Notes: generated by a model not told the origin, from the sequence alone. Positions 1-64,000 are shown, counted from the stretch's first letter. The stretch: DNA of 64,000 nt from Candidatus Micrarchaeota archaeon (GCA_021792095.1 JAJYVH010000001.1:445324-509323), one strand, 5' to 3'. Program-made: numbers and translations.

Positions 1-1092
1 AATAAGCGCAACGGCGAAAGCGGCGGCGATGTCCCCTTCGTCCACCGCGAGCTCACGCATCGCCGCAAGCACCGCATCCCCGCTGCTGTGCTTTAGCAGC
101 AGCGAGACTAGCGCTGCGAGCTCTATGCGGCCTGCGCCGCTGTTCAGCGCCAGCGCATCCCTGAGCGCCTCAGCTCCGCAGTTCTCCCTTATGCAGTTCT
201 CGAATTTCCGCCTCCCTATCTCTAGCATCATCGAGCCACCTGAAACAACACGAACAACGTCCTCCACCTCTATCCCGTGCACCTTCTCTATCATGCATAC
301 GCTCCTCCTGCCGGTGGCAAGCACCTGCACTGCCATGCAGCTGCCTACCGCAAGGTCCTGTATGGCTGCTACGTGCCTTTCCGCGAGCCCGTAATTGACC
401 GCCAGCCTGTCCAGGCCCCGCCTGTTCTGGAGCCTGAACAGGAACACAGTGGCGGCGTTGGAGAGCATCGCAAGATCTATGTCCTCCAGGAGCTGCGAGG
501 AGAACACTAGCCCGTAGCCGTATTTCCTGCCCTCGCGTAGCAGCGTCTCCAGCGAAGCGCTGCCCCTAAGGAGCTTCCAGGCCTCGTCCAGGAGCAGGAA
601 GACGCGCCCGCCAGTGTTGGAGGCCCGCATGCGCTCCACCACAGTGCCCATTATGCTCTCCGCAGTCCTCACCTTGTCCTGTTCTGATGTGATGCCTTTC
701 ATGCCAAAATAGAGCATGCCGTCTTTCCTTTCATCCATGAGTTCGTCTATGTTTTCCGGGTCGCTGCTCTCTTCTCCGGCGAACGAGGCGAACGCCGCGT
801 ACTCGCCAGTGAAATCAAGCACGAGCAGGGTGGCATCGCCTGCGGCCCAGAGCTTCAGCATGAGGTTGCGCATCAGGTACGTCTTGCCGCTGCCTGTCAC
901 GCCGCATATGAATATGTGCGGGTTCATGAGCAGGCCGAAGTCAATGAAATAAGGCGAATTGTGCATAGCGCCAACAAAAATGCAGCTCCGCGAGCGCGCC
1001 TCAATCTCTTCGGCGTGCTGGGACAGGGTATCTGGAAACTGAATCATGTCGACCGCGTGCTCCACGCTGCCTATGCGCCCGTTTGGAATCAT
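1..1092 (-). CDS. VirB4/TrbE-like secretion ATPase (FtsK-HerA superfamily); 3' end runs off the window
   Basis: Absent from the ORF track because no stop falls in the window. I checked every minus-strand codon from the ATG at 1092-1090 down to base 1 and found no stop. Translation is MIPNGRIGSVEH... with Walker A HIFICGVTGSGKTY, DFTGEY, Walker B RVFLLLDEAWKLL and REGRKYGYGLVFSSQ. This is the same motif set as the ATPase at 26524-28029. The start abuts the stop of the upstream gene at 1093. Confidence 0.75.
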   Translation of the reverse strand, partial: MIPNGRIGSVEHAVDMIQFPDTLSQHAEEIEARSRSCIFVGAMHNSPYFIDFGLLMNPHIFICGVTGSGKTYLMRNLMLKLWAAGDATLLVLDFTGEYAAFASFAGEESSDPENIDELMDERKDGMLYFGMKGITSEQDKVRTAESIMGTVVERMRASNTGGRVFLLLDEAWKLLRGSASLETLLREGRKYGYGLVFSSQLLEDIDLAMLSNAATVFLFRLQNRRGLDRLAVNYGLAERHVAAIQDLAVGSCMAVQVLATGRRSVCMIEKVHGIEVEDVVRVVSGGSMMLEIGRRKFENCIRENCGAEALRDALALNSGAGRIELAALVSLLLKHSSGDAVLAAMRELAVDEGDIAAAFAVALI

Positions 1093-1818
1093 TCAGACAC
1101 CGTTGGTCATTACCTCGTCGAACAGCCGCTCCCCTTTCAGTGTCTCGCACTCGAACCCGAGGGCTGACGAGAAGGCGCTGGAGAGCTTCTCCGCGTTCGA
1201 TGCCGATGTACGTGCGGCCTCGAAGCTGCTGCCTGCGGTGCAGAACGTCTTGAGCTTCAGTCTCATGGCCAGCATCTTCTGGCCGCGTATTCCGCGTATC
1301 TCGCTTTCTATAACACCAAGCTCGCGCCTGAGCACGTTCATCCTGTCGTACCTCTTCGCATCGCACCTCGAGATCTCTATCTCCTTCAGCCTTCTCTTCT
1401 CCTCCAGCCTGTCGAGGACCTTTCCCTGGTTTATGGCCTCCATCCCCAGGCTAAACTCGAACGGGAAGTCCGTGTTGCGCACAAGCGAACTCAGCAGCTC
1501 TCCGTTGCGTTCCGCGCCATTGCTTCTCACCGCTATGCACGAGACGGCGATGTACGCATTGCCGCTGGCCTTCACCATCGAGCGCAGGTCTTCGGACAGG
1601 CCATAGCCCATGCACACCTCTATTGCCTTGCCCTTCCGCAGCACCAGATTGTTGATTATGTGCCCCGAGTTCAGGTATGCCACTGAGCAGAGGAGCAGCA
1701 GCGCCTCCGCGGCAAGCAGGTAGGCGTTGCGCAGCAGGATTCCTGACACTAGGGTCGCTATGGCAGCGGCGTATACGGCATACGCGTAGCCCCTGTTTTG
1801 AAGCTCGATGTCAAGCAT
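1093..1818 (-). CDS. TM-anchored protein with cytosolic domain; paralog of 24810-25640 and 25641-26465 (candidate VirB3/VirB4 N-terminal-domain-like)
   Basis: 241-aa ORF with N-terminal hydrophobic helices (YAYAVYAAAIATLVSGILL, LLAAEALLLLCSVAYL). These are followed by a soluble domain with DFPFEFSL, comparable to GFPFRFSV and PVRFSAQL in the two proteins preceding the second ATPase. It occupies the same position, immediately upstream of the VirB4-like ATPase. Functional assignment is inference. Confidence 0.6.
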   Translation of the reverse strand: MLDIELQNRGYAYAVYAAAIATLVSGILLRNAYLLAAEALLLLCSVAYLNSGHIINNLVLRKGKAIEVCMGYGLSEDLRSMVKASGNAYIAVSCIAVRSNGAERNGELLSSLVRNTDFPFEFSLGMEAINQGKVLDRLEEKRRLKEIEISRCDAKRYDRMNVLRRELGVIESEIRGIRGQKMLAMRLKLKTFCTAGSSFEAARTSASNAEKLSSAFSSALGFECETLKGERLFDEVMTNGV

Positions 1819-1826
1819 GCATTCGC

Positions 1827-2828
1827 CTATATGATGCTCGTCCTCCCCAGGAAGGTGTCCGAGCCAAGCACCGCTGACAGTTCCCTGACTGATATGCCCG
1901 TGAGCATAAGGCTGAACGCGGGCAGTATGAACGTAGCTAGTATGAAGTACGACATTATGCCGAAGAGGTAGTTGACTAGGTTCGACAGCTGCTTGGAGAC
2001 AGCGCTGCCCACGCTCGCGAGCGCAGAGACTATGCTGCTGTTCCCAGAGCCCGTGCTCGCGTATGCGAGCAACGAGCCCTCCACGTTGTTGAAATCGAAG
2101 ACAAACTGTGCGCTTCCGTTTCCAGCTTCGGCCGAGGCGTAGTAGCTAAGCAGCGTGGCGTTCATTACGTACGAGAGCGGCAGGATAAGGTACAGGCCGA
2201 TCGTCAGCGCTATCAGGAACCCGCCGAGCTTGCGCACTGGATAAAAGGTCCTCAATACCAGGCCCAGCGGCAGCAGCAACGTCATGGAGCCCGCCGCCGC
2301 CACTGCGAGCACGGAAGCCTGCACCGTGACGCTCACCGCGGCTGCGCCAAGAACCTGCACGGTGCTCTGTATCTGCGATAGCAAGGGGCTGAGGAAAGTC
2401 TTGAAGATGCCTAGCACAGCGTAGGCGGCTATCAGGCCAGTGACCGCGACGGTGACTCCGCTCAGCACGGACGAATGGGATGCGCCAAGGTATTCGTACT
2501 GGCCCTGGCCCACAAGGTAGTCGTAGGCGAAGCATATGGCTGTGTTGCCAGCCATGAATCCGCTGCACGTCATCGTGGTGCCGTTGGCGAGCACCACCGA
2601 GTTGATGAATACTCCTATTATCCCGCCGCTCGCGAACAAGGCCACAAATCCGCCCACCAAAGCACCGTTTATCAGGGACTGCATGAGCTCGCTCCTTCCT
2701 ATGTCTTTTAGCTTCCTGTCGTTCAGCGCGTATCCTGTCCCGAGAAGGATGCCGCCTACGGATATCATTATGCCGACAAGCAGCACAGCAACGCCGAAGC
2801 CATACGCTCCGAGCAGTCCCGTAGGCAT
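1827..2828 (-). CDS. polytopic membrane protein, 7th member of the paralog family found at 17088-24743 (candidate VirB6/CedA-like)
   Basis: 333-aa multi-TM ORF. It has the shared N-terminal TM-basic loop (ALNDRKLKDIGRSE), the shared motif RTFYPVRKLGGFLIALTIGLYLILPL and the shared C-terminal tail (SAVLGSDTFLGRTSII). Confidence 0.7.
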   Translation of the reverse strand: MPTGLLGAYGFGVAVLLVGIMISVGGILLGTGYALNDRKLKDIGRSELMQSLINGALVGGFVALFASGGIIGVFINSVVLANGTTMTCSGFMAGNTAICFAYDYLVGQGQYEYLGASHSSVLSGVTVAVTGLIAAYAVLGIFKTFLSPLLSQIQSTVQVLGAAAVSVTVQASVLAVAAAGSMTLLLPLGLVLRTFYPVRKLGGFLIALTIGLYLILPLSYVMNATLLSYYASAEAGNGSAQFVFDFNNVEGSLLAYASTGSGNSSIVSALASVGSAVSKQLSNLVNYLFGIMSYFILATFILPAFSLMLTGISVRELSAVLGSDTFLGRTSII

Positions 2829-2831
2829 GGC

Positions 2832-3191
2832 CTACACCGTGGCGTTGGTAAGGTTGCCCAGGAGGCCCGTGGATGCGAGCGCAAGCCCGTTGGAGGCGAC
2901 GGAGAGCACTGCCACGATCACCGCCCCTATCAGCACGTCTATCGCAGTGCTATGGAAGTTTGCCCTCTTCGTTGCAGGGAACAGCTGCCCTATCGCGTAG
3001 AATATGCCCGCGACTATGAAGAGCACGGCGCTCAGTACGGGGCCTATGTGGGCCAGCAGGCTCTGCACGCCGTTGAGCGTGGTTATTATGCTTAACGACA
3101 GCGGGACGGCCTGCGCCTTGCCACCGAACAGCAGAGGCAGCCACGCTATCTTTGCGTATTTTTTGATCAGGGCCACAGTTTGTGTAATCAT
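2832..3191 (-). CDS. small two-TM membrane protein, TrbC/VirB2-like (CedA1/TedC-like) candidate pilin
   Basis: 119 aa with helix-loop-helix architecture: LNGVQSLLAHIGPVLSAVLFIVAGIFYAIGQLFP-ATKRANFHS-TAIDVLIGAVIVAVLSV. It aligns with the proteins at 11481 and 12243 (shared YAI..(F/L)P and I.G..I motifs). It is the first gene of the compact minus-strand module. Confidence 0.55.
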   Translation of the reverse strand: MITQTVALIKKYAKIAWLPLLFGGKAQAVPLSLSIITTLNGVQSLLAHIGPVLSAVLFIVAGIFYAIGQLFPATKRANFHSTAIDVLIGAVIVAVLSVASNGLALASTGLLGNLTNATV

Positions 3192-3220
3192 AGTATCATT
3201 CTTTTACTTAGATATATGTT

Positions 3221-3236
3221 GTTTACTTAAGTAAAC
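3221..3236. promoter_or_regulatory. perfect 16-nt palindrome GTTTACTTAAGTAAAC in AT-rich divergent promoter region
   Basis: Read directly. It lies 30-45 nt upstream of the minus-strand start at 3191, flanked by ATATAT/CATATAAAAA. It may be a TATA/BRE region, an operator, or both. Confidence 0.35.
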
Positions 3237-3455
3237 ATATAAAAAGGTTTCTGCCCCGTGCTTTTTGCCTGAATACGCGCCGCAGCGCCTGTGACGCGCC
3301 CGGGCCGGGGACTGGTGGAGGCGGTGCGCCGGACAGTTCCAGCGCTGGAAATGCGTTGTGGCGCTACCTCTCAGTGCCCTGCCGCCCTTGGGTGCCCCTA
3401 AGAAAAGCAATATATAGCTGCTCTGTGCATGCCTAACTTCACGAAGTGAGCGAGC

Positions 3456-4004
3456 ATGAAGATTAGGCCCGGGCGTTGCGTAAGGAACCTGAATAGCCAA
3501 GCCTATGCCAGGTATTCGGTCAAGAAGCCCAAGAAGAACTACATACGGGCATTGCCTAGGACGAGCCTGCTCATATTCAACATGGGCGCCGACAAGCCCG
3601 AGTTCGACCTCACTATGAGGTTGGTCTCAAGGCAGGACGTGCAGCTCAGGAGCAACGCGCTCGAGGCTGCCAGGCAGTCCGCGAACAAGTTCCTGGAGCG
3701 CGAAGCACCGGAGTCGTACTACTTCCGTGTGGTCCCGTATCCGCACAACGTAATACGCGAGAAGAAGTTCGCCACTGGCGCAGGCGCCGACCGTATCTCC
3801 CAGGGGATGACGCTGGCGTTCGGCAAGCCCACAGCTGTTGCGGCCAGGGTGAGCGAGGGGCAGACTGTCATGGAGCTGCGGGTGGCATCGGGCAACAAAG
3901 TGATAGCCAGGGAGGCGATGAGGCGGGCTTCAACGAAGCTCTCCGGCACCTATTCTATATCCATGGAAATCAGGAAGGCCCAGGAAGCGGCAGTGCAGGC
4001 CTAG
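3456..4004 (+). CDS. rpl10e: 50S ribosomal protein uL16 (L10e)
   Basis: The 182-aa ORF matches the L10e pattern: RPGRCVR...YFRVVPYPHNVIREKKFATGAGADRISQGM. Confidence 0.9.
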   Translation: MKIRPGRCVRNLNSQAYARYSVKKPKKNYIRALPRTSLLIFNMGADKPEFDLTMRLVSRQDVQLRSNALEAARQSANKFLEREAPESYYFRVVPYPHNVIREKKFATGAGADRISQGMTLAFGKPTAVAARVSEGQTVMELRVASGNKVIAREAMRRASTKLSGTYSISMEIRKAQEAAVQA

Positions 4005-4037
4005 CCTGTTTTTGCTACTATTCGCTTCAGGGACCGT

Positions 4038-4970
4038 GTGGCCCTGTGTGGTCGTATGCGCATACTATTGCAATTTCCGGAGGGGCTCAAGCAGCATGCG
4101 CTAGAGCATGCGAAGAGGCTCGAGTCCGAGGGCAACGAGGTGTTCGTCTCTGCGTCGCCGAGCTTCGGCGCCTGCGACCTCGCGATAGACGAGGCCAGGA
4201 GGATAGGTGCAGACAAACTGGTGCACTTCGGCCACGCGGAGTTCCACCGCGTCGATTTCAACGTTGAGTATGTGCCCTACACGATGGACGTGAAGCTCGA
4301 CGTGCTTGGGGGCTCGCTTCCGTACCTTGAGGCGTTCAAGAGCGTATGCCTGATGACAACAGTACAGCACGTCCACCAGCTTCCTGACATAGTGCGTTTC
4401 TACGAGCGCAATGGCAAGAGCGTGGTGCTCAACAGGCCCAACGGCTTCGCCAAGCAGGCAGGGCAGCTGCTGGGCTGCGATTCAGGCAACGTTACCGTCC
4501 TTGACAGGAGCGTGGATGCTTTTGTCTACTTCGGAGGCGGTATATTTCATCCGCTGGGCGCCCTACTGCAGACCACGAAGCCTTTCCTGGTGGTGGATCC
4601 ATTCCTGAACAGCGTCAGGCGGATAGACGGGATGCGCGAGGAGTACAGGAAGAGTAGCAGGGGCAAGGTGCTTGCCTCGCTTGGGGCGAAGAGGTTCGGC
4701 ATCCTGGTAAGCACCAAGAACGGCCAGTACAACATGCAGCTCGCCAGGCTCCTGAAGGGCAAGATAGAGGCATCGGGCCTGTCTTCTGCGATCCTCGTGT
4801 CAAACACGCTGGATTTCGAATCATTGGCCAACATGCTCGAGTTCGACGCCTTCGTCAATACTGCCTGCCCGAGGATAGCAATAGACGATACCGACAGGCT
4901 CAGGAAGCCGCTGCTCAGCGCCAACGAGCTGATGGAGGTGCTGAAGCTTAAGGAAGAAAGCAAGGGCTGA
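4038..4970 (+). CDS. dph2: diphthamide synthesis protein Dph2 (2-(3-amino-3-carboxypropyl)histidine synthase)
   Basis: 310-aa ORF with LQFPEGLK, GACD, KLVHFGHA, TTVQHVHQL and the GCDS pattern typical of archaeal Dph2. An alternative start is the ATG at 4056 (MRILLQFPEG). Confidence 0.8.
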   Translation: MALCGRMRILLQFPEGLKQHALEHAKRLESEGNEVFVSASPSFGACDLAIDEARRIGADKLVHFGHAEFHRVDFNVEYVPYTMDVKLDVLGGSLPYLEAFKSVCLMTTVQHVHQLPDIVRFYERNGKSVVLNRPNGFAKQAGQLLGCDSGNVTVLDRSVDAFVYFGGGIFHPLGALLQTTKPFLVVDPFLNSVRRIDGMREEYRKSSRGKVLASLGAKRFGILVSTKNGQYNMQLARLLKGKIEASGLSSAILVSNTLDFESLANMLEFDAFVNTACPRIAIDDTDRLRKPLLSANELMEVLKLKEESKG

Positions 4971-5088
4971 TTCCACAGCTCATCGGCTGTCAAGCCGGCA
5001 AACTATGCGTCTCCGCTGCTTCTCGGTCCGTCCATTTTCCCACAACTAATGAGCTTCTTCTCCGCTCATAGCATCACATTCATAACAG

Positions 5089-5613
5089 TCATGACGCTTT
5101 GACAGTTACTGTGCCTATCTGCGTTATGAGGTTGCTTGCGCTGCTTGTGCTGTAGTAAGCCCAAATGGAGCCGGACACGGCTGTGCCTATAGTGGTTGGC
5201 AGCGCTGTCACCGCGCCAGTGCTGGATATGTAGTTGCCTGCAGTGAACGTTACGCTCTGGCCGCTTGATATGCCGCCGCTCACGCTCATGCCGTTTGTGC
5301 CGACGAAGTCAGCCGATGTGGGCGCCGAGCTTCCGTATCCCACGAAGAGCAGGTATGCCGAGGTCCAGCTGCTTCCTGTGGCTTGCCCTATCGTCGCAGT
5401 GAAGGAGCCTGAGTGCAGTACCGGGTTGGAGCACAGGTAGCCCGAAAGCGCTATGCAGCTGGTGCCGAGCAGGGCCCCGCTGCTGAACACGCCCAAGCTG
5501 AACAGCGCGCCGAGCACCACCGCTATTATGAGTATGGCCCAGCCGTAGGTCATGAGGTACTCCATTGCACTTTGAGCTTTTCTCGTCCTAACAGCATTCT
5601 TCATCCTTATCAC
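5089..5613 (-). CDS. archaeal type IV pilin-like protein (class III signal peptide)
   Basis: The N-terminus is MKNAVRTRKAQ/SAMEYLMTYGWAILIIAVVLGALF: a basic leader, then a QSAMEYL hydrophobic helix. The remainder is Ser/Thr/Gly-rich. Confidence 0.7.
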   Translation of the reverse strand: MIRMKNAVRTRKAQSAMEYLMTYGWAILIIAVVLGALFSLGVFSSGALLGTSCIALSGYLCSNPVLHSGSFTATIGQATGSSWTSAYLLFVGYGSSAPTSADFVGTNGMSVSGGISSGQSVTFTAGNYISSTGAVTALPTTIGTAVSGSIWAYYSTSSASNLITQIGTVTVKAS

Positions 5614-5633
5614 TGTAATACCTTCAATATCAG

Positions 5634-6236
5634 CTATTTTAATCTTTGCAATTCGGCCTTTCCTGCGCCCGCAGCCAGCAGCTCGCCAGCCGCGCTCTCG
5701 AGCTGTATGCGCGCCGTGTCCTGCTTCCTCCTGAAATCAGGCACCACAGAGTTAGCGAAGCGGAAGTGCCTCGTGGAGTCGTAGATGCCCTTCATTAGCG
5801 CGTAGTACTCGTCCGCGAGCGCGTACTCCCTTGCCCTTATCGCATCTATAATTTCGCGCTTCAGCTCGCCCACAAGGTCCATCACGCCCAGCAGGTACGG
5901 CACCTCGCCGCTGCCCGACTCCGCCGGGGAGACGAGCCTGCGCTCCTTAAGCACAGTGTAGAATGCGATCGCCTCCACGTACTCCTGGTGCGCCTGCTGC
6001 GAGAAGTACTCCATGCCCTTCTCCCCCGCCTTGAGCCTCCTCTCGAGCCTGCGCATGCGCGCCAGCAGCGCCGCCGCCTCCGCCAGCCGCCTGGCGTGCA
6101 TCAGCGTTATCGCCTTGCCCGCGAGCCTTATCAGCTCCCTGGAGAGCGAGAGCAACGCCTCCCTCCTGCGCTCCAGCTCCTCCAGCCTTCTCTCCACCTT
6201 TCCCATATCCGGAATGCCCTTCATGAAATCACTCAA
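5634..6236 (-). CDS. translin-family protein
   Basis: 200 aa, helical, with the translin/TRAX signature VPYLLGVMDLVGELKREI (YLxGxxDxxGELxR) and EYVEAIAFY. Confidence 0.7.
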   Translation of the reverse strand: MSDFMKGIPDMGKVERRLEELERRREALLSLSRELIRLAGKAITLMHARRLAEAAALLARMRRLERRLKAGEKGMEYFSQQAHQEYVEAIAFYTVLKERRLVSPAESGSGEVPYLLGVMDLVGELKREIIDAIRAREYALADEYYALMKGIYDSTRHFRFANSVVPDFRRKQDTARIQLESAAGELLAAGAGKAELQRLK

Positions 6237-7114
6237 ACACCAGCGCGTCCCTTGCCGCTGTTCCTGAACGCCCAGAACATGTACTGCTGCGCGTAGCCCG
6301 CGTAGGGCCCCCAGCGCTTCTCAGCGAACTCGTGCAGCCTGCCTATGCTCTGCCTCCTGCCGCCGAAGTACGTGCGCTCCATCGCCCGCTGCACCCACGT
6401 GTCTATTGGGAAGGCGTTCAGCCTGCCGTAGCCGAAGAGCAGTATGCAGTCCGCCACCTTGTCCCCTATGCCGTCGAGCTCCATCAGCGCTTCCTTCGCG
6501 CCCTCGTAGCCCTTGCCGCCGAGGCCCCCGAGGTCCACGGAACCGCTGCACTCCTCGGCGAGCGCCTTTATGTACCTGGCCCTGAAGCCGGCCCCGTGAG
6601 CCATAAGGTCGCGCACGCCCGCCTTCGCCAGGGCCTCCGGCTCAGGGAACGACCTGAAGCTCAGCCTGACGCCGCCGGAGTCCAGCGCGTGCTCTTCGCC
6701 ATACGCCGTGATAAGCCTCTTTACTATCCCCCTTATCCTCTTGACGTTGTTGAACTGCGAGATCACGAAGCAGAGCGCCGTTTCCCAGGGTCCGTTCTTG
6801 GTTATGCGCAGGCCCCTGTATCTTTTTGTAGCACGTCTCATGAACGCGTCTGTCTCTATAGCAGCGTATACGCTGCGCATGTCGTCTTCCAGCCTGAAGC
6901 GTGCGGCTATCTCCCTGTCCAGGCGCCTGCCGCCGATCGCGCCGTAGGCCGTGTACTCCAGCCTGCTGCCCGCCTGCCTCGCCTCCACCAGGCTGCCGCC
7001 GCAGGCGTACGTTACCCCATTGCCGTCGCCGCTCGGGTCGCCGAAGAATGCGAGCGGCTGCGCGCTCTGCACAGTGTGCGCAAGGTCGAAGTCCGAGACG
7101 ATCAGGCTACGCAT
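6233..7114 (-). CDS. ogg: HhH-GPD 8-oxoguanine DNA glycosylase/lyase (OGG1 family)
   Basis: LMELDGIGDKVADCILLFGYGRLNAFPIDTWVQR gives the HhH-GPD motif with the catalytic Lys (GDKVADC) and Asp (PIDTWV) arranged as in OGG1. It overlaps the downstream gene by 4 nt. Confidence 0.75.
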   Translation of the reverse strand: MRSLIVSDFDLAHTVQSAQPLAFFGDPSGDGNGVTYACGGSLVEARQAGSRLEYTAYGAIGGRRLDREIAARFRLEDDMRSVYAAIETDAFMRRATKRYRGLRITKNGPWETALCFVISQFNNVKRIRGIVKRLITAYGEEHALDSGGVRLSFRSFPEPEALAKAGVRDLMAHGAGFRARYIKALAEECSGSVDLGGLGGKGYEGAKEALMELDGIGDKVADCILLFGYGRLNAFPIDTWVQRAMERTYFGGRRQSIGRLHEFAEKRWGPYAGYAQQYMFWAFRNSGKGRAGV

Positions 7115-8597
7115 CTATACTCCCGGCCGGCTTCCGCTCCTGCTTCGTCGTGTTCCTGTCCCTGACTGTCACTGTATCGTCCTCCAGGGTCTGGTAGTCT
7201 ATCGTTATGCAGTAAGGCACGCCTATCTCGTCAGCGCGCGCGTAGCGCTTGCCTATGCTGGCAGTTTCAGAGTAGTAGCACTCCACGCCCCTGTCCTGCA
7301 GCGCGCCGTATGCGCTCCTCGCCCTAGCGATCAGCTTCTCGTCCTTCTGCAGCGGGAACACTGCGTACCTGTAAGGCGCGATCCTTTCGCTGAGCTTCAG
7401 CCACGCCCAGCCCCTGCCGTCGTCGTCGACGACGCTGTTGTCGAGTATGGCGAAGACTGGCCTGTCCGCGCCCATTGTAGCCTCCACGACGTGCGGCACT
7501 ATGCGCTTGCCGCTTGGGCTGAGCACGCTCAAATCCTTGCCCGATTCCTTCGCGTGCTGCGAAAGGTCCCAGTCGGTCCTGTACGCTGTGCCCGAGAGCT
7601 CTATGTAGCCGTAGGACGTGCTCATCTCCAGGTCGAGGTTGCCCTTTGAGTAGTGGGGCAGCTCCTCCTTCTCCAGCTCCCTGAACCTGTAGAGCTTTTC
7701 GTCCACGCCGAGGCGCCGCATGAGCGTTTCCTGGAGGTATATGAGCAGTGCGAAGTACCGGTTGGGTATCGTGCCTGCCTTGAGAAGGCTCGCCAGGCTT
7801 GCGTTCCGCTCCTCGCTGGCGTCCTTAGCCAGGAAGCTGATCTCCTCCCTGAGCACGCTCTCCATCCCGAACCCCAGCACCTCGTCCGGCTCGTCATCCG
7901 GGTCTATAAATATCTCCAGGTCCATCTGCGTGAGCTCGCGCAGCCTGACCAGCTGCTGCCTCGGGCTTATCTCGTTCCTGTAGGCCCTGCCTATCTGCGC
8001 GATGCCGGCCGGCAGTTTCAGCCCCTGGGTCTTGTACAGGTGTATGAAGTCCACGAATATGCTCTGCGCCGTCTCCGGCCTGAGGTACCCGGCGACGCCG
8101 CCCGCCGGGCCTATCTGCGTCCTGAACGTCATGTTGAACTTCTCCACCTTGCCGAGCTCCCCGCCGCACCTCTGGCACCTTATGCCCTCCTTCCTTATCG
8201 CCGCATCGAGCTGCACGGCGTCCATCCTCTTCACCTGCGCCGCCTCCTCGCCCATGTGCTTCTTCTCGTAGTGCTCCTCGAGGAGCTTGTCTGCCCTGAA
8301 GGGCGTCTTGCACGATTTGCACGAGACCATCGGGTCCGTGAACGCGTCCAGGTGTCCGCTGGCCCTGAGCACGGGCTCGGGCACTATGTTCGCAGTCTCT
8401 ATCTCCAACGCCCCCGTCCTTTCCACGAAGAGCGAGCGCCATGCGTTCTCGAACTTCCTCTTTATCCTTGCGCCTACCGGCCCGTAGTTGTAGAAGCCGG
8501 CCACGCCGTCGTATATGCCAAAGGCCGGATAGTAGAGCGCCCTCCTTGCAGCTATGTCTCCAGCCTTGCTCTCTGCCTTCGCTGCCATGGAAAACAA
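7107..8597 (-). CDS. glyS: glycine--tRNA ligase (archaeal/eukaryal type)
   Basis: 496 aa with class II aaRS motifs and GlyRS-specific YGPVGARIKRKFENAWRSLFV, RPETAQSIF and a C-terminal anticodon-binding domain. Confidence 0.9.
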   Translation of the reverse strand: MFSMAAKAESKAGDIAARRALYYPAFGIYDGVAGFYNYGPVGARIKRKFENAWRSLFVERTGALEIETANIVPEPVLRASGHLDAFTDPMVSCKSCKTPFRADKLLEEHYEKKHMGEEAAQVKRMDAVQLDAAIRKEGIRCQRCGGELGKVEKFNMTFRTQIGPAGGVAGYLRPETAQSIFVDFIHLYKTQGLKLPAGIAQIGRAYRNEISPRQQLVRLRELTQMDLEIFIDPDDEPDEVLGFGMESVLREEISFLAKDASEERNASLASLLKAGTIPNRYFALLIYLQETLMRRLGVDEKLYRFRELEKEELPHYSKGNLDLEMSTSYGYIELSGTAYRTDWDLSQHAKESGKDLSVLSPSGKRIVPHVVEATMGADRPVFAILDNSVVDDDGRGWAWLKLSERIAPYRYAVFPLQKDEKLIARARSAYGALQDRGVECYYSETASIGKRYARADEIGVPYCITIDYQTLEDDTVTVRDRNTTKQERKPAGSIDA

Positions 8598-8633
8598 TCA
8601 GAATATGCAATGCAGCCATTAATGAATGTGACG

Positions 8634-8804
8634 TTACGGCGTCGTGTAACCGCTGGTCCACGAGCTCGTGTACACGACGTTGGTGGGCACGCCGTTGTTC
8701 TCGTTGCCGCTGTAGTCGTTGGCGTTGCAGTTGAGACGACAGTCATTTCAATTGGTATGGCCGATCGTATGCGCCTGCCAATCACATTCTTTACTTGGGG
8801 CCAT
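8634..8804 (-). pseudogene. orphan relic of a LamG-pilin junction module with an in-frame TGA
   Basis: My minus-strand translation is MAPSKECDWQAHTIGHTN*NDCRLNCNANDYSGNENNGVPTNVVYTSSWTSGYTTP*. The second half matches the WWPLNGNANDYSGxGNNGVxTxVVY junction of the giant pilin genes about 43-52 kb away. The DNA core CGCTGTAGTCGTTGGCGTTGC is shared. Confidence 0.5.
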
Positions 8805-8862
8805 CGTTACGCTCCAGGCATTATGCTCTAGATTATCTAAGGTATCTGAGAAAAAGCAAGCT

Positions 8863-9162
8863 CTATTCCTTCTTCTCGGCGAGTATGTATTTCCTGACTA
8901 CCTTTATTACCTGCTCTATCGCCTTGCGTATGTCTGCCTCTGTCTTGGCGCCGGTGCAGATTATCTTGCCGTTCTTGAAGAGCAGCAGCGCCACCTTCGG
9001 CTCCTTTATCTTGTATATGGCGCCTGGGAACTGCTCCGGCTCGTAGTCCACTGAGTTGGAAGCCTTGGCTATCGCGTACAGGTCCAATTCCACCCCCAGG
9101 TCGGCGCTAGCCACTATGTTCTCTATCTTGAAATTAGGCTTAAGCTCTACCCTCTTGGCCAT
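8863..9162 (-). CDS. single-repeat TATA-box-binding-protein-like protein (half-size TBP)
   Basis: The 99-aa protein from ATG 9162 is MAKRVELKPNFKIENIVASADLGVELDLYAIAKASNSVDYEPEQFPGAIYKIKEPKVALLLFKNGKIICTGAKTEADIRKAIEQVIKVV. That is one complete TBP repeat only. The ORF track extends it to 9282, but the extra 40 aa are not TBP-like. A TTTATAAA box at 9194-9201 fits the 9162 start. Confidence 0.7.
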   Translation of the reverse strand: MAKRVELKPNFKIENIVASADLGVELDLYAIAKASNSVDYEPEQFPGAIYKIKEPKVALLLFKNGKIICTGAKTEADIRKAIEQVIKVVRKYILAEKKE

Positions 9163-9193
9163 GCTGTTACCAGCTTCTATTCCTATGCTGGCA

Positions 9194-9201
9194 TTTATAA
9201 A
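9194..9201. promoter_or_regulatory. TATA-like box TTTATAAA between divergent TBP-like and rpl21e genes
   Basis: This palindromic AT-rich octamer lies 32 nt upstream of the minus-strand ATG at 9162. A second TTAAATA at 9212-9218 faces rpl21e. Confidence 0.4.
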
Positions 9202-9264
9202 CCTTAGTGGCTTAAATACTCTGTCCCGGCCTGTCGGCCGGCGCATTTTCGCATTGGCGATATC

Positions 9265-9552
9265 ATGACTGAACGTTCGCACGGCCTATTCCAGGGCAGG
9301 ACAAGGCACCTTGCAAGGCACCACAAGCCCAGCAGGCTCGGCATAGGCACAATGCTGAAGCGCTTCGGGGTGGGCGACAGGGTTGCTATAGTGCCGAAGG
9401 GCAACTTCAAGGACATACCCCATCCTAGGTACAGGGGAAGGGTGGGCACCGTCACGGAGAAGCGGGGCGGAGCCTACGTGGTGGAATTCATGGTCTCCTT
9501 AAAGACGAAGCGCACGCTTGTGGTAAACCAGCGCCACCTGGAAAAAGTCTAG
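9265..9552 (+). CDS. rpl21e: 50S ribosomal protein eL21
   Basis: 95 aa: HGLFQGRTRHL...GDRVAIVPKGNFKDIPHPRYRGRVGTV, typical of L21e. Confidence 0.9.
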   Translation: MTERSHGLFQGRTRHLARHHKPSRLGIGTMLKRFGVGDRVAIVPKGNFKDIPHPRYRGRVGTVTEKRGGAYVVEFMVSLKTKRTLVVNQRHLEKV

Positions 9553-10124
9553 TATCTCGGCTCCCTGGCGTAAGGCCTGGTGAGCATGTAGAACCTGCTC
9601 TCTCCCTTCAACTCCTCTACTACCCTGTCGGTGAGCAGCTTGACCGGGTCCTGCAGCAGGGGCACGCGTTCCGCTATGTCCCTGAAGCTCTCGAACCTCT
9701 TCGTCTCCCTCGCGTCCAGTATCGCCTTAAGGTGCTTCTTGCCCACGCCGGGAAGCAGCTCGAGGGAGTGCATGCGTATGTTCAGCGGCGAGGCGTTGTT
9801 GAACACGTCGACGAACCTCTGCTCGTCGCCCTTTATTATCTCGCCTATCGCTATGGGCAGCTCGTTCCTGGCCACCTGTGTGAGGTCGTTGTACGTTATC
9901 CTTGACTTTATGAGCGCGACCTTGTCCCTGTCGCCCTTGCCTATGTAGACGCGCTCCTTGATCCTTATGTCGGTCGTCTTGGGCACGACCTCGAGCAGCG
10001 TGAACTTGCCCTCGCCCAGCAGCTGCGCCACGGGCTCCGGCTTGGGCGAGAATGATTTGCCCGTGGGCATGTAGTCGAGCACAAGCGCGTACTCCTCCAA
10101 GCCCTCGTGCGTTTCCTGCATCAT
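9549..10124 (-). CDS. DUF655-family protein (OB fold plus HhH, predicted nucleic-acid binding)
   Basis: 191 aa: EEYALVLDYMPTGK...MHSLELLPGVGKKHLKAILDAR. It sits in the conserved archaeal neighbourhood L21e - Rpo4/F - DUF655. Confidence 0.7.
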   Translation of the reverse strand: MMQETHEGLEEYALVLDYMPTGKSFSPKPEPVAQLLGEGKFTLLEVVPKTTDIRIKERVYIGKGDRDKVALIKSRITYNDLTQVARNELPIAIGEIIKGDEQRFVDVFNNASPLNIRMHSLELLPGVGKKHLKAILDARETKRFESFRDIAERVPLLQDPVKLLTDRVVEELKGESRFYMLTRPYAREPRY

Positions 10125-10148
10125 ACCATCCCCCTGCCTGTTGTAGGC

Positions 10149-10499
10149 TCACTTGCCGGAGTGCGCCTGCACCACTCCCATTATCTTGCCTATCTCGTCC
10201 TCTTCGAAGCTCTTCTTCGTCTTGACGAGTATCTGCTTCAGCTGCGCCACGTCTATAGGCATTATGTCGCATATCTTTATCGCAACGGCCTCTCCCACCC
10301 CGTACTCTTCGAGCTCCTTCATCATCTTCCTTGCCTCTCCCGCGCTTAGCTTGTTGAACTTGCCCATGTGCTCGTAGGCGAGCTTCTGCTCGTAGCCAAG
10401 CTCACCCTCCTTCTTCCTGTCTTCTAGCACCTCCAGAGCCTCGGCCGATGTAACCGGCCTCTTCTGCTCCTGTCCTTTGCCTATCATTTCACTCGGCAT
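10149..10499 (-). CDS. rpoF: DNA-directed RNA polymerase subunit Rpo4 (F)
   Basis: 116 aa: TSAEALEVLEDRKKEGELGYEQKLAYEHMGKFNKL...AIKICDIMPIDVAQLKQIL matches the Rpo4/RpoF pattern. Confidence 0.8.
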   Translation of the reverse strand: MPSEMIGKGQEQKRPVTSAEALEVLEDRKKEGELGYEQKLAYEHMGKFNKLSAGEARKMMKELEEYGVGEAVAIKICDIMPIDVAQLKQILVKTKKSFEEDEIGKIMGVVQAHSGK

Positions 10500-10516
10500 T
10501 ACTTCCCTTCAAAACC

Positions 10517-10524
10517 ATATAAAG
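10517..10524 (+). promoter_or_regulatory. TATA box ATATAAAG for moxR-like gene (leaderless spacing)
   Basis: It lies 23 nt upstream of the ATG at 10547. The same spacing is seen at the tRNA genes and at 45849. Confidence 0.45.
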
Positions 10525-10546
10525 CTTTTGCACACATAGCTAAAAC

Positions 10547-11467
10547 ATGCCAGGAACAGACCCGGGCGACGTTTACGGCAGGCTGGTGGCCGAGGTGGGG
10601 AAGCGCATCGCCGGCCAGAGGAGCACGCTCGAGCTGATGATAATAGCGATGGTGGCCAACGGACATGCGCTCCTGGAGGGCGTGCCCGGCGTCGCGAAGA
10701 CGACGATGACCAAATCTCTAGCGGAGGCGGTGCAGGCAGACTTCGGCAGGATACAGGGCACCCCGGACCTCGAGCCCAGGGACATCGTTGGCTACACCTA
10801 CCTAGACGAGGGCAACAACGTGAAGATAAAGGAGGGCCCCATATTCACCAACATACTTCTCGTGGACGAGCTGAACAGGATGCAGCCGAGGACTATGAGC
10901 GCCCTGCTCGAGTCGCTGGGCGAGCTCCAGGTGACCCTCGGGGAGAGCACGCACGCGCTGCCCAAGCCGTTCATAGCGTTCGCCACGCAGAACCCGCTAA
11001 AGATAGAGGGCACCGAGCCGATACCGAAGGTGCTCGCGGACAGGTTCCTGATGAAGATAGACGTCGAATACCCGAGCATGGAGGAGGAGCAGGAGATGCT
11101 GCGCATCAAGGAGGCGGAGGCGCAGACCACAGTCAACAAGGTGATAGGCACGCAGGAGCTGATGCAGCTCCAGCGGATGGCCAAGGAGCAGGTGAAGATG
11201 CCTGACGAGATAGCCGGCTATGTCACCAGGGTGGTGGACGCGACCAGGAAGGACATGCACGCGATAATGGGCGCCAGCCCGAGGGCCGACATAGCCTTCA
11301 TGCAGTGCGGCAAGGCCAGGGCGCTGCTTCAGGGCAGGAGCGAGGTGAGCAAGGACGACATAAGGTTCCTGGCAAGGCCTGTGCTGAGCCACCGAATAGC
11401 GGTGCGCTCCACCGGCGGCATAGGCGTTCACGGCATAATAGACGGCATACTCGCGACGCTGGGCTAG
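10547..11467 (+). CDS. MoxR-family AAA+ ATPase
   Basis: 306 aa with LLEGVPGVAKTTMTKSLA (Walker A), LLVDELNR (Walker B) and the C-terminal lid typical of AAA_3/MoxR. Confidence 0.85.
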   Translation: MPGTDPGDVYGRLVAEVGKRIAGQRSTLELMIIAMVANGHALLEGVPGVAKTTMTKSLAEAVQADFGRIQGTPDLEPRDIVGYTYLDEGNNVKIKEGPIFTNILLVDELNRMQPRTMSALLESLGELQVTLGESTHALPKPFIAFATQNPLKIEGTEPIPKVLADRFLMKIDVEYPSMEEEQEMLRIKEAEAQTTVNKVIGTQELMQLQRMAKEQVKMPDEIAGYVTRVVDATRKDMHAIMGASPRADIAFMQCGKARALLQGRSEVSKDDIRFLARPVLSHRIAVRSTGGIGVHGIIDGILATLG

Positions 11468-11480
11468 TTGCCACGATACG

Positions 11481-12035
11481 GTGCCAAACGGAAACGTTAT
11501 AAAGCAGCGATTGAAGGGATTCAGCGATGGCGGTGTGATGCGCGCGACTGGCGAGAAAGCGATTCTTTTCATGGTTGTCCTGTTCTCTACGCTGGTCAGC
11601 GTAGGTGCGGTGCCTACAAGCTGCCTGTCAGGCGAATGCTCGACTTCCGTATCAACCTCCGTATCGTCCTCTACGCTGTCGAGCTCCAGCTCAACAACCA
11701 CCATACTCTCGGGCAGCTCCAGTTCTGGAGGGGCGGCTGCGCCATTGACATCGCTCCTTAGCTCTGAGCTCTGCGGCATCGTTAGCTCCATACAGACCAT
11801 AGTGGGCGTCCTTGCGCTGGCCCTGTTCCTTATAGGCGGTCTTATGTACGCCATAGCCCACTTCCTGCCCCCGAGCGTCGAATACAGGAAGAGCCTCATG
11901 GGCTGGGCCACGGCCATGATAACTGGCGGGGTGATAGGGCTGATTGTAGTGATAATAGCGCCAATGCTGGTAGGCATGTTCGCCGGGGCTGCGAGCACCG
12001 TGGGAGGCGGCGCGATAGGCGTAAGCTGCACGTAG
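11481..12035 (+). CDS. TrbC/VirB2-like two-TM small membrane protein with Ser/Thr-rich linker (candidate pilin, copy 1)
   Basis: Contains a signal-like segment (likely start ATG 11538: MRATGEKAILFMVVLFSTLVSVGA) and a low-complexity STSVSTSVSSSTLSSSSSTTT stretch. The core is LSSELCGIVSSIQTIVGVLALALFLIGGLMYAIAHFLPPSVEYRKSLMGWATAMITGGVIGLIVVIIAP. Confidence 0.55.
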   Translation: MPNGNVIKQRLKGFSDGGVMRATGEKAILFMVVLFSTLVSVGAVPTSCLSGECSTSVSTSVSSSTLSSSSSTTTILSGSSSSGGAAAPLTSLLSSELCGIVSSIQTIVGVLALALFLIGGLMYAIAHFLPPSVEYRKSLMGWATAMITGGVIGLIVVIIAPMLVGMFAGAASTVGGGAIGVSCT

Positions 12036-12242
12036 CCCAGCTTCCGCGGCCAGAGCACCTGCCTATGCTGCCCTCCTACGGCTTTAGGCGCGTCTGCCTG
12101 CCAAGCACGCAGCATACGTGGCGGATTCGCAATTGCAGCCTGCGCCAAGGCCCGCCCTACTGCATCGGTAAGCAGCCTGTGTCTCCCGCCCGCAAAGCAG
12201 GCCGCCTAATGCGCAAAGTATTAAAATAGTGAGCATAATAGT

Positions 12243-12632
12243 ATGGATAAGGTGGACATGATGCGTGCGATAAGCCCACGGCTCGTTCTTGCGTTGCTTA
12301 CTGTGTCGTCACTGCTTGTGTTTGTTAGCGGGCAGAGCACACTTACTACGCTGCTCTCGTCTGAGCTCTGCGGCATAGTGGACTCGATAAGGGCGATAGT
12401 GGGCGTCCTTGCGCTCGCCCTGTTCCTGATCGGCGGAGTGATGTACGCCATAGCCCACTTCCTGCCCCCTAGCGTGGAGTTCAGGAAGAGCCTCACCGGC
12501 TGGTCCACGGCCATGATAACTGGCGGCATAATAGGCCTCATAGTGGTTATAATAGCCCCGTCCGTAGTGCAGATGTTCACGAACGCAGCTAACTCGTTGA
12601 GCACCACCAGCATAAACCTCTACACCTGCTGA
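12243..12632 (+). CDS. TrbC/VirB2-like two-TM small membrane protein (candidate pilin, copy 2)
   Basis: 129 aa with a signal peptide, then LSSELCGIVDSIRAIVGVLALALFLIGGVMYAIAHFLPPSVEFRKSLTGWSTAMITGGIIGLIVVIIAP. It is near-identical to copy 1 over the core at both protein and DNA level. Confidence 0.55.
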   Translation: MDKVDMMRAISPRLVLALLTVSSLLVFVSGQSTLTTLLSSELCGIVDSIRAIVGVLALALFLIGGVMYAIAHFLPPSVEFRKSLTGWSTAMITGGIIGLIVVIIAPSVVQMFTNAANSLSTTSINLYTC

Positions 12633-12684
12633 CACAGGAGCGCCGCTTTCGAAAGCATAGCCCTAGCCGCGTATAGCTTATTTA

Positions 12685-14640
12685 TTGCTGTGCTGCATTC
12701 TCTTTCACACACCTGATTGTATGCGGCAAAGCGGCCTGCGCATTGGTTATTTTGAGTTTGCTGTAATCGCCATAGTGCTCGTCCTGTCCGTGTATGTTGC
12801 CGAGTTCCAAACCTTCTTTTCTAACGCCGTTTCGGCGCTGCTCCTGGCTGTTTTTGCATTCTTCTCTGTCTTTGTGTTCGTTCACGTGGTCTACTTCAGG
12901 GGAGCTGGCGCAAAGGCAGCCGCGCGCGCAAGGCTGGCGCAGCACCTGCTGCTGCTTTCATCGCTTGCATCCTTTCTGCTCATGTTTGTGTTTGCGGGTA
13001 CGCATTTTTGGGGCACGGTCAACACCACGCTTTCGTTTGCTACTGTAATCGGGAGTCTCTTTGTGCTCTTCCTGCCCCTGTTCATGTTTGTCTTCCTGGG
13101 CGCCAGCATCCTGAGGACAGGGAAAGGCAGCGCTGGCGATGCATCTGTCCTCTTCCTTGTGGCGTTCCTGATACTCGTCCTTTACTTCTCTTCCGGCTTG
13201 CTGCTTAAGTACTACACTGTGAACGACGAGGAGTTCCTCCAGCTCCATGCCGTGACCCTGACGCTCGAGGGCGGCAACCCGTATGCTGTTTCTTTTTCAA
13301 ACCTCCTTTTCACCAACGCAAGCACCATTGGCGTCTCGCTTACCAGCAATAACACGATAGTGGGGCGGATGGATTATCCTGCCCTCTATTTCCTCTCCTT
13401 CGTACCCTTCTACCTGATATCCAGCCCGACCCTGTACGACATGGGCCACGTGGACACCACCGTGGAGTCGACAGTGTTCCTGTTCATACTGCTGGCTGCG
13501 CTTGCATTTTCACTGAAGAGGGAAGAGCTGCTCAAGCCGAGACTGGTGCTCCTCGTGTTTGTGCTGCTCGCCGTGTTCATTACTGTGTCAATCACTACGT
13601 ATCTGATGCTCGCGCTTCTCGTGCTTGCCTACACGAGGATTGGCAACAAGTACGTGTGGGTGCTGCTCGGCCTGTGCGCCTCCATACAGGAGGAGCTCTG
13701 GATGCCCGTGATCCTGTTGCTCATCTATTCTTTGAACAACTACGGCATTAGGAAGGGGCTCTACGACATTGCTGGCACGCTTGCAGTGTTCCTGATGATA
13801 AATGCATACTTCATAGCTGCGGGCCCCGCTGCCTATTTCGGCGCTGTCCTCACCCCACTCAACGGTTTCTACCTGCCGAGCGGCATAGGGGCGGTGGGCT
13901 CGGCGCTGATGAGCTACTACCCCGTACTGATGCAGACCTACACGCAGCTATTCGACATAGCGACTGTAGCGCTCTTGCTTCTCTTCGCATACGTGAACAG
14001 GAAGGAGCTCGTGGGCCTTTTCAGTCTCATACCGCTTGTTTTCATGGTGCACGTCCTGCCTTCATATTATGTGATGTTCATTTTCCTCATCTTCTTCTCC
14101 TTATTCGCGGAGGGTGCCGCAGGCAAGCGGAAAGGCACGCTCAGCGGCGCGCTTAAAAGGCACAGACTGGCCTTTGCGCTCGCGATGCTGGTCATAGTGC
14201 TTGCTGCAGCATACGCCGTGTATGCGTCCAATGCATCTTACTCTTCCAACTTCGACGTGCGCCTGGTCAACCAGACGCTTGTTGTGAATCAGACTAGTGA
14301 AACTTCTTACTACTCGGCTACGCTTCTCTGCCATAACATTGCAAACACAACAGTGTATGCGTATGCCTTGGTCTATTACGGCAAGGGCACGTATCTGCTC
14401 GGATTCATCAACAAGAGCATAGTGACAAGCCCCACCGAAGCGCCTTCGTGCGGTTCGTACGAATGCAAGGTTAACGTGAACAAGATAGCACTGCATGGCG
14501 ACAGCGGCAGCTACAACCTGACCGCGACGCTGCCGTGGGCCAACGGGACCATGCCCGCAGATGGCGTCGTGATGGGCGTATACAACAACGAGTACGTGTA
14601 CCTCGGCCCGCCGGTGTACGGTCGCGCAGGCACAGGATAG
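12685..14640 (+). CDS. large polytopic membrane protein with C-terminal extracellular domain (GT-C-like glycosyltransferase candidate)
   Basis: 651 aa with more than 10 hydrophobic segments, then a soluble tail rich in N-x-S/T sequons. The likely start is ATG 12721. No specific catalytic motif was recognised. Confidence 0.4.
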   Translation: MLCCILFHTPDCMRQSGLRIGYFEFAVIAIVLVLSVYVAEFQTFFSNAVSALLLAVFAFFSVFVFVHVVYFRGAGAKAAARARLAQHLLLLSSLASFLLMFVFAGTHFWGTVNTTLSFATVIGSLFVLFLPLFMFVFLGASILRTGKGSAGDASVLFLVAFLILVLYFSSGLLLKYYTVNDEEFLQLHAVTLTLEGGNPYAVSFSNLLFTNASTIGVSLTSNNTIVGRMDYPALYFLSFVPFYLISSPTLYDMGHVDTTVESTVFLFILLAALAFSLKREELLKPRLVLLVFVLLAVFITVSITTYLMLALLVLAYTRIGNKYVWVLLGLCASIQEELWMPVILLLIYSLNNYGIRKGLYDIAGTLAVFLMINAYFIAAGPAAYFGAVLTPLNGFYLPSGIGAVGSALMSYYPVLMQTYTQLFDIATVALLLLFAYVNRKELVGLFSLIPLVFMVHVLPSYYVMFIFLIFFSLFAEGAAGKRKGTLSGALKRHRLAFALAMLVIVLAAAYAVYASNASYSSNFDVRLVNQTLVVNQTSETSYYSATLLCHNIANTTVYAYALVYYGKGTYLLGFINKSIVTSPTEAPSCGSYECKVNVNKIALHGDSGSYNLTATLPWANGTMPADGVVMGVYNNEYVYLGPPVYGRAGTG

Positions 14641-14677
14641 CCGCTGCCGCATCCGGAGCGCAGTCCGGGTGCAACGG

Positions 14678-16255
14678 TCATCTGCCTGTTTTCTTGTATA
14701 TGTAGATGCCGCCTCCCTTGGCATACAGCGAGTAGTCGTGGCTGACGTAGCCGCTTACGTTGAACTGCGCGCCAGTCAGATCGCCGTAGTCCGAGCAGTC
14801 TTTGCAGAAAACAACGAACTCGGGGGTGGTGTTGAGCCAGTAGAAGGAGTAGAGCGTCTTGTTGAGTGGCAGGTACCACGAGTATCCCTCGTCAGGGGGC
14901 AGTTCCAAATAGTACATCCTGTAAAGGCGCAGGGCTGTGTCTGCGCCAGCCAGTACGGTGGCGTTTTGGGGCAGGACGGAAAGCACATCCGAAGCGTTCT
15001 GCCAGCTCGTATAGTTTGCGACAGCCTGGTGCTCAAGAGAGGCATATGTGTAGATCGCAGGCGAAAAGTAGAGCACAAACCCGACGAACATGGCAGTTAT
15101 AACCAGTACGAGCGGTATGGATGCCTTTGCAAGGAAGCCCATGGCTCCGCGCGCTATGCCGCTTCCGGATCCGCGGCGCTTGTTGTTTAGCAGGAGCTCG
15201 AGCCCCATTATGGCCGCTACCACGGATCCCTCCGTAGCGTAAGTGAGGTTTTGGGTGTCCTGGAAGAGGAAGTTGGTGTTGTGCACTACAAACACTTCAG
15301 CCAGCCATGGCGATATGAGTATCAGCAGCGGTATGATTGCGATGAGCGGGTAGGGGCCGAACCACAGCAGCACAACGACGAGCAGCAGGATAGCGAACTG
15401 CACATACGTCGTGCCGAAGCTGCTGGTGGCGTTGGGTATGCTCCCTGCCTGCTGCTGCAGCTCGCCGAATATGTGGAGTATGCTCGGCGTATTTATGTAC
15501 GAGCCCGACGCGTACGCAGCCAGCAGCGACTGCGACGCATATAGGTAAAACACAAGGAATGCAACGGTGATTGCGAAGGCGGCGGGGAGCATTTTCGCAG
15601 TGTTACGGGCCCATATCCTGCTGTCCCGCCCCGGTCTTTTCGAGTACAGCAGCCCGTATGCCGCTATGCCTATAAGCAGCGTCAGGCCCACTATGGCGTC
15701 AACATCGAAGACGCTGAGGAAAACGAAGTACGATAGCAGGAAATATCTGCTGCCCCTTATGAACAGGTAGAAGGAAAGCACGTAGAGGAACAGCATCGCC
15801 GCTTCCAGGTGGAACGCAAAGTAAGTGAGCCCTATTATGCCCGGGTTCAGAAGGAACGCGAACACGAGCGCTGCTGAGACCGATTCCTTGCCAGTGACAA
15901 ACTTTGCGGCAAAGAAGACGAGCACAGCGGTGGCCGCTATGAACAGGTCCTGGACCACCACCAAGGTAAGCGGAGAGTTGAAAGCGAAGAAGATAGGAAT
16001 CAGGAGCAGGTGGAACGGCGATATGTGCGTCATGAAGCTTAGGTACTCGAGCCCTGACACAGCGCCTGCGTGGTATATGTCTATGTTCAGCGCGCTTGCA
16101 GCGGTCCCAAGGTCTATGTACGACGTGCCGAATGTGCTGTACTGGTACACTGCGAAAGAAATCCAGAAAGCAAGATACGCCAATATGGATGCGGCAAGAA
16201 GCACGCGGTACCTGTTCAGACCCTGCTGCTCTTTCACCCTAACCCCTCGATGCAA
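14678..16255 (-). CDS. DUF2079-like polytopic membrane protein (GT-C-like candidate)
   Basis: 525 aa. The N-terminal pattern STFGTSYIDLGTAASALNI...THISPFHLLLIPIF resembles the DUF2079 opening (FDLG...HFSP). It has many TM segments and a C-terminal soluble domain. Confidence 0.45.
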   Translation of the reverse strand: MHRGVRVKEQQGLNRYRVLLAASILAYLAFWISFAVYQYSTFGTSYIDLGTAASALNIDIYHAGAVSGLEYLSFMTHISPFHLLLIPIFFAFNSPLTLVVVQDLFIAATAVLVFFAAKFVTGKESVSAALVFAFLLNPGIIGLTYFAFHLEAAMLFLYVLSFYLFIRGSRYFLLSYFVFLSVFDVDAIVGLTLLIGIAAYGLLYSKRPGRDSRIWARNTAKMLPAAFAITVAFLVFYLYASQSLLAAYASGSYINTPSILHIFGELQQQAGSIPNATSSFGTTYVQFAILLLVVVLLWFGPYPLIAIIPLLILISPWLAEVFVVHNTNFLFQDTQNLTYATEGSVVAAIMGLELLLNNKRRGSGSGIARGAMGFLAKASIPLVLVITAMFVGFVLYFSPAIYTYASLEHQAVANYTSWQNASDVLSVLPQNATVLAGADTALRLYRMYYLELPPDEGYSWYLPLNKTLYSFYWLNTTPEFVVFCKDCSDYGDLTGAQFNVSGYVSHDYSLYAKGGGIYIYKKTGR

Positions 16256-16312
16256 CTTAGGATATATGCGCTGGTAATTTAATCCTAGCGTGCGTTGTGC
16301 ATACGTGCCGGC

Positions 16313-17044
16313 ATGTCAACAATAGTCGAGGATGCGCTGGAGACATACAGGAGCAACATAAGGCTGGTCCTCCTGTTCTCCATACCTTTCGTGATAGCCT
16401 TCCTGATACCTCTGATAGCGCCGCTGCCAACCTACATATCAGGGGGCGGCATATTCCTTAGGAGCGCCAGCATATTCCTGAACCTCAACGTGCTCAGCCT
16501 CGCGGTGATAGTGGTATCCGTTTTCATCTCGCTGCTGTTCCTGAGCTTCGCCTACGTGGCCATATCGCTCATAGTGAAGGCGAAGCGCACGCTCTCCAGG
16601 ACGGCTGCAGGAGTGGCGCGCGAGCTCGAGAAATATACTGGCAGGGTGTTTGTGGTGCTGCTCCTCTACGCTTTCGTGCTCACACTGGTCGACGTGCTGA
16701 GCTACTTCGTCGGCCTGCAGGGGATAGCCACCCCGGTTGTGGGCTTCTTCCTCTTCGCGCTTGTATTCTACGCCCCGGCCTCCATAGTGATAAACAACAG
16801 CGGCGTTCTCGCGTCCATGAAGCAGAGCGCGCTGCTCGTCGCTAAGAGGCCGCAGTACTTCCTGCTGTGGATAGCGCTGCTTGTCCTCGTCGTGTCCATC
16901 CTGGACTTCCTGCTGATACACATAACAGGCACGCCTGTGTCCAGCTACCTGATGCTGGTCCTGAACTCGCTCTTCGTGGTGCCCTACTTCGTGATACTGC
17001 AGGCGGAGGCGTACATGAGGCGTTTCTCCATACTCGGGCGCTAG
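16313..17044 (+). CDS. multi-TM membrane protein, first gene of the secretion-like operon
   Basis: The ORF track starts at TTG 16295. However, a TAATTTAAT box at 16275-16283 fits ATG 16313 (MSTIVEDALETYRSN). About 6 hydrophobic segments; function unknown. Confidence 0.6.
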   Translation: MSTIVEDALETYRSNIRLVLLFSIPFVIAFLIPLIAPLPTYISGGGIFLRSASIFLNLNVLSLAVIVVSVFISLLFLSFAYVAISLIVKAKRTLSRTAAGVARELEKYTGRVFVVLLLYAFVLTLVDVLSYFVGLQGIATPVVGFFLFALVFYAPASIVINNSGVLASMKQSALLVAKRPQYFLLWIALLVLVVSILDFLLIHITGTPVSSYLMLVLNSLFVVPYFVILQAEAYMRRFSILGR

Positions 17045-17087
17045 AACAACTCTTTAATAACTAGGCAGCGGAATAAGCTCGGGCGCC

Positions 17088-18341
17088 ATGGAACTTAGGC
17101 AAGCTGTGTTGTCTGCACTTTCGCTGCTCTTTCTGGTAGCCGTTTCCACCGCGGCGGGCCCTACAGGCCCAGCTTCGCAGCTGATAACCGGCTGCGACAC
17201 ACTTACCCCATCGGCCGCGCTCGCCATACCCGGCGACATGATAAGCGTCGCGTTGCTGGCGCTGCTCGTGTCTTTCGACGTAGTGGCCCTTGGCTACATA
17301 CTGTCCAAAGTCTTCGCCAGCCAGCGCATCGCGGGCTGGGTCAACGGCGAGTTCTGGGAGATGGCGAAGACGGCGATACTGATAGTGGGCATCTTCTCCG
17401 CGCTTGCGATCCTGGGCAACATAGCGCTGCTGATTGCGCCTTCGTCGCTAAACCTGCAGCAGTCCCAGTCTGGCAGCTACTCGTCCAGCCTCGTGGCTCT
17501 TGCCGTAGGGGCGTGCAGCTACCTCGGCACCGCTTCTGTCACCACGACCGAAAGCCCCTCGAGCGCGAGGTTCGGGTACCCTACCATAACAACGTCAACC
17601 TCGGTGTCCAACGCCTACGTCTACGATTCGTTCTCCTACCTTATATCGTTCAGCAACGGACTGGGCGCCCTGAAGAATTCGAGCATCGGGCTGTGGATAC
17701 CCATACCGCCCCCGCCATTCTCTGCAGAGTCGCCCGTTGTGTTCACTTTCGGCTTCCACCTCAACCCCTACGAGAACAGGATGCTGGAGACCAACTTCAA
17801 GCTGGTGGGCCAGTATGCGTCCATGATAAACGACATGATGAACTACATAGCCGTGCCCACGCTCATGGCCATGGCCGTGCAGTACTACCTGCTGCCTCTA
17901 GTTTTCGTGCTGGGCCTGCTCGTCACTATACCGATAGGGCTCATACTGCGCGCGTTTCCCTTCGTGCGCGGCATAGGCGGCATGCTCGTGGCCCTGGGCA
18001 TAGGCATGTCGCTCATATACCCGGCGCTGCTCGTGCTGCTCAACTATCCTGTGACGCAGGCGCTGCAGTCGAGCTCCCTGCCCACCCTCTCCGGCTCTGC
18101 GTGCACCGGCATATTCTGCAGCTTCCTCGGGGGCATCACCGGTTCTGCTAACGTGCTTTCCAGCATAGACACTGTCTTCCCTGCGCTCAACGGACTGCTG
18201 AGCTTCAGCACCTACCTGCTGCTGCAGTTCATGCTCTTCATACTCGACCTTGCGATAGCGTTCCCGCTCGTGGACAACATAGCCAGGATGCTGGGAGGCT
18301 CCATAAGGCTCCAGCTCGGAGGCAAGCTGAAGATGAGGTGA
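17088..18341 (+). CDS. polytopic membrane protein, paralog family member (signal peptide; candidate VirB6/CedA-like)
   Basis: 417 aa with signal peptide MELRQAVLSALSLLFLVAVSTAAG. The N-block is SKVFASQRIAGWVNGEFWE and the core motif is RAFPFVRGIGGMLVALGIGMSLIYPALL. The tail is ARMLGGSIRLQLGGKLKMR. Confidence 0.7.
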   Translation: MELRQAVLSALSLLFLVAVSTAAGPTGPASQLITGCDTLTPSAALAIPGDMISVALLALLVSFDVVALGYILSKVFASQRIAGWVNGEFWEMAKTAILIVGIFSALAILGNIALLIAPSSLNLQQSQSGSYSSSLVALAVGACSYLGTASVTTTESPSSARFGYPTITTSTSVSNAYVYDSFSYLISFSNGLGALKNSSIGLWIPIPPPPFSAESPVVFTFGFHLNPYENRMLETNFKLVGQYASMINDMMNYIAVPTLMAMAVQYYLLPLVFVLGLLVTIPIGLILRAFPFVRGIGGMLVALGIGMSLIYPALLVLLNYPVTQALQSSSLPTLSGSACTGIFCSFLGGITGSANVLSSIDTVFPALNGLLSFSTYLLLQFMLFILDLAIAFPLVDNIARMLGGSIRLQLGGKLKMR

Positions 18342-18429
18342 TGCGACGCTAGACCCGGTACTGCTGCAGGCTGCCGCGCCGGCATGCGGCTTTGCGAGCA
18401 TAGACCAGTACGGCTGGATAAGCATCAAT

Positions 18430-19563
18430 GTGCTCGTCGTGCTGGCGAGCGTGATGATCGCGGCCGTAGTTTTCGTGTTCGCCAACTTCCTGCCCCCAGA
18501 GCGTATGCAGAGGCTCAGGGGCATATCCAGGTACGAGATGGTGGAGGCTATCGTGAGCATAGTGATAATAGGCGCGCTGCTCGGCTTCTCCTCCTTCGCG
18601 TGCAACGCAGGCGCGTCGCTGGTAGGCTCCAGCGGGTACACGTCGCTGTTCGGCGCCGACACGACGTACGTGAGCAACCTCCTGTTCCTGAACGGGGTGG
18701 GCATAGTTGAGAACGTTTACACGTCGTCGATAAGGCTCGTTATAGCGGCGAACATATTCAGCTATGTGGCCCCGCTGCTCGCCGACAAGTACCTGACTGC
18801 AAGCGCTGCTCTGACCAGCGCGTCGGGCAAGCAGTACGTAAGCATAAGCATGACGGTGAACCCTGCTTTCAACGACTACTTCTACAAGCTCTCAGGAGTG
18901 CTGACGGGCGCGATGTCGTCCCTCGTAATAATAGCGTACTCCATCCTGTTCCTGCTCTTCCTGCTTTTGCCGGTCATAAGCGCTGGCGCGCTCACACTGC
19001 TGGCTCCGCTGTCGCTCATAGTGCGTTCGCTCTCGTTCGCCGGCAAGAAGCTGCGCGAGGTGTCCAACCAGCTCCTGGCGATAGCCATAGGCTTCTACTT
19101 CGTGCTCCCCCTGATGCTGGCCCTCAACGCGTATGTGGGAGCCTGCCTGAACATAGGGCTGGGAGGCACTGCAGTCTCGTGCAGCTACCTGCCAAGCATC
19201 ACGCACTATCTAACCGCGTATACGCTGCCCGTGGCGCCGGCGTCCCTGTTCACGTCGAGCAATCCGCTCGACCTGAGCTCCAACGCGATGGTCAGCAACT
19301 TCGTTGCAGGCTTCGGGGGCACGGGCATACTCGGTAGCTTCTACGGCCCCGCTTTCTCCAACGTGGGCACGTTCTTCAGCACCATACTGTACTATCCCGG
19401 CGTGGCGCAGGGGTATGCGTTCCAGATATCCGGCTACGTGTTCCTTGGAGTAGTGATGATAGCCCTTGATTTCGCTGTGACGCTTGGTTTTGTAGTAGGG
19501 ATAGCCAAGGGGCTCAATGCGATGAGCGGCAACGAGCTCTTCGGGGCCGAGCCCATATTGTGA
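18430..19563 (+). CDS. polytopic membrane protein, paralog family member (divergent core motif; start uncertain)
   Basis: 377 aa from GTG 18430, with N-block PPERMQRLRGISRYEMVE and core RSLSFAGKKLREVSNQLLAIAIGFYFVLPL. The in-frame upstream sequence (18343-18429) encodes ATLDPVLLQAAAPACGFASIDQYGWISIN. This resembles the N-terminus of the 22522 paralog (GVLLQASVYNY..) but contains no in-frame ATG/GTG/TTG. Confidence 0.65.
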   Translation: MLVVLASVMIAAVVFVFANFLPPERMQRLRGISRYEMVEAIVSIVIIGALLGFSSFACNAGASLVGSSGYTSLFGADTTYVSNLLFLNGVGIVENVYTSSIRLVIAANIFSYVAPLLADKYLTASAALTSASGKQYVSISMTVNPAFNDYFYKLSGVLTGAMSSLVIIAYSILFLLFLLLPVISAGALTLLAPLSLIVRSLSFAGKKLREVSNQLLAIAIGFYFVLPLMLALNAYVGACLNIGLGGTAVSCSYLPSITHYLTAYTLPVAPASLFTSSNPLDLSSNAMVSNFVAGFGGTGILGSFYGPAFSNVGTFFSTILYYPGVAQGYAFQISGYVFLGVVMIALDFAVTLGFVVGIAKGLNAMSGNELFGAEPIL

Positions 19564-21416
19564 TCTCCATGAAGCCTATCGCGCTCGCAATCGCCGTCGT
19601 GCTCCTCTCCGGCATAGCGGGCACCGCCGGCGCGGCCTCAGGCGCCACTTTCATGACGCCGTATTCGGGCTTCGAGTCGTGGCTGCCCATAGTGTTCCTG
19701 GGCATACTGATAAGCTTCATGATAGTCGCGCTGCACTACATGCTCGGGGCTGTGCTGCAGAACAACAGGGTGAAGGCAAGCGCCGTTGGCGAGCTGGGCC
19801 AGGTGATAGGGGCGGTGGTGATAGCTGTCATAGTGATTGGCATACTGTACTTCGTGGGCACAAGCGAGTTCTCATTCGTCTCATTCGTGTCCCCTGGCAG
19901 CGTCTACTCGCTCTGCGGGCAGATCGGCAATTCCAAGTTGGATTTCCTCTCCGGCGCCCCATCGAACACGATATGCGGCTACATCGATTCGCTGGATGCG
20001 GGCAGCACAGACATAACGGAAAGGCTGGACTACGGCCTGTTCGCGAGCTACGCCATACTCGCCAACCTAACAAACCAGGACGCGAACAACCTCAACTCCA
20101 TATATATCTTCGAGGGCTGGATAGGTTTCCTCTACAAATTCACATCCGTTTTCGGGATCTGCTCCCCCGGGGAAACATGCTTCCCTCCATTCGTGCCCAG
20201 GACGATAAGCCTTACTGTATCGTACCAGCCGCTTGCCGGCTATCAGGCCCTGGAGAGCGTGGCCAGGCCGCTGGAGGCCGAGGCCAACCTGACCTTCTAC
20301 CTGCTGTTCATGCAGATGGTCGTGATACTCATACTGCTCTTCGCGTGGCCCTACCTGCTGGCCGCCGGAATGGTGCTGAAGTCTACGTTCTTCGCTCGGC
20401 GGCTAGGCGGCCTGCTCATGGCCATGGCGCTCGCTGCCGTGCTAATCTTTCCACTCATGTACCTGCTGGAGTACTCGGCGTTCTCGAACCTCAACCTCGG
20501 CCCGATAGGCGCGACGAACCTGCCCAATGTGCCGGTGTACGAGCAGCTCCCCGGGACCAGCGGCAACGTCATCATATACGGGTCGACCTCCACAGGCGGC
20601 TACGTGCCGTCGTACCTGGCGCCTTCTTCCAGCTGCCCCAGCGTCAGCGGGGGCATAAAGAATCCGCAGGAGCTGGGGCCAAGCTACGTCTATGAGTCGG
20701 AGTGCGGCAACGCAAACACAGCGAGCAAGGGCTGCACGTACAGCAGCATCTCGGGGGCTGCCTCGGTCTCGCCGCTCTGCCCGCAGGTCGTGTTCCAGGC
20801 TTCGCCGTCCTCGGCCCCACAGTCCTGCACGGTAGGCGAGGCGGGCTGCACATTCAGCGGATACGTGCCCTATACGCAGTCCCCAGGCGCAGGCTGTGCG
20901 CCAGGCGACTATGTATACGAGACATCGTGCGGCACCCCCACGATCCAGGGCTCTACGGTGCCAAGCGGCGTTGCGCTGTGTTCGGCTACACCGCCGACCG
21001 ACGAGCTCTGCGTATCGCCGCTGAGCTCGAACATCAACTTCTTCGTGCTGCCGAACCTGGACCAGGCGCTTACCTACTACTCGTGCGAGCCCACGCCCCT
21101 GATGGGATACGAGGCCGCCTTCGCGGTCTACTACCTGATCCCCGGATTCGGGATAGTAACTGGGCTGCTGAGCGGCGCGTTCGGCTTCGTGGGCCAGCTG
21201 CCCGTGACTCCGCTCAGTTTCGGCGGCGCCGGAGCGTGCAATCCGAGCAACGCCATACACTCTGTGCTCATGCTCACCAACGTATACGGCATAGTGTTCG
21301 TGGGCGGGGTGCTGCTGCCCCTGCTCAACATACTTATAGCCCTGTCAGCTGTTTCTGGGTTCGCTGTGCTCTTCGGAGGTGACACGGACATACTTGGCCT
21401 CTCTAGGTTGATATGA
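19560..21416 (+). CDS. polytopic membrane protein, paralog family member with large Cys-rich extracellular insert
   Basis: 618 aa. GTG 19560 overlaps the upstream stop (GTGA); the alternative ATG 19569 gives MKPIALAIAVVLLSGIAGTAGA. The N-block is LQNNRVKASAVGELGQ and the core is KSTFFARRLGGLLMAMALAAVLIFPL. The insert carries repeated YVYE(S/T)xCG and many Cys. The tail is FGGDTDILGLSRLI. Confidence 0.7.
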   Translation: MISMKPIALAIAVVLLSGIAGTAGAASGATFMTPYSGFESWLPIVFLGILISFMIVALHYMLGAVLQNNRVKASAVGELGQVIGAVVIAVIVIGILYFVGTSEFSFVSFVSPGSVYSLCGQIGNSKLDFLSGAPSNTICGYIDSLDAGSTDITERLDYGLFASYAILANLTNQDANNLNSIYIFEGWIGFLYKFTSVFGICSPGETCFPPFVPRTISLTVSYQPLAGYQALESVARPLEAEANLTFYLLFMQMVVILILLFAWPYLLAAGMVLKSTFFARRLGGLLMAMALAAVLIFPLMYLLEYSAFSNLNLGPIGATNLPNVPVYEQLPGTSGNVIIYGSTSTGGYVPSYLAPSSSCPSVSGGIKNPQELGPSYVYESECGNANTASKGCTYSSISGAASVSPLCPQVVFQASPSSAPQSCTVGEAGCTFSGYVPYTQSPGAGCAPGDYVYETSCGTPTIQGSTVPSGVALCSATPPTDELCVSPLSSNINFFVLPNLDQALTYYSCEPTPLMGYEAAFAVYYLIPGFGIVTGLLSGAFGFVGQLPVTPLSFGGAGACNPSNAIHSVLMLTNVYGIVFVGGVLLPLLNILIALSAVSGFAVLFGGDTDILGLSRLI

Positions 21417-22525
21417 TGCGCGCCGCTATCGTGTTGTTGCTCCTTGCCTTCCTGCTTACCTCCGGCATGGCGAGCGCGGGGCCTTCGGTGGAGGGCAACA
21501 TCTGCTCCTCACTCTTTAGCAGTTCCAGCCCCATGCCGCTGCACGGTGCAGCCGGCTACTTGGGCACAGTGGCCGGCATAGCCCTCCTGGTGGTGCTTGT
21601 GGTATTGATTGTGCTCGGCGTAGCCTACGCGGTAGGCTACGCCTTCGGAATAAACTCACTCCTCAATTTCGTAAAGACCGAATCGGTGGAGAGCTTTTTC
21701 AACATACTGCTGATTGCGCTTGTCGCGTTCGGCATAGGCTTCGCCGGGCCCGCCATGCAGTTCCTTGCCGGAATAGGCGGCATAGGCCTTGAGTCGGCAG
21801 GCGCCGCAGCGCCAAACATAGCCAGCGCCCAGGGACTCTACACGAGCCTTTGCACTCACTACGTTACCCACGGGATAGGGACGGTCATTGATAACGAGAT
21901 AACGCTGAGCATAACCTACATATTCACCGAAGTGCTGCAATCTACTACTGTGCTGCTCATGCCGAACGGCTTCGGGTTCTCGTGGTCGCCATTCGCAGGC
22001 GCGACGATACAGCTCAACGTAATAAACACGCAGATGCAGGTGTACACCTTCTTCGCCGCTATCTTCGTGGCTATAGCTATACTGCTGGCGCTGATATACT
22101 TCCTCTTCCCTATTTTCCTGTACGCTGGCGTGCTCCTCAGGGCGTTCCCGTGGACCAGGGCTGCTGGAGGCTCGCTCATAGCGCTCTTCATCGCTTTCTA
22201 CATAGTGTTCCCCGCGCTTCTCTACCCGTTCTCCACCTACCTCACCGTTGCAGTTAACGCCGCCTCCGGCTCGATACCGCCGCTGAGCTCCCTGTCGAGC
22301 CTCTCGCTGCCTGTCTCGGTGCTCGCGTCCTCGATCGACGGGGCCGCCGTCGCTGACGAGGTGATGGGCGTGGGCGGGTTCGCGCAGAACCTGGCTTACA
22401 TGACGCTGCAGATAATAGGCATATTCATCGCATTCCTGGTATCCTTCGACCTGCTCGAGGGATTGGGAGACCTCCTCGGCTCGCCGTCGCTCAGCGCTGG
22501 CAAGCTATTCAGCAAGGTGATATGA
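21413..22525 (+). CDS. polytopic membrane protein, paralog family member
   Basis: 370 aa with an ATGA overlap on the upstream gene and signal peptide MMRAAIVLLLLAFLLTSGMASA. The core is RAFPWTRAAGGSLIALFIAFYIVFPALL and the tail is LGDLLGSPSLSAGKLFSKVI. Confidence 0.7.
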   Translation: MMRAAIVLLLLAFLLTSGMASAGPSVEGNICSSLFSSSSPMPLHGAAGYLGTVAGIALLVVLVVLIVLGVAYAVGYAFGINSLLNFVKTESVESFFNILLIALVAFGIGFAGPAMQFLAGIGGIGLESAGAAAPNIASAQGLYTSLCTHYVTHGIGTVIDNEITLSITYIFTEVLQSTTVLLMPNGFGFSWSPFAGATIQLNVINTQMQVYTFFAAIFVAIAILLALIYFLFPIFLYAGVLLRAFPWTRAAGGSLIALFIAFYIVFPALLYPFSTYLTVAVNAASGSIPPLSSLSSLSLPVSVLASSIDGAAVADEVMGVGGFAQNLAYMTLQIIGIFIAFLVSFDLLEGLGDLLGSPSLSAGKLFSKVI

Positions 22526-23577
22526 TGATGGGCGTACTACTCCAGGCAAGCGTATACAACTACATAATGTCGCCCTACCTGGTGTGGCTCCCGGTGGCGT
22601 CGGCAGCGGCGATCGCCATAATAGGCATACTTGCCGTTGCCTATATGCTGACCTCCTTCATGGGCGACAGGCGCATGGCCACGTGGGTGCGCGTAAAGAT
22701 ATACGAGGTGGTCTTCAGCTTCATACTCATAGGCGCCTTCGCCTTCGTTGTAGTGCTGCTAACCTCGGTCAACTTTGTCCAGCTCTTCGGACCTGTCTAC
22801 GGGCCGGGGCAGGACGGGCTCGTGCCTATGGCGTGCTCCGCCCAGGGCAGCCCGCCAATACCGTCCAACGACCTCTTCACGCTGGCCGTATGCGATATGC
22901 ATCTGTTCGTGCAGCAGGTGACCAATATAGGCGCAGCCGTGTACTGGATCGGCGCCCAGTTCGCCTTCGTGCCCAGCGTGAGCGTAGTGGTCACTCCGGT
23001 GCCCGGAGTGAGCAGCCTTGGCGTGTCTACGAGCTTCACGCTCATACCCCGCGCCGACGAGGTCTTCCTGGCCTATGTCATAGACCTCATATACATCACG
23101 CTCACGGTGGCTCAGCTGCAGGTGCTGCTGCTCGCTGCATCGCTGTTCATATTCTCGCTCTTCATGGCGATAGGCCTTATAGCAAGGCTTTTCGTCATAA
23201 CCAGGAGTTTCGGCGGGGCGCTCATAGCGTTCGCGGTGGGGCTGGGCATAGTATACCCGCTGCTCGTGGCCATAACCTATGGGTATGTTAACGTGGGCAT
23301 GCAGAACACGGCTGGCGTTCTTATCTGGCTCGAGGGATCCGGGGCGCTTGGCGGTATACTTGGGCTCCTTGTGCTGGTCGGCGTGCCGACGTTGGTGGGG
23401 AGCGCTTTCGCAGGCGTCACCGGCGCAATGCTCCTGACCTATCTAGGACTTGCGATAATGGGCCTTGTGTTCGTGCCCATACTAACGTTTGTATTGGTTG
23501 ACGTGTTCATAATAGACTTCTCAAGCGCAGTGGGCGAGAAGATGGACTTCCTGTCCCTGCTCACCAATGTTATATGA
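22522..23577 (+). CDS. polytopic membrane protein, paralog family member
   Basis: 351 aa with an ATGA overlap. The N-block is FMGDRRMATWVRVKIYE, the core is RLFVITRSFGGALIAFAVGLGIVYPLL and the tail is AVGEKMDFLSLLTNVI. Confidence 0.7.
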   Translation: MMMGVLLQASVYNYIMSPYLVWLPVASAAAIAIIGILAVAYMLTSFMGDRRMATWVRVKIYEVVFSFILIGAFAFVVVLLTSVNFVQLFGPVYGPGQDGLVPMACSAQGSPPIPSNDLFTLAVCDMHLFVQQVTNIGAAVYWIGAQFAFVPSVSVVVTPVPGVSSLGVSTSFTLIPRADEVFLAYVIDLIYITLTVAQLQVLLLAASLFIFSLFMAIGLIARLFVITRSFGGALIAFAVGLGIVYPLLVAITYGYVNVGMQNTAGVLIWLEGSGALGGILGLLVLVGVPTLVGSAFAGVTGAMLLTYLGLAIMGLVFVPILTFVLVDVFIIDFSSAVGEKMDFLSLLTNVI

Positions 23578-24743
23578 GTGTGTTGCGTATGCGAGTAGGC
23601 ATTGTGTTCTTGGCTGTCGTGCTTGTCGCGTTAGCAGCGCAGGCTGTCGGCGCTTCGTTCACTTCCCCATCTTCTGGCGTCGGCCCTATCTCAGGAACGC
23701 AGTACAGCACTTCATACTGCCTGCAGGGCGGCGTTGCGTCTATTGCGGCCCCGTGGTACTGCAGCCAGATCAACCAGGCGGTGGCCAGCATATGGCAGCA
23801 GTGGGAGCCCATAGCAGTCATAACCATAATGGTGGCCTTCATGATAGCCGCTGTGATATTCGCAATAGGCATAGCCATAAGGAACCAGAGGGTTAAGGAC
23901 TTCGGCATGGGCGAGATCTACGAGGCCGTGGCTACCGCTTTCATAGCAGTGTTCTTCCTGACGCTCGCCGCAATACTCTTTGGCGTGATACCGGCATACA
24001 CGGCGGGCAGCATAGACCCGTACAACACATCGCTTAGCTACATAAGCAGCACAATAAACTCCTCAGGTGGCCTGCTGTCCAGCATACTGAACGTGGTCAT
24101 AATAGACTACTTCTACAGCAGCATAAGCATAGAAGTCAACGTGTCGAACGTGCCGCAGACGGTCGCAGGCCTGCCGGCCCGGGCCATAGCCAGCACAGCC
24201 GATACGCTCTCGCCCTACGCGCCATTCATACTCGCATTCTTCATAGAGCCGGCCAAGGTTGTAGGAGACTTGCTTATCGATGCGCTGGTAGCGCTCGAGG
24301 CCGAGTTCTACATGATACTCTTCTTCATGTACATAGCGATACCTGTGTTCCTCATACCCGGCATAATATTCCGCGCCATATTCCCATTGAGGAGCGTGGG
24401 TGGCATGCTCATAGGCGCTGCCTTCGCGTTCTACGTAGTGATGCCGCTGCTGTTTTCGGTCGCGTACTACTTCACGAACACGAGCCAGCTGGAGATGCTC
24501 AACTCTGCTTCGGCAGCAGTTTCGGTCAACGGGGCCGGCACCCTGGCGCAGACGAATGCGGCATCGCCCATGGCGCCCCTGGTCACGGAGATGACCGGCT
24601 TGGAGAGCAGCATGGGGGGCTTCTTCCTCTCTATACTCTTCTATCCCGCGCTGATACTCGCCATAACATACACGGCGATGACGACAGTGGCCGATTTCAT
24701 AGGCGGTGCGGCGAAGAGGACAGGCAGGATGGCGCTCGTATGA
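23574..24743 (+). CDS. polytopic membrane protein, paralog family member
   Basis: 389 aa with an ATGA overlap and signal peptide MSVLRMRVGIVFLAVVLVALAAQAVGA. The N-block is IRNQRVKDFGMGEIYE, the core is RAIFPLRSVGGMLIGAAFAFYVVMPLL and the tail is FIGGAAKRTGRMALV. Confidence 0.7.
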   Translation: MSVLRMRVGIVFLAVVLVALAAQAVGASFTSPSSGVGPISGTQYSTSYCLQGGVASIAAPWYCSQINQAVASIWQQWEPIAVITIMVAFMIAAVIFAIGIAIRNQRVKDFGMGEIYEAVATAFIAVFFLTLAAILFGVIPAYTAGSIDPYNTSLSYISSTINSSGGLLSSILNVVIIDYFYSSISIEVNVSNVPQTVAGLPARAIASTADTLSPYAPFILAFFIEPAKVVGDLLIDALVALEAEFYMILFFMYIAIPVFLIPGIIFRAIFPLRSVGGMLIGAAFAFYVVMPLLFSVAYYFTNTSQLEMLNSASAAVSVNGAGTLAQTNAASPMAPLVTEMTGLESSMGGFFLSILFYPALILAITYTAMTTVADFIGGAAKRTGRMALV

Positions 24744-24809
24744 GCGCATCCATTTCCTAACCTTTAAATTACATTAGATGTAAGTGTAAAGGAGGCGGAA
24801 AGTGGTTGA

Positions 24810-25640
24810 TTGGCGATCTCGCAGAAATTCCTGTTCACGCTGCTGCTGCTCGGCACGTTCCTGCTAGTCTTCGTTACGTACGCCCTGCCTATCGGCATAA
24901 TAGCAAAGTTCGTCGTCGCGGTGGCGGCCCTTTTCCTTGACATACTGGCATTCTCCACGAAGCTCTACATGAGCTTCTTCATGCCGTTCCTCCACATGAA
25001 GAATGGGACGCTCACCATAGACGACAGCGAGGCGTTCACTATAGCGCCCTCGAGCAACGCCATAGTGACCAGGCGCGGGGGCGACGTGTATGCCAGCGCC
25101 TTCGTGCACATACCCACGTACCGCTCATCGAGCGAGATGAACCAGGAGGAGAAGGTGGACTTCGCCAGGCTGTTCAGCCGCGCGCTCACGATCTCCAAGA
25201 CGCCTGTGCGCTTCAGCGCGCAGCTCTGCGTGATAGACAAGGACGTTTACATAAACAACATAAAGGACAGGATGAACGAGGCCGAGGAGAGATACCAGGC
25301 GACCTCGCTGAACAAGAACGCGAAGCGCGAAGAGGTGGAGAGGATCAACGGCGAGGCGACGATGTGGCACAACCTCTTCGACAACGTGAACAGGGTTAGG
25401 TCGCTGGCTCTAGACGTCTTCGCGATGGTCACGGCGCAGGGCAACACGGAAGAGGAGGCGAGCACGCTCGCGCTGCAGCAGGCCGACGAGATTGCGTCTG
25501 GCGTGAGCTCCGTGTTCGGGGTGCAGGCGAGCTTAGTCGAGGGAGAGGACATACTCAAGTATCTGGAGCCGGACCACATGATACCTATAAGCACTGTGAG
25601 TGAGGAGATGCGCGCCCGCGCCGCATCCGAGGGGACGTAG
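24810..25640 (+). CDS. TM-anchored protein, candidate VirB3/VirB4 N-terminal-domain-like (copy A)
   Basis: 276 aa with a TTG start 15 nt downstream of GGAGG. It has two N-terminal TM helices, then NGTLTIDDSEAFTIAPSSNAIVTRRGGDVYASAFVHIPTYRSSSEMNQEEKVDFARLFSRAL..PVRFSAQLCVIDKD. This logic resembles the N-terminal (CagE_TrbE_VirB-type) region of VirB4. Similarity was judged by eye only. Confidence 0.55.
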   Translation: MAISQKFLFTLLLLGTFLLVFVTYALPIGIIAKFVVAVAALFLDILAFSTKLYMSFFMPFLHMKNGTLTIDDSEAFTIAPSSNAIVTRRGGDVYASAFVHIPTYRSSSEMNQEEKVDFARLFSRALTISKTPVRFSAQLCVIDKDVYINNIKDRMNEAEERYQATSLNKNAKREEVERINGEATMWHNLFDNVNRVRSLALDVFAMVTAQGNTEEEASTLALQQADEIASGVSSVFGVQASLVEGEDILKYLEPDHMIPISTVSEEMRARAASEGT

Positions 25641-26465
25641 ATGGACGGGCTGACAATAGTATACCTGGGGCTGACATGCGGCCTGGCTTTCATGCTGCTG
25701 GTGAACGCAGCCGCGTTCGGGCCGCTGGGGCTTGTTGTGGCCCTGCTTTCGCTTCTAGCAATAATGCTCATACTGGTGCTCAACTACGCCGACTTCATAC
25801 TGTTCCCTGCGATAACTAGGCTGCTGAGTATAAAGATGGTCCCCGCAAAGGGCTACTACATGCCGAAGGGCAGCGACGCGGTGATAAAGTATGTCAGCGG
25901 CCTCTACTACGCCACGGGCTACCTGACCGCTAACATATACAACTATGTCTTCGCTGCGGAGAGCGTGGATGAGGAGGAGGAGCAGAAGCTGGGCTCCGCG
26001 CCCGACAAGTGGGAGCGGATAGTGATGAACGCTGGCTTCCCCTTCAGGTTCAGCGTCATATCAATGCCCAAGGACCTGCAGAAGTACAGGGACGAGCTCG
26101 AGGGGTCGAGGGGCACGCTGGAGTACAGGCTGTCCAAGGAGCAGGAAGGCAGCCAGCCCAGCCAGCTCGTGATAGACGACCTCAACAGGAAGATAAGCGT
26201 CATAAACGCCAGGATAGACCGCATAGCGGCCGGGGAGAGGCCCGTGGACGCCACTATGTACATAGAGAGCACGGCCGTGGGGGTGAGCGAGAAGGAGGCG
26301 ATGGATGCGCTCAGCAACCAGCTCGCGCACCTGCAGACGCTCTTCAGCTCATTCGACCTCAGCATCGGCAGGGTCATGGGCAGGGAGGTGTACCACCTCT
26401 TCTCGTTCGGCTACGCGCTGCCGGAGTACAGCGCGCTGGAGCAGACGTTCAGCACACAGAAATAG
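25641..26465 (+). CDS. TM-anchored protein, candidate VirB3/VirB4 N-terminal-domain-like (copy B)
   Basis: 274 aa that starts directly after the upstream stop. It has two TM helices, then KGYYMPKGSDAVIKYVSGLYYATGYLTANIY...GFPFRFSVISMPKD. It is a paralog of 24810-25640 and 1093-1818. Confidence 0.55.
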   Translation: MDGLTIVYLGLTCGLAFMLLVNAAAFGPLGLVVALLSLLAIMLILVLNYADFILFPAITRLLSIKMVPAKGYYMPKGSDAVIKYVSGLYYATGYLTANIYNYVFAAESVDEEEEQKLGSAPDKWERIVMNAGFPFRFSVISMPKDLQKYRDELEGSRGTLEYRLSKEQEGSQPSQLVIDDLNRKISVINARIDRIAAGERPVDATMYIESTAVGVSEKEAMDALSNQLAHLQTLFSSFDLSIGRVMGREVYHLFSFGYALPEYSALEQTFSTQK

Positions 26466-26523
26466 GCATATATGCTTGGCGTGATTATTTGATGCTTGGA
26501 AGCGTTTCAAGGGGCGGGTCCGC

Positions 26524-28029
26524 ATGAGCATGGTACGCGTGCAGAGCATAATGAGCAACGAGCTCGCGAAGAGGAGCATCTTCTCGAGGCCGCCCGAGCC
26601 GCCGCACGAGTACCTGCTCAACGACCCCTCGACGTCAATATTCATAGGCATAACGAAGCTGTTCAGCGTGCCCTTCACGTGGACTTTCGCCAACCTCACC
26701 AACCCGCACATAGCTGTGGTGGGAATAACTGGCGCAGGGAAGAGCTACTTCGTCAAGACCTTCCTTACCAGGGCCAGCTACGTCTGGAACACGAACGCCA
26801 TAATAGTCGACTGGGCCGGCGAGTACAAGGCGTGGGTAAAGCAGAGCGGCGGCACTGTGGTCTCGCTGGGGAAGGGCGACTTCATCAACATAATGGACCT
26901 CTCTGGCATGAAGCCAGTGGACAGGGCCAAGCAGATAATGAACTCGCTCGAGATACTAACAGACATAGCGGAATTTCCAGAGCAGAAGAGGCTCACAGCG
27001 GAGGCGCTGGAGCAGGCGTACGTGAACTTCGGGTTCGCGTCGTCGCAGCTCCCCGAGCCGGGCAAGGAGGTGCCGACGCTCAAGGAGGTGATAGCGCTGC
27101 TGGAGGAGAAGCTGCAGGAGGGCAGCTACGAGTACCCGGCGGAGCTGGAGAACGCTGTGTACAGGCTCAGGCAGTTCGCAAGGGAGGGCGAGGACTACTT
27201 CGCGAGGAAGAGCACCATAGACCTGGGCAGGCTGGCGAGCTCGGGCCTCGTGTCCATAGACCTGTCCAACCTTCCCGACGAGAAGTTCAGGGCCATGGCC
27301 GCGCTGTTCATACTCCAGACGCTGAAGGAGAAGATGCGCACCGAGGGCTGGAGCGCCTCCAAGGGGCTGAAGGCGCTGGTCGTGCTGGACGAGGCGTGGA
27401 AGGTGGCGAGCGACGAGAGGAGCGACGCTGTCATGATAGTCCGCGAGGGCAGGAAGTACCAGTTCGGCCTCATAGTAGCCTCGCAGAACCCCACGGACAT
27501 AAACGAGGCTATATTCTCGAACGTGGGCACTACTATAATGCTGCGCGTCAAGTTCGAGAAGTTCCTGGACTATTTGCAGGGTTCGCTGAACTTCTCGGGC
27601 TTCATGAGGGGCGAGATAAGCAAGTTCGGAGTGGGCCAGGCGGCGATAGACATGTCGTTCCAGACATCGGTGCAGTTCCCCGAGGTCTTCCTGATAAACA
27701 GGGTGGTCGGCGAGGTGCCGCTCGATGTCTACACTATAACGATGGCCGACATACTCAACGAGCAGGAGCTCTCCAACCCCGACGTGCAGAAGGAGCTGAG
27801 CATGGAGAAGATAGACATAAACTCCAGGCTGATACAGGCCAACTTCAACAGCGACACAATAAACGACATATTCAAGGAGCTGGACGCGAGGAACAGGATG
27901 ATAGACATAAGGGGGCTAGTGCAGATACTCTCGGGCGAGAAGGTGAGCAAGGAGGCGATAGTGGAGCTGCTGAGGAGCTTCGGGCTGCAGGACAGCATCA
28001 TAACCAGGGTGTTCGTATACGTGACGTAA
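26524..28029 (+). CDS. VirB4/TrbE-like secretion ATPase (FtsK-HerA superfamily) lacking the usual N-terminal domain
   Basis: 501 aa with Walker A HIAVVGITGAGKSYF, DWAGEY, Walker B ALVVLDEAWKV, and REGRKYQFGLIVASQNPTD. A DEAW Walker B (rather than the EEAH of HerA) favours the VirB4 type. The C-terminal about 90 aa are helical repeats. Confidence 0.8.
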   Translation: MSMVRVQSIMSNELAKRSIFSRPPEPPHEYLLNDPSTSIFIGITKLFSVPFTWTFANLTNPHIAVVGITGAGKSYFVKTFLTRASYVWNTNAIIVDWAGEYKAWVKQSGGTVVSLGKGDFINIMDLSGMKPVDRAKQIMNSLEILTDIAEFPEQKRLTAEALEQAYVNFGFASSQLPEPGKEVPTLKEVIALLEEKLQEGSYEYPAELENAVYRLRQFAREGEDYFARKSTIDLGRLASSGLVSIDLSNLPDEKFRAMAALFILQTLKEKMRTEGWSASKGLKALVVLDEAWKVASDERSDAVMIVREGRKYQFGLIVASQNPTDINEAIFSNVGTTIMLRVKFEKFLDYLQGSLNFSGFMRGEISKFGVGQAAIDMSFQTSVQFPEVFLINRVVGEVPLDVYTITMADILNEQELSNPDVQKELSMEKIDINSRLIQANFNSDTINDIFKELDARNRMIDIRGLVQILSGEKVSKEAIVELLRSFGLQDSIITRVFVYVT

Positions 28030-28048
28030 CGCGCGGGGCGCATGGAGC

Positions 28049-28345
28049 ATGGGAGTGACTTTCACAGTAGGCAGGATGGAGCTGAAGCGCGTGCTCACGG
28101 CTCTCGGCGTCAGCGAGAGGAGCATAGACGACATGCTGGCAGAGATGAACAGGCAGCACAGGCACGTCAACGTGGTTGCGTTCGCGGGCATGCTGCAGAA
28201 GGTGGGGCTGGACCCCGACGAGGCCGCGAACGTGCTCAGGCGCATAGGCGTTGACGACGTTTCGATAGCGAGCGCCTTCGACACTCTCGACGAGGAGCGC
28301 ATAAAGGGTGCGTACGGCAAGGTGGTGGACCTAGTGGTGGAGTGA
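28049..28345 (+). CDS. small helical protein related to the ATPase C-terminal repeat module
   Basis: 98 aa with repeated L..(L/I)G(V/L)....I units: RVLTALGVSERSIDDML, MLQKVGLDPDEAANVL, RRIGVDDVSIASAF. The tail of the 501-aa ATPase (LLRSFGLQDSIITRVF) and the ATPase at 1-1092 (MRELAVDEGDIAAAF) carry the same units. Confidence 0.5.
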   Translation: MGVTFTVGRMELKRVLTALGVSERSIDDMLAEMNRQHRHVNVVAFAGMLQKVGLDPDEAANVLRRIGVDDVSIASAFDTLDEERIKGAYGKVVDLVVE

Positions 28346-28346
28346 A

Positions 28347-28706
28347 GTGCAGAGGAAGAGTTACTGCATAATCTGCGGTGCCGAGAAGAAGGGGCTGGAG
28401 GTACAGGACGATTGGGAACTGGGCGCGATACGCTGGTTCAAGAGGAACGTCACCAAGAACGAGAAGGGGAACAGGCTCGTCGTCTGCAGGGAGTGCTATC
28501 CCAAGTACGAGGCAAGCAGGGGCAAGTTCGAGTCCAGGCAGAAGCTCTACATCGCGCTCGGGGCCATCTTCGCTGTGCTGAGCCTCGTGCTGTCCCCGAG
28601 CCTGACTTCCGTGCTGCTCGCCGTGTCCATCATGCTGATAATGCTTGCGCTCTCGCTGCTGAGCTACACGCCGAAGATAAGCATAAAAACTAGGCACGAG
28701 AAGTGA
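28347..28706 (+). CDS. zinc-ribbon protein with two C-terminal TM helices
   Basis: 119 aa with a GTG start 1 nt after the upstream stop. CIICGAEKKG...VCRECYP gives CxxC...CxxC, followed by LYIALGAIFAVLSLVL and VLLAVSIMLIMLALSLL. Confidence 0.6.
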   Translation: MQRKSYCIICGAEKKGLEVQDDWELGAIRWFKRNVTKNEKGNRLVVCRECYPKYEASRGKFESRQKLYIALGAIFAVLSLVLSPSLTSVLLAVSIMLIMLALSLLSYTPKISIKTRHEK

Positions 28707-28731
28707 TATCGCTCACAGCGGGTGTTGATGC

Positions 28732-29457
28732 GTGGAGGAGAGTGTAGAGGGAGAGCCAAAGGTGGAGAGCGTCGAATTTCCGGGGAAGCTCAACGCGAGT
28801 ATCGACGAATTAGCCCAGAAGATAGCCGCCATACCCTTCTACTCGGTGCAGAAGAGCGAGGGCTCTCTGGAAGTGGCGAGGATAGAGAGCAGGAACGTGC
28901 ACAAGATGCCCTTCCTGTTCTACATAATAAACATAGGCCCGGCCTCGATGCAGGTGACCTATTCCATCGCGCCGGGCAGCAGCGACAGGCTGCGCCGCGC
29001 AGACGTGATAAGGAACGTGGCCTCGTTCCTGGCGATACTCGGCGACAGCTTCGAGGTGGACACGGGCAAGTTCCTGCAGTACGTAGATTCGTCGCTCGCC
29101 AACCTGATAAGCGGCCTGTCGCAGAGCTACAGCACCCTGTTCAACAAGTACGACGCGCTGCTCAACGAGTACGTGGAGGACAAGAAGCTGCTCCATGAGC
29201 TGGAAGCCTCGAACAGGAACCTGACAATACAGACGAGCCAGCTCAACGATGACAACAAGGCGCTCACGCAGCAGCTGAAGTCGCTGCAAACCTATTCCGA
29301 CGAGTCGCTCATGGCCATGATCCAGGACTGGCTCGACGTGCACAACAGCTCGATAGACGTAGGCGAGTTCGCCAAAGCCTACAAGGTGACGGAGCCCAGG
29401 GTTGAGCAGATACTGGACAGGATGGTGTCCATGGGCTACATAGAGCTGAAGAGCTGA
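28732..29457 (+). CDS. coiled-coil protein with C-terminal winged-helix-like domain
   Basis: 241 aa with a central heptad-like region (LLNEYVEDKKLLHELEASNRNLTIQTSQLNDDNKALTQQLKSLQ). The C-terminus is IDVGEFAKAYKVTEPRVEQILDRMVSMGYIELKS. Confidence 0.55.
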   Translation: MEESVEGEPKVESVEFPGKLNASIDELAQKIAAIPFYSVQKSEGSLEVARIESRNVHKMPFLFYIINIGPASMQVTYSIAPGSSDRLRRADVIRNVASFLAILGDSFEVDTGKFLQYVDSSLANLISGLSQSYSTLFNKYDALLNEYVEDKKLLHELEASNRNLTIQTSQLNDDNKALTQQLKSLQTYSDESLMAMIQDWLDVHNSSIDVGEFAKAYKVTEPRVEQILDRMVSMGYIELKS

Positions 29458-29461
29458 TACG

Positions 29462-29617
29462 GTGCGATACGCGGTAACTGTAAACAGGAAGTACAAGTAC
29501 GTGAAGGTGTACAGGGTCGTGAAGAGGGTGAGCGGCGGCACGAACAAGCTCTCGGAGTTTACCGCAAGGTTCATAGACAGGCTGGTGCAGGGAAAGAAGG
29601 CCAAAGGGCAGGCGTAG
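29462..29617 (+). CDS. small basic protein (51 aa), below ORF-track cutoff
   Basis: My translation from GTG 29462 is MRYAVTVNRKYKYVKVYRVVKRVSGGTNKLSEFTARFIDRLVQGKKAKGQA*. It fills the gap between neighbouring genes almost exactly (4 nt and 7 nt spacers), which argues for a real gene. Confidence 0.4.
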   Translation: MRYAVTVNRKYKYVKVYRVVKRVSGGTNKLSEFTARFIDRLVQGKKAKGQA

Positions 29618-29624
29618 TGGTGCT

Positions 29625-31955
29625 ATGAGGCTCGTGTTCAAGGCAGTCGCCGCCGCCGTGGTGCTGGCCGCCGTCCTTCTGCTAGTATCGCTCTACGTGA
29701 CAAGCGCGCTGGGCGCGATACGCGCCCCGGCAGGCCCGAGCGTCCAGAAGCTGGGCGTTGTTTCGGTGAACGCCAACGCGGGCAGCGTTTACCTGTTGAG
29801 CTACGCCAACGGCACCGAGCCCCTGCTGTATTCGCTTGTCAGCTATTCGGAGCTCAACGCCACGCTTACCTCGGTCGGCTTCACTATATACGCGAAGAAC
29901 CCTGTCGAGCGCATATTCCTGCTGAACGTAAGCAACTACTGCGTATCGTGCTACAACGAGCAGGACCTGCAGTCCGGCCTCCAGACCTATTTGGCCGCCT
30001 ACGACCTGATAAGGAACTCGACGAGCTTCGCTACGGTCAACGCCTCCGGTTTGGGCTCCCTGCCTCCCGGCTCCATAGTGATAATACCGTCCGGCCTCAT
30101 GCCTGAGTATCTAGTAAACGGGACGAGCCCCGGGCTCGCGAGCCTGCTTGCGAAAGGGGACACTGTGGTGTACGTGGGCAGGAACTTCAACAGCTCCATA
30201 GGCAGCGACGGGCTGATCTTCCTTACGCCTGCCACCACGCTCGCCGAGCTTGCTTCGCTGCGCCTCTCGACAAGCAATATCAACGCCTCCGCTCCCGCTC
30301 CGGCCGGCTCGGCCAACCTGACTTTCGCGAACCCCGAATTCAAGTTCCAGTACGGGGCAAGCAACGGGAACCTCACCTACGTGTCTTCCCTGAACGGCAC
30401 TCTGGTCGCTTTCCCTAACTACCCCAAGGACGGCTGGGGCTCGGCCATAGCCGAAGCCAGGGACATAGCCAGCGCTATCAACGATTCCTTCTGGGTGCGC
30501 GAGCTCGGCCATTCGACAACATACCTGTTCACAAACGGTGCCGCTAGCGGAACCATAGGCGCATTCACGAACGCCACCGGCGTCAGCGCACCTGGCATAA
30601 ACGGCACCTACTCTGTGGTAAGCGTGGTCGCGAGCAACCAGAACAGCCTTGCCATGCGGAAGCTGGTGCTCCAGAACGTGTACGCGCAGAACGGCACTGT
30701 CTCGCTACCACCGCAGGTCGGGGTGACGCAGCAGGTGCCTGTATCGATGCGCGTGACCAACACAACGGCGCAGCTCCTGCTGCACGTCGATATCTATAAC
30801 AGGAACATGAGCTACGTAGGGTCAATACCTGTCGGCTTCGTGAGCAACGAAGCGGCGGTGGTCAAGTACCACACGTTCGGCCTGCCAGGCGGCTATTACG
30901 TGCTCCAGCTGAGGGACTTCAACGACAGGTACTACGGCGGCGCGATGCTGTACGTCGCCCCTGTGAACATAACGCCAGTTTCGCTCGACTTCAACAACGG
31001 CACCTTCGTCTTCTCCGCATACAGCAACGGCATAGCGCTTAACAACGTCAGCTACAACGCAAGCCTCAACGGCCTCTACGCCTCGTCGGGCACGGTAAGC
31101 GGCGGCGTCATCTCGTATTCGATACCGAGCGGCGCGCCTATAAGCTACGGCAGCGAGAGGTTCAGCTTCGGCGTGCTAGGCACAGCTTACTCGTACGGCA
31201 CCAGCTACACCAAGCAGGTGCTCAACATACCTGTAATATACATCGAGTTCGTGATAGCTGCCGTTGTAGTGGTGCTGATCAACCTGCTACTCAAGCCCCC
31301 TAACCGCGACGAGTACTACATAGACGTGCCAGACTTCCCGCCCGGCACGCGCGAGAAGGTGCACGTCCAGAGGAGCGCGCTGCTGGGCGTGTTCGACAAG
31401 GTGAACTACTACCATGGCTGGAAGTACATGCCGCTCACGATAGACGAGGTCAAGCTCGGCATAGCAAACAACATACGCTCGGGCAACATGCCTGTCTCTG
31501 TCACCACGAGGAACCTCGAGGGCACGCTGGCCTCTCTGGAGCAGGCCAACGCCATAATGAGCACTGCCGGCTACTACGCCCCGGCGGCATGGTCCGCGGC
31601 GTCGGGGCACAGCATAGAGTACCTGGCCGTGTTCAGGCGGCTGCGCGACTACTGCGTGTCTCACGCTATACTGTTCACTGACATCGATGCCGACGAGCAC
31701 TCCGACATGCTCATGACGAAATCAGGCGTGCAGGTAAGCGCTTACATATACGCGCGAGGGGAACGCATGAAGAAAGTGGGCATCTCCAGGGAAGTGAGGA
31801 GCGTGGTAGTGTTCGCGAGCGACGACGCCGTGCGCGAATTCGAGCGGAAACTCTACGCATCCACATCAAGGCAGGCCGAGCTGCTCAAGCTTGGCATCGA
31901 GTACAGCTACCTCAGGCTACTGGACGTAGACAGCCTGGATCAGCTGGCGTTCTGA
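29625..31955 (+). CDS. large bitopic surface protein (N-glycosylation-sequon-rich ectodomain, one TM, cytoplasmic C-terminal domain)
   Basis: 776 aa with signal/anchor MRLVFKAVAAAVVLAAVLLLVSLYV. The ectodomain of about 520 aa has well over a dozen N-x-S/T sequons. A TM helix (IPVIYIEFVIAAVVVVLINLLL) follows, then a cytoplasmic domain of about 230 aa. It is the last gene of the operon. Confidence 0.65.
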   Translation: MRLVFKAVAAAVVLAAVLLLVSLYVTSALGAIRAPAGPSVQKLGVVSVNANAGSVYLLSYANGTEPLLYSLVSYSELNATLTSVGFTIYAKNPVERIFLLNVSNYCVSCYNEQDLQSGLQTYLAAYDLIRNSTSFATVNASGLGSLPPGSIVIIPSGLMPEYLVNGTSPGLASLLAKGDTVVYVGRNFNSSIGSDGLIFLTPATTLAELASLRLSTSNINASAPAPAGSANLTFANPEFKFQYGASNGNLTYVSSLNGTLVAFPNYPKDGWGSAIAEARDIASAINDSFWVRELGHSTTYLFTNGAASGTIGAFTNATGVSAPGINGTYSVVSVVASNQNSLAMRKLVLQNVYAQNGTVSLPPQVGVTQQVPVSMRVTNTTAQLLLHVDIYNRNMSYVGSIPVGFVSNEAAVVKYHTFGLPGGYYVLQLRDFNDRYYGGAMLYVAPVNITPVSLDFNNGTFVFSAYSNGIALNNVSYNASLNGLYASSGTVSGGVISYSIPSGAPISYGSERFSFGVLGTAYSYGTSYTKQVLNIPVIYIEFVIAAVVVVLINLLLKPPNRDEYYIDVPDFPPGTREKVHVQRSALLGVFDKVNYYHGWKYMPLTIDEVKLGIANNIRSGNMPVSVTTRNLEGTLASLEQANAIMSTAGYYAPAAWSAASGHSIEYLAVFRRLRDYCVSHAILFTDIDADEHSDMLMTKSGVQVSAYIYARGERMKKVGISREVRSVVVFASDDAVREFERKLYASTSRQAELLKLGIEYSYLRLLDVDSLDQLAF

Positions 31956-33460
31956 ACCTCAGCTGCCCCGCCGCCCTCCTTGTCTTCACGGCTCAGGAGC
32001 GCGCTGTACTTCTTCCCCACCAGCGCCCTGAGCTCCTTCTCTATCGCCTTGCTGTCCTTGCCCGTTATCTCGTGGAGGTCCGACGAGAGCTGGCTCACGT
32101 ACCTGGCTATTGTGCTGTAGGCGCTCTCCTGCGCGTCCCTGTGCCTCTCCCCGCTCAGGAACTTCTGCAGCTTCCTCGCGGCGTCCATGACAGCCAGCTT
32201 TATCTCCTCCACTATCTCGTCCTCCTGCGCTATCGCCTGCTTGCCCACTCCCGAATAGGGTATGTATACCGAGGACACGTTGACGAGCACGCTCACCGGC
32301 TCCTCGTCGAACTTCCTTATCGAGTATCTCTTCCAGTCTATCCCGTTGACCGCCTCGGATATGGCGCAGCTGCCCGAGTCGAAGAGCAGCGGCACCTTGT
32401 TGGCGAACCTCAGTATGCTTCCGCTCGCGCCCCCGCCGTTCTGCCTGCCGGCGCTGCCGCCGTAGGCTATGCCCACCTCCACGACGAAAGGTATGCCGCC
32501 CTTGAACACTCTGGGCTTCCTCTCCACCACGCTGACGAAACTGGGCGCCAGTATGTTCTTCATTGCTATCTCCACCTGCTGCTCCCCTATGCTCGACAGC
32601 GAGTCAAGGTCCGGCCCTATCCACTTGACCTGCCCGAAAGCGTTGACTATCTTGGTGGCGTCCTCCCAGGTGAGCTGCCTCGGCTCCTTCTCGAAGTCCA
32701 CATCCTTAGCCATCCCGGCCAGCTCCCTGACCTTGTCGTGCGTGACGCGCGAGAAAGAGTCCACTAGGAACGAGGTGACCTTCCTGCTCTCGCTCGCGTG
32801 CGCGAAGTCCAGCAGGTCGCTCGCGGATATGCCGAGCGGGTGCGGGAGTATCTGCTTGGGTCTGCGCGGCATCGTGTCCACGGACCTCGGAAACACCGCC
32901 TCGTTGCCGTCGGGCTCCGTGAGCCTTATGCTGGCGTGCGGGTTGGAGAGCGCGGTGCGCCACACATACTCGTAGACGCCGTGCTCGCTCTTCTCGTACT
33001 TGACATCGCCGAACTCGCCCTCGATCGCAAGGCCCCTGAAGTCGGGCGCTATCCTCTGCAGGTTGTTGACCAGCGGCCTGTTGCCCTTTATGTCTATGCT
33101 CAGGTCGCATTCGTACGCCTCCTTACCGGTGCTGGACCTGACGTGTACTGGTTTGCCCGTTGTTATCAGCGCGAATATGGTGCAGCCGCCTGCGCCGATG
33201 CCCTGCTGCCCCCTCTGCTGCATGTACCTGTGGAACTTGGTACCTGTGAGCACCGATGCGAGCGCCTTGCCGACGTGCTTTGAGGGTATGCCAGGCCCGT
33301 TGTCCCTCACATACACGCCATACCTGTTCTCAGCCAGCTCCTTCACCCTGATCTCTATGTCGGGCAGCACGCTGGCCTCCTCCGCGGCGTCGAGGCTGTT
33401 GCTCAGGTATTCGTGCACCACCGTGGTGAGCGAGCGTACCTTGCCCGCATAGCCGAGCAT
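31940..33460 (-). CDS. top6B: DNA topoisomerase VI subunit B (N-terminus probably longer than the ORF call)
   Basis: 506 aa with a GHKL/Bergerat fold (HEYLSNSLDA, VRDNGPGIP, GQQGIGAGG) and a transducer domain. The in-frame upstream codons encode ...NADDIFKEFKEHSITEFFRKNSQ-MLGYAG, matching the conserved Top6B N-terminus (SPAEFFKRNPELAGF type), but contain no ATG/GTG/TTG. Confidence 0.9.
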   Translation of the reverse strand: MLGYAGKVRSLTTVVHEYLSNSLDAAEEASVLPDIEIRVKELAENRYGVYVRDNGPGIPSKHVGKALASVLTGTKFHRYMQQRGQQGIGAGGCTIFALITTGKPVHVRSSTGKEAYECDLSIDIKGNRPLVNNLQRIAPDFRGLAIEGEFGDVKYEKSEHGVYEYVWRTALSNPHASIRLTEPDGNEAVFPRSVDTMPRRPKQILPHPLGISASDLLDFAHASESRKVTSFLVDSFSRVTHDKVRELAGMAKDVDFEKEPRQLTWEDATKIVNAFGQVKWIGPDLDSLSSIGEQQVEIAMKNILAPSFVSVVERKPRVFKGGIPFVVEVGIAYGGSAGRQNGGGASGSILRFANKVPLLFDSGSCAISEAVNGIDWKRYSIRKFDEEPVSVLVNVSSVYIPYSGVGKQAIAQEDEIVEEIKLAVMDAARKLQKFLSGERHRDAQESAYSTIARYVSQLSSDLHEITGKDSKAIEKELRALVGKKYSALLSREDKEGGGAAEVQNAS

Positions 33461-33551
33461 CTGGCTGTTCTTCCTGAAGAATTCGGTTATTGAGTGCTCC
33501 TTGAACTCCTTGAATATGTCGTCGGCATTCCTTGTCTCGTCGCCCGTGCGC

Positions 33552-34052
33552 TCACCGTGCGTCCTGCCTCTTCCTCTCCTTCTGCATCATTATGTACGCC
33601 TTGTTGTGCGTGCCGCCCTCGAGCAGCGTGTCCATCGCTGCCCTCGCAGTCCTTATCTGCCCGAGCGTGCCTATGAAGCTCACCGTATCGCCGTAGACAG
33701 AGACGTGGGCTCCGCTTACCTGCTGCACATATTCCTTGGTCTTGCCCTCCCTGCCTATCACCCTGGCCTTGATCCTCTTCACCCTCTCGCTCCTCTTCAA
33801 CAGCCCTTTCATGTCTACGGACTCGAAGAAGCAGTCGTCGCCCAGCAGGAGGCATGATGTGTTGAGGTCGAAGCCCCTCGCAAACGCCTGCATGACCATC
33901 CTTGCGTTATATTCCCCGAGCGCGTCTCCCTGTATCGTAAGCTCGTTGCCCTCGAGCCTCAGCTCGCAGCCCAGCCTCCCCGCCGCCTCCCTAAGCATGT
34001 CCTTGCTGGCGAGCAGCTTGGCTCTGTTCTCAGGTATCAGGATTCGGTGCAT
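33552..34052 (-). CDS. KH-domain RNA-binding protein (archaeal Pno1/Dim2-like)
   Basis: 166 aa with two KH-like units (LRLEGNELTIQG...; RVIGREGKTKEYVQQVSGAHVSVYGDTVSFIG). Confidence 0.7.
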   Translation of the reverse strand: MHRILIPENRAKLLASKDMLREAAGRLGCELRLEGNELTIQGDALGEYNARMVMQAFARGFDLNTSCLLLGDDCFFESVDMKGLLKRSERVKRIKARVIGREGKTKEYVQQVSGAHVSVYGDTVSFIGTLGQIRTARAAMDTLLEGGTHNKAYIMMQKERKRQDAR

Positions 34053-34270
34053 CTGCAGGCCCGCTGTTTTAGCTATTTTTCGCCGAGAAGTATAATAATG
34101 CTTGTTCTCCCTCCTTTGAACGGGCCTGCCCGTGCTCGGGGATAAGCGCTGGCTGGGCTCGCGGCAATGCGCTCCGCCAGGCCAATGTTGCCCGGCGCTC
34201 TTTTGTGGAACTTAGCGTATAGCCTTGTTCCGCAAAAGCGCAATCTTTAAATATGTTAATGTGCGCATCT

Positions 34271-34303
34271 ATGATTGTTTCGTGATTGTTTCATGATCTG
34301 TTC
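34271..34303 (+). promoter_or_regulatory. three 11-nt-phased direct repeats (aTGATTGTTTC gTGATTGTTTC aTGATCTGTTC) between TATA box and start codon
   Basis: Read directly. TTTAAATA at 34246-34253 lies upstream and the start codon at 34315/34330 lies downstream. The one-helical-turn phasing is typical of an operator. The downstream gene encodes a wHTH protein, so autoregulation is possible. Confidence 0.45.
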
Positions 34304-34329
34304 ATAGGACAATCGTGGGGCATGGGGAT

Positions 34330-34830
34330 ATGAACAAGAAGGAGATGGAGGAAAAGCTTGACGCGCTGGAGAGGGAGCTGGAGGCTTACAGGCGCGCCAC
34401 TGCTATGCCCGTTCCGCAGAAGAGCGAATACAACGAGGTGCTCCGTGTGCTGATGACTGACAAGGAGAACACCAACCAGGTGCTCAGGAGCCTGACAGAG
34501 CAGGTCAAGGTGCTCCGCGAGGCGGTAAGTACGACGATGCTCACGGCGGGCCCTGCCGATGAATATGCGCAGGAGCCGGGCAGGGAGGTGGCGATATCGG
34601 CTGTTGACGCTAGCATAGTGGAATTCCTGCAGACCAGGCCGAAGAGCATGGCCTCCGCGGACGATGTCAGGGACTTCATGCACTACCGGGGCAAGAACGC
34701 AGCATGCGCGAGGCTGAACAACCTATACAAGCGCGGCGTTCTGGAGAGGCTGCAGCTCGGTCACAAGGTTTATTACAAGTTTGATGCTGGCAAGGCGACC
34801 ATACAGCTTATTGTATCACCTCCACAGTAG
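34330..34830 (+). CDS. coiled-coil plus C-terminal winged-helix (MarR/TrmB-like) protein, putative regulator
   Basis: The ORF track starts at GTG 34315; the ATG at 34330 gives MNKKEMEEKLDALERELEAYRR. The C-terminus is SIVEFLQTRPKSMASADDVRDFMHYRGKNAACARLNNLYKRGVLERLQLGHKVYYKF, which is wHTH-like. Confidence 0.55.
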   Translation: MNKKEMEEKLDALERELEAYRRATAMPVPQKSEYNEVLRVLMTDKENTNQVLRSLTEQVKVLREAVSTTMLTAGPADEYAQEPGREVAISAVDASIVEFLQTRPKSMASADDVRDFMHYRGKNAACARLNNLYKRGVLERLQLGHKVYYKFDAGKATIQLIVSPPQ

Positions 34831-34836
34831 CAGCAA

Positions 34837-34878
34837 AAAGGGGACCCGTGTTCCTTACCCCCAAGGACGGGCCCCTTT
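34837..34878. terminator. strong hairpin between convergent genes
   Basis: AAAGGGGACCCGT pairs with ACGGGCCCCTTT (12 bp with one bulged A) around a 17-nt loop. It lies between the stops at 34830 (+) and 34921 (-). Confidence 0.35.
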
Positions 34879-34920
34879 ACTCGTGATGGCCCAGCCCCGC
34901 CCATGCGCCGGCGCGACGTC

Positions 34921-36144
34921 CTAGTGCGCGAGCACCCCGTAACCCGAGAGGCGCCATCTCTGGCTGAAGTTCCTAAGCATGGATATCTTCGCATTGCTGT
35001 CGATGCAGGCCGGATACTTGAGCTCTATCTCGAGCCTGTTCCTCTTCACGTTCTTGATGTAGCCAACGTTTGTGCCCGTCCCTATGCCCAGGAGCAGCGG
35101 CTCCTCGTTCCTGAATCCCTGCTTTGGCAGGTCGTCGCGGTTCAGCGCCTCGTAGTCTATGACAAGCGTGCGTATGGCCTCGGGCAGCCTGCCTGCGCGG
35201 CCTATCACCTGGCCCACCAGCGCGTCGGCCTTGGTCAGGGAGGGGTCGAGGTCCGTGCCTATCGCTATCAGGCCTCCGGCTATCGCCTCGTCCAGCTGGT
35301 TCCTGTCAGCCGACAGGCTCTCCACGCGCGTGATTATCGGCTCCGGGGCCGCGGCCGCCTTCGCCTTGGCCTTGGAGCTCACTCCAGGCCTTATCTCTAT
35401 CTCGTCGCCCACCTTTAGCTTGCCCCTTATTATCGAGCCGCCTACCACGCCGCCCTTCAGCCCGCTTATCTCGGTGCCGGGCCTGTTGACGTCAAAAGAG
35501 CGCGCCACGTACATTATAGGGTCCGCTTCTGTGTCGCGCTTGGGCAGCGGCAGTTCAGCTATCTCCTGCAGCACTGCGTCCACGTTCGCGTTCTTGTTAG
35601 CGATCACTGGCACTATGTCGGCCCCCTCTATGGTGCTGCCCCTGATGAAGTTCCTTATCTGCTCGTAGTTCTTCTTGGCGGCCTCCTTGCCGACTATGTC
35701 TATCTTGGTCTGCGCTATGACGGCGTTCCTTATGCCCAGCGCGTTGATCAGCATGAGGTGCTCCCTGGTCTGAGGCATGGGCACAGGCTCGGTGGCGGCT
35801 ATCACGAAAAGGACAGCGTCGATTATGCTCGAGCCGGCTATGGCCGTGGCCATGAGCGTCTCGTGGCCCGGTGCGTCGAGTATCGATATGCGCCTCACTG
35901 GCTCCGCGCTCCCCGAGCCGCCGCAGTCCTGGCCCGTGGTGTACGCGCCGTAGCCGTCCTTGCCAGCGCACTTCCTTATGACTGCGTCGGAGTAGCCCAG
36001 CTTTATAGTCATGCTCCTCTTGACGCTCTCGCTGTGCACGTCGGTCCAGTTGTGCGTTATGGCGTACGTGAGCGTAGTCTTTCCGTGGTCCACGTGGCCC
36101 AGCGTGCCTATGTTCATCTGGCTCTGCTTGAATTCGGCTGGCAT
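34921..36144 (-). CDS. eif2g: translation initiation factor aIF2 gamma subunit
   Basis: 407 aa with NIGTLGHVDHGKTTL (G1), DAPGHE (G3), the zinc-knuckle region and domains II/III typical of aIF2-gamma. Confidence 0.95.
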   Translation of the reverse strand: MPAEFKQSQMNIGTLGHVDHGKTTLTYAITHNWTDVHSESVKRSMTIKLGYSDAVIRKCAGKDGYGAYTTGQDCGGSGSAEPVRRISILDAPGHETLMATAIAGSSIIDAVLFVIAATEPVPMPQTREHLMLINALGIRNAVIAQTKIDIVGKEAAKKNYEQIRNFIRGSTIEGADIVPVIANKNANVDAVLQEIAELPLPKRDTEADPIMYVARSFDVNRPGTEISGLKGGVVGGSIIRGKLKVGDEIEIRPGVSSKAKAKAAAAPEPIITRVESLSADRNQLDEAIAGGLIAIGTDLDPSLTKADALVGQVIGRAGRLPEAIRTLVIDYEALNRDDLPKQGFRNEEPLLLGIGTGTNVGYIKNVKRNRLEIELKYPACIDSNAKISMLRNFSQRWRLSGYGVLAH

Positions 36145-36160
36145 AAAACATTACCGAAGA

Positions 36161-36565
36161 TCACTGCTTGGCCTCCTCGGCCTGCGCCTTCTCCTTCTTA
36201 GGGAAGAGCTCCTCCGCGCTTTTTGCGCCGTAGGCTGTTATGACTGTGTTGACCTGCTCCGTGTCGGCGCTTATCGTGTTGCCCCTGACAAGCTTCCTCC
36301 TCCTCTCTCCCCTGGAGGTCCTGCCTATGCCGGCGCCGCTGTGTATGAGCACGTGCACCTTCCTTGTGCCATCGACCTCGCGCCTGGATGGCGCACCTGA
36401 CTTGTCGCTGAGCCCCGTTACCCTTAGCTTGTAGCCCTCGAGGCCGACCAGCGTCCCGTCTATCTCCTCGCCCATCCTCCTGCCTATGAGCTGCGCCTCG
36501 GCGTCCTTTACGACTTCCCTCTGGGCCGTCCTTCCTATCTTCGCGTCAGAATATACTATTTTCAT
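36161..36565 (-). CDS. rps6e: 30S ribosomal protein eS6
   Basis: 134 aa: MKIVYSDAKIGRTAQREV...GYKLRVTGLSDKSGAPSR...RRRKLVRGNTIS. Confidence 0.9.
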   Translation of the reverse strand: MKIVYSDAKIGRTAQREVVKDAEAQLIGRRMGEEIDGTLVGLEGYKLRVTGLSDKSGAPSRREVDGTRKVHVLIHSGAGIGRTSRGERRRKLVRGNTISADTEQVNTVITAYGAKSAEELFPKKEKAQAEEAKQ

Positions 36566-36589
36566 GGTGTTTCACCTAAACTCGACAAG

Positions 36590-37890
36590 TAAGCCCACGC
36601 CCTTCAGGGGCGGGATGAATTGCCGAGCGATAGAAGGGTTATACGCCTTCTCCTGTAAATACTTTTGGTCAAGAGAATGAAACGCGCCATCCTGTTGCAG
36701 ATTGAACCGACTGGCAGAAAGGCGGCTATGCTCGCAGAGTTCGGCGAATCCGCGATCTCCGAGTTCAATCTGATGCTTTCCGAACGTGAAGGGTGCAAAC
36801 GAATAGGAGAGTTCCATCATAAGGTTTGCCATCCTTCCAAAGACAGGACGCATTTCAATATCCAGATTGTGACCTCCCTGATACGAGATGCCTGGAAGAA
36901 GAAATGCGACAAAGTCGAAAGGCTGACCATAAAGTTCAACGTTCCCCGTAACTGCAAGACGTTCTCGACCAAGTCCCTCGACTTCGTGGAACTCGGAATA
37001 CGACCACGAGACAGGATTGCAGTGCCGATCGTGGAGAACAGGAACTGGCAGAGATACAACGCCCTCCTTGCGGACGGCTGGGAATGCAAGACCTACGGCC
37101 TGACTTCCGAACTCCAGATTGTCGCCTACCTGTCCAAAGAGGAAACGCCGATCCCGCAGAGGAAGAGCGTTCTTGGCATAGATTTCAACGCAAAGAACAT
37201 CGCTGTGACCGTCCTGTCTCCGCAGAACAAGGTCTTGCGGCAGCTCTACTTCGGCAAGAGGATATGGGTCAGGCGCAAACAGGTTATGGAACGCCGTGCC
37301 CTTCTTCAATCCTACGGAAACGACAAGGCACTGCGAAGGCAGAAGACCTATGAGAGGAACTTCGTGGACACGAACCTCGGGCAGACAGTCGCTGAGATAA
37401 TGCGGCTTGCACTCGAATACGATGCAGACATCGCAATAGAGAATCTCAAGAGGTTCAAACCGAGGGGCAGGCGGTTCAACAAGACTGTAATGAGGATGCC
37501 CTTCAGGAAGTTCAGGGAAATCCTGGCCTCCCGCTGTTTCGACAGGAATGTTACGCTCAACATCGTGGACAGTTGGCATACAAGCAAATACTGCTCGCAC
37601 TGCGGTGCTGTTGCGGGCAACGGACACAGTTCTGGGAACTATGCCCTGTTCGGGTGCAAGGGATGCGGAGTTCAGATGAACTCCGACAGGAACGCAAGTC
37701 GAAACATTGCGTTGAAATGCCTGTTGGAGCGGAAGGATTCTCTTGACCGAAAACCCTTCCAGATTTCCAATAGGGGAGGTCTTGTAAACGACCTCGGTTT
37801 GTCCGATGAAAGTGGTTTGTTGGTTGCCGTGCAACATTCAAATCATCTTGATGGAAAGCCCACAGGCTTTAGCCGTGGGTAGTTTACCTG
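36590..37890 (+). mobile_element. IS200/IS605-family (IS1341-like) tnpB-only element; ends not defined
   Basis: It contains only TnpB and looks visibly more AT-rich than its flanks. A small subterminal hairpin CGCCC-TTCAG-GGGCG sits at 36598-36612. It is wedged between the rps6e start (36565) and the cdc48 stop (37884). Confidence 0.5.
36665..37882 (+). CDS. tnpB: TnpB (OrfB) RuvC-like RNA-guided endonuclease
   Basis: 405 aa with RuvC-I VLGIDFNAKNIAV, RuvC-II DIAIENLKRF, Zn finger CSHCGAV...FGCKGCGVQ and RuvC-III MNSDRNASRNIA. All catalytic residues appear intact. Confidence 0.85.
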   Translation: MVKRMKRAILLQIEPTGRKAAMLAEFGESAISEFNLMLSEREGCKRIGEFHHKVCHPSKDRTHFNIQIVTSLIRDAWKKKCDKVERLTIKFNVPRNCKTFSTKSLDFVELGIRPRDRIAVPIVENRNWQRYNALLADGWECKTYGLTSELQIVAYLSKEETPIPQRKSVLGIDFNAKNIAVTVLSPQNKVLRQLYFGKRIWVRRKQVMERRALLQSYGNDKALRRQKTYERNFVDTNLGQTVAEIMRLALEYDADIAIENLKRFKPRGRRFNKTVMRMPFRKFREILASRCFDRNVTLNIVDSWHTSKYCSHCGAVAGNGHSSGNYALFGCKGCGVQMNSDRNASRNIALKCLLERKDSLDRKPFQISNRGGLVNDLGLSDESGLLVAVQHSNHLDGKPTGFSRG

Positions 37891-40046
37891 TACATGGTCT
37901 CCGGTTCCTCCTTGAACCTCTTTATTCGTTCAGCGACCTCCTTGGGTATCGCCGGCCTTATCTCCTGTATCGCCTTCGCGAAGTCCTCCTTCCTCACGAC
38001 CTGCCTCTTGTCCCTTATCGCGTTCATGCCGGCCTCCCTGACTATGTTCTCTATCTCCGCGCCCGTGTACTCCTCTGTGTCGTTGGCTATGGCTACAAGG
38101 TCCACGTCCTTGTCGAGCGGCATGCGCTTCGTGTGCACCTCCAGTATCGCCAGCCTCGCGTTGGCATCTGGCATAGGTATCTCTATCACCTTGTCGAAGC
38201 GGCCAGGCCTCAGAAGCGCAGGGTCCACGTCCTCGGGCCTGTTCGTGGCAGCTAACACCACCACGTTCTTGAGATCTATAAGGCCGTCCATCTCAGTGAG
38301 CAACGTGTCCACCACGCGCTCGGAAACTCCAGAATCGGAGTAGCCGCTCCCCCTGGACTTGGCTATCGCGTCTATCTCGTCTATGAATATTATGCACGGG
38401 CTCGCCATCCTGGCCTTCCTGAAGAGCTCGCGGACCATCTTCTCGCTCTCCCCCACGTACTTGCTCAGCACCTCGGGACCCTTTATCGAGATGAAGTTGG
38501 ATTCCCGTTCTGTGGCCACAGCCCTCGCTAGCATCGTCTTGCCCGTGCCGGGCGGGCCGACGAGCAGTATGCCGCGCACAGGCCTTATGCCTATCTTCTC
38601 GAACTGCTCCGGCTCCTTGAGCGGCAGCTCGACTGCCTCCTTTATCTCGCTCTTGACGCGCTCGAGCCCGCCGACGTCGTTCCAGTGCACGTTCGGCCTC
38701 TCGACGAACACCTCGCGCAGCGCGCTGGGCCTTATGCTCTTGAGCGCCTCCATGAAATCGCTCCTGGTCACGTTAAGACCGGAGAGCACTTCCTCGGGTA
38801 TGTGCCTCTTGTCCGTTATCTTCGGCCATATGCCCCTAAGCGATGCCATCGCCGCCTCTTTCGCCAGTGCGTTAAGGTCCGCTCCAGTGTAGCCGTGCGT
38901 TATTGCGGCGAGCTCGTCGATGCTTACGTCCTTTGCCAATGGCATGTTCCTTGTGTGTATCAGCAGTATGTCCTTCCTCGCGTTCCTGTCGGGTATGCCT
39001 ATCTCTATCTCCCTGTCGAAACGCCCCGGCCTGCGCAGCGCAGGGTCTATGGAGTCCTGCCTGTTCGTGGCCGCCACTACTATTACCTGACCCCTGGACG
39101 GCATGCCGTCGAGCAGAGTTAGCAGCTGCGATACCATGCGCCGCTCCACCTCGTTCGTCGCCTCCTCGCGCTTTGGCGCGATCGCGTCTATCTCGTCCAT
39201 GAATATTATGGTAGGCGCCTTGTCCTTGGCCTCCTTGAATATCTCGCGCAGCTTCTCCTCGCTCTCCCCCACGAACTTGCTCACGAGCTCGGGGCCTGAT
39301 ATAGTGATGAAATGCGCATCGCTCTCGTTGGCGACCGCCTTCGCGAGCAGCGTCTTGCCGGTGCCAGGCGCGCCGTAAAGGAGCACGCCCCTTGGCGGCT
39401 CGATGCCGAGCCTCTCGAACACCTCAGGGTACCTTATAGGGTACTCCACCATCTCCCTTATCTTCTGTATCTCGTTCTTCAGGCCGCCTATGTCCTCATA
39501 GTGCACGTCAGCCACGTGCACCTCCGATTCCGAGACAGGCTCGTCCTTTACCACGAGCTGCGTGTCCCTGGACACCTTCACTATGCCGTGCGGCATCACC
39601 TGCACGACTATGAAGCTGAACACGAGGCCGAACATAGGTATCTGCACCGAGTCGCCCTTGATCAGCGGCCTGCCCTGCGATTCGAGCCTCCGCTTCGCAT
39701 ACTCAGCGAAATCCGGCGAGAGCGGCGGCCTCTGGTTCGAGGGCGGCGCTATCGTTACCTTCTCTGCGTCGTGCACCTCGGCCTTTGAGACGAAGACCTT
39801 GTCCCCGATTCCCACGCCTATGTTCTGCCTCAAATAGCCGTCTATCCTGATGAAACCCAGCCCTTCGTCGCTAGGGTGCGCCTGCCACACCACCGCGGCC
39901 GTAGACTTGGACTTGCCCTTTATCTCGACCACGTCGCCGGAGCCGAGGCCGAGCTGCTTCTGCGATTTCGTGTCCAGCCTGGCAATGCCACGGCCGGAGT
40001 CGGTTATAAGCGCATCGCTCACTGTCAGTTCTACGCCGTTGGGCAC
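37884..40046 (-). CDS. cdc48: Cdc48/VCP-like AAA+ ATPase (two AAA domains)
   Basis: 720 aa with an N-domain, D1 ([27 protein letters not shown]) and D2 ([27 protein letters not shown]). Confidence 0.95.
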
Positions 40047-40111
40047 TTCTTCAACCCCCTATGGTATTAGTCTGGGCGCTACAATAATAAATGCTTTGTG
40101 CTGTCGTAGCC

Positions 40112-40885
40112 CTAGAAGAGCACGGCCCTGTAGATGCGCGATATCACGAAGGCGATTATGAAGATTAGCACGAGCCACGGAAGCAGCGCGAGTATAGGCG
40201 TTATCACGCCCAGAAGCGCGAATATGGCTATTATGGTTGCGAAGAAGACGGGCCTGTTCCACCTGTATACCTTGCTGCCGTCGAGCGGGAAGACGGGCAG
40301 CATGTTGAAGAAGGCAAGGTAGATGCTTATGAAGGCGACGAAGCTGAGCGCCAGCTCCAGGTATGGCACCGGCGCCGCGCCGCCCCCTCCGAAGAGCACG
40401 CTCGATGTGGTGTGCGCGAAGCCCGGGAAGAGCGCGCTGCCGAGCGCGAAGGCGAAGGCGAACACGACGAAGTTGGTGAGCGGCCCGGCGATGGAGACGT
40501 ATCCCTCCTCCTTGCGCGTGAAGTGCGGCGCATATATCATAGTGGCCCCGGGAAGGCCTATTATGAATCCGAAGAGGCTCGTGATCAGCGATATCACTAT
40601 GCCGTTGTCCGATTTCCTGAAGCCGGCAATGGCGCCGAACCGCTGGGCCACGAACTTGTGCATGAGCTCGTGCAGCACGAACGAGAGCGACACAGCGACG
40701 AACGCTATCGGGAGGAAGTACAGGAAGCCGCCGCTCGACACGTAGAAGATTCCGCCAGTGAGCGCCAGCGAGAAGCCGATGCTCAGCGCAATGTCTGCTA
40801 TGAGTATGTCCTTCACTTCCCTGCTGAACACGCCAGTTTCGCTCGCGATCATGCTATGCCTTGTGAAAACATTATTAACACGCAC
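40112..40885 (-). CDS. site-2 protease family (peptidase M50) membrane metalloprotease
   Basis: 257 aa, multi-TM, with HELMHKFVAQRFG (HExxH) and FNMLPVFPLDGSKV (NxxPxxxLDG). Confidence 0.85.
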   Translation of the reverse strand: MRVNNVFTRHSMIASETGVFSREVKDILIADIALSIGFSLALTGGIFYVSSGGFLYFLPIAFVAVSLSFVLHELMHKFVAQRFGAIAGFRKSDNGIVISLITSLFGFIIGLPGATMIYAPHFTRKEEGYVSIAGPLTNFVVFAFAFALGSALFPGFAHTTSSVLFGGGGAAPVPYLELALSFVAFISIYLAFFNMLPVFPLDGSKVYRWNRPVFFATIIAIFALLGVITPILALLPWLVLIFIIAFVISRIYRAVLF

Positions 40886-40902
40886 AGGGTATTAAATGCG
40901 AT

Positions 40903-40975
40903 AGCTCCATCGTCTAGTGGTCAAGGACAGCAGGCTCTGGACCTGCAGACCCCAGTCCGAATCTGGGTGGAGCTA
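40903..40975 (+). tRNA. tRNA-Gln (anticodon CUG)
   Basis: A manual cloverleaf gives acceptor AGCTCCA/TGGAGCT plus A73 and D arm GTCT-AGTGGTCAA-GGAC. The anticodon arm is GCAGG-CTCTGGA-CCTGC and the T arm is CCCAG-TCCGAAT-CTGGG. No CCA is encoded. ATTATTAA lies 25 nt upstream. The T-loop has C at position 55, which is unusual. Confidence 0.8.
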
Positions 40976-41109
40976 ACCTGCCCTTGCGGCTGCCCGACCC
41001 CTTTGCCGAGCGCCAACGACGCGTTCCTGTTCGCCCAGCGATCCGCCATCAGGAGTCATCGCGTCACCCTGCAAGGCTTTTACTGGCAGGTGCATGCTCT
41101 TTGTTAATC

Positions 41110-41640
41110 CTAATCTATATCTGGCGACGTGTATGATACGTGCCAGCTGCTCCCGCTGCTCCTGCTTATCCTAGTGTCGAAATAGTGCCTGCCCCTCAGC
41201 ACGAACTGCTTCTCTATCCTCTTCGGGGCGAAGTACTTCTTGGTGAACTGCACCACTTTCTTGGGGTCGAACTCCTTGCAGCTGTACACGTCTATGCTTA
41301 CGAAGTTGTGCTTCGTTATGGTATGTATGACTATGGATGAGTCGGCCAGCGGCACCCAGCCGCTGAGCCCCGCCTTGTCCGGGAACTCCCTCCTCGGCGT
41401 CCTGAAAATAGAGGGCGGCTCCTGTTCGTGCATCCCGATGAACGGCACCATCTTGTCTAGGTAGCTGTAGCAGTGCTCGAGGTCGTCGCTTGTGCCCGAC
41501 TTGCAGTTGTAGCAGTCGAGCAGGAGCTCGTACCCGAATACCCTAGCGTCCTGTTTTTGGGTGGCCGCATAACCGCCTGGTATCAGTAACACTATTGCAG
41601 CTATAAACATCTTTCGCTTGCGCAACGCACCGCGCCCCAT
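41110..41640 (-). CDS. S-adenosylmethionine decarboxylase-like proenzyme (SpeH/SpeD pyruvoyl type) with N-terminal hydrophobic segment
   Basis: VFGYELLLDCYNCK...LSGWVPLADSSIVIHTITKHNFVSIDVYSCKEF matches the AdoMetDC fold, with a DSS processing site in place of ESS. Every candidate start (41706, 41640, 41610) retains the segment FIAAIVLLIPGGYAA. Confidence 0.6.
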   Translation of the reverse strand: MGRGALRKRKMFIAAIVLLIPGGYAATQKQDARVFGYELLLDCYNCKSGTSDDLEHCYSYLDKMVPFIGMHEQEPPSIFRTPRREFPDKAGLSGWVPLADSSIVIHTITKHNFVSIDVYSCKEFDPKKVVQFTKKYFAPKRIEKQFVLRGRHYFDTRISRSSGSSWHVSYTSPDID

Positions 41641-41861
41641 CGTCACCTTTTTAAAGCAGCAAGTAATAGCAATTCTTGGCGATTGTGTTGGGCGAAGGAG
41701 CCGCATTCGACAGGATCGACAGCGATACGTATGCCGACGCGTCGATATCCGCTTTCAAGGCAATACTCGGGGCGCTCTCGAGTTCTACCGAAAGGTTCCT
41801 CGAGGCCGAGGTCATCAGGGTGCTGGAGAAACCCAAAATCAGGGCGCATATAAGGGAGATA

Positions 41862-42185
41862 ATGCCCTGCCTGTACGCCGCCGCTTTCCTCAGCCTTTCG
41901 GGCAGGGAGATAAGCGAGGACAGCATAACGAAAACGCTCAGCATCATAAAAGTAGAGCCGAACCCTGAGATAGTCAGACTGCTGTTTAAGGCAAACGTCA
42001 GGAGCCACCTCGTGTACCTGTACGCTTACTACCTGCTGCTCGCCTTCGGTAAGCTCGGCTCCAAGAAAGAGATAATGGCACTGGTGAAAGGTATTGGCAT
42101 ACAGGCCGATCCCTCGAGGCTCAACGATGTGCTGGCGTTCCTCGAGGCTCCGGAGAAGAAGGCAGGTCAAAACGCCGATGCCTAG
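41862..42185 (+). CDS. ribosomal stalk P1 (L12e)-like protein with duplicated N-terminal domain and no acidic tail
   Basis: From ATG 41862 (GGAG upstream) the protein is MPCLYAAAFLSLSGREISEDSITKTLSIIKVEPNPEIVRLL, followed by LVYLYAYYLLLAFGKLGSKKEIMALVKGIGIQADPSRLNDVLAFL. Both halves resemble the P1 N-domain ([39 protein letters not shown]). The C-terminus EAPEKKAGQNADA lacks the conserved acidic/GLFG tail. The ORF track's TTG start at 41676 is unlikely. Confidence 0.4.
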   Translation: MPCLYAAAFLSLSGREISEDSITKTLSIIKVEPNPEIVRLLFKANVRSHLVYLYAYYLLLAFGKLGSKKEIMALVKGIGIQADPSRLNDVLAFLEAPEKKAGQNADA

Positions 42186-42258
42186 CACCGCGCCCGGCAT
42201 GAGCCTGCGAAGGTTAAATAATTTGCAGCGATGAGCTAAAGAGGAGCTGTTCTGCCAG

Positions 42259-43812
42259 GTGCAAGCGATGAAAGGCCATAAGAAAGCTGGTGTTTTGGGA
42301 AGTGTGCCCCCAATCGCCCTGCTCGCCCTTATCCTTGTGCTTGCCATAACGTTCGTTGTGTTCAATTTCGACGGCCCTACATTCAAGGGCGACGACTTCT
42401 CGTACTCCACCCTGGCGTTCTGCGCCGTGAACCAGTGCGGCAACAACCTAGCCACATACTTCTTCGAGAACATAAGGTACGTGACATACCTGCCTATAGT
42501 CGCGTTTTACGAGCTCTTCGGCGCCGGGCCTATCTCCAGCTCCCTTTGGTTCGCGCTGGCGTATCTGCTTACCATAGCGGTAGTTTTCTACACATGCCTC
42601 GAGTATTTCGGCGACGTGCGCATCGCCGCGTCGTCAGCGCTCCTGCTCGCCTTCTTCCCGTTGGTGCTGAAGTATGCCACCACTGTCGACGATGACGTAT
42701 CTATGATGCTGATGCTTGCGCTGGCCGCTTTCGCCTTCGTAAAGGGCGAGAAGCGGTCTTCCGAAAACTGGTTCATGGCAGCAGGCATCTTCTCGGTGCT
42801 CGCGTTCGTGGCCTCGCCATCTGCGCTCGGTTTCATACTGCTTATGGTTGTTTACTGGCTCATCCTTGTCTTCAGGAAGAATCAGGGGTGGGGCGGCTTC
42901 GGCGCTTTCGCTAAAGGGCTGCTCGCAGGAATCGCCCTTATGGTCCTGCTCGACATACTCGTGCTCCATGCCCCGTTCGCGAGCTTCGTAGAAAGCTGGA
43001 ATTGGTTCGAGTCGCCGATTGCAGACATAAACACGAACCTGACTTTCTACTATCCTATAATGTTCGCCAATCCGCTGAGCGTCAACTCTGCGGGCCTCTA
43101 CTTCTTCCTGCTTGTGCCCTTCGCGATCTACCTGGTGGCTGTGCGCGAGAAGCGGTCGTACTTCTTCGTGTTCTGGGCCGCCGTTGGTTTCCTGCTCATG
43201 CAATACGGCAGCGACAAGATAAGCCTGCACCCGCTGGCATACCTGCCTGTGTTCGTTGAGGAGAGATATTTGCTTTTCCTGGCTGTGCCCATAGCGATCA
43301 TCCTGGGGCTCGCGTTCGTAAGGATATATGATACGCTGCGGAGCAGCAAATATGCAAGACTCGGGGTTGCGGTTCTCGCGGCGGTGGTGCTTGCCGACGG
43401 CGCCCTGATGGGCGTGCTCCTGCACCAGCAGACGCTGTATTCCCTGCACGACCAGGTGCAGATAGCGGGGCACCTGGAAAACGTGAGCAGCACAGCGCCG
43501 GTTTACTACCTTGGCGGCGGGTATGCAATCGCGCTCATCTACATGCACTACAGCGACCCTTCGCGCTTCCACAGCTATGCTGCGCTCAACTGCGCAGGCA
43601 TACCCGGCGGCTCCTACGTGCTGGTCCCGGACCAGTCCGGCTACTACGACATCGGCTACCTGGCCAATCCGCAGAGCTACTGCCCTTCGTGGGAACCGGT
43701 GCTCGAGCCCAACGCAACGGCCCACTTCCCCGGCTGGGCCACCAACTTCAGCTACAACGGCGACGCGAACGCAAGCAAATACCTCGGCGAGCGCCTGTAC
43801 TACGTGCCGTAG
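42259..43812 (+). CDS. GT-C-fold membrane glycosyltransferase candidate (ArnT/PMT-like)
   Basis: 517 aa. The first loop, FDGPTFKGDDFSY, is DD-containing as in the GT39/83 families. About 11 TM segments are followed by a C-terminal soluble domain. Confidence 0.45.
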   Translation: MQAMKGHKKAGVLGSVPPIALLALILVLAITFVVFNFDGPTFKGDDFSYSTLAFCAVNQCGNNLATYFFENIRYVTYLPIVAFYELFGAGPISSSLWFALAYLLTIAVVFYTCLEYFGDVRIAASSALLLAFFPLVLKYATTVDDDVSMMLMLALAAFAFVKGEKRSSENWFMAAGIFSVLAFVASPSALGFILLMVVYWLILVFRKNQGWGGFGAFAKGLLAGIALMVLLDILVLHAPFASFVESWNWFESPIADINTNLTFYYPIMFANPLSVNSAGLYFFLLVPFAIYLVAVREKRSYFFVFWAAVGFLLMQYGSDKISLHPLAYLPVFVEERYLLFLAVPIAIILGLAFVRIYDTLRSSKYARLGVAVLAAVVLADGALMGVLLHQQTLYSLHDQVQIAGHLENVSSTAPVYYLGGGYAIALIYMHYSDPSRFHSYAALNCAGIPGGSYVLVPDQSGYYDIGYLANPQSYCPSWEPVLEPNATAHFPGWATNFSYNGDANASKYLGERLYYVP

Positions 43813-43862
43813 CGGGCCACGCATACTTTTTTATGTTTGAAACTTGTGACATTAGCGGTTCC

Positions 43863-44285
43863 ATGACAGCCGAAACGGCAAACCATGTTATAATATGCGG
43901 CTTCGGCCTGGTAGGGGAGAAGATATTCGACATACTGCAGCAGCACAGCGTCGACGTAGTCGTCATAGAGGTAGACAAGGACAAGGTGGAGGCGCTGCAC
44001 GCGAGGGGCGTAAAGGCGATAGCCGGGGACGCTACCTCATCCAAGGTGCTCCGCGAGGCAGGGGTGGAGAAGGCTAAGGCGATGGCGGTGGCCATGGACG
44101 ATGACGCCAAGAACCTCTTCGCCATCATAACTGCGCGCAGCATAAACCCGAACATAGTGGTCGCCACTCGCGCTAACGACGAGCTCATGAAGGAGAAGCT
44201 GAAGGAGGCCGGGGCGAAGTTTGTCGCCACCCCGAACAGGTCGGCCAGCGAGGAGCTCTTCAAGCAGCTCGTTGAGACGGCATAG
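43863..44285 (+). CDS. soluble RCK/TrkA-N domain protein
   Basis: From ATG 43863 (TTTTTTAT box about 30 nt upstream) the protein is MTAETANHVIICGFGLVGEKIFDIL...VVVIEVDKDKV, a Rossmann GxGxxG. Confidence 0.8.
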   Translation: MTAETANHVIICGFGLVGEKIFDILQQHSVDVVVIEVDKDKVEALHARGVKAIAGDATSSKVLREAGVEKAKAMAVAMDDDAKNLFAIITARSINPNIVVATRANDELMKEKLKEAGAKFVATPNRSASEELFKQLVETA

Positions 44286-44296
44286 CGGGTGCAATC

Positions 44297-45070
44297 GTGG
44301 AGTCGAGCAGGGAGGACGCTTTCAACGTGATGCTGCTTACTATTGCCATAGTGGGCATAATAGTGATAGGCTCGATGCTCGTGCTGCAGAGCATCACGCA
44401 CAACTTCTACCTGAATTCCTACTTCTCCCTCGAAGTGTTCTTCGACGCCCAGAACACTGCGGCATCGACACAGCTTGCCGGTCTCGCGTTCGCGTCGCCG
44501 CCCGGCGTGCTCGTTTCCCTGCTCGTGGTAGTTTTCGTGGACAACCTGAGCAGGATACTGATAGTGAGCTTCATAATAGCTGCGGTCATGGACTTCATGA
44601 ACTACGCCAACCTCGAGGACACGCTGAACAGGGCTCGCGCGAGGTTCATGCGTGGCCACGTCATACTCTGCGGCTACGGCAGGATCTCGGCCATGCTGAT
44701 GCAGAAGCTCAGCGCCTCGCACATCAAGTCGTTTGTGGTGGAGCCCGACAAGGGCAGGGAGAAGCTCTTCAGCGATGAGAAGGTGGTGGGCGTACTCGGC
44801 GACTTCACCGACAGCGCCGTGCTGGAGAACGCCGGGGTGGCGCGCGCTTCGGCTGTGGCGTTCCTGTCGGACAACGATGCGCGCAACATAGTGGGCTCCA
44901 TAACTGCGAAGAGGCTCAACCCCAAGGTAAAGGTGCTCGTGAAGCTTTCGGACGAGGACGTGAGGAAGCAGGTGTACGGCATAGGCATAGACGTCACTGT
45001 GGTGCCGGAGCACCTTGCCGGCGTGGAGCTCGCGGACTACCTGCTCAGGAGCGGTGTTTCCAATGCTTAA
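44297..45070 (+). CDS. membrane protein with C-terminal RCK domain (channel-like, no canonical K+ filter)
   Basis: 257 aa with N-terminal TM helices, then GHVILCGYGRISAMLMQKL (RCK). No T-x-G-Y/F-G-D selectivity filter was found. Confidence 0.6.
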   Translation: MESSREDAFNVMLLTIAIVGIIVIGSMLVLQSITHNFYLNSYFSLEVFFDAQNTAASTQLAGLAFASPPGVLVSLLVVVFVDNLSRILIVSFIIAAVMDFMNYANLEDTLNRARARFMRGHVILCGYGRISAMLMQKLSASHIKSFVVEPDKGREKLFSDEKVVGVLGDFTDSAVLENAGVARASAVAFLSDNDARNIVGSITAKRLNPKVKVLVKLSDEDVRKQVYGIGIDVTVVPEHLAGVELADYLLRSGVSNA

Positions 45071-45788
45071 GCTAAGGGCCATGCACATATTCGCAGGCGT
45101 GGTGGTGCTATCGCTGCTTATAGTGTCCACGCTTCTGGTGGAGCTGGCGCACTACGGCCTTCTCGCTGCCTTCGTATTCACGCTGGGCAACGTAGTCGGT
45201 GCCACGTTCCCTCCAGTCGCAAGCATGATAGATGCCGACAACCCGCTTATACTGGCATCGCTGGCATTGGCCGGCATAGCGAACATAGCGTTCACCATAA
45301 TATTCGCCACCGTATTCTACCAGATACTTGTGAGCGTGGACATACGCTACGCGCTGATGCAGCGCAGGATAGGCGGCATGTCAAGGCACGTGATAATAAC
45401 TCCGGCGAGCGAGATGGGCCTCATGCTGGCGCGCAGGCTCGCCATGGCCAAGATAACCTCTGTATTCATAGACAAGGACAAGTATGCCGTTAGGCGCGCC
45501 GTCAGGCGCGGCTTCCTGGCGATGCAGGGCGACCCGGAGGAGCAGGAAGCGCTGGAGCATGCGCGCGTAGGCAGCGCGTTCGCTCTCTGCACGCTCTACG
45601 ACGACGACCTGAAGAACACGTTCGTGGCCATAGAGGCCAGGAGGAACGAGAGCAAGCCGCCAGTGCTGGCCAGGATAAGGAAACTCGACGACATACCCAA
45701 GATGGAGCGCGCCGGAGCGAAGCGCGTGATAATGCCCGAGGCCGCTGTAGGCATAGAGATGGGCGATTTCCTGGTATCTAGCCTGTAA
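45063..45788 (+). CDS. membrane protein with C-terminal RCK domain (channel-like, no canonical K+ filter)
   Basis: The start at ATG 45063 overlaps the upstream stop by 8 nt: MLKLRAMHIFAGVVVLSLLIV. Three hydrophobic segments are followed by RHVIITPASEMGLMLARRL (degenerate Rossmann) and an RCK-like body. The pore-like FTLGNVVGATFPP is non-canonical. Confidence 0.55.
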   Translation: MLKLRAMHIFAGVVVLSLLIVSTLLVELAHYGLLAAFVFTLGNVVGATFPPVASMIDADNPLILASLALAGIANIAFTIIFATVFYQILVSVDIRYALMQRRIGGMSRHVIITPASEMGLMLARRLAMAKITSVFIDKDKYAVRRAVRRGFLAMQGDPEEQEALEHARVGSAFALCTLYDDDLKNTFVAIEARRNESKPPVLARIRKLDDIPKMERAGAKRVIMPEAAVGIEMGDFLVSSL

Positions 45789-45848
45789 GAAACACGTTTC
45801 GCGCAGCCGTGCCTATAGCCGGGAACAGCAGCAGCCCGGAAGGGCAGG

Positions 45849-45856
45849 TTATAAAT
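45849..45856 (+). promoter_or_regulatory. TATA box TTATAAAT of the pilus-assembly operon (leaderless spacing)
   Basis: It lies 24 nt upstream of the ATG at 45880. Confidence 0.45.
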
Positions 45857-45879
45857 CTTTTGAGTATTGATATCCTAGC

Positions 45880-47082
45880 ATGGCCGATCAGCCGATCACC
45901 ACCAGTATCGACGATTTGGTCAAGTACGTGCACGAGCACGGCGAGACCGATTCCAGCGCGCTAGCGGTGGCGCTGAGCGTAGGGGAGGCCATAATAGAGA
46001 AATGGGCCGACGTGCTGGAGAAAGCGCAGATAGTGAAGGTGAGCTACAAGCTCGGCAAGATGTTTGTGGCCCCTATGCTCGTCAACCAGGAGGCAGTGGA
46101 ATCCGCCTCGAAGACGGCCGAGCTGAAGAGGGGCATAGTCGAGAGCGAGCTCGCGGCGCAGGTCGACCTGGTCAACCAGATAAACTCGAGGCTTGATGAG
46201 TTCAAGCGCTACGTGGGCGAAGCGGAGAGCGCCTTCAAGTCGAAGGCTGGCACAATAAAGAGCACGATAGACGAGATAGACAGGCTGGGCGCGGAGGCAG
46301 ACAACGCCTACAAGAAGGTATCATCGGAGAAGGAGTACATGGACAAGCTCGGCGCGAACATGGACGCGCAGCTGCGCTCCCTGCAGGAGAAGGCTGCGGC
46401 CGCTGCCGCAGTAGGCGCACCCCAGGATTCGTCGAAGCAGATGGCCGACGACCTTAAGCTCAAGCTGGCGGATTACGAGAACAGGCTGAAGGCACTGGAT
46501 GCGAGCTTCGGCGCAACGCTGAAGCAGAAGAAGCAGGAGTTCGCGGAGCTCTCCGACAGCATAAGGGGAGAGCAGAAGACCATGCACGACATGGTCGACC
46601 AGGAGGAGCGCGCTGTCAAGGAGTACGAGCGCGCCCTGGAGTCGTACAGGCACGATTCCGAGGGCATGAGGAAGCAGGCGGAGCGCGAGCGCAGCAGGAT
46701 AATGGACGACATGGCGAAGTCCGCGGAGGAGGCCAGGAAGGCCTACGACATATCGAGCAGGCAGTCGGCGGAAGTGAGGAAGCAGCTCGACGAGCTGAAG
46801 TCGCGCTTCGGAGGCTACGCTGAGCTGAGCGATAAGCTCAACGACATAAAGAGCAACATAGAGTCTATATCAAGGGAGAAGGAGGAGCTCCGGGCGGAGC
46901 TGACCCAGCTCTCGGAGCAGCTTCGCGCCATATCCGCGCTGGGCGGTTCACAGGCCGGAGACAAGAGCGCGAGGGTCGAGCAGGCGGAAGCGCACGCCGC
47001 GGCCACCTCGAAAAAGGCGCAGAAGCTAGCAGGTGACGTGAAGGACGTCAGGAAGAAGATAGATGGTGTTGCTGGTAAGTGA
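45880..47082 (+). CDS. long coiled-coil protein with N-terminal winged-helix-like domain (pilus locus accessory)
   Basis: 400 aa. The N-terminus is IDDLVKYVHEHGETDSSALAVALSVGEAIIEKWADVLEKAQIVKVSYKLGKMFV. The remainder is heptad-rich and charged. Confidence 0.6.
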   Translation: MADQPITTSIDDLVKYVHEHGETDSSALAVALSVGEAIIEKWADVLEKAQIVKVSYKLGKMFVAPMLVNQEAVESASKTAELKRGIVESELAAQVDLVNQINSRLDEFKRYVGEAESAFKSKAGTIKSTIDEIDRLGAEADNAYKKVSSEKEYMDKLGANMDAQLRSLQEKAAAAAAVGAPQDSSKQMADDLKLKLADYENRLKALDASFGATLKQKKQEFAELSDSIRGEQKTMHDMVDQEERAVKEYERALESYRHDSEGMRKQAERERSRIMDDMAKSAEEARKAYDISSRQSAEVRKQLDELKSRFGGYAELSDKLNDIKSNIESISREKEELRAELTQLSEQLRAISALGGSQAGDKSARVEQAEAHAAATSKKAQKLAGDVKDVRKKIDGVAGK

Positions 47083-47086
47083 GCGA

Positions 47087-48601
47087 ATGGCCGTGGGTGC
47101 TGCCGATCAGGGCAAGGAATACGCCTCTTATGAGCTAGACGCGCACGGGCTCAAGGTGAGCATAAACATACACGACGCCGGCGACTTCGTGCCGCTGTAC
47201 GACGTGACAGTGCCCGGCCTCGGGGACGCCACCAAACTGCTGCTGATTTCGCTCAGGCAGGAGCTGCTCTCCATGGTGCCCATAGACCCCACTAGGATAG
47301 AGGACAAGGAGTACACCGACGAGCTCACGCAGAAGTACGTGGACGCATCCAACCTGGTGATAGACCGCTATCTGCCTGGCTCCTCTCCGGACACAAAGAA
47401 GGTGCTCATAGCCTACATAATCAACTTCATGCTCGGCCTCGGGGAGCTCGAGGCCCCCCTCGCCGACGACAACCTCGAGGAAGTGGCAGTGAACACTTCG
47501 AAGGAGCCCATATGGATATACCACAAGACAGTAGGCTGGTGCAAGACCAACATAATGCTCCACGACGAGAACACTATCTACGACTTCTCGGAGCAGATAG
47601 GCAGGCGCATAGGCAGGCAGATAACGAACCTCAGCCCGCTCATGGACGCCGAGCTGCCTGACGGCTCCAGGGTCAACGCGACGCTCTATCCCATATCGCA
47701 GAAGGGCAACACTATAACGATAAGGAAGTTCGGGAAGAACCCGTGGGCCATGCCGGCCATGGTGGCGAACGGCACGCTGTCGAGCGAGATAGCTGCGCTC
47801 ACGTGGATGGCGGTGGAGAACGAGGTCAGCATTCTCATCTCCGGAGGCACGGCGAGCGGGAAGACGAGCTTCCTCAACGCGATGAGCATATTCCTGCCCC
47901 CGAACAGGAGGATCATATCTGTCGAGGAGACGAGGGAACTGACGCTGCCCGACTTCCTGCAATGGATACCGATGCTCACCAGGCAGCCCAACCCCGAGGG
48001 CAAGGGGGAGGTGTCGCTCTACGACCTCATGATCAACGCGCTCAGGCAGAGGCCTGACGTCATGCTCGTCGGCGAGGTGCGAACGGCCAAGGACGCCGAG
48101 ACGCTGTTCGAGGCGATACACACGGGCCACGCCGTCTACGGGACAGTGCACGCAGACAACGCGCGCGACACCATAGTGCGAATGACAAATCCGCCCATAG
48201 ACGTGCCTAAGATAATGCTCAACGCCTTCGGGGGCGTGATAGCCCTCTTCAGGCACAGGAGGCTCGGTATAAGGCGCGTGCTCGAGTTCGCGGAGGTGCT
48301 GAACAGCGGCGACGTCAACGTGGCGTACAGGTGGGACACCAGGAACGACGTCTTCGCCCAGATATCCGCCTTCGGCAGGCTGGGCGAGACGATAGCGCTC
48401 TACGGCGGCTACAGCAAGGAGGAGATGGAGGCCAACCTCCAGGAGAAGACCGACATAATGAACTGGCTGGTGAAGAACAACGTGCTCAGCGTAGAGGACT
48501 CTGGCTTCGTGGTCTCCAACTACCACAGGGAGCCGGAGAAGGTATTGAAGATAGTGCGAAGCAATCAGCCCTATTCCAGGGAGCTGATAGAGAAGGTGTA
48601 G
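47087..48601 (+). CDS. type IV pilus/archaellum-type assembly ATPase (FlaI/PilB/VirB11 superfamily)
   Basis: Walker A ILISGGTASGKTSFLNAM, Asp box RIISVEETRELTLP, Walker B PDVMLVGEVR and His box IHTGHAVYGTVHA are present. The ORF track starts at 47063; ATG 47087 follows the upstream stop. Confidence 0.85.
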   Translation: MAVGAADQGKEYASYELDAHGLKVSINIHDAGDFVPLYDVTVPGLGDATKLLLISLRQELLSMVPIDPTRIEDKEYTDELTQKYVDASNLVIDRYLPGSSPDTKKVLIAYIINFMLGLGELEAPLADDNLEEVAVNTSKEPIWIYHKTVGWCKTNIMLHDENTIYDFSEQIGRRIGRQITNLSPLMDAELPDGSRVNATLYPISQKGNTITIRKFGKNPWAMPAMVANGTLSSEIAALTWMAVENEVSILISGGTASGKTSFLNAMSIFLPPNRRIISVEETRELTLPDFLQWIPMLTRQPNPEGKGEVSLYDLMINALRQRPDVMLVGEVRTAKDAETLFEAIHTGHAVYGTVHADNARDTIVRMTNPPIDVPKIMLNAFGGVIALFRHRRLGIRRVLEFAEVLNSGDVNVAYRWDTRNDVFAQISAFGRLGETIALYGGYSKEEMEANLQEKTDIMNWLVKNNVLSVEDSGFVVSNYHREPEKVLKIVRSNQPYSRELIEKV

Positions 48602-48603
48602 GC

Positions 48604-49197
48604 ATGCCTGCCGACGGCGATTACGAGCGCGCCGCGGAGGTGGCGGATGCCATAGACAGGACGAGCCCGGGCGCCTCGGAGTCGGTGGACGTTGAGGCGG
48701 TGCTTGCCGAAGGGATGAGCACGAGGGAGCTGAGCTACCAGGAGGTGAGCAGGTCGCTGCAGAAGGAGGGCTTCTACACCGAGCCCGTGCAGGAGGCCAG
48801 GCAGCAGGTGCAGGTCGCGGTGCAGGCCGTAAGGAAGCCGGAGCTGGAAGCGGAGAAGAAGCGCGCCGCCTTCAGCCTCAGGAAGGCCACCGTCGGGCTG
48901 GGCGCGGAGTTCGGCAGGGTGATGGAGGAGAGGAAGGAGCAGGCGGAGGAGAAGAGGCTGATAATGCCCAGGCTCTCGCTGCAGGACCAGGTGTCGGACC
49001 TGGGCAAGATAGAGGAAGGGCTGCAGGAGCGCGTGTTCAGCAGCGACCAGATCGCGATAATAGCCGAGGAGCTGCGCTGGCTCAGCGGTGCCGAGGCGCG
49101 CGTGAGCTCGGAGGAGGCCAATCAGGACCAGAAGGTGCTGCTGGCGATAAGGAGCCAGAAGGTAAGGGAGATAAACGGCATGCTGGCAGGCATGTGA
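48604..49197 (+). CDS. acidic hypothetical protein of the pilus locus
   Basis: This internal ATG lies 3 nt after the ATPase stop: MPADGDYERAAEVADAIDRTSPG.... The ORF-track extension to 48331 overlaps the ATPase in another frame and is Arg/Gly-rich noise. Confidence 0.55.
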   Translation: MPADGDYERAAEVADAIDRTSPGASESVDVEAVLAEGMSTRELSYQEVSRSLQKEGFYTEPVQEARQQVQVAVQAVRKPELEAEKKRAAFSLRKATVGLGAEFGRVMEERKEQAEEKRLIMPRLSLQDQVSDLGKIEEGLQERVFSSDQIAIIAEELRWLSGAEARVSSEEANQDQKVLLAIRSQKVREINGMLAGM

Positions 49198-49213
49198 GCT
49201 TTGGGATGGTGAT

Positions 49214-50569
49214 ATGGCATTCAACTGGCCAAGCAAGAAACAGAAGACTGCGGCGTCAGACGCGACAAGCAAGGGCCAGATAACTGGCTTCACCAAGCCC
49301 AAAAGGTTCCTGTTCTTCAAGGTCAGGTCAAAGCCCATCTACGGCCCCGCTCCGGGCCAGCAGGTGCAGGGAGCGCAAGGTACAGCCCAGCCGAAGCCCG
49401 TGGTGCAACTGAAGCCAACCGTGCAGCCAAAGCCAGTGGCGCAGCCCGGTCCTTTTGTGCAGCAGAAGCAGCCGCAGGCGGCGCAGCCCGCCCAGGCTCC
49501 GCAGCCGGGGCCTGTCGCCCGAGCGGGGCAGGCCGTGCAGCGCAAGCCTTGGTTTGCGCCGCGACCCAAGCCCATGGCTCAGCCGAGGCCAATCGTGCAG
49601 CCGAGCCCAGCCGTGCAATCGAGCCCTGCTGTGCAACAGCAAAGGCGCGGAGTGATGCGTTTCTTCTCTCTGAAGCCCAAGGTCGCCAGGCCGGAGCAGG
49701 CGGGACCGCAGGTTCGCGGACCTGGCGCCAGGCCCACGCAGCTGCAGATATACCTGGTGAGCACTGCCGCAAGGCACAAGGATCTTGAGGCTGCGCTCAG
49801 GGCCCAGAACATAAAGGAGAGCCCGTACGAGTTCGTGAGGAAGATGTTCGTGTATGCGGTAGCCATCACCGTGGTTGTGACGATTGGGGTGGGGACCGTG
49901 ATGCTGGAGTTCGGCGTGCCCCCTGCGGCGTCGCTGCTGCTCGCGCTGGTGCTGGGCCTTGCCTGCTACATGGCGTTCTTCAACAAGTTCATACGCTACC
50001 CGCTGGACAGGAGCGTAGTGCTAGGCAACGAGATAGAGAAGGACATACTGTTCGCAGCCAGGGACATGGTGATAAGCATGCGCTCTGGCATGCCGCTGTT
50101 CAACGCCATAACCGCGGTGAGCACGGGCTACGGCGCTGCCAGCCTGGAGTTCGCGAAGGTGGTGGAGCTGGTGCAGCTCGGCACGCCCATAGAGCAGGCG
50201 ATAGACCAGGTGAGCGAGAGGAGCAAGTCGAAGACGTTCAAGAGGCTGGCGCTGCAGACTACAGTGAGCCTGAAGGCGGGCGCTGACATAGTGGGCTCGC
50301 TGCAGGGAGTGGTCGACGACGTGATGCAGGAGCGCATCATAGAGCTGAGGCGCTACGGCCAGAGGCTGAACGCCCTGGCCATGTTCTACATGCTCTTCGG
50401 TGTTATCTTCCCGAGCATGGGCATAGCTGTGCTGGCCATACTGACTACGTTCGTGAACATATTCACCGTTGACGAGAACACGCTTATATTCGCGCTAGTG
50501 GGAATATTCTTCCTGCAGGTCGTGTTCCTGAACGTGATGCGAAGCTCGAGGCCCACGTTTGCGATGTGA
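49214..50569 (+). CDS. TadB/FlaJ-like T2SS-F domain membrane protein with N-terminal Pro/Gln-rich repeat extension
   Basis: 451 aa. Roughly residues 40-190 are PKPVVQLKPTVQPKPVAQPGPFVQQKQPQAAQPAQAPQPGP...-type repeats. The rest is a T2SS-F-like domain (DILFAARDMVISMRSGMPLFNAITAV...GTPIEQAIDQV) with TM helices. Confidence 0.75.
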   Translation: MAFNWPSKKQKTAASDATSKGQITGFTKPKRFLFFKVRSKPIYGPAPGQQVQGAQGTAQPKPVVQLKPTVQPKPVAQPGPFVQQKQPQAAQPAQAPQPGPVARAGQAVQRKPWFAPRPKPMAQPRPIVQPSPAVQSSPAVQQQRRGVMRFFSLKPKVARPEQAGPQVRGPGARPTQLQIYLVSTAARHKDLEAALRAQNIKESPYEFVRKMFVYAVAITVVVTIGVGTVMLEFGVPPAASLLLALVLGLACYMAFFNKFIRYPLDRSVVLGNEIEKDILFAARDMVISMRSGMPLFNAITAVSTGYGAASLEFAKVVELVQLGTPIEQAIDQVSERSKSKTFKRLALQTTVSLKAGADIVGSLQGVVDDVMQERIIELRRYGQRLNALAMFYMLFGVIFPSMGIAVLAILTTFVNIFTVDENTLIFALVGIFFLQVVFLNVMRSSRPTFAM

Positions 50570-50573
50570 TGCT

Positions 50574-51566
50574 ATGAAGATAGAGTTTGAGAGGCTTGTC
50601 TCCAGGGGTTTGAGCGAGGCGCTCGCCAGGGAGCTCCAGCTGGCGGGCTGGAAGATGGACATAAGCAGGCTCCTCAGGCTTATGGTAATGGGCGGGCTTG
50701 TGCTGTTCGTGGTCATGTCGTTCGCCCTGACGCTGCTCACCAGCCTCGGCCCGCTTGTTTCAGCCGCAGCAGGAATAGTGGCGGCGATAGTGCTGGAGGT
50801 CTCGGTCTACGCCATGCTGGAGCTCAAGATAGAGCAGAGGAAGGGCTTCGTGGAGTCCATACTGCCCGACTACCTGCAGCTCACCGCGGCCAACGTGAGG
50901 AGCGGCATAGCCATAGACAAGTCGCTGATGCTCGCTGCCAGGCCGGAGTTCGGCTTCTTCAGCGAGGACGTCAAGGTGATAGGCAGGGAGCTCTACGGCG
51001 GCGTGACGCTGCAGCAGAGCATGCGCAACCTCGGCGCCAAGTACAGGAGCCTGCAGCTGCAGCACACGATACGCATGATGTTGGAGGGACTGCAGTACGG
51101 AGGCGGCATGACGGACCTGCTGAACCAGATAGCCAAGGACATAAGGAGCCAGCAGATGGTGCAGAAGGAGGTCAGCGGCCAGATGTTCATGTACACTATA
51201 TTCATAGCGTTCGCTGCGCTGATAGGCGCGCCCGTGCTCTACGCGCTGACATCGCAGATGATAACCGTTACTAACACGGTCTGGGCGGGCATACTGCAGC
51301 AGAATCCTGGCGGACTGCCGACAGCAGGCATATCGTTCCTCAGGCCCAGCCCGCCCAAGATAACCATAGCCGAGTACCACAACTTCGCGCTGGCGGCGGT
51401 GCTGCTTATAACCGCCTTCGCGGCCTTCATCGTGTCGGCCATATCGACAGGCTCTATATACAAGGGCATACGCTACCTGCCTATATTCGTGATCGTGGGG
51501 CTCGGCATATTCTTCCTAATCTCCACGCTGATAGGTGGAATCTTCTCCAGCATAAGCGGCGTGTGA
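50574..51566 (+). CDS. TadC/FlaJ-like T2SS-F domain membrane protein
   Basis: MKIEFERLV...ILPDYLQLTAANVRSGIAIDKSLMLAA...GVTLQQSMRNL plus TM helices. The TTG at 50559 in the ORF track overlaps the upstream gene. Confidence 0.75.
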   Translation: MKIEFERLVSRGLSEALARELQLAGWKMDISRLLRLMVMGGLVLFVVMSFALTLLTSLGPLVSAAAGIVAAIVLEVSVYAMLELKIEQRKGFVESILPDYLQLTAANVRSGIAIDKSLMLAARPEFGFFSEDVKVIGRELYGGVTLQQSMRNLGAKYRSLQLQHTIRMMLEGLQYGGGMTDLLNQIAKDIRSQQMVQKEVSGQMFMYTIFIAFAALIGAPVLYALTSQMITVTNTVWAGILQQNPGGLPTAGISFLRPSPPKITIAEYHNFALAAVLLITAFAAFIVSAISTGSIYKGIRYLPIFVIVGLGIFFLISTLIGGIFSSISGV

Positions 51567-51725
51567 ACACTCGACACGGTCGCTGCTGCTAGCATTGCGC
51601 GAGCTGAAGTGCAGCAACCTGCTGGTAATAACGTGGGACTATGAGGGTAAGGAGAGGCTTGGAAGCAGGAAAGTGGTTTTCGAGCCTTTGTGGAAATGGC
51701 TGCTGCAAGCATAGCCGTGGCGCCG

Positions 51726-54386
51726 CTACTGCGGGGTGAGCAGCCCGAGCGCCTGCCACTCGCTGGCCGTGGTCGAGATGGAAGACAAGCCTGGGGTGTT
51801 GTAGGTGCCGAAGAAGTAGGGATAAGTAACACCTCCTATAGCAACGCCGTTGTTGCCTTGGCCGCTGTAGTCGTTGGCGTTGCCGTTCAGCGGCCACCAA
51901 CCCACAAGATTGCCTGTCAATGGCATGCCTGCGATGCCCTCGTTGTAGAGTTGCTGAATTTGTAACGTTGAGAGCGCTGTGCTGTACATCTGCGCGTCAG
52001 CTACTGTTCCGTTGAAGTATGAAGCGGTGTTCGATCTACTGCCTATATACGCACTGGTACCGGAACCTTGTGGAGATAATACGCCACTGCCTGCTGCGCT
52101 GGCCACTTGTACTCCGTTAATCCATAAGCTTACTGCAGTTCCGTTATACCTGCTGGCTAAGAAGTACCATGTATTGAGTTGTATTGCACTGGCTGCGCTT
52201 TTTGCCTCAGACCAACAATTAGAAGTAGTACATACCCATGTTTCGGCTTCGTTTGTGCCACTGTCGTTAACTGCTATTATAGGATTTACCTCGTTGCCAA
52301 GAGCAGAATCCGCACCCAACACTTCCTGCCTTGAACCACAACAACTACCGATATAGTGCTTCCCTCCATTCCATTTTATCCATACGGTCATAGTGGCCAT
52401 GCTTCCTGTTAGGAGAGGAGAAGCGGTGGTTATAGATATATTGTCGAAGCCGTTGAGGTTGCCTATCTGCATGCTGCCGCTCTGCGCTTCCAGAGGCATG
52501 CTGCCAAGATACAGCTGCGGTATTGTGTTCGAGCCACAGCTGCTGCTCGACGTGCAGCCAAGGATTCCAGGGAGTGGTGCAAGCTTCGTGGGCACGGGCA
52601 CGTTCATTATGCTATCTCTACTGTAGTTCGGCAGCAGAGTGTATACTACGCTTGTGGCAACACCGTTGTTCCCCATTCCACTATAGTCATTGGCGTTGCC
52701 GTTCAGCGGCCACCAGCCCACCAATCCCGCGGTGCTTAGAGGTATGCCAGCGACGCCTTCCTGGTAGAGCCGCTGCACCTGTTGCGTTGAGAGCACGGTG
52801 CTGTACACTTGGGCATTTGCAAGGGAGCCTGTAAAGAAGCGGGTGCTATACGCGCCATCAGATCCTATATACATCGCAGGTGTGGGGGCGATTGCACCTG
52901 CTCCAGTGGATGTTGTGGTTAGACGGCCATCAAGGTAGCAGGATGGCACGCCACTGCTGCTTAGCACTAGGACTGCAAGGTGCCATCCGGTTCCTATGCT
53001 TGTTCCACAGTCTATCCACCGTACGTTTTCGAACAGCACCCACAGTTCATTACCTACATTGTCCCAATTGCTCCCTCCTACGCCTATGCCGTATCCAGAG
53101 CCAGGGGAACCTGTGGAACCCAATTTTACAAAAGCACCGTGATCCGATGTGGAAGGAATATACGCCCATACTGCTACGCTTACTGAGTTTACCGCAGTAG
53201 TAGGAAGTGCTGTAGATACGTTGCTGCTCACACCGTTGAAACTGCCTGCCTGTCTGTTGTAGTTCGAGAAGGTGAAGATGCCGTTTGTGGACTGCCTGTT
53301 GAAATAGGCTTGTGCCCTGTCGAGATAAGAAGGAGTGAACTGTGAAGCGAAGTAGTAGCCGTTAGCAACCGCGTTTCGCAGGTTCTCTATGTTCAGCGTG
53401 TCCAAGCCGGGGCCGTAGAGCAGCGCCTTAGTGCCACTGGGCAGGTCGGCGAGTATGCCGCTGGAACTCGGGTAGATCAGGTAGGGCACAGTAGGCAGCG
53501 TGGTCGGTGCTATGTATGCGATCAGGCCAGCGTAATTGTTCTCGCAGCCTTCCAGGCCAATCGCGTTGTACGTAACGATTATTGTGTTCGAGGCCAGCGG
53601 CGCTGTGGAGAATGCCGTTGGTATTGATGAGCATGAAGCACCACTCGTGCTGCTGCTCGGTAGCCAGTAGGTAGTGCCGTAAGCATATGTTAGAATGTTC
53701 CCGCTGCTGGCATAGGTGTTGCTTATGGTGCTAGTCAGGTTGTTGAGGCTGGAGAAAGTGACAGGCCTGAGGCGTCCTTGCTGCGCGTAGTAGAGGTCCG
53801 GGGTGCCGTTTAGCGGCAGCGATGCGCTTACAGGTATGCTATAATCGTACTTATTTCCCGAGGTGGTGTTGATGCGGAGCCGCATAGTGTATGAGATGCC
53901 TATGTGGTAGGCGTCTGGCTGGAACACACTTGGCACAGTTTCGCTGACGTTGACTGCCCCTGCGATGCCAAGCTGCGATATTATGGATTTGTTGTAGCTC
54001 CCTAGCGTAAGGTTGCCCATCGCGTTCTCAGGGTAGCCGGAGGTGTCGTTCGGCAGCGTGCCGTTCCTCACGAGGCTAGCGAGATAGAGGCTAGTGTTCG
54101 TTATGAAGTTGCCCTTCCTCAGACTCGGCGTTGATTCGTATGTGGCGAGCACTGATATGGCCTTGCCTAGGCTCGCAGCGGCAAAGGAGTCGGTGCTCGA
54201 GTTTATCATCGCACCGTAGTTGCTGGCTATCTCTGCTGTTGCGGTGGCTTGGGCGACGTTGCTAGCGCTTATGTTGAAGAGCACGAGGGCGAAGAGCTCG
54301 GCAAGCATAAGCATGAAGAGGAGCAGCATGAGTATCGTCATAAGCTGTCCTTTGCTGCTCTTATTAAGCGCCTTTGCTAGCTCCAT
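51726..54386 (-). CDS. giant pilin-like surface protein with class III signal peptide and two LamG-type modules
   Basis: 886 aa with N-terminus MELAKALNKSSKGQLMTILMLLLFMLMLAELF. Two junctions of the type ...LSTQQVQRLYQEGVAGIPLSTAGLVGWWPLNGNANDYSGMGNNG and ...LQIQQLYNEGIAGMPLTGNLVGWWPLNGNANDYSGQGNNG are present. The W..L(N/D)G...D.SG.GN.G signature is typical of Laminin_G_3/ConA-like domains. Confidence 0.75.
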   Translation of the reverse strand: MELAKALNKSSKGQLMTILMLLLFMLMLAELFALVLFNISASNVAQATATAEIASNYGAMINSSTDSFAAASLGKAISVLATYESTPSLRKGNFITNTSLYLASLVRNGTLPNDTSGYPENAMGNLTLGSYNKSIISQLGIAGAVNVSETVPSVFQPDAYHIGISYTMRLRINTTSGNKYDYSIPVSASLPLNGTPDLYYAQQGRLRPVTFSSLNNLTSTISNTYASSGNILTYAYGTTYWLPSSSTSGASCSSIPTAFSTAPLASNTIIVTYNAIGLEGCENNYAGLIAYIAPTTLPTVPYLIYPSSSGILADLPSGTKALLYGPGLDTLNIENLRNAVANGYYFASQFTPSYLDRAQAYFNRQSTNGIFTFSNYNRQAGSFNGVSSNVSTALPTTAVNSVSVAVWAYIPSTSDHGAFVKLGSTGSPGSGYGIGVGGSNWDNVGNELWVLFENVRWIDCGTSIGTGWHLAVLVLSSSGVPSCYLDGRLTTTSTGAGAIAPTPAMYIGSDGAYSTRFFTGSLANAQVYSTVLSTQQVQRLYQEGVAGIPLSTAGLVGWWPLNGNANDYSGMGNNGVATSVVYTLLPNYSRDSIMNVPVPTKLAPLPGILGCTSSSSCGSNTIPQLYLGSMPLEAQSGSMQIGNLNGFDNISITTASPLLTGSMATMTVWIKWNGGKHYIGSCCGSRQEVLGADSALGNEVNPIIAVNDSGTNEAETWVCTTSNCWSEAKSAASAIQLNTWYFLASRYNGTAVSLWINGVQVASAAGSGVLSPQGSGTSAYIGSRSNTASYFNGTVADAQMYSTALSTLQIQQLYNEGIAGMPLTGNLVGWWPLNGNANDYSGQGNNGVAIGGVTYPYFFGTYNTPGLSSISTTASEWQALGLLTPQ
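52663..52778 (-). repeat. 116-nt block, 114/116 identical to 59098-59213
   Basis: Aligned by eye, the only differences are ctatagtcat vs ctgtagtcgt. It encodes QRLYQEGVAGIPLSTAGLVGWWPLNGNANDYSGMGNNG in both genes. Confidence 0.85.
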
Positions 54387-56557
54387 GAGTATACGCCTAC
54401 GCTTATTATGTTGCTTACGCCTGTGGTGTAGTTAAGGACTGGCAGAGGAATGCTTGCTTTTGATACCACGTACGAGCCTGCAAAGGCAGGCAAAGTGTAA
54501 GTTGAAGTAGCATATTCAACTCCGCCTACCGCGAAACCAGGATTGGTGCCTGAGTAATCGTTGGCGCCGCCGTTGAGCGGCCACCATGAGATTATGCTGT
54601 CATTGGCCGGGGGCGTGCCCTGCGCTCCTTTTGCGTACAGTTGCTGCACTTGGCTCGGAGAAAGCGCCGTATTATAGACTTGCACGTCGGAAATCATTCC
54701 ATTGAAGTAAGAAACTGGGCTTGATGGGTCCTGAATTCCGATAGCAAACTTCCCAGTTCCGCTAAATATGCCAGAAGAATAAGGAATTGAATTGGAGAGG
54801 GACCCGTCAATATAGATTTTCATATTGTTTCCATTATACACGCCTACAACATTGTACCATGTACTTGGAGAAATTTGATTTGTGCTTATGAGTTCCACCT
54901 GGCTAGTGCTGGATCCGTCGGGACTCAAAAAGAAGTCTATTTTGTTGTCAGAATATACTTGCAGGTAATATTGACGTAAATTACCCAAGGACCACTCCCA
55001 TTTCCCAACTATTCCTTGCTGTACGTTTGCAGCATTTGTTTTTATCCATGCTGAAATAGTTAAAGCAGTTGATGGAGAATTCAACGATGTAGAAGATGCT
55101 GCTTCCACATAACTGCTCGCCCCGTTAAAGCTTGCCGCTTGGACCGTGTTGGTGGAAGGTCGACCAGCGAAGAAGCTGTAGTTGCCGTTCGGGTACAGGC
55201 TGTTGAGCAGCGTCATTCCGCAGCCGGCCTGCGAATTCGTGTACATGGTCGAAATGGCAGAGAGCAGAGTTGCCTGCTGCGGAGCAAAGCACGAACCATA
55301 GGCGAGCACCTCATTGCTTGCTACTACGTAAAGCCTGCCATAAGCCAGAGCCATATATGGGCTTATGGTGCCCTGCAATCCTGCAAACCATTCTAGGTTG
55401 CCTGTGCTCACGTTCTGTGCGGCAAGGCCGTTGGCCCACAGCGTGTATATCATCGAGCCCGTCACCACTGGTGTAGCGTTCGTGAGTGCACTGCCGAAGT
55501 AGCCCGGTGCGGTGTAGCTCCACTCTGTCGTGCTGCCTGTACTGCTCGGCACTATAGCGACATCCCCTCCGTTCGTCTGGTATACTGCATAGCCATTGTA
55601 GTATGCAGTATCAGTGACGCTTTGGCTTATTCCTACCGGGAAGCCCGCTGCCGTAGTGCCGTTGACGTATGTAGCGTTGGCTGAGCTGCCAGAGCCGAAG
55701 AAGAGCCTAAAGTTGGAGCCGACGGGCTTAGTTGGTGCATTGCCAACCGCGAACGCCTTGGAGTACACCTGCTTGGCCGTGTTGCCCGCATGCACTATTA
55801 TGTACAGGCTTCCAGAACTTGTCACTACGGCTATGTCGCCTCCAGCAATGGCGATCGCCACTGGGTTCGTGCCCGTGTAGTTGCTCCAGTATGAGGTGCC
55901 GTTGGAAGTGCGGTAGGAATGCACGTAGGCATCGCTCATCCCGAACACGAGTTGGTTGTCATAAGCTAGGATTGGCGAGGTAAGTGTGGCTCCAGCCGAC
56001 GAGATGGAGTTTGTGCTCCACGCTCTTGCACCAGTCAGCGCACTTACAGCGGTGAGGTTGGTGGTGTTGGCAAAGAAGAGCATGCCGGAGTAGAGCACCG
56101 GTGTTTTGGCCACGTTAGTAATTGTGTTTACGCTCCAGGTCAGCTTGTTTGTAGTGGCGTTGACCGAATAAATTATGTTATTTGCCGCGAAATATATGTT
56201 GCCATAAGCGGCCACGACGCTGGTGGTTATGGTGTTTTGCGGATTGAAGGCGAAATCAAGTATCGGCCTAGTAGGCCCGGAAACACCGCCGCTGTTGGCA
56301 TACGGCCCTCCAAGGAACCCCGGCGATGTCTCGTTGGCGCCCGCGTACTGCGCCATTATGCCCTGCGTTATCCAGCTGCTGTTAGCCACGGAGCTTATGC
56401 TTGTGCTTGCGAGGCTCTCCAGTATCGCCTCCGCATCGGAATAATGGATGGCGGCCGGCGCCTGGGCCGTGTATGTTACGTACAGCAGAACAGATATGCC
56501 TGCTGCCGCTATCACGAGCGCGAAGAGCGCGTCCATCGTGAACACTATGCCTTTCAT
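54377..56557 (-). CDS. pilin-like protein with PQQ/BamB-like beta-propeller and C-terminal LamG module
   Basis: 726 aa with N-terminus MKGIVFTMDALFALVIAAAGISVLLYV. Repeated propeller blades are seen: VVAAYGNIYFAANNIIYSVNATTNKLTWS, TPVLYSGMLFFANTTNLTAVSALTGARAWS, SPILAYDNQLVFGMSDAYVHSYRTSNGTSYWS. A LamG module and the junction IISWWPLNGGANDYSG follow. Confidence 0.7.
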   Translation of the reverse strand: MKGIVFTMDALFALVIAAAGISVLLYVTYTAQAPAAIHYSDAEAILESLASTSISSVANSSWITQGIMAQYAGANETSPGFLGGPYANSGGVSGPTRPILDFAFNPQNTITTSVVAAYGNIYFAANNIIYSVNATTNKLTWSVNTITNVAKTPVLYSGMLFFANTTNLTAVSALTGARAWSTNSISSAGATLTSPILAYDNQLVFGMSDAYVHSYRTSNGTSYWSNYTGTNPVAIAIAGGDIAVVTSSGSLYIIVHAGNTAKQVYSKAFAVGNAPTKPVGSNFRLFFGSGSSANATYVNGTTAAGFPVGISQSVTDTAYYNGYAVYQTNGGDVAIVPSSTGSTTEWSYTAPGYFGSALTNATPVVTGSMIYTLWANGLAAQNVSTGNLEWFAGLQGTISPYMALAYGRLYVVASNEVLAYGSCFAPQQATLLSAISTMYTNSQAGCGMTLLNSLYPNGNYSFFAGRPSTNTVQAASFNGASSYVEAASSTSLNSPSTALTISAWIKTNAANVQQGIVGKWEWSLGNLRQYYLQVYSDNKIDFFLSPDGSSTSQVELISTNQISPSTWYNVVGVYNGNNMKIYIDGSLSNSIPYSSGIFSGTGKFAIGIQDPSSPVSYFNGMISDVQVYNTALSPSQVQQLYAKGAQGTPPANDSIISWWPLNGGANDYSGTNPGFAVGGVEYATSTYTLPAFAGSYVVSKASIPLPVLNYTTGVSNIISVGVYSWS

Positions 56558-57096
56558 CAGCTAACACCGAAGCTCTTGTTCGTCCAGATCATTATCTGCA
56601 CCGTAGCCGGCCTGCCATCAAGCGTTGCCGATTTTGTTGCCGTCTGTATGGCGTACGGATTCTTGTTGAAAGGGTATGAGCCCATAGCAAGCGTTACGTT
56701 GCCAGTGCTTATCACTATGTAGTAATCGTATCCCACACCGATGAGCTGCTTCGTTGCCTGGTAGCTGGTGGAGTTGTGATTAGTCATCGCAGCCAGGGTA
56801 TATATCTTTGCCAGTGATAGCTGGCTCCCGGAGCCGGTGCCGAGGCCTATGCTCACGTTGCTCCATGAGCCTGTGTTGCTTATGTTCACCTGCGAGGCCC
56901 AATCCTGCGGGCTGCCAGGGGTCAGTATCCTGCTCTGCAGGCTCTGTGCCTGCGCCTGCATGTTCTGCAGTCCGAGGCCGTAAGTGCTGGAGAGCTGTCC
57001 GCTCATGCTGGACCACGCAAAGGTGAGCAGCACGAGCGCGGTGCCGAATATCACCATGGCGAATATCACGTCGAAGGACCAGAATTGCGCTTTCAA
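56557..57096 (-). CDS. small pilin-like protein (class III signal peptide)
   Basis: 179 aa with N-terminus MKAQFWSFDVIFAMVIFGTALVLLTFAW. Confidence 0.65.
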   Translation of the reverse strand: MKAQFWSFDVIFAMVIFGTALVLLTFAWSSMSGQLSSTYGLGLQNMQAQAQSLQSRILTPGSPQDWASQVNISNTGSWSNVSIGLGTGSGSQLSLAKIYTLAAMTNHNSTSYQATKQLIGVGYDYYIVISTGNVTLAMGSYPFNKNPYAIQTATKSATLDGRPATVQIMIWTNKSFGVS

Positions 57097-58367
57097 GATT
57101 TTTCACCTCTCGGTATAAAATTTGGCCCTAGCAGTGCACGCAGGACGTTTACTATTTCTATAGGCTCCTTGGGTTGCGCTTTCCTCATTCCACCGTTCCA
57201 GGAGAGTACGTAGCCTCTCTTCTGTCCGAATTTGTTCATGAAGAGAAGCAAGTTATCAGTATCTATGCGGCCGTATTTTACTTCCACAGGAACGCCTGCT
57301 TCGGAAACTATGTCGACTTCGTGTTTGTACGGGTCCCTCCAGAAGAACTCCGCTTCGAGTTCCTTTACTATGAGCCACTCGAACACCCTTGACTTGTAGA
57401 GAGGGTCATCTTTGAACACTAGCGTTGGTGCCAGTATTGCAGGATAGTACTTCTTCAGCTTCCTTTCTGTCTTCCTTCTGTTATTCGAATAGTTGTATAA
57501 TGATAACAGAAGAAATGAGTCGTGCAGGTATGAAATGTAGTTAGATGCGGATTGTCTAGAAATTCCAAAGTCTCTCGCAAGGCCCGTATAATCTAGCATC
57601 TGTCCTGGTTCGTACATAAGCATGTCGAGTATGCCCTTCAGGGCGTCTATATTTTCGATATCGAATACTTCAGGGATATCCCTGTATAGGACCTTTTCCA
57701 CAATGCCCTCGTATATGTATTTGCTTATTGTGAGTTCGTCTTTGGCGTCTATAAGCTCAGGGAAACCCTCTGTCCTGATGTATTCATTGAGCTCCCTTTT
57801 CAGTTCTTTCTCACGTATGAGAATGTTGTCGTATGCTTTGCCCCTGAAACCCAAGAATTCCTTGAAGGAGAGAGGATTCACTTTGAACTCAAACATTCTG
57901 CCGGCGAGGCTCTCCTTGGATTTCTTCCTGATGAAAAGCGATTCGGATCCCGAAACTAGTACCTTCGTGCTACCGGAATACGTGTCATAAATCGATTTTA
58001 CTTGGTTCTCCCACCCAGGCAGCTTCTGCACCTCATCAAGCACGAGCAGGTGCCTGCCTTCCCTCATGCTTTTTCCACTGATGCCCTCGTATTCCTTTAG
58101 TATGTCCCTTACCTCTGCGTCTTTTTTGTCATCAAAGGAGAAATACATCACGCTTTTCGGATCCATACCTGCTTTTATGCTGTCTTCGATAATCTTCATG
58201 AGCAGTGTTGTTTTGCCCACTCTGCGCAAGCCAGTAAGCCCTAGGATCTGCTTCGTGCCCATGAATCTGGTAAGCTGCGCGTATATCGCCCTGTCCTTGA
58301 AGTCCAGACTGAAGTCGCCTTCCCACCAGGGGTTCTTCTCGCGCAGTACGTCAATGATTTCTGCCAT
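57093..58367 (-). CDS. AAA+ ATPase of the AAA_14/DUF4143 (COG1373) family
   Basis: 424 aa with NPWW, ILGLTGLRRVGKTTLL (Walker A), LLVLDEVQKL (Walker B) and a C-terminal DUF4143-like region. It is visibly more AT-rich than its neighbours and overlaps the downstream pilin gene by 4 nt. Confidence 0.8.
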   Translation of the reverse strand: MAEIIDVLREKNPWWEGDFSLDFKDRAIYAQLTRFMGTKQILGLTGLRRVGKTTLLMKIIEDSIKAGMDPKSVMYFSFDDKKDAEVRDILKEYEGISGKSMREGRHLLVLDEVQKLPGWENQVKSIYDTYSGSTKVLVSGSESLFIRKKSKESLAGRMFEFKVNPLSFKEFLGFRGKAYDNILIREKELKRELNEYIRTEGFPELIDAKDELTISKYIYEGIVEKVLYRDIPEVFDIENIDALKGILDMLMYEPGQMLDYTGLARDFGISRQSASNYISYLHDSFLLLSLYNYSNNRRKTERKLKKYYPAILAPTLVFKDDPLYKSRVFEWLIVKELEAEFFWRDPYKHEVDIVSEAGVPVEVKYGRIDTDNLLLFMNKFGQKRGYVLSWNGGMRKAQPKEPIEIVNVLRALLGPNFIPRGEKS

Positions 58368-58460
58368 TCATAACCATCATAAAATCGATTTTACGTTATC
58401 TATGTATAACATTAAATATATAAATACGCGCATCCGAAGTTACGGTGCGTCCCAGCGCCC

Positions 58461-61400
58461 TCATGGCAACCAACTCAAGGGTATTGTGATCTCTGCAGAA
58501 GGTGGGGTCTGAGCGTTGTAGAGTTGCTGGACTTGGCTCGCAGTCAGCGTTGTGTTGTAAAGTTGCACATCTGCCACGGACCCAAGTATGCTTGGACCGC
58601 AATTCCTTCCTATTGTGTAGCCGAGGCTCGTGGGTACGGTGCCCCCTACTGTAGAAGTCGCAGTACCGGCCATCTTGCCGTTCACGTAAGCAATACTATT
58701 TCCGTTTGTTCTGTTGTATGTGATTACTACATACACCCATTGGTCAAGTGGCACAGCGTTATTCACGCTTGCCCAGCCGTCTGTACCTGCAATGTAGCCT
58801 GTTTCCCAATGCAGGCCTGCGTAGCTTGGGGTAGAAGGTTCGTTAGTTATAGAGAAACTGTATGCGCAGTTATTTGCAGGCGAAGTCAGCACGGAGCAGC
58901 AATTTCTTACTACATCCTCTTCTCCTGCGATAGAAGATACATAATACCATGCCGATATGGTAAGTTTTTGCCCTAGCTTGTTGGCCTGCTCTCCAATCAG
59001 CAAGGGGTGTCCAAAAGTTACTCCAGCGCCTCCAAATGTGCTCTGAGAAAGCGGAGGCGCAACTCTCTGTGACGCATACACAACATTCGTAGCCGTGCCG
59101 TTGTTCCCCATTCCACTGTAGTCGTTGGCGTTGCCGTTCAGCGGCCACCAGCCCACCAATCCCGCGGTGCTTAGAGGTATGCCAGCGACGCCTTCCTGGT
59201 AGAGCCGCTGCACTTGGCCGTCAGTTAATGCAGTGTGATATATTTGAACATTGGAAATTGAACCATTGAAATATTCGCCTGGCCCTCCGTAGCTGCCTAT
59301 GGTGGTTGCACCATTTATCGCGAGTGTACCTGCTATTTCGTAGCTGCAAGTCTGTTGCCCGTTAGTATAGCCCTTTAACGTAGAGCCGTCATAGGTCAAA
59401 CCTACCTGTACCCATGTGTTGCGGGGTATGGGCCCATTGTTGCAGTCGTACCAGCTGCCACCTACGTTTACGTAAGTGTCGTAATTATAAGTTCCGCCGC
59501 AGCCTGGCCCTTCTACTGTTCTTATTATCCATCCATTAGACCCACCACCATACTGTGCCATGGCGTCTTGGCATGTTGCGGTATTGCCTTTTTGGTAAAT
59601 CCATCCTATAACTGTGATTGTGTTAACGGCCAAGGTTGGAGGGTTTCCTATGTTGATGTCGCTGCTCACACCGTTGAAACTTCCGGCCAGCAGGCTAGTT
59701 GTGTTGCCATTCAGGTTGGTAGCGGTGGCAGATTTGGTAAAAGTGAGATTGCCGTATATCGTGCCGTTGTTGCCCATTCCGCTGTAGTCGTTGGCGTTTC
59801 CGTTCAGTGGCCACCAACCGATGATATTGCCCGGAAGGATAGGTGCGGCGCCCGTCCCATTTTGGTACAGTGTCCAGATCTGGGAAGGCGTAAGGGCCGC
59901 ATTATAGAACTGCACATTTGCCATTGAGCCATTGTACCAGCTTGTGGACGTGCCAGGTCCGCCTAGACCTTGTCCTACGTTAGTTTTTATACACCCAACG
60001 CTGTTCCCGCTGTATACCTGCACTCCGTCCACGTATGCAAAGGAGTTCGTGCTGTTCGAGCCTGTCACTATGAAAGTCCACTTGTTTTTTGGGCTCGAAG
60101 TAAGAGGTATTTTGACACTAGATTCGCCTCGTGAATTGTTGAAGAGCGCCAGCTGGAGGCCTGTGTCGTTGATGTTTACCTGATCCCACACCTGGGTACC
60201 CCCTGCGTTGTACTCTATGAATACAAAGACCCTTCCCTGCGCTGGGGGTGTATTTCTTTCTTTCACCCACGCCGAGCTTGTGAAACTGCACTGCGTGGTG
60301 CCAAATGGGTTGAGGGCTATTTGTGGTTGGCTAGGGCCCCAGAAGCTTGCGACATAGTTTGGCACATTCCAGTAGCCATAGAAGAGGCGATTGTCGCCTC
60401 CAGTGTAGGCATTGTTATTTCCGCTTAGATCTTGTGTGGTATTGCCCTGCCCGAAGTTGAGTGGATACCAACCTGTAAGGTTTGCAGCGAGCGATGAGTT
60501 GCCGTTGTAGGCTGTTGCCTTGACCAGCGCTTGACCGTTGTTTCCCTGTTGGTTCAGGAAAGCTATGGCTATGCCATTGGAATTCGTATAGTTGTTTGCG
60601 ACGGCATTGTTTCCGATGAAACTGCCCAGTGTTGTCGTGAAGCCCACGAGCGTATTGGCTACCGCAGCGCCTGCCTGGTTTGTCACCTTGGCGAAGAGCT
60701 CCGACACGCTCGGAAAGAGCAGGGGTCCTGTGACAACGCCGTTGTTCCCGTTGCCGCTGTAGTCGTTGGCGTTGCCGTTCAGCGGCCACCAGCCAGTCAG
60801 GTTCTGCTGGTTCACTGGAGCTCCACTTATGCCCTCATTGTATAAGGCGCTTATCTGGTTTGACGAGAGCGCTGTTTCGTATATCTGGACGTTCGCTATC
60901 TCTCCCTGTGTCCAATAGCCATAGCCAGGGCGCAGCGTGCCTATGCTCACATGTCTGGGCCAGATAGGTCCCGCGTTGCCTAGGGTTGAGGAGTTAACGA
61001 TTTGGCCGTTTATATACAGCACACTCGTCGCAGTATGGGCGCTCGGGTTGTATATCGAAGTGGCGGAGAGCATGTACCATGTGTTCGTGTACATCTTTTT
61101 GCTCTTGTCCGTTATCCAAGGGCCGAACGGACTGGCGCCAGCATAATAGCCGGTCCCTTGGTAGTAAGCTGCAAGCTGGAAGCGCCCTGTTCCATTATCG
61201 CACACAATCTCATTGCCCGGAAACGCAGGGAGGTTGATCCAGGCGGAGACTGTAACCTGATTGGTTACGTTGGGACCGGCCAGCGCTATTGTATTGAGCG
61301 CCTGTACTGCGCTCGTCTGGCCGTTGAATAGGGCAGCGTGGGCTGTTTCGCTAGACAGGCTGATGTTGCTCGGTATGCTGCTCGTGTTGGGGCACAGGTA

Positions 61401-61838
61401 GTCTACGCATACCGTGCCGAACGAGTTCTGTATGTACAAGGTGCCGTTCGCGACCGGCAGGCTGTAGTAGAAGCTGTTGGCCTGCAGGTATGACGGGTTG
61501 GAAGCCACCTGCTGCACGCCGCTGTAAGCTATTGCCTGTATGCTCTGCGTGCCCACGCTCGAATTGATGAGCACCGCCCCGTTCTTGCCTATGAGGAGCT
61601 GGTAGCTCAGTGCGCCCACCTGGCTGGATATCGGTATGCTCGCGGTATAGCCGTTGCCAGCCTGCATCGCCAGGCTTAGCTGGCTCGCTATGTTCTGCGC
61701 TGCAAGCTGCTCCTGGCCGAAGAGCTGGTTGCCAAGCGTCTGCGCCCTCTGGCTCGCTATCAGGGAGAAGAGGAAGAGGAAGACTACGAGTACGAAAGCG
61801 AATATTATCATGTACTCCAGTGCTATCTGGAGCCTCAT
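58461..61838 (-). CDS. giant pilin-like surface protein with class III signal peptide and at least four LamG-type modules
   Basis: 1125 aa with N-terminus MRLQIALEYMIIFAFVLVVFLFLF. Junctions are NLTGWWPLNGNANDYSGNGNNG, NLTGWYPLNFGQGNTTQDLSGNNN (degenerate), NIIGWWPLNGNANDYSGMGNNG and GLVGWWPLNGNANDYSGMGNNG. Each is preceded by a VQ(I/F/L)Y.(T/A)AL(S/T)..Q(I/V)..LY motif. Confidence 0.75.
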   Translation of the reverse strand: MRLQIALEYMIIFAFVLVVFLFLFSLIASQRAQTLGNQLFGQEQLAAQNIASQLSLAMQAGNGYTASIPISSQVGALSYQLLIGKNGAVLINSSVGTQSIQAIAYSGVQQVASNPSYLQANSFYYSLPVANGTLYIQNSFGTVCVDYLCPNTSSIPSNISLSSETAHAALFNGQTSAVQALNTIALAGPNVTNQVTVSAWINLPAFPGNEIVCDNGTGRFQLAAYYQGTGYYAGASPFGPWITDKSKKMYTNTWYMLSATSIYNPSAHTATSVLYINGQIVNSSTLGNAGPIWPRHVSIGTLRPGYGYWTQGEIANVQIYETALSSNQISALYNEGISGAPVNQQNLTGWWPLNGNANDYSGNGNNGVVTGPLLFPSVSELFAKVTNQAGAAVANTLVGFTTTLGSFIGNNAVANNYTNSNGIAIAFLNQQGNNGQALVKATAYNGNSSLAANLTGWYPLNFGQGNTTQDLSGNNNAYTGGDNRLFYGYWNVPNYVASFWGPSQPQIALNPFGTTQCSFTSSAWVKERNTPPAQGRVFVFIEYNAGGTQVWDQVNINDTGLQLALFNNSRGESSVKIPLTSSPKNKWTFIVTGSNSTNSFAYVDGVQVYSGNSVGCIKTNVGQGLGGPGTSTSWYNGSMANVQFYNAALTPSQIWTLYQNGTGAAPILPGNIIGWWPLNGNANDYSGMGNNGTIYGNLTFTKSATATNLNGNTTSLLAGSFNGVSSDINIGNPPTLAVNTITVIGWIYQKGNTATCQDAMAQYGGGSNGWIIRTVEGPGCGGTYNYDTYVNVGGSWYDCNNGPIPRNTWVQVGLTYDGSTLKGYTNGQQTCSYEIAGTLAINGATTIGSYGGPGEYFNGSISNVQIYHTALTDGQVQRLYQEGVAGIPLSTAGLVGWWPLNGNANDYSGMGNNGTATNVVYASQRVAPPLSQSTFGGAGVTFGHPLLIGEQANKLGQKLTISAWYYVSSIAGEEDVVRNCCSVLTSPANNCAYSFSITNEPSTPSYAGLHWETGYIAGTDGWASVNNAVPLDQWVYVVITYNRTNGNSIAYVNGKMAGTATSTVGGTVPTSLGYTIGRNCGPSILGSVADVQLYNTTLTASQVQQLYNAQTPPSAEITIPLSWLP
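59098..59213 (-). repeat. 116-nt block, 114/116 identical to 52663-52778
   Basis: See the partner repeat. Flanking sequence diverges immediately on both sides. Confidence 0.85.
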
Positions 61839-61953
61839 CCGTACACCGTGCAGTGCAAATGGCGCATGCTGCTATCCTCTCAAACAAATATTATATGTCT
61901 AATGGAAGCAGGCATATTTATAGCGCGCAGTCCGTCCCTGTGCCGTCTGTGAT

Positions 61954-62445
61954 CTAGACCCTTGAGGACATGTAGACGCATGCCACCGAAGGCTTGCTGG
62001 GGCACGAGGAAGTGGCCGTGACGTTTACCAGGTACGTGCCAGTCGCAGTTATCCCGCCAAGCTGGCCGCTCACGTTCGCTGGCGTGTAGGCGGTGACGTA
62101 GCTCAGCCCCGTCGGCGAGCTTATAACTATTATTATCTCGTGGCCCACGCTGTTGTTCATGTTGCCCACGTAGACGAACCTGACCCCGCTCGGCATCTGT
62201 ATCTGCGCCACCTGCCTGGACGGCGGCCCCTCGCTGCCTATCATAGTGGCAACGCTGGACAGCTTGTTGGCTGCCTGCTGCGCCTCCACAGAGGTGAGGC
62301 TCGTGCTCGCGCTAGCGAGCTGTATGAACGCAAGCACCACGAGCGGCAGCAGTATGGCCAGGCCGAAGGCTAGCGTGACCAGCAGCTCGAAGCTCGACTG
62401 CGCGGCTACGCGCCTACTGCTCTTCGCCATAGTACCTGTCCGCAC
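61954..62445 (-). CDS. small pilin-like protein (class III signal peptide), first gene of the pilin operon
   Basis: 163 aa. The likely start at ATG 62430 gives MAKSSRRVAAQ/SSFELLVTLAFGLAILLPLVVLAFI. It overlaps the 3' end of the CBS gene. Confidence 0.65.
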   Translation of the reverse strand: MRTGTMAKSSRRVAAQSSFELLVTLAFGLAILLPLVVLAFIQLASASTSLTSVEAQQAANKLSSVATMIGSEGPPSRQVAQIQMPSGVRFVYVGNMNNSVGHEIIIVISSPTGLSYVTAYTPANVSGQLGGITATGTYLVNVTATSSCPSKPSVACVYMSSRV

Positions 62446-63568
62446 CCCTCTTGTTGCTTATAAACTCCTCCTTTCGTTCCCTTACCCTGTCGTATATGCT
62501 CTCGATCAGCGACGACACCACGCTCTCCACGCTGTAGCCGTAGGCGTGCGCGAACACGGTGCCCCTCTGCTTCAGCGAGAGCCTCGCGTGCGCCTCGTAG
62601 TTCCGCTCCCTGTGCCTCCTTATGTTCAGCGATACGTAATCGGCCTGCAGGCCCTGGAACCTGTCTATCCTTGACACCAGCCTCTCGGCCTCGTTCCTTA
62701 TCTGCTGCTCATAATCCCTTGTGTACTCGTCCAGGCCAGATATGATCACGTTGCTGCGCGCCCTCGCGGTGAGCGCTGCTGCGTTCTCTATTATGTCGCT
62801 CACAGTGACCATGCCCACCGCCCTGTCCGCCTTTGTGACTATGAGGGACGAGATGTGCTTCTCGAGCAGCCTCTTTATCGCCTCCTCGGCCGGCCTGTCG
62901 TGGCTTATAGTGTATGCGGGCGAACGCATTACGCTGCTTACCTGTATGTTTGCCGGCGTGAAGCTGCGGATCTTCCTCTCCGGCATGCGCTCCTCGGGCT
63001 TCGTCAGGTTGTCAGTTATGTCCTGCGATGTCAGTATGCCCGGTGCGGGCCCGTTGTCTATGACGGCGAGCCTGGCTATGTTGCTCTTCGACATGATGCT
63101 TATCGCCTGCGCCAGGTTGGCGCCAGGGGCTATGGAGACGATTGGTGTGGACATAACGTCGGCCACCTTGAGCTTGGAGAGCATGTGCAGCGAGAGTATT
63201 GCGCTGAGCACCACGCCCCGCCTCACCACGCCCGTTATCCTGCCGCCCTGCATGTACGGCAGCACCTTTGCCGAATGCTGGTGGAAATAGGCTATCAGCT
63301 CGCTCAGCGAAGTTTCCGGGCCCAGCGGCGGCAGCTTCCTGGCGAGCTTGCCTACCGGGAAGCTCTTGGAGAACTTCAGGGGCTGGAGGCTCCTGCTCCT
63401 GGACACGCTCCTGTCGTCCACTATGCCATAGTACTGCCTGTCCTTAAGCACGACCACGGCCCCGAGCCTGCGTATCTTGTCGAGCGCCTCGGTGACTGGC
63501 GTCTTGTAATCCATGAAAAAGGTCTCTGACACGAACTCCTTTGGAAGAGATTCGAAGAGTGCTGGCAT
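62414..63568 (-). CDS. four-CBS-domain protein with C-terminal HPF/RaiA-like alpha-beta domain
   Basis: 384 aa with four CBS-like units (e.g. VADVMSTPIVSIAPGANLAQAISIMSKSNIARLAVID; VSSVMRSPAYTISHDRPAEEAIKRLLEKHISSLIVT). The tail is NVIISGLDEYTRDYEQQIRNEAERLVSRI..ADYVSLNIRR...YEAHARLSLKQRGTVFAHAYGYSVESVVSSLIESIYDRV, which resembles the HPF/YfiA fold pattern. The tail assignment is tentative. Confidence 0.65.
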   Translation of the reverse strand: MPALFESLPKEFVSETFFMDYKTPVTEALDKIRRLGAVVVLKDRQYYGIVDDRSVSRSRSLQPLKFSKSFPVGKLARKLPPLGPETSLSELIAYFHQHSAKVLPYMQGGRITGVVRRGVVLSAILSLHMLSKLKVADVMSTPIVSIAPGANLAQAISIMSKSNIARLAVIDNGPAPGILTSQDITDNLTKPEERMPERKIRSFTPANIQVSSVMRSPAYTISHDRPAEEAIKRLLEKHISSLIVTKADRAVGMVTVSDIIENAAALTARARSNVIISGLDEYTRDYEQQIRNEAERLVSRIDRFQGLQADYVSLNIRRHRERNYEAHARLSLKQRGTVFAHAYGYSVESVVSSLIESIYDRVRERKEEFISNKRGADRYYGEEQ

Positions 63569-63610
63569 ATAATCGCATTTTAAATTATGCGCACAGATTA
63601 ATAGATTAGT

Positions 63611-63681
63611 GCCAGGGTGGCAGATCGGCTATGCGGCCGCCTGCAGAGCGGCTTAGAGGGGCTCGACTCCCCTCCCTGGCT
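63611..63681 (+). tRNA. tRNA-Cys (anticodon GCA)
   Basis: A manual cloverleaf gives acceptor GCCAGGG/CCCTGGC with U73 discriminator (the Cys identity element). The D arm is GCAG-ATCGGCT-ATGC, the anticodon arm is GCCGC-CTGCAGA-GCGGC and the T arm is AGGGG-CTCGACT-CCCCT. TTTTAAATTA lies 24 nt upstream. Confidence 0.85.
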
Positions 63682-63704
63682 TGCGTTTGATTCCAGCCGG
63701 GCCG

Positions 63705-64000
63705 CTATCTTACCCTGGTGTAGTTTATCTCGCCGCTGAGCCAGTACTGCGCGTAGTCGGCGAGCGCCGCGTAGATGTCCCTGGACGCGACTGTCTGCGA
63801 GAACGACATGAATTCGCTGTGCGTCAGCCTTACCGCGAACTCCGGCGATATGCTTGTGTTGAAGGTGCCGTTGTAGAAATGCAGCGTGCCCGAGCTCGAG
63901 TTCCAAGTGAGGGTGAGCCTGCCTATGACGCTGCTGTTTGTGCTGTTCCGGTCCGTAACCAGCACGGCCCAGCTGACGTTGGTGGGTATCTTGTACTCGC
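63705..64000 (-). CDS. C-terminal part of a sequon-rich (likely secreted) protein; 5' end outside window
   Basis: The frame is open from the window end to the stop at 63705: ...EYKIPTNVSWAVLVTDRNSTNSSVIGRLTLTWNSSSGTLHFYNGTFNTSISPEF.... The ORF track shows only the Met-initiated 86 aa. Confidence 0.5.
   Translation of the reverse strand, partial: EYKIPTNVSWAVLVTDRNSTNSSVIGRLTLTWNSSSGTLHFYNGTFNTSISPEFAVRLTHSEFMSFSQTVASRDIYAALADYAQYWLSGEINYTRVR

Follow-up and report, generated by a model that had tools for sequence, protein, structure and literature searches.

How archaea of the DPANN group recognize and grip their hosts is an open question, and there are very few molecular candidates for the task. 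The locus described here, from the genome of a tiny symbiotic archaeon of the Micrarchaeota (DPANN), poses this question in a particular form: do three giant LamG-chain proteins encoded beside a pilus motor belong to a host-gripping device? We consider them good but unproven candidates. On balance, the region is probably an operon encoding type IV filament subunits of a micrarchaeon, among them three modular putative pilins that carry effector domains on an N-terminal carrier. The window, that is, the whole stretch of DNA analyzed, was 64,000 nucleotides long and came from a genome with a GC content of 57%.

The original prediction listed five minus-strand genes (for proteins of 163, 1125, 179, 726 and 886 aa) in the interval 51726-62445, facing a FlaI/PilB-like ATPase gene and TadB/TadC-like genes. 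All five predicted ORFs were present with matching coordinates (Table 1), and Pfam identified the facing genes as one T2SSE and two T2SSF genes; a sixth gene inside the interval, C424, had been overlooked. The two gene sets were convergent, the second T2SSF gene ending at 51566 and the stop of the 886-aa gene lying at 51726. Gene coupling was tight, as D179 and E726 overlapped by 1 nt and E726 and F886 by 10 nt, and in relatives B overlapped D. The proposed arrangement of operon and machinery proved to be kept across Micrarchaeota: in at least 11 species-level genomes, the coiled-coil, ATPase, small protein and two T2SSF genes lay convergently to F-E-D-B-A-CBS. A163 was syntenic in 8 related loci and D179 in 12, and there were 34 full-length orthologs of E and more than 100 of B, of which those with names were from Micrarchaeota/Marsarchaeota MAGs. 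C424 lacked a pilin-like N-terminus, had a low GC content (0.46) and matched PDC-S01 of PADLOC (E=3.4e-61). Because C424 was missing from every related locus examined, it is an insertion outside the conserved operon.

Table 1. Features of the locus within the 64-kb window. A slash separates residues -1 and +1.
Feature	Coordinates	Strand	Remarks
Pilin-like ORF, stand-alone, 174 aa	5089..5613	-	RTRKA/QSAMEYLMTYGWAIL; candidate major pilin
Coiled-coil protein, 400 aa	45880..47082	+	Overlaps ATPase start; syntenic accessory gene
Type IV filament assembly ATPase, T2SSE, FlaI/TadA-like, 512 aa	47063..48601	+	Pfam T2SSE 3.1e-34
Acidic protein, 197 aa	48604..49197	+	Between ATPase and platform genes; syntenic accessory
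Platform protein 1	49214..50569	+	Single T2SSF domain; P/Q-rich N-terminal extension of ~200 aa
Platform protein 2	50559..51566	+	Single T2SSF domain; 17 related loci
F886	51726..54386	-	...SKG/QLMTIL helix, then N-terminal ~350 aa without annotation, LamG1 and LamG2 (aa 367-554 and 556-826), W motif + 57-aa tail
F junction LamG1 to LamG2	52642..52781	-	Near-identical DNA shared with B junction; 91% over 140 nt
E726	54377..56557	-	MKG/IVFTMDALFAL helix, helical linker, 8-bladed propeller (aa 100-420), LamG (aa 455-654), W motif + conserved 69-aa tail
D179, small pilin-like protein	56557..57096	-	MKA/QFWSFDVIFA...; Q4, W6, S7 and D9 invariant
C424, AAA_14+DUF4143 ATPase, 424 aa	57093..58367	-	Between B and D; Pfam
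B1125	58461..61838	-	Pilin-like N-terminal module, LamG1, W motif + Ig-like segment, LamG2, LamG3, LamG4; C-terminus ...PLSWLP
B junction LamG3 to LamG4	59077..59216	-	Conversion tract partner of F junction
B1125 aa 348-453, WWPLNGNANDYSG motif + Ig-like segment	60480..60797	-	Big_1-type in orthologs, not LamG; PF02369 precomputed in several orthologs
B1125 aa 1-150, N-terminal carrier module	61389..61838	-	MRL/QIALEYM...; predicted helix 2-60 + 7 beta strands; invariant C144/C149
A163, small pilin-like protein	61954..62445	-	...RRVAA leader, then invariant QSSFELL.T...GLA.LLP
CBS-domain protein	62414..63568	-	Stop overlaps A163 start; syntenic upstream of A in 8 loci

The ATPase scored 259.6 bits with the FlaI model of NCBIfam and 171.7 bits with that of TadA, both under cut-off. 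Beside it, the platform was split between two neighboring genes, each with a single T2SSF domain, a state kept in 17 loci. Based on this combination of an ATPase with two separate single-domain platform proteins, we assign the locus, as a type IV filament system of Micrarchaeota, to the archaeal clade 1 / system 1 (Epd/Tad-like) type, with the somewhat favorable confidence that we give to our best explanation as a whole. Neither a dedicated EppA peptidase nor a FleN/MinD ATPase, both common though not ubiquitous in loci of this type, was found in the conserved 11-gene block, and no Peptidase_A24 / prepilin peptidase gene was found within the 64-kb window.

The five proteins had been predicted to begin with a short basic leader and a hydrophobic helix of the class III or prepilin type. 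In all five, and also in their orthologs, a short, positively charged leader at the extreme N-terminus was indeed followed directly by a hydrophobic stretch of ~20 aa, and conservation of the N-terminal 25 aa was 0.63-0.89, compared with 0.45-0.76 in the remainder of each protein. Gln occupied position +1 in families A, B, D and most F orthologs, and Glu or Asp position +5 in A (QSSFE) and B. The B family additionally had Tyr or Phe at +6, its more than 100 orthologs having the consensus [KR]x/Q[ILV][AS][LIF][ED][YF]. In Epd (DUF361) pilins, which are processed by EppA, the mature protein has Gln at +1 and Glu at +5 (PMC3875500). Family D had Gln at +1 yet Asp at +6, and the acidic residue at +5 was missing in E and F. 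The Lys or Arg at -2 and Gly or Ala at -1 that we sought were mostly present in D, E and F (K-A/Q, K-G/I and K-G/Q). Residue -1 was Leu in most A and B orthologs and otherwise Ala, Gly, Ser, Asn or Ile; judged from sequence, Leu (or Ser, Asn, Ile) at this position is not a canonical prepilin peptidase site.

Class_IIIsignal (PF04021), a Pfam model of just 27 positions, stayed below threshold, its best whole-protein score being 13.9 bits versus a gathering cut-off of 23.7. It was the only Pfam family that recurred among 50 N-termini, 6 of which matched it at E<=1 (best 0.014; B whole protein, E=0.055). Structures were predicted for two proteins with AlphaFold. Residues 1-170 of B (pLDDT 84.5) showed the combination of long helix and beta-sheet head, with a 59-residue helix (2-60) followed by a small 7-strand beta domain, and E726 showed it in part, its helix of ~24 residues (3-26) being followed by helices instead of a pilin-type sheet. 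Foldseek comparison of the B N-terminal model with the PDB returned nothing under E=0.2 and matched no solved pilin, and no PDB sequence was matched in profile searches with A or D. The B carrier module occupied only the N-terminal position in its matches (227 representatives), which were mostly proteins of 880-1150 aa, and the ortholog alignment of A163 revealed two invariant Cys residues near the C-terminus. The density of N-glycosylation sequons in the pilin-like proteins (1.8-2.8 per 100 aa versus 0-0.8 in the cytoplasmic and membrane proteins of the locus) is consistent with their predicted extracellular exposure. The class III reading was upheld in part: the conserved N-termini, Q+1, E/D+5 and the helix and sheet of B speak for it, and the sub-threshold Class_IIIsignal scores, Leu at -1 and the Foldseek result speak against it. 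The evidence in favor indirectly supports the assignment of the five conserved proteins A163, B1125, D179, E726 and F886 as putative pilin-like proteins whose N-termini resemble type IV pilin heads.

The predicted LamG (Laminin_G_3/ConA-like) modules of the three large proteins were confirmed by Pfam. Laminin_G_3 (PF13385) matched four stretches of B1125 (E=9.6e-60, 201.5 bits versus a gathering cut-off of 27.6), two of F886 (4.4e-31, 108.5 bits versus 27.6), and E726 (3.8e-28, 99.0 bits versus 27.6), whose model (pLDDT 81) was all-beta in the region aa 460-628. The 726-aa protein had also been predicted to carry a PQQ/BamB-like propeller, and this was corroborated by PQQ_2 (5.6e-15, 56.1 bits versus a cut-off of 27.6), by the 8-bladed propeller of the AlphaFold model and by Foldseek matches of the propeller to BamB structures (E ~1e-16, TM to target 0.65-0.78). 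These results correct the database names "PQQ-binding-like beta-propeller repeat protein", "outer membrane protein assembly factor BamB" and "hypothetical protein".

Seven junctions, one of them degenerate, had been counted between modules, and there were exactly seven W[WY]PLN motifs: four in B1125 (aa 350, 457, 675 and 897, that at 457 being the degenerate WYPLNF), one in E726 (658) and two in F886 (558 and 830). At the DNA level, the junction formed a 69-nt repeat family of five copies with 77-100% identity, a repetition far beyond chance. The motif is real, but the accompanying view that it marks where one module ends and the next starts was too simple, as every LamG is trailed by a W-x-P strand, including the last LamG in proteins of the 1125-aa family, where the strand forms the extreme C-terminus, and a full LamG came next in only four of the seven cases. 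The ~105 aa after the B350 motif include the Ig-like segment, the B457 motif is preceded by that segment and not by a LamG end, and the E658 and F830 motifs are followed by short C-terminal tails. The junction is not a special linker; it comprises the conserved C-terminal strand and helix of LamG_3 (VQ.Y..aLs..Q...LY) plus the W-x-P strand and, before another module, also the canonical LamG_3 N-terminal signature (L.G.a.DYSG.GNNG).

Within the DNA shared by one junction of B and one of F (Table 1), the core at 52670-52759 was 93-100% identical, the flanks were at random level, and 37 amino acids were identical. A gene-conversion tract connects the two junctions. As junction DNA is repeated, it probably also serves as a recombination site between the genes. 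The closest relative, L001, had a different architecture. Based on the conversion tract and the differing architecture of L001, we speculate that the five-protein set is a host-recognition tip whose LamG arrays and propeller bind the Thermoplasmatales glycocalyx, and that the near-identical junction DNA is a built-in cassette for recombination, by which modules are exchanged between the three genes, gained in copies or lost, thereby varying host specificity among closely related strains. We hold this extended proposal to be rather doubtful.

In the filament explanation that we favor, a prepilin peptidase encoded elsewhere would cut off the leader, and the ATPase and platform proteins would pull the helices out of the membrane. 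Helix-mediated assembly of the five proteins would produce a minor-pilin or tip complex, below which a small major pilin would polymerize, possibly the product of the stand-alone gene at 5089-5613 (a 174-aa ORF without a Pfam match). The pilin-like carriers would bear four LamG_3 jelly rolls and an Ig-like segment in B1125, the 8-bladed propeller and one LamG in E726, and the unannotated ~350 aa and two LamG in F886. These lectin-type domains would thereby be held away from the cell, binding glycans or glycoproteins, plausibly of a wall-less Thermoplasmatales host. The candidate role as tip adhesins for host attachment is one that we infer, as are, entirely, the ligand and the host role of the candidate LamG proteins.

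True class III signals and the use of the ATPase and platform proteins would also be expected of a bindosome-like or pseudopilus assembly, a short, cell-proximal structure holding carbohydrate-binding proteins for substrate capture or envelope organization, and not tip adhesins of a long pilus. The Sulfolobus bindosome, with its large binding proteins bearing class III signals, is a precedent (cited in PMC3875500, PMC4858521). In addition, the five pilin-like genes were not accompanied by an obvious small major pilin within the operon, E726 was without a classic pilin head domain, and the ATPase also matched the BasE model (138 bits). However, the BasE match was weaker than those to FlaI and TadA and far under its cut-off, a stand-alone pilin-like gene was present at 5089-5613, and the split platform genes together with Q+1/E+5 fit the Epd/Tad-like type, which forms true pili in Methanococcus (PMC3875500, PMC4858521). 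We regard such an assembly as a rather improbable account of the operon. It is unlikely, too, that the N-termini are uncleaved signal anchors or Sec signals and the LamG proteins ordinary membrane-anchored surface lectins, merely co-located or co-regulated with pilus genes. Sec export is usually assumed for DPANN LamG proteins (PMC9563170), and the Leu that most A and B orthologs have at -1, the sub-threshold Class_IIIsignal matches and the absence of a structural match between the B N-terminal model and solved pilins would agree with it. Against it stand the near-invariant Q+1 and E/D+5 across more than 100 B orthologs, the charged residues directly preceding the hydrophobic stretch with no conserved AxA-type site downstream, the continuous 59-residue helix predicted for B and the five-gene operon fixed beside the machinery in at least 11 genomes. 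Furthermore, the sequences of Sec signal peptides are not conserved, unlike the first 25 residues here, which were among the most conserved.

The ConA-like superfamily includes glucanases, and the modules could on that account be catalytic (glucanase/GH16-like or sialidase-like) and the proteins secreted polysaccharide-degrading enzymes. There was a weak match to the Sialidase N-terminal domain (E=0.0016), and the order of propeller then lectin recalls trans-sialidases (1ms9, Foldseek rank 45). However, that match covered only a lectin-like N-terminal domain, the propeller was BamB/PQQ-like and not a 6-bladed sialidase (TM 0.20-0.23 to 1ms9), and every significant match was to a binding family that is not catalytic (Laminin_G_3, Pentaxin and Toxin_R_bind_N). 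We consider an enzymatic function highly improbable.

The operon provides a phylum-wide, testable candidate set of five conserved pilin-like proteins, three of them with lectin-type arrays, fixed beside a pilus motor. If these proteins are processed and displayed on pili, as in the favored filament explanation, the "modular pilin" principle, so far documented for bacteria, would extend to archaea, and in an extreme version, as a single pilin would carry up to four lectin modules. The LamG gene expansion known from Micrarchaeota would then be explained as well. If they are not processed, a conserved surface-lectin operon is still defined.

A LamG-type domain in an archaeal surface filament subunit is likewise found in TafC of the haloarchaeal Tat-fimbriae (PMC11821415; NF052521). 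Membership in the TafC family was rejected, as the NCBIfam model NF052521 gave the three LamG proteins 70.2, 36.4 and 43.0 bits, in the LamG region only, versus a cut-off of 410; moreover, Tafi rely on Tat export and not on type IV machinery. For E726, the PilY1/PilC tip adhesin of bacterial type IVa pili, a large beta-propeller adhesin associated with minor pilins, offers a functional analogy. PilY1 belongs to a propeller family of its own, which gave no Pfam match at E<=0.01, and is not a pilin, whereas E726 matched 8-bladed propellers of the PQQ_2/BamB type and begins with a pilin-like N-terminus.

A close comparison in locus organization is with the archaeal clade 1 / system 1 loci, including those of the Epd pili of Methanococcus maripaludis (PMC4858521; preprint 10.64898/2026.04.22.720090), which likewise have an ATPase and two separate TadC-like genes, several pilin-like genes with Gln at +1 and Glu at +5, and a major pilin probably encoded elsewhere. 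Clade 1 loci also combine two TadC genes with large proteins of ConA-like fold (DUF2341) that were proposed to be tip adhesins (Makarova et al. 2016, PMC4858521). In the Micrarchaeota locus, Laminin_G_3 arrays occur instead of DUF2341, PF10102 being present in a single ortholog, the large proteins themselves bear the pilin-type N-terminus, and neither an EppA nor a FleN/MinD gene was detected in the window. Unlike in Epd pilins, residue -1 was often Leu instead of Gly, and the Tyr or Phe at +6 of the B family is shared with bacterial Flp pilins.

LamG genes linked to this type of pilus locus are already known from Ca. Mancarchaeum acidiphilum Mia14, which has a locus of the same type (MIA14_0170-0177) and one FlaK-like peptidase (Golyshina et al. 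2017, PMC5498576). Its authors noted an expansion of LamG genes, "some of them linked to type IV pili loci", which they suggested takes part in interaction with the host; the portion of that report available to us describes neither a pilin-like nature nor the module architecture of the LamG proteins. Mia14 is a different genome, the GC content of the genome studied here (57%) being much higher, and the two are likened by locus type.

In bacteria, some modular pilins carry a ConA-like lectin module (Raynaud et al. 2021, PMC8179133). In Streptococcus sanguinis, PilB (vWA) and PilC (ConA-like lectin) likewise have a small N-terminal pilin carrier fused to binding modules, and such pilins are thought to be presented at the tip and can hold many repeated modules (PMC8179133). 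Homology between them and the B carrier module was not detectable by Foldseek. Bacterial modular pilins have the class III motif IPR012902, with Gly at -1 and Glu at +5, whereas the motif here is archaeal and Epd-like. They also differ in scale, as the Micrarchaeota locus has up to four lectin modules per putative pilin and three such proteins in a single operon.

All five minus-strand genes of the original prediction were present at 51726–62445, encoding the pilin-like proteins A163, B1125, D179, E726 and F886 (named by length in aa), and a sixth gene that had been skipped, encoding the ATPase C424, lay among them (see the table). The plus-strand genes facing this operon, expected to encode a FlaI/PilB-like ATPase and TadB/TadC-like proteins, were identified as a type IV filament motor ATPase and two platform proteins. 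In the first platform protein, the T2SSF domain is preceded by an N-terminal extension of ~200 aa (49214–49830, plus strand) with many P, Q, K, V and A residues and with reiterated QPKP/VQP-like units.

Genes of the pilin-like operon and of the facing and flanking regions
Feature	Coordinates	Strand	Assignment
400-aa coiled-coil protein	45880-47082	+	Convergent toward F886
T2SSE ATPase		+	Pfam 3.1e-34; convergent toward F886
197-aa acidic protein	48604-49197	+	Convergent toward F886
Two platform genes		+	Pfam, one T2SSF domain apiece; convergent toward F886
F886	51726-54386	-	Pfam Laminin_G_3 4.4e-31, two stretches
E726	54377-56557	-	Pfam Laminin_G_3 3.8e-28, PQQ_2 5.6e-15
D179	56557-57096	-	ORF call
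C424	57093-58367	-	Pfam AAA_14+DUF4143 ATPase; N-terminus not pilin-like
B1125	58461-61838	-	Pfam Laminin_G_3 E=9.6e-60, four stretches
A163	61954-62445	-	ORF call
CBS-domain protein	62414-63568	-	Overlaps A163 start

An exact look-up of the ATPase in a contig collection gave no match. Searching species-representative genomes with the second platform protein as query, we identified 17 loci (52–84% identity), whose named sources were all Micrarchaeota/Micrarchaeia MAGs, one labelled Marsarchaeota. In at least 11 of the 17, the platform genes were directly followed by F, E, D, B and A in that order. The coiled-coil protein, the ATPase and the 197-aa protein were syntenic in 16–17 loci and the CBS-domain gene upstream of A in eight; the CBS-domain, coiled-coil and 197-aa genes are conserved accessory genes of the locus. 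Two loci (L009 and L012, positions ~11000–15600) had D, B and A and were missing E and F, indicating that some lineages can do without the propeller protein and without the 886-aa lectin protein. Full-length orthologs numbered 34 for E726 and more than 100 (~1100 aa long) for B1125, and those with a source name were from Micrarchaeota or Marsarchaeota MAGs. Their database names were "hypothetical", "LamG domain-containing" or "PQQ-binding-like beta-propeller repeat protein".

C424 had no counterpart in any syntenic relative examined; in these relatives B runs directly into D, with the stop of the former overlapping the start of the latter. In the window it is accompanied between B1125 and D179 by an AT-rich 93-nt spacer (GC 0.38; 57093–58460 together), and its stop runs 4 nt into D179, whose start codon is TTG. 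Its absence from all relatives and its low GC (0.46 versus 0.52–0.62 in its neighbours) mark C424, together with the spacer, as an insertion. C424 matched the PADLOC candidate defence family PDC-S01 (E=3.4e-61).

Pfam searches bore out the presence of LamG modules in all three large proteins. B1125 consists of an N-terminal carrier, a LamG, a W motif with an Ig-like segment (Big_1 in several orthologs) and three further LamG modules, and F886 of a carrier, ~350 unannotated residues, two LamG modules and a tail. The BamB-like propeller proposed for E726 was recovered both by PQQ_2 and in its AlphaFold model (pLDDT 81, pTM 0.77), in which residues 100–420 formed an eight-bladed propeller that matched BamB structures (E ~1e-16, TM to target up to 0.78), joined by a helical connector to an all-beta LamG region (residues 460–643), with a conserved beta-rich tail after it. 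The tails of E726 and F886 past the last W motif are conserved, with lengths of 69 and 57 aa (54380–54592 and 51729–51905), and W658, P660, Y668, N709 and W725 of E726 were invariant in 32 orthologs. No family was matched by either tail. Their reading as truncated LamG modules found no support beyond the motif, as a custom LamG HMM aligned to them just its first 26–35 positions, which are the motif itself. Searches with family models likewise led us to reject membership in TafC and in PilY1. Sequon density in the five pilin-like proteins was 1.8–2.8 per 100 aa, versus 0–0.8 in the cytoplasmic and membrane proteins of the locus, which fits extracellular glycoproteins.

The predicted count of seven junctions, one of them degenerate, was reproduced by the W[WY]PLN motif (B350, B457, B675, B897, E658, F558 and F830, with B457 degenerate), and no copy occurred in the window outside these three proteins. 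Each junction had been read as the end of one module plus the start of the next. The upstream part, VQ.Y..aLs..Q...LY, corresponds to the C-terminal strand and helix that are conserved in LamG_3, and the downstream part, W.L.G...DYSG.GNNG, resembles the usual N-terminal signature of LamG_3 domains. This reading did not hold for every copy, however: three of the seven motifs had no LamG after them. In addition, the first LamG in each large protein had no W motif ahead of it. About 36 of 40 B orthologs among those listed (P0043–P0162) ended in ...PPSAS..[IV]PL[SG]W.P, and the same W-x-P ending is encoded at the B1125 C-terminus (58461–58480). The ending of these orthologs indicates that a W-x-P strand follows every LamG, even when it is the last domain.

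The W motif was repeated at the DNA level too, and the junctions were nearly identical while the LamG module bodies were 23–44% identical. In seven genomes, mean junction identity was 0.42 between paralogous junctions within a genome, 0.45 between same-position junctions of different genomes and 0.41 for other pairs. As junctions were about equally alike within and between genomes, we attribute their stereotypy mainly to purifying selection on a structural consensus; these identities ruled out concerted evolution as a general cause. Only isolated conversion events were seen, between B and F in the window and among junctions of locus L008. The F LamG1-to-LamG2 and B LamG3-to-LamG4 junctions have 37 identical residues in common, and their DNA (52642–52781 and 59077–59216) was 91% identical over 140 nt, with a core of ~90 nt at 93–100% and flanks at random level, a pattern that points to gene conversion. 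Such repeated DNA could lead short-read assemblers astray. In the closest relative, L001, whose machinery proteins are mostly 84–89% identical, the F position was occupied by a gene (6881–10074, minus strand; at least 1063 aa, cut by the contig end) whose product had a body like that of B, with two Ig-like segments and four or more LamG modules, and an F-type C-terminal tail, reflecting either module shuffling between paralogs or MAG misassembly over repeats.

Ortholog alignments revealed an N-terminal motif in each family (putative prepilin peptidase site shown as /): [KR]x/QSSFELL in A, [KR]x/Q[ILV][AS][LIF][ED][YF]M in B, K[AL]/QFWSFD in D, K[GA]/[IF]VFTxDA in E and KG/[QI]LMTL in F. Conservation over the 25 residues after this site was 0.63–0.89, versus 0.45–0.76 elsewhere in each protein. 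Sec signal peptides have the opposite pattern. Hallmarks of the Epd pilins of Methanococcus, which EppA processes, are Q at +1, E at +5 and a signal peptide with Gly as its last residue, and Y at +6 is a hallmark of Flp pilins (PMC3875500). The AlphaFold model of B1125 residues 1–170 (37 aligned sequences, pLDDT 84.5) had an unbroken helix from residue 2 to 60 and then seven strands, a predicted layout that is the general one of type IV pilins; C144 and C149 were invariant in the B N-terminal alignment. An exhaustive HMMER search found this carrier module in 227 cluster representatives, N-terminal in all and mostly in proteins of ~880–1150 aa. This search and full-length queries produced matches, whereas residues 1–170 alone produced none in a word-indexed database. 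The A and D family profiles had no meaningful match among PDB sequences.

The 64-kb window yielded no gene for a prepilin peptidase: a GxGD-motif regex gave nothing plausible, and of three candidate multi-TM ORFs from a hydropathy screen that were tested by Pfam, one was a Peptidase_M50 and two had no match. The related Mia14 genome encodes just one FlaK-like peptidase, located elsewhere (PMC5498576). A stand-alone 174-aa ORF (5089–5613, minus strand), 46 kb from the operon and without a Pfam match, is a candidate major pilin; its N-terminus, RTRKA/QSAMEYLMTYGWAIL, is textbook Epd/Flp-like. The window also contains six consecutive genes (17088–24743, plus strand) for distantly paralogous proteins with 7–9 TM segments predicted by a simple hydropathy scan, most with a hydrophobic, signal-like N-terminus and none with a Pfam match.

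Together, the conserved N-termini, the Q+1/E+5 marks, the B N-terminal model and the constant N-terminal position of its carrier module are evidence for pilin nature, and we lean slightly toward the operon encoding pilin-like minor or tip subunits through which a type IV filament would display lectin arrays. Their processing, filament incorporation, ligand and host role are inferred. A bindosome-like, cell-proximal assembly is an unlikely alternative to such a filament. Several observations were against pilin nature or inconclusive: Class_IIIsignal, the sole Pfam family recurring among the N-termini, was under its threshold; most orthologs of A and B had Leu at -1; Foldseek of the B N-terminal model against PDB gave no pilin; the N-terminal helix of the E726 model spanned only 24 residues, with more helices before the propeller; and the searches of the window found no prepilin peptidase gene. 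The N-termini could be uncleaved anchors of ordinary surface lectins, which we consider somewhat less probable still than the cell-proximal assembly. That the proteins are enzymes is highly improbable, the Pfam and Foldseek results having led us to reject a catalytic ConA-like glucanase or sialidase.

The present analysis adds that the LamG giants themselves have conserved pilin-type N-termini and are part of a fixed, phylum-wide five-gene set; it also defines the module map of these proteins and what the junction is. DPANN LamG proteins have otherwise been assumed to be Sec substrates (PMC9563170). In bacteria, modular pilins that include a ConA-like lectin module have been documented (PMC8179133). 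The window locus, with its ATPase and two TadC-like genes, is of the same type as archaeal clade 1 (system 1), for which Makarova et al. proposed that large proteins of the ConA-like type (DUF2341) act as tip adhesins (PMC4858521; also 10.64898/2026.04.22.720090). Golyshina et al. described a clade 1-type locus in the Micrarchaeon Mia14 and linked some of its many LamG genes to pili loci and to possible host interaction (PMC5498576).
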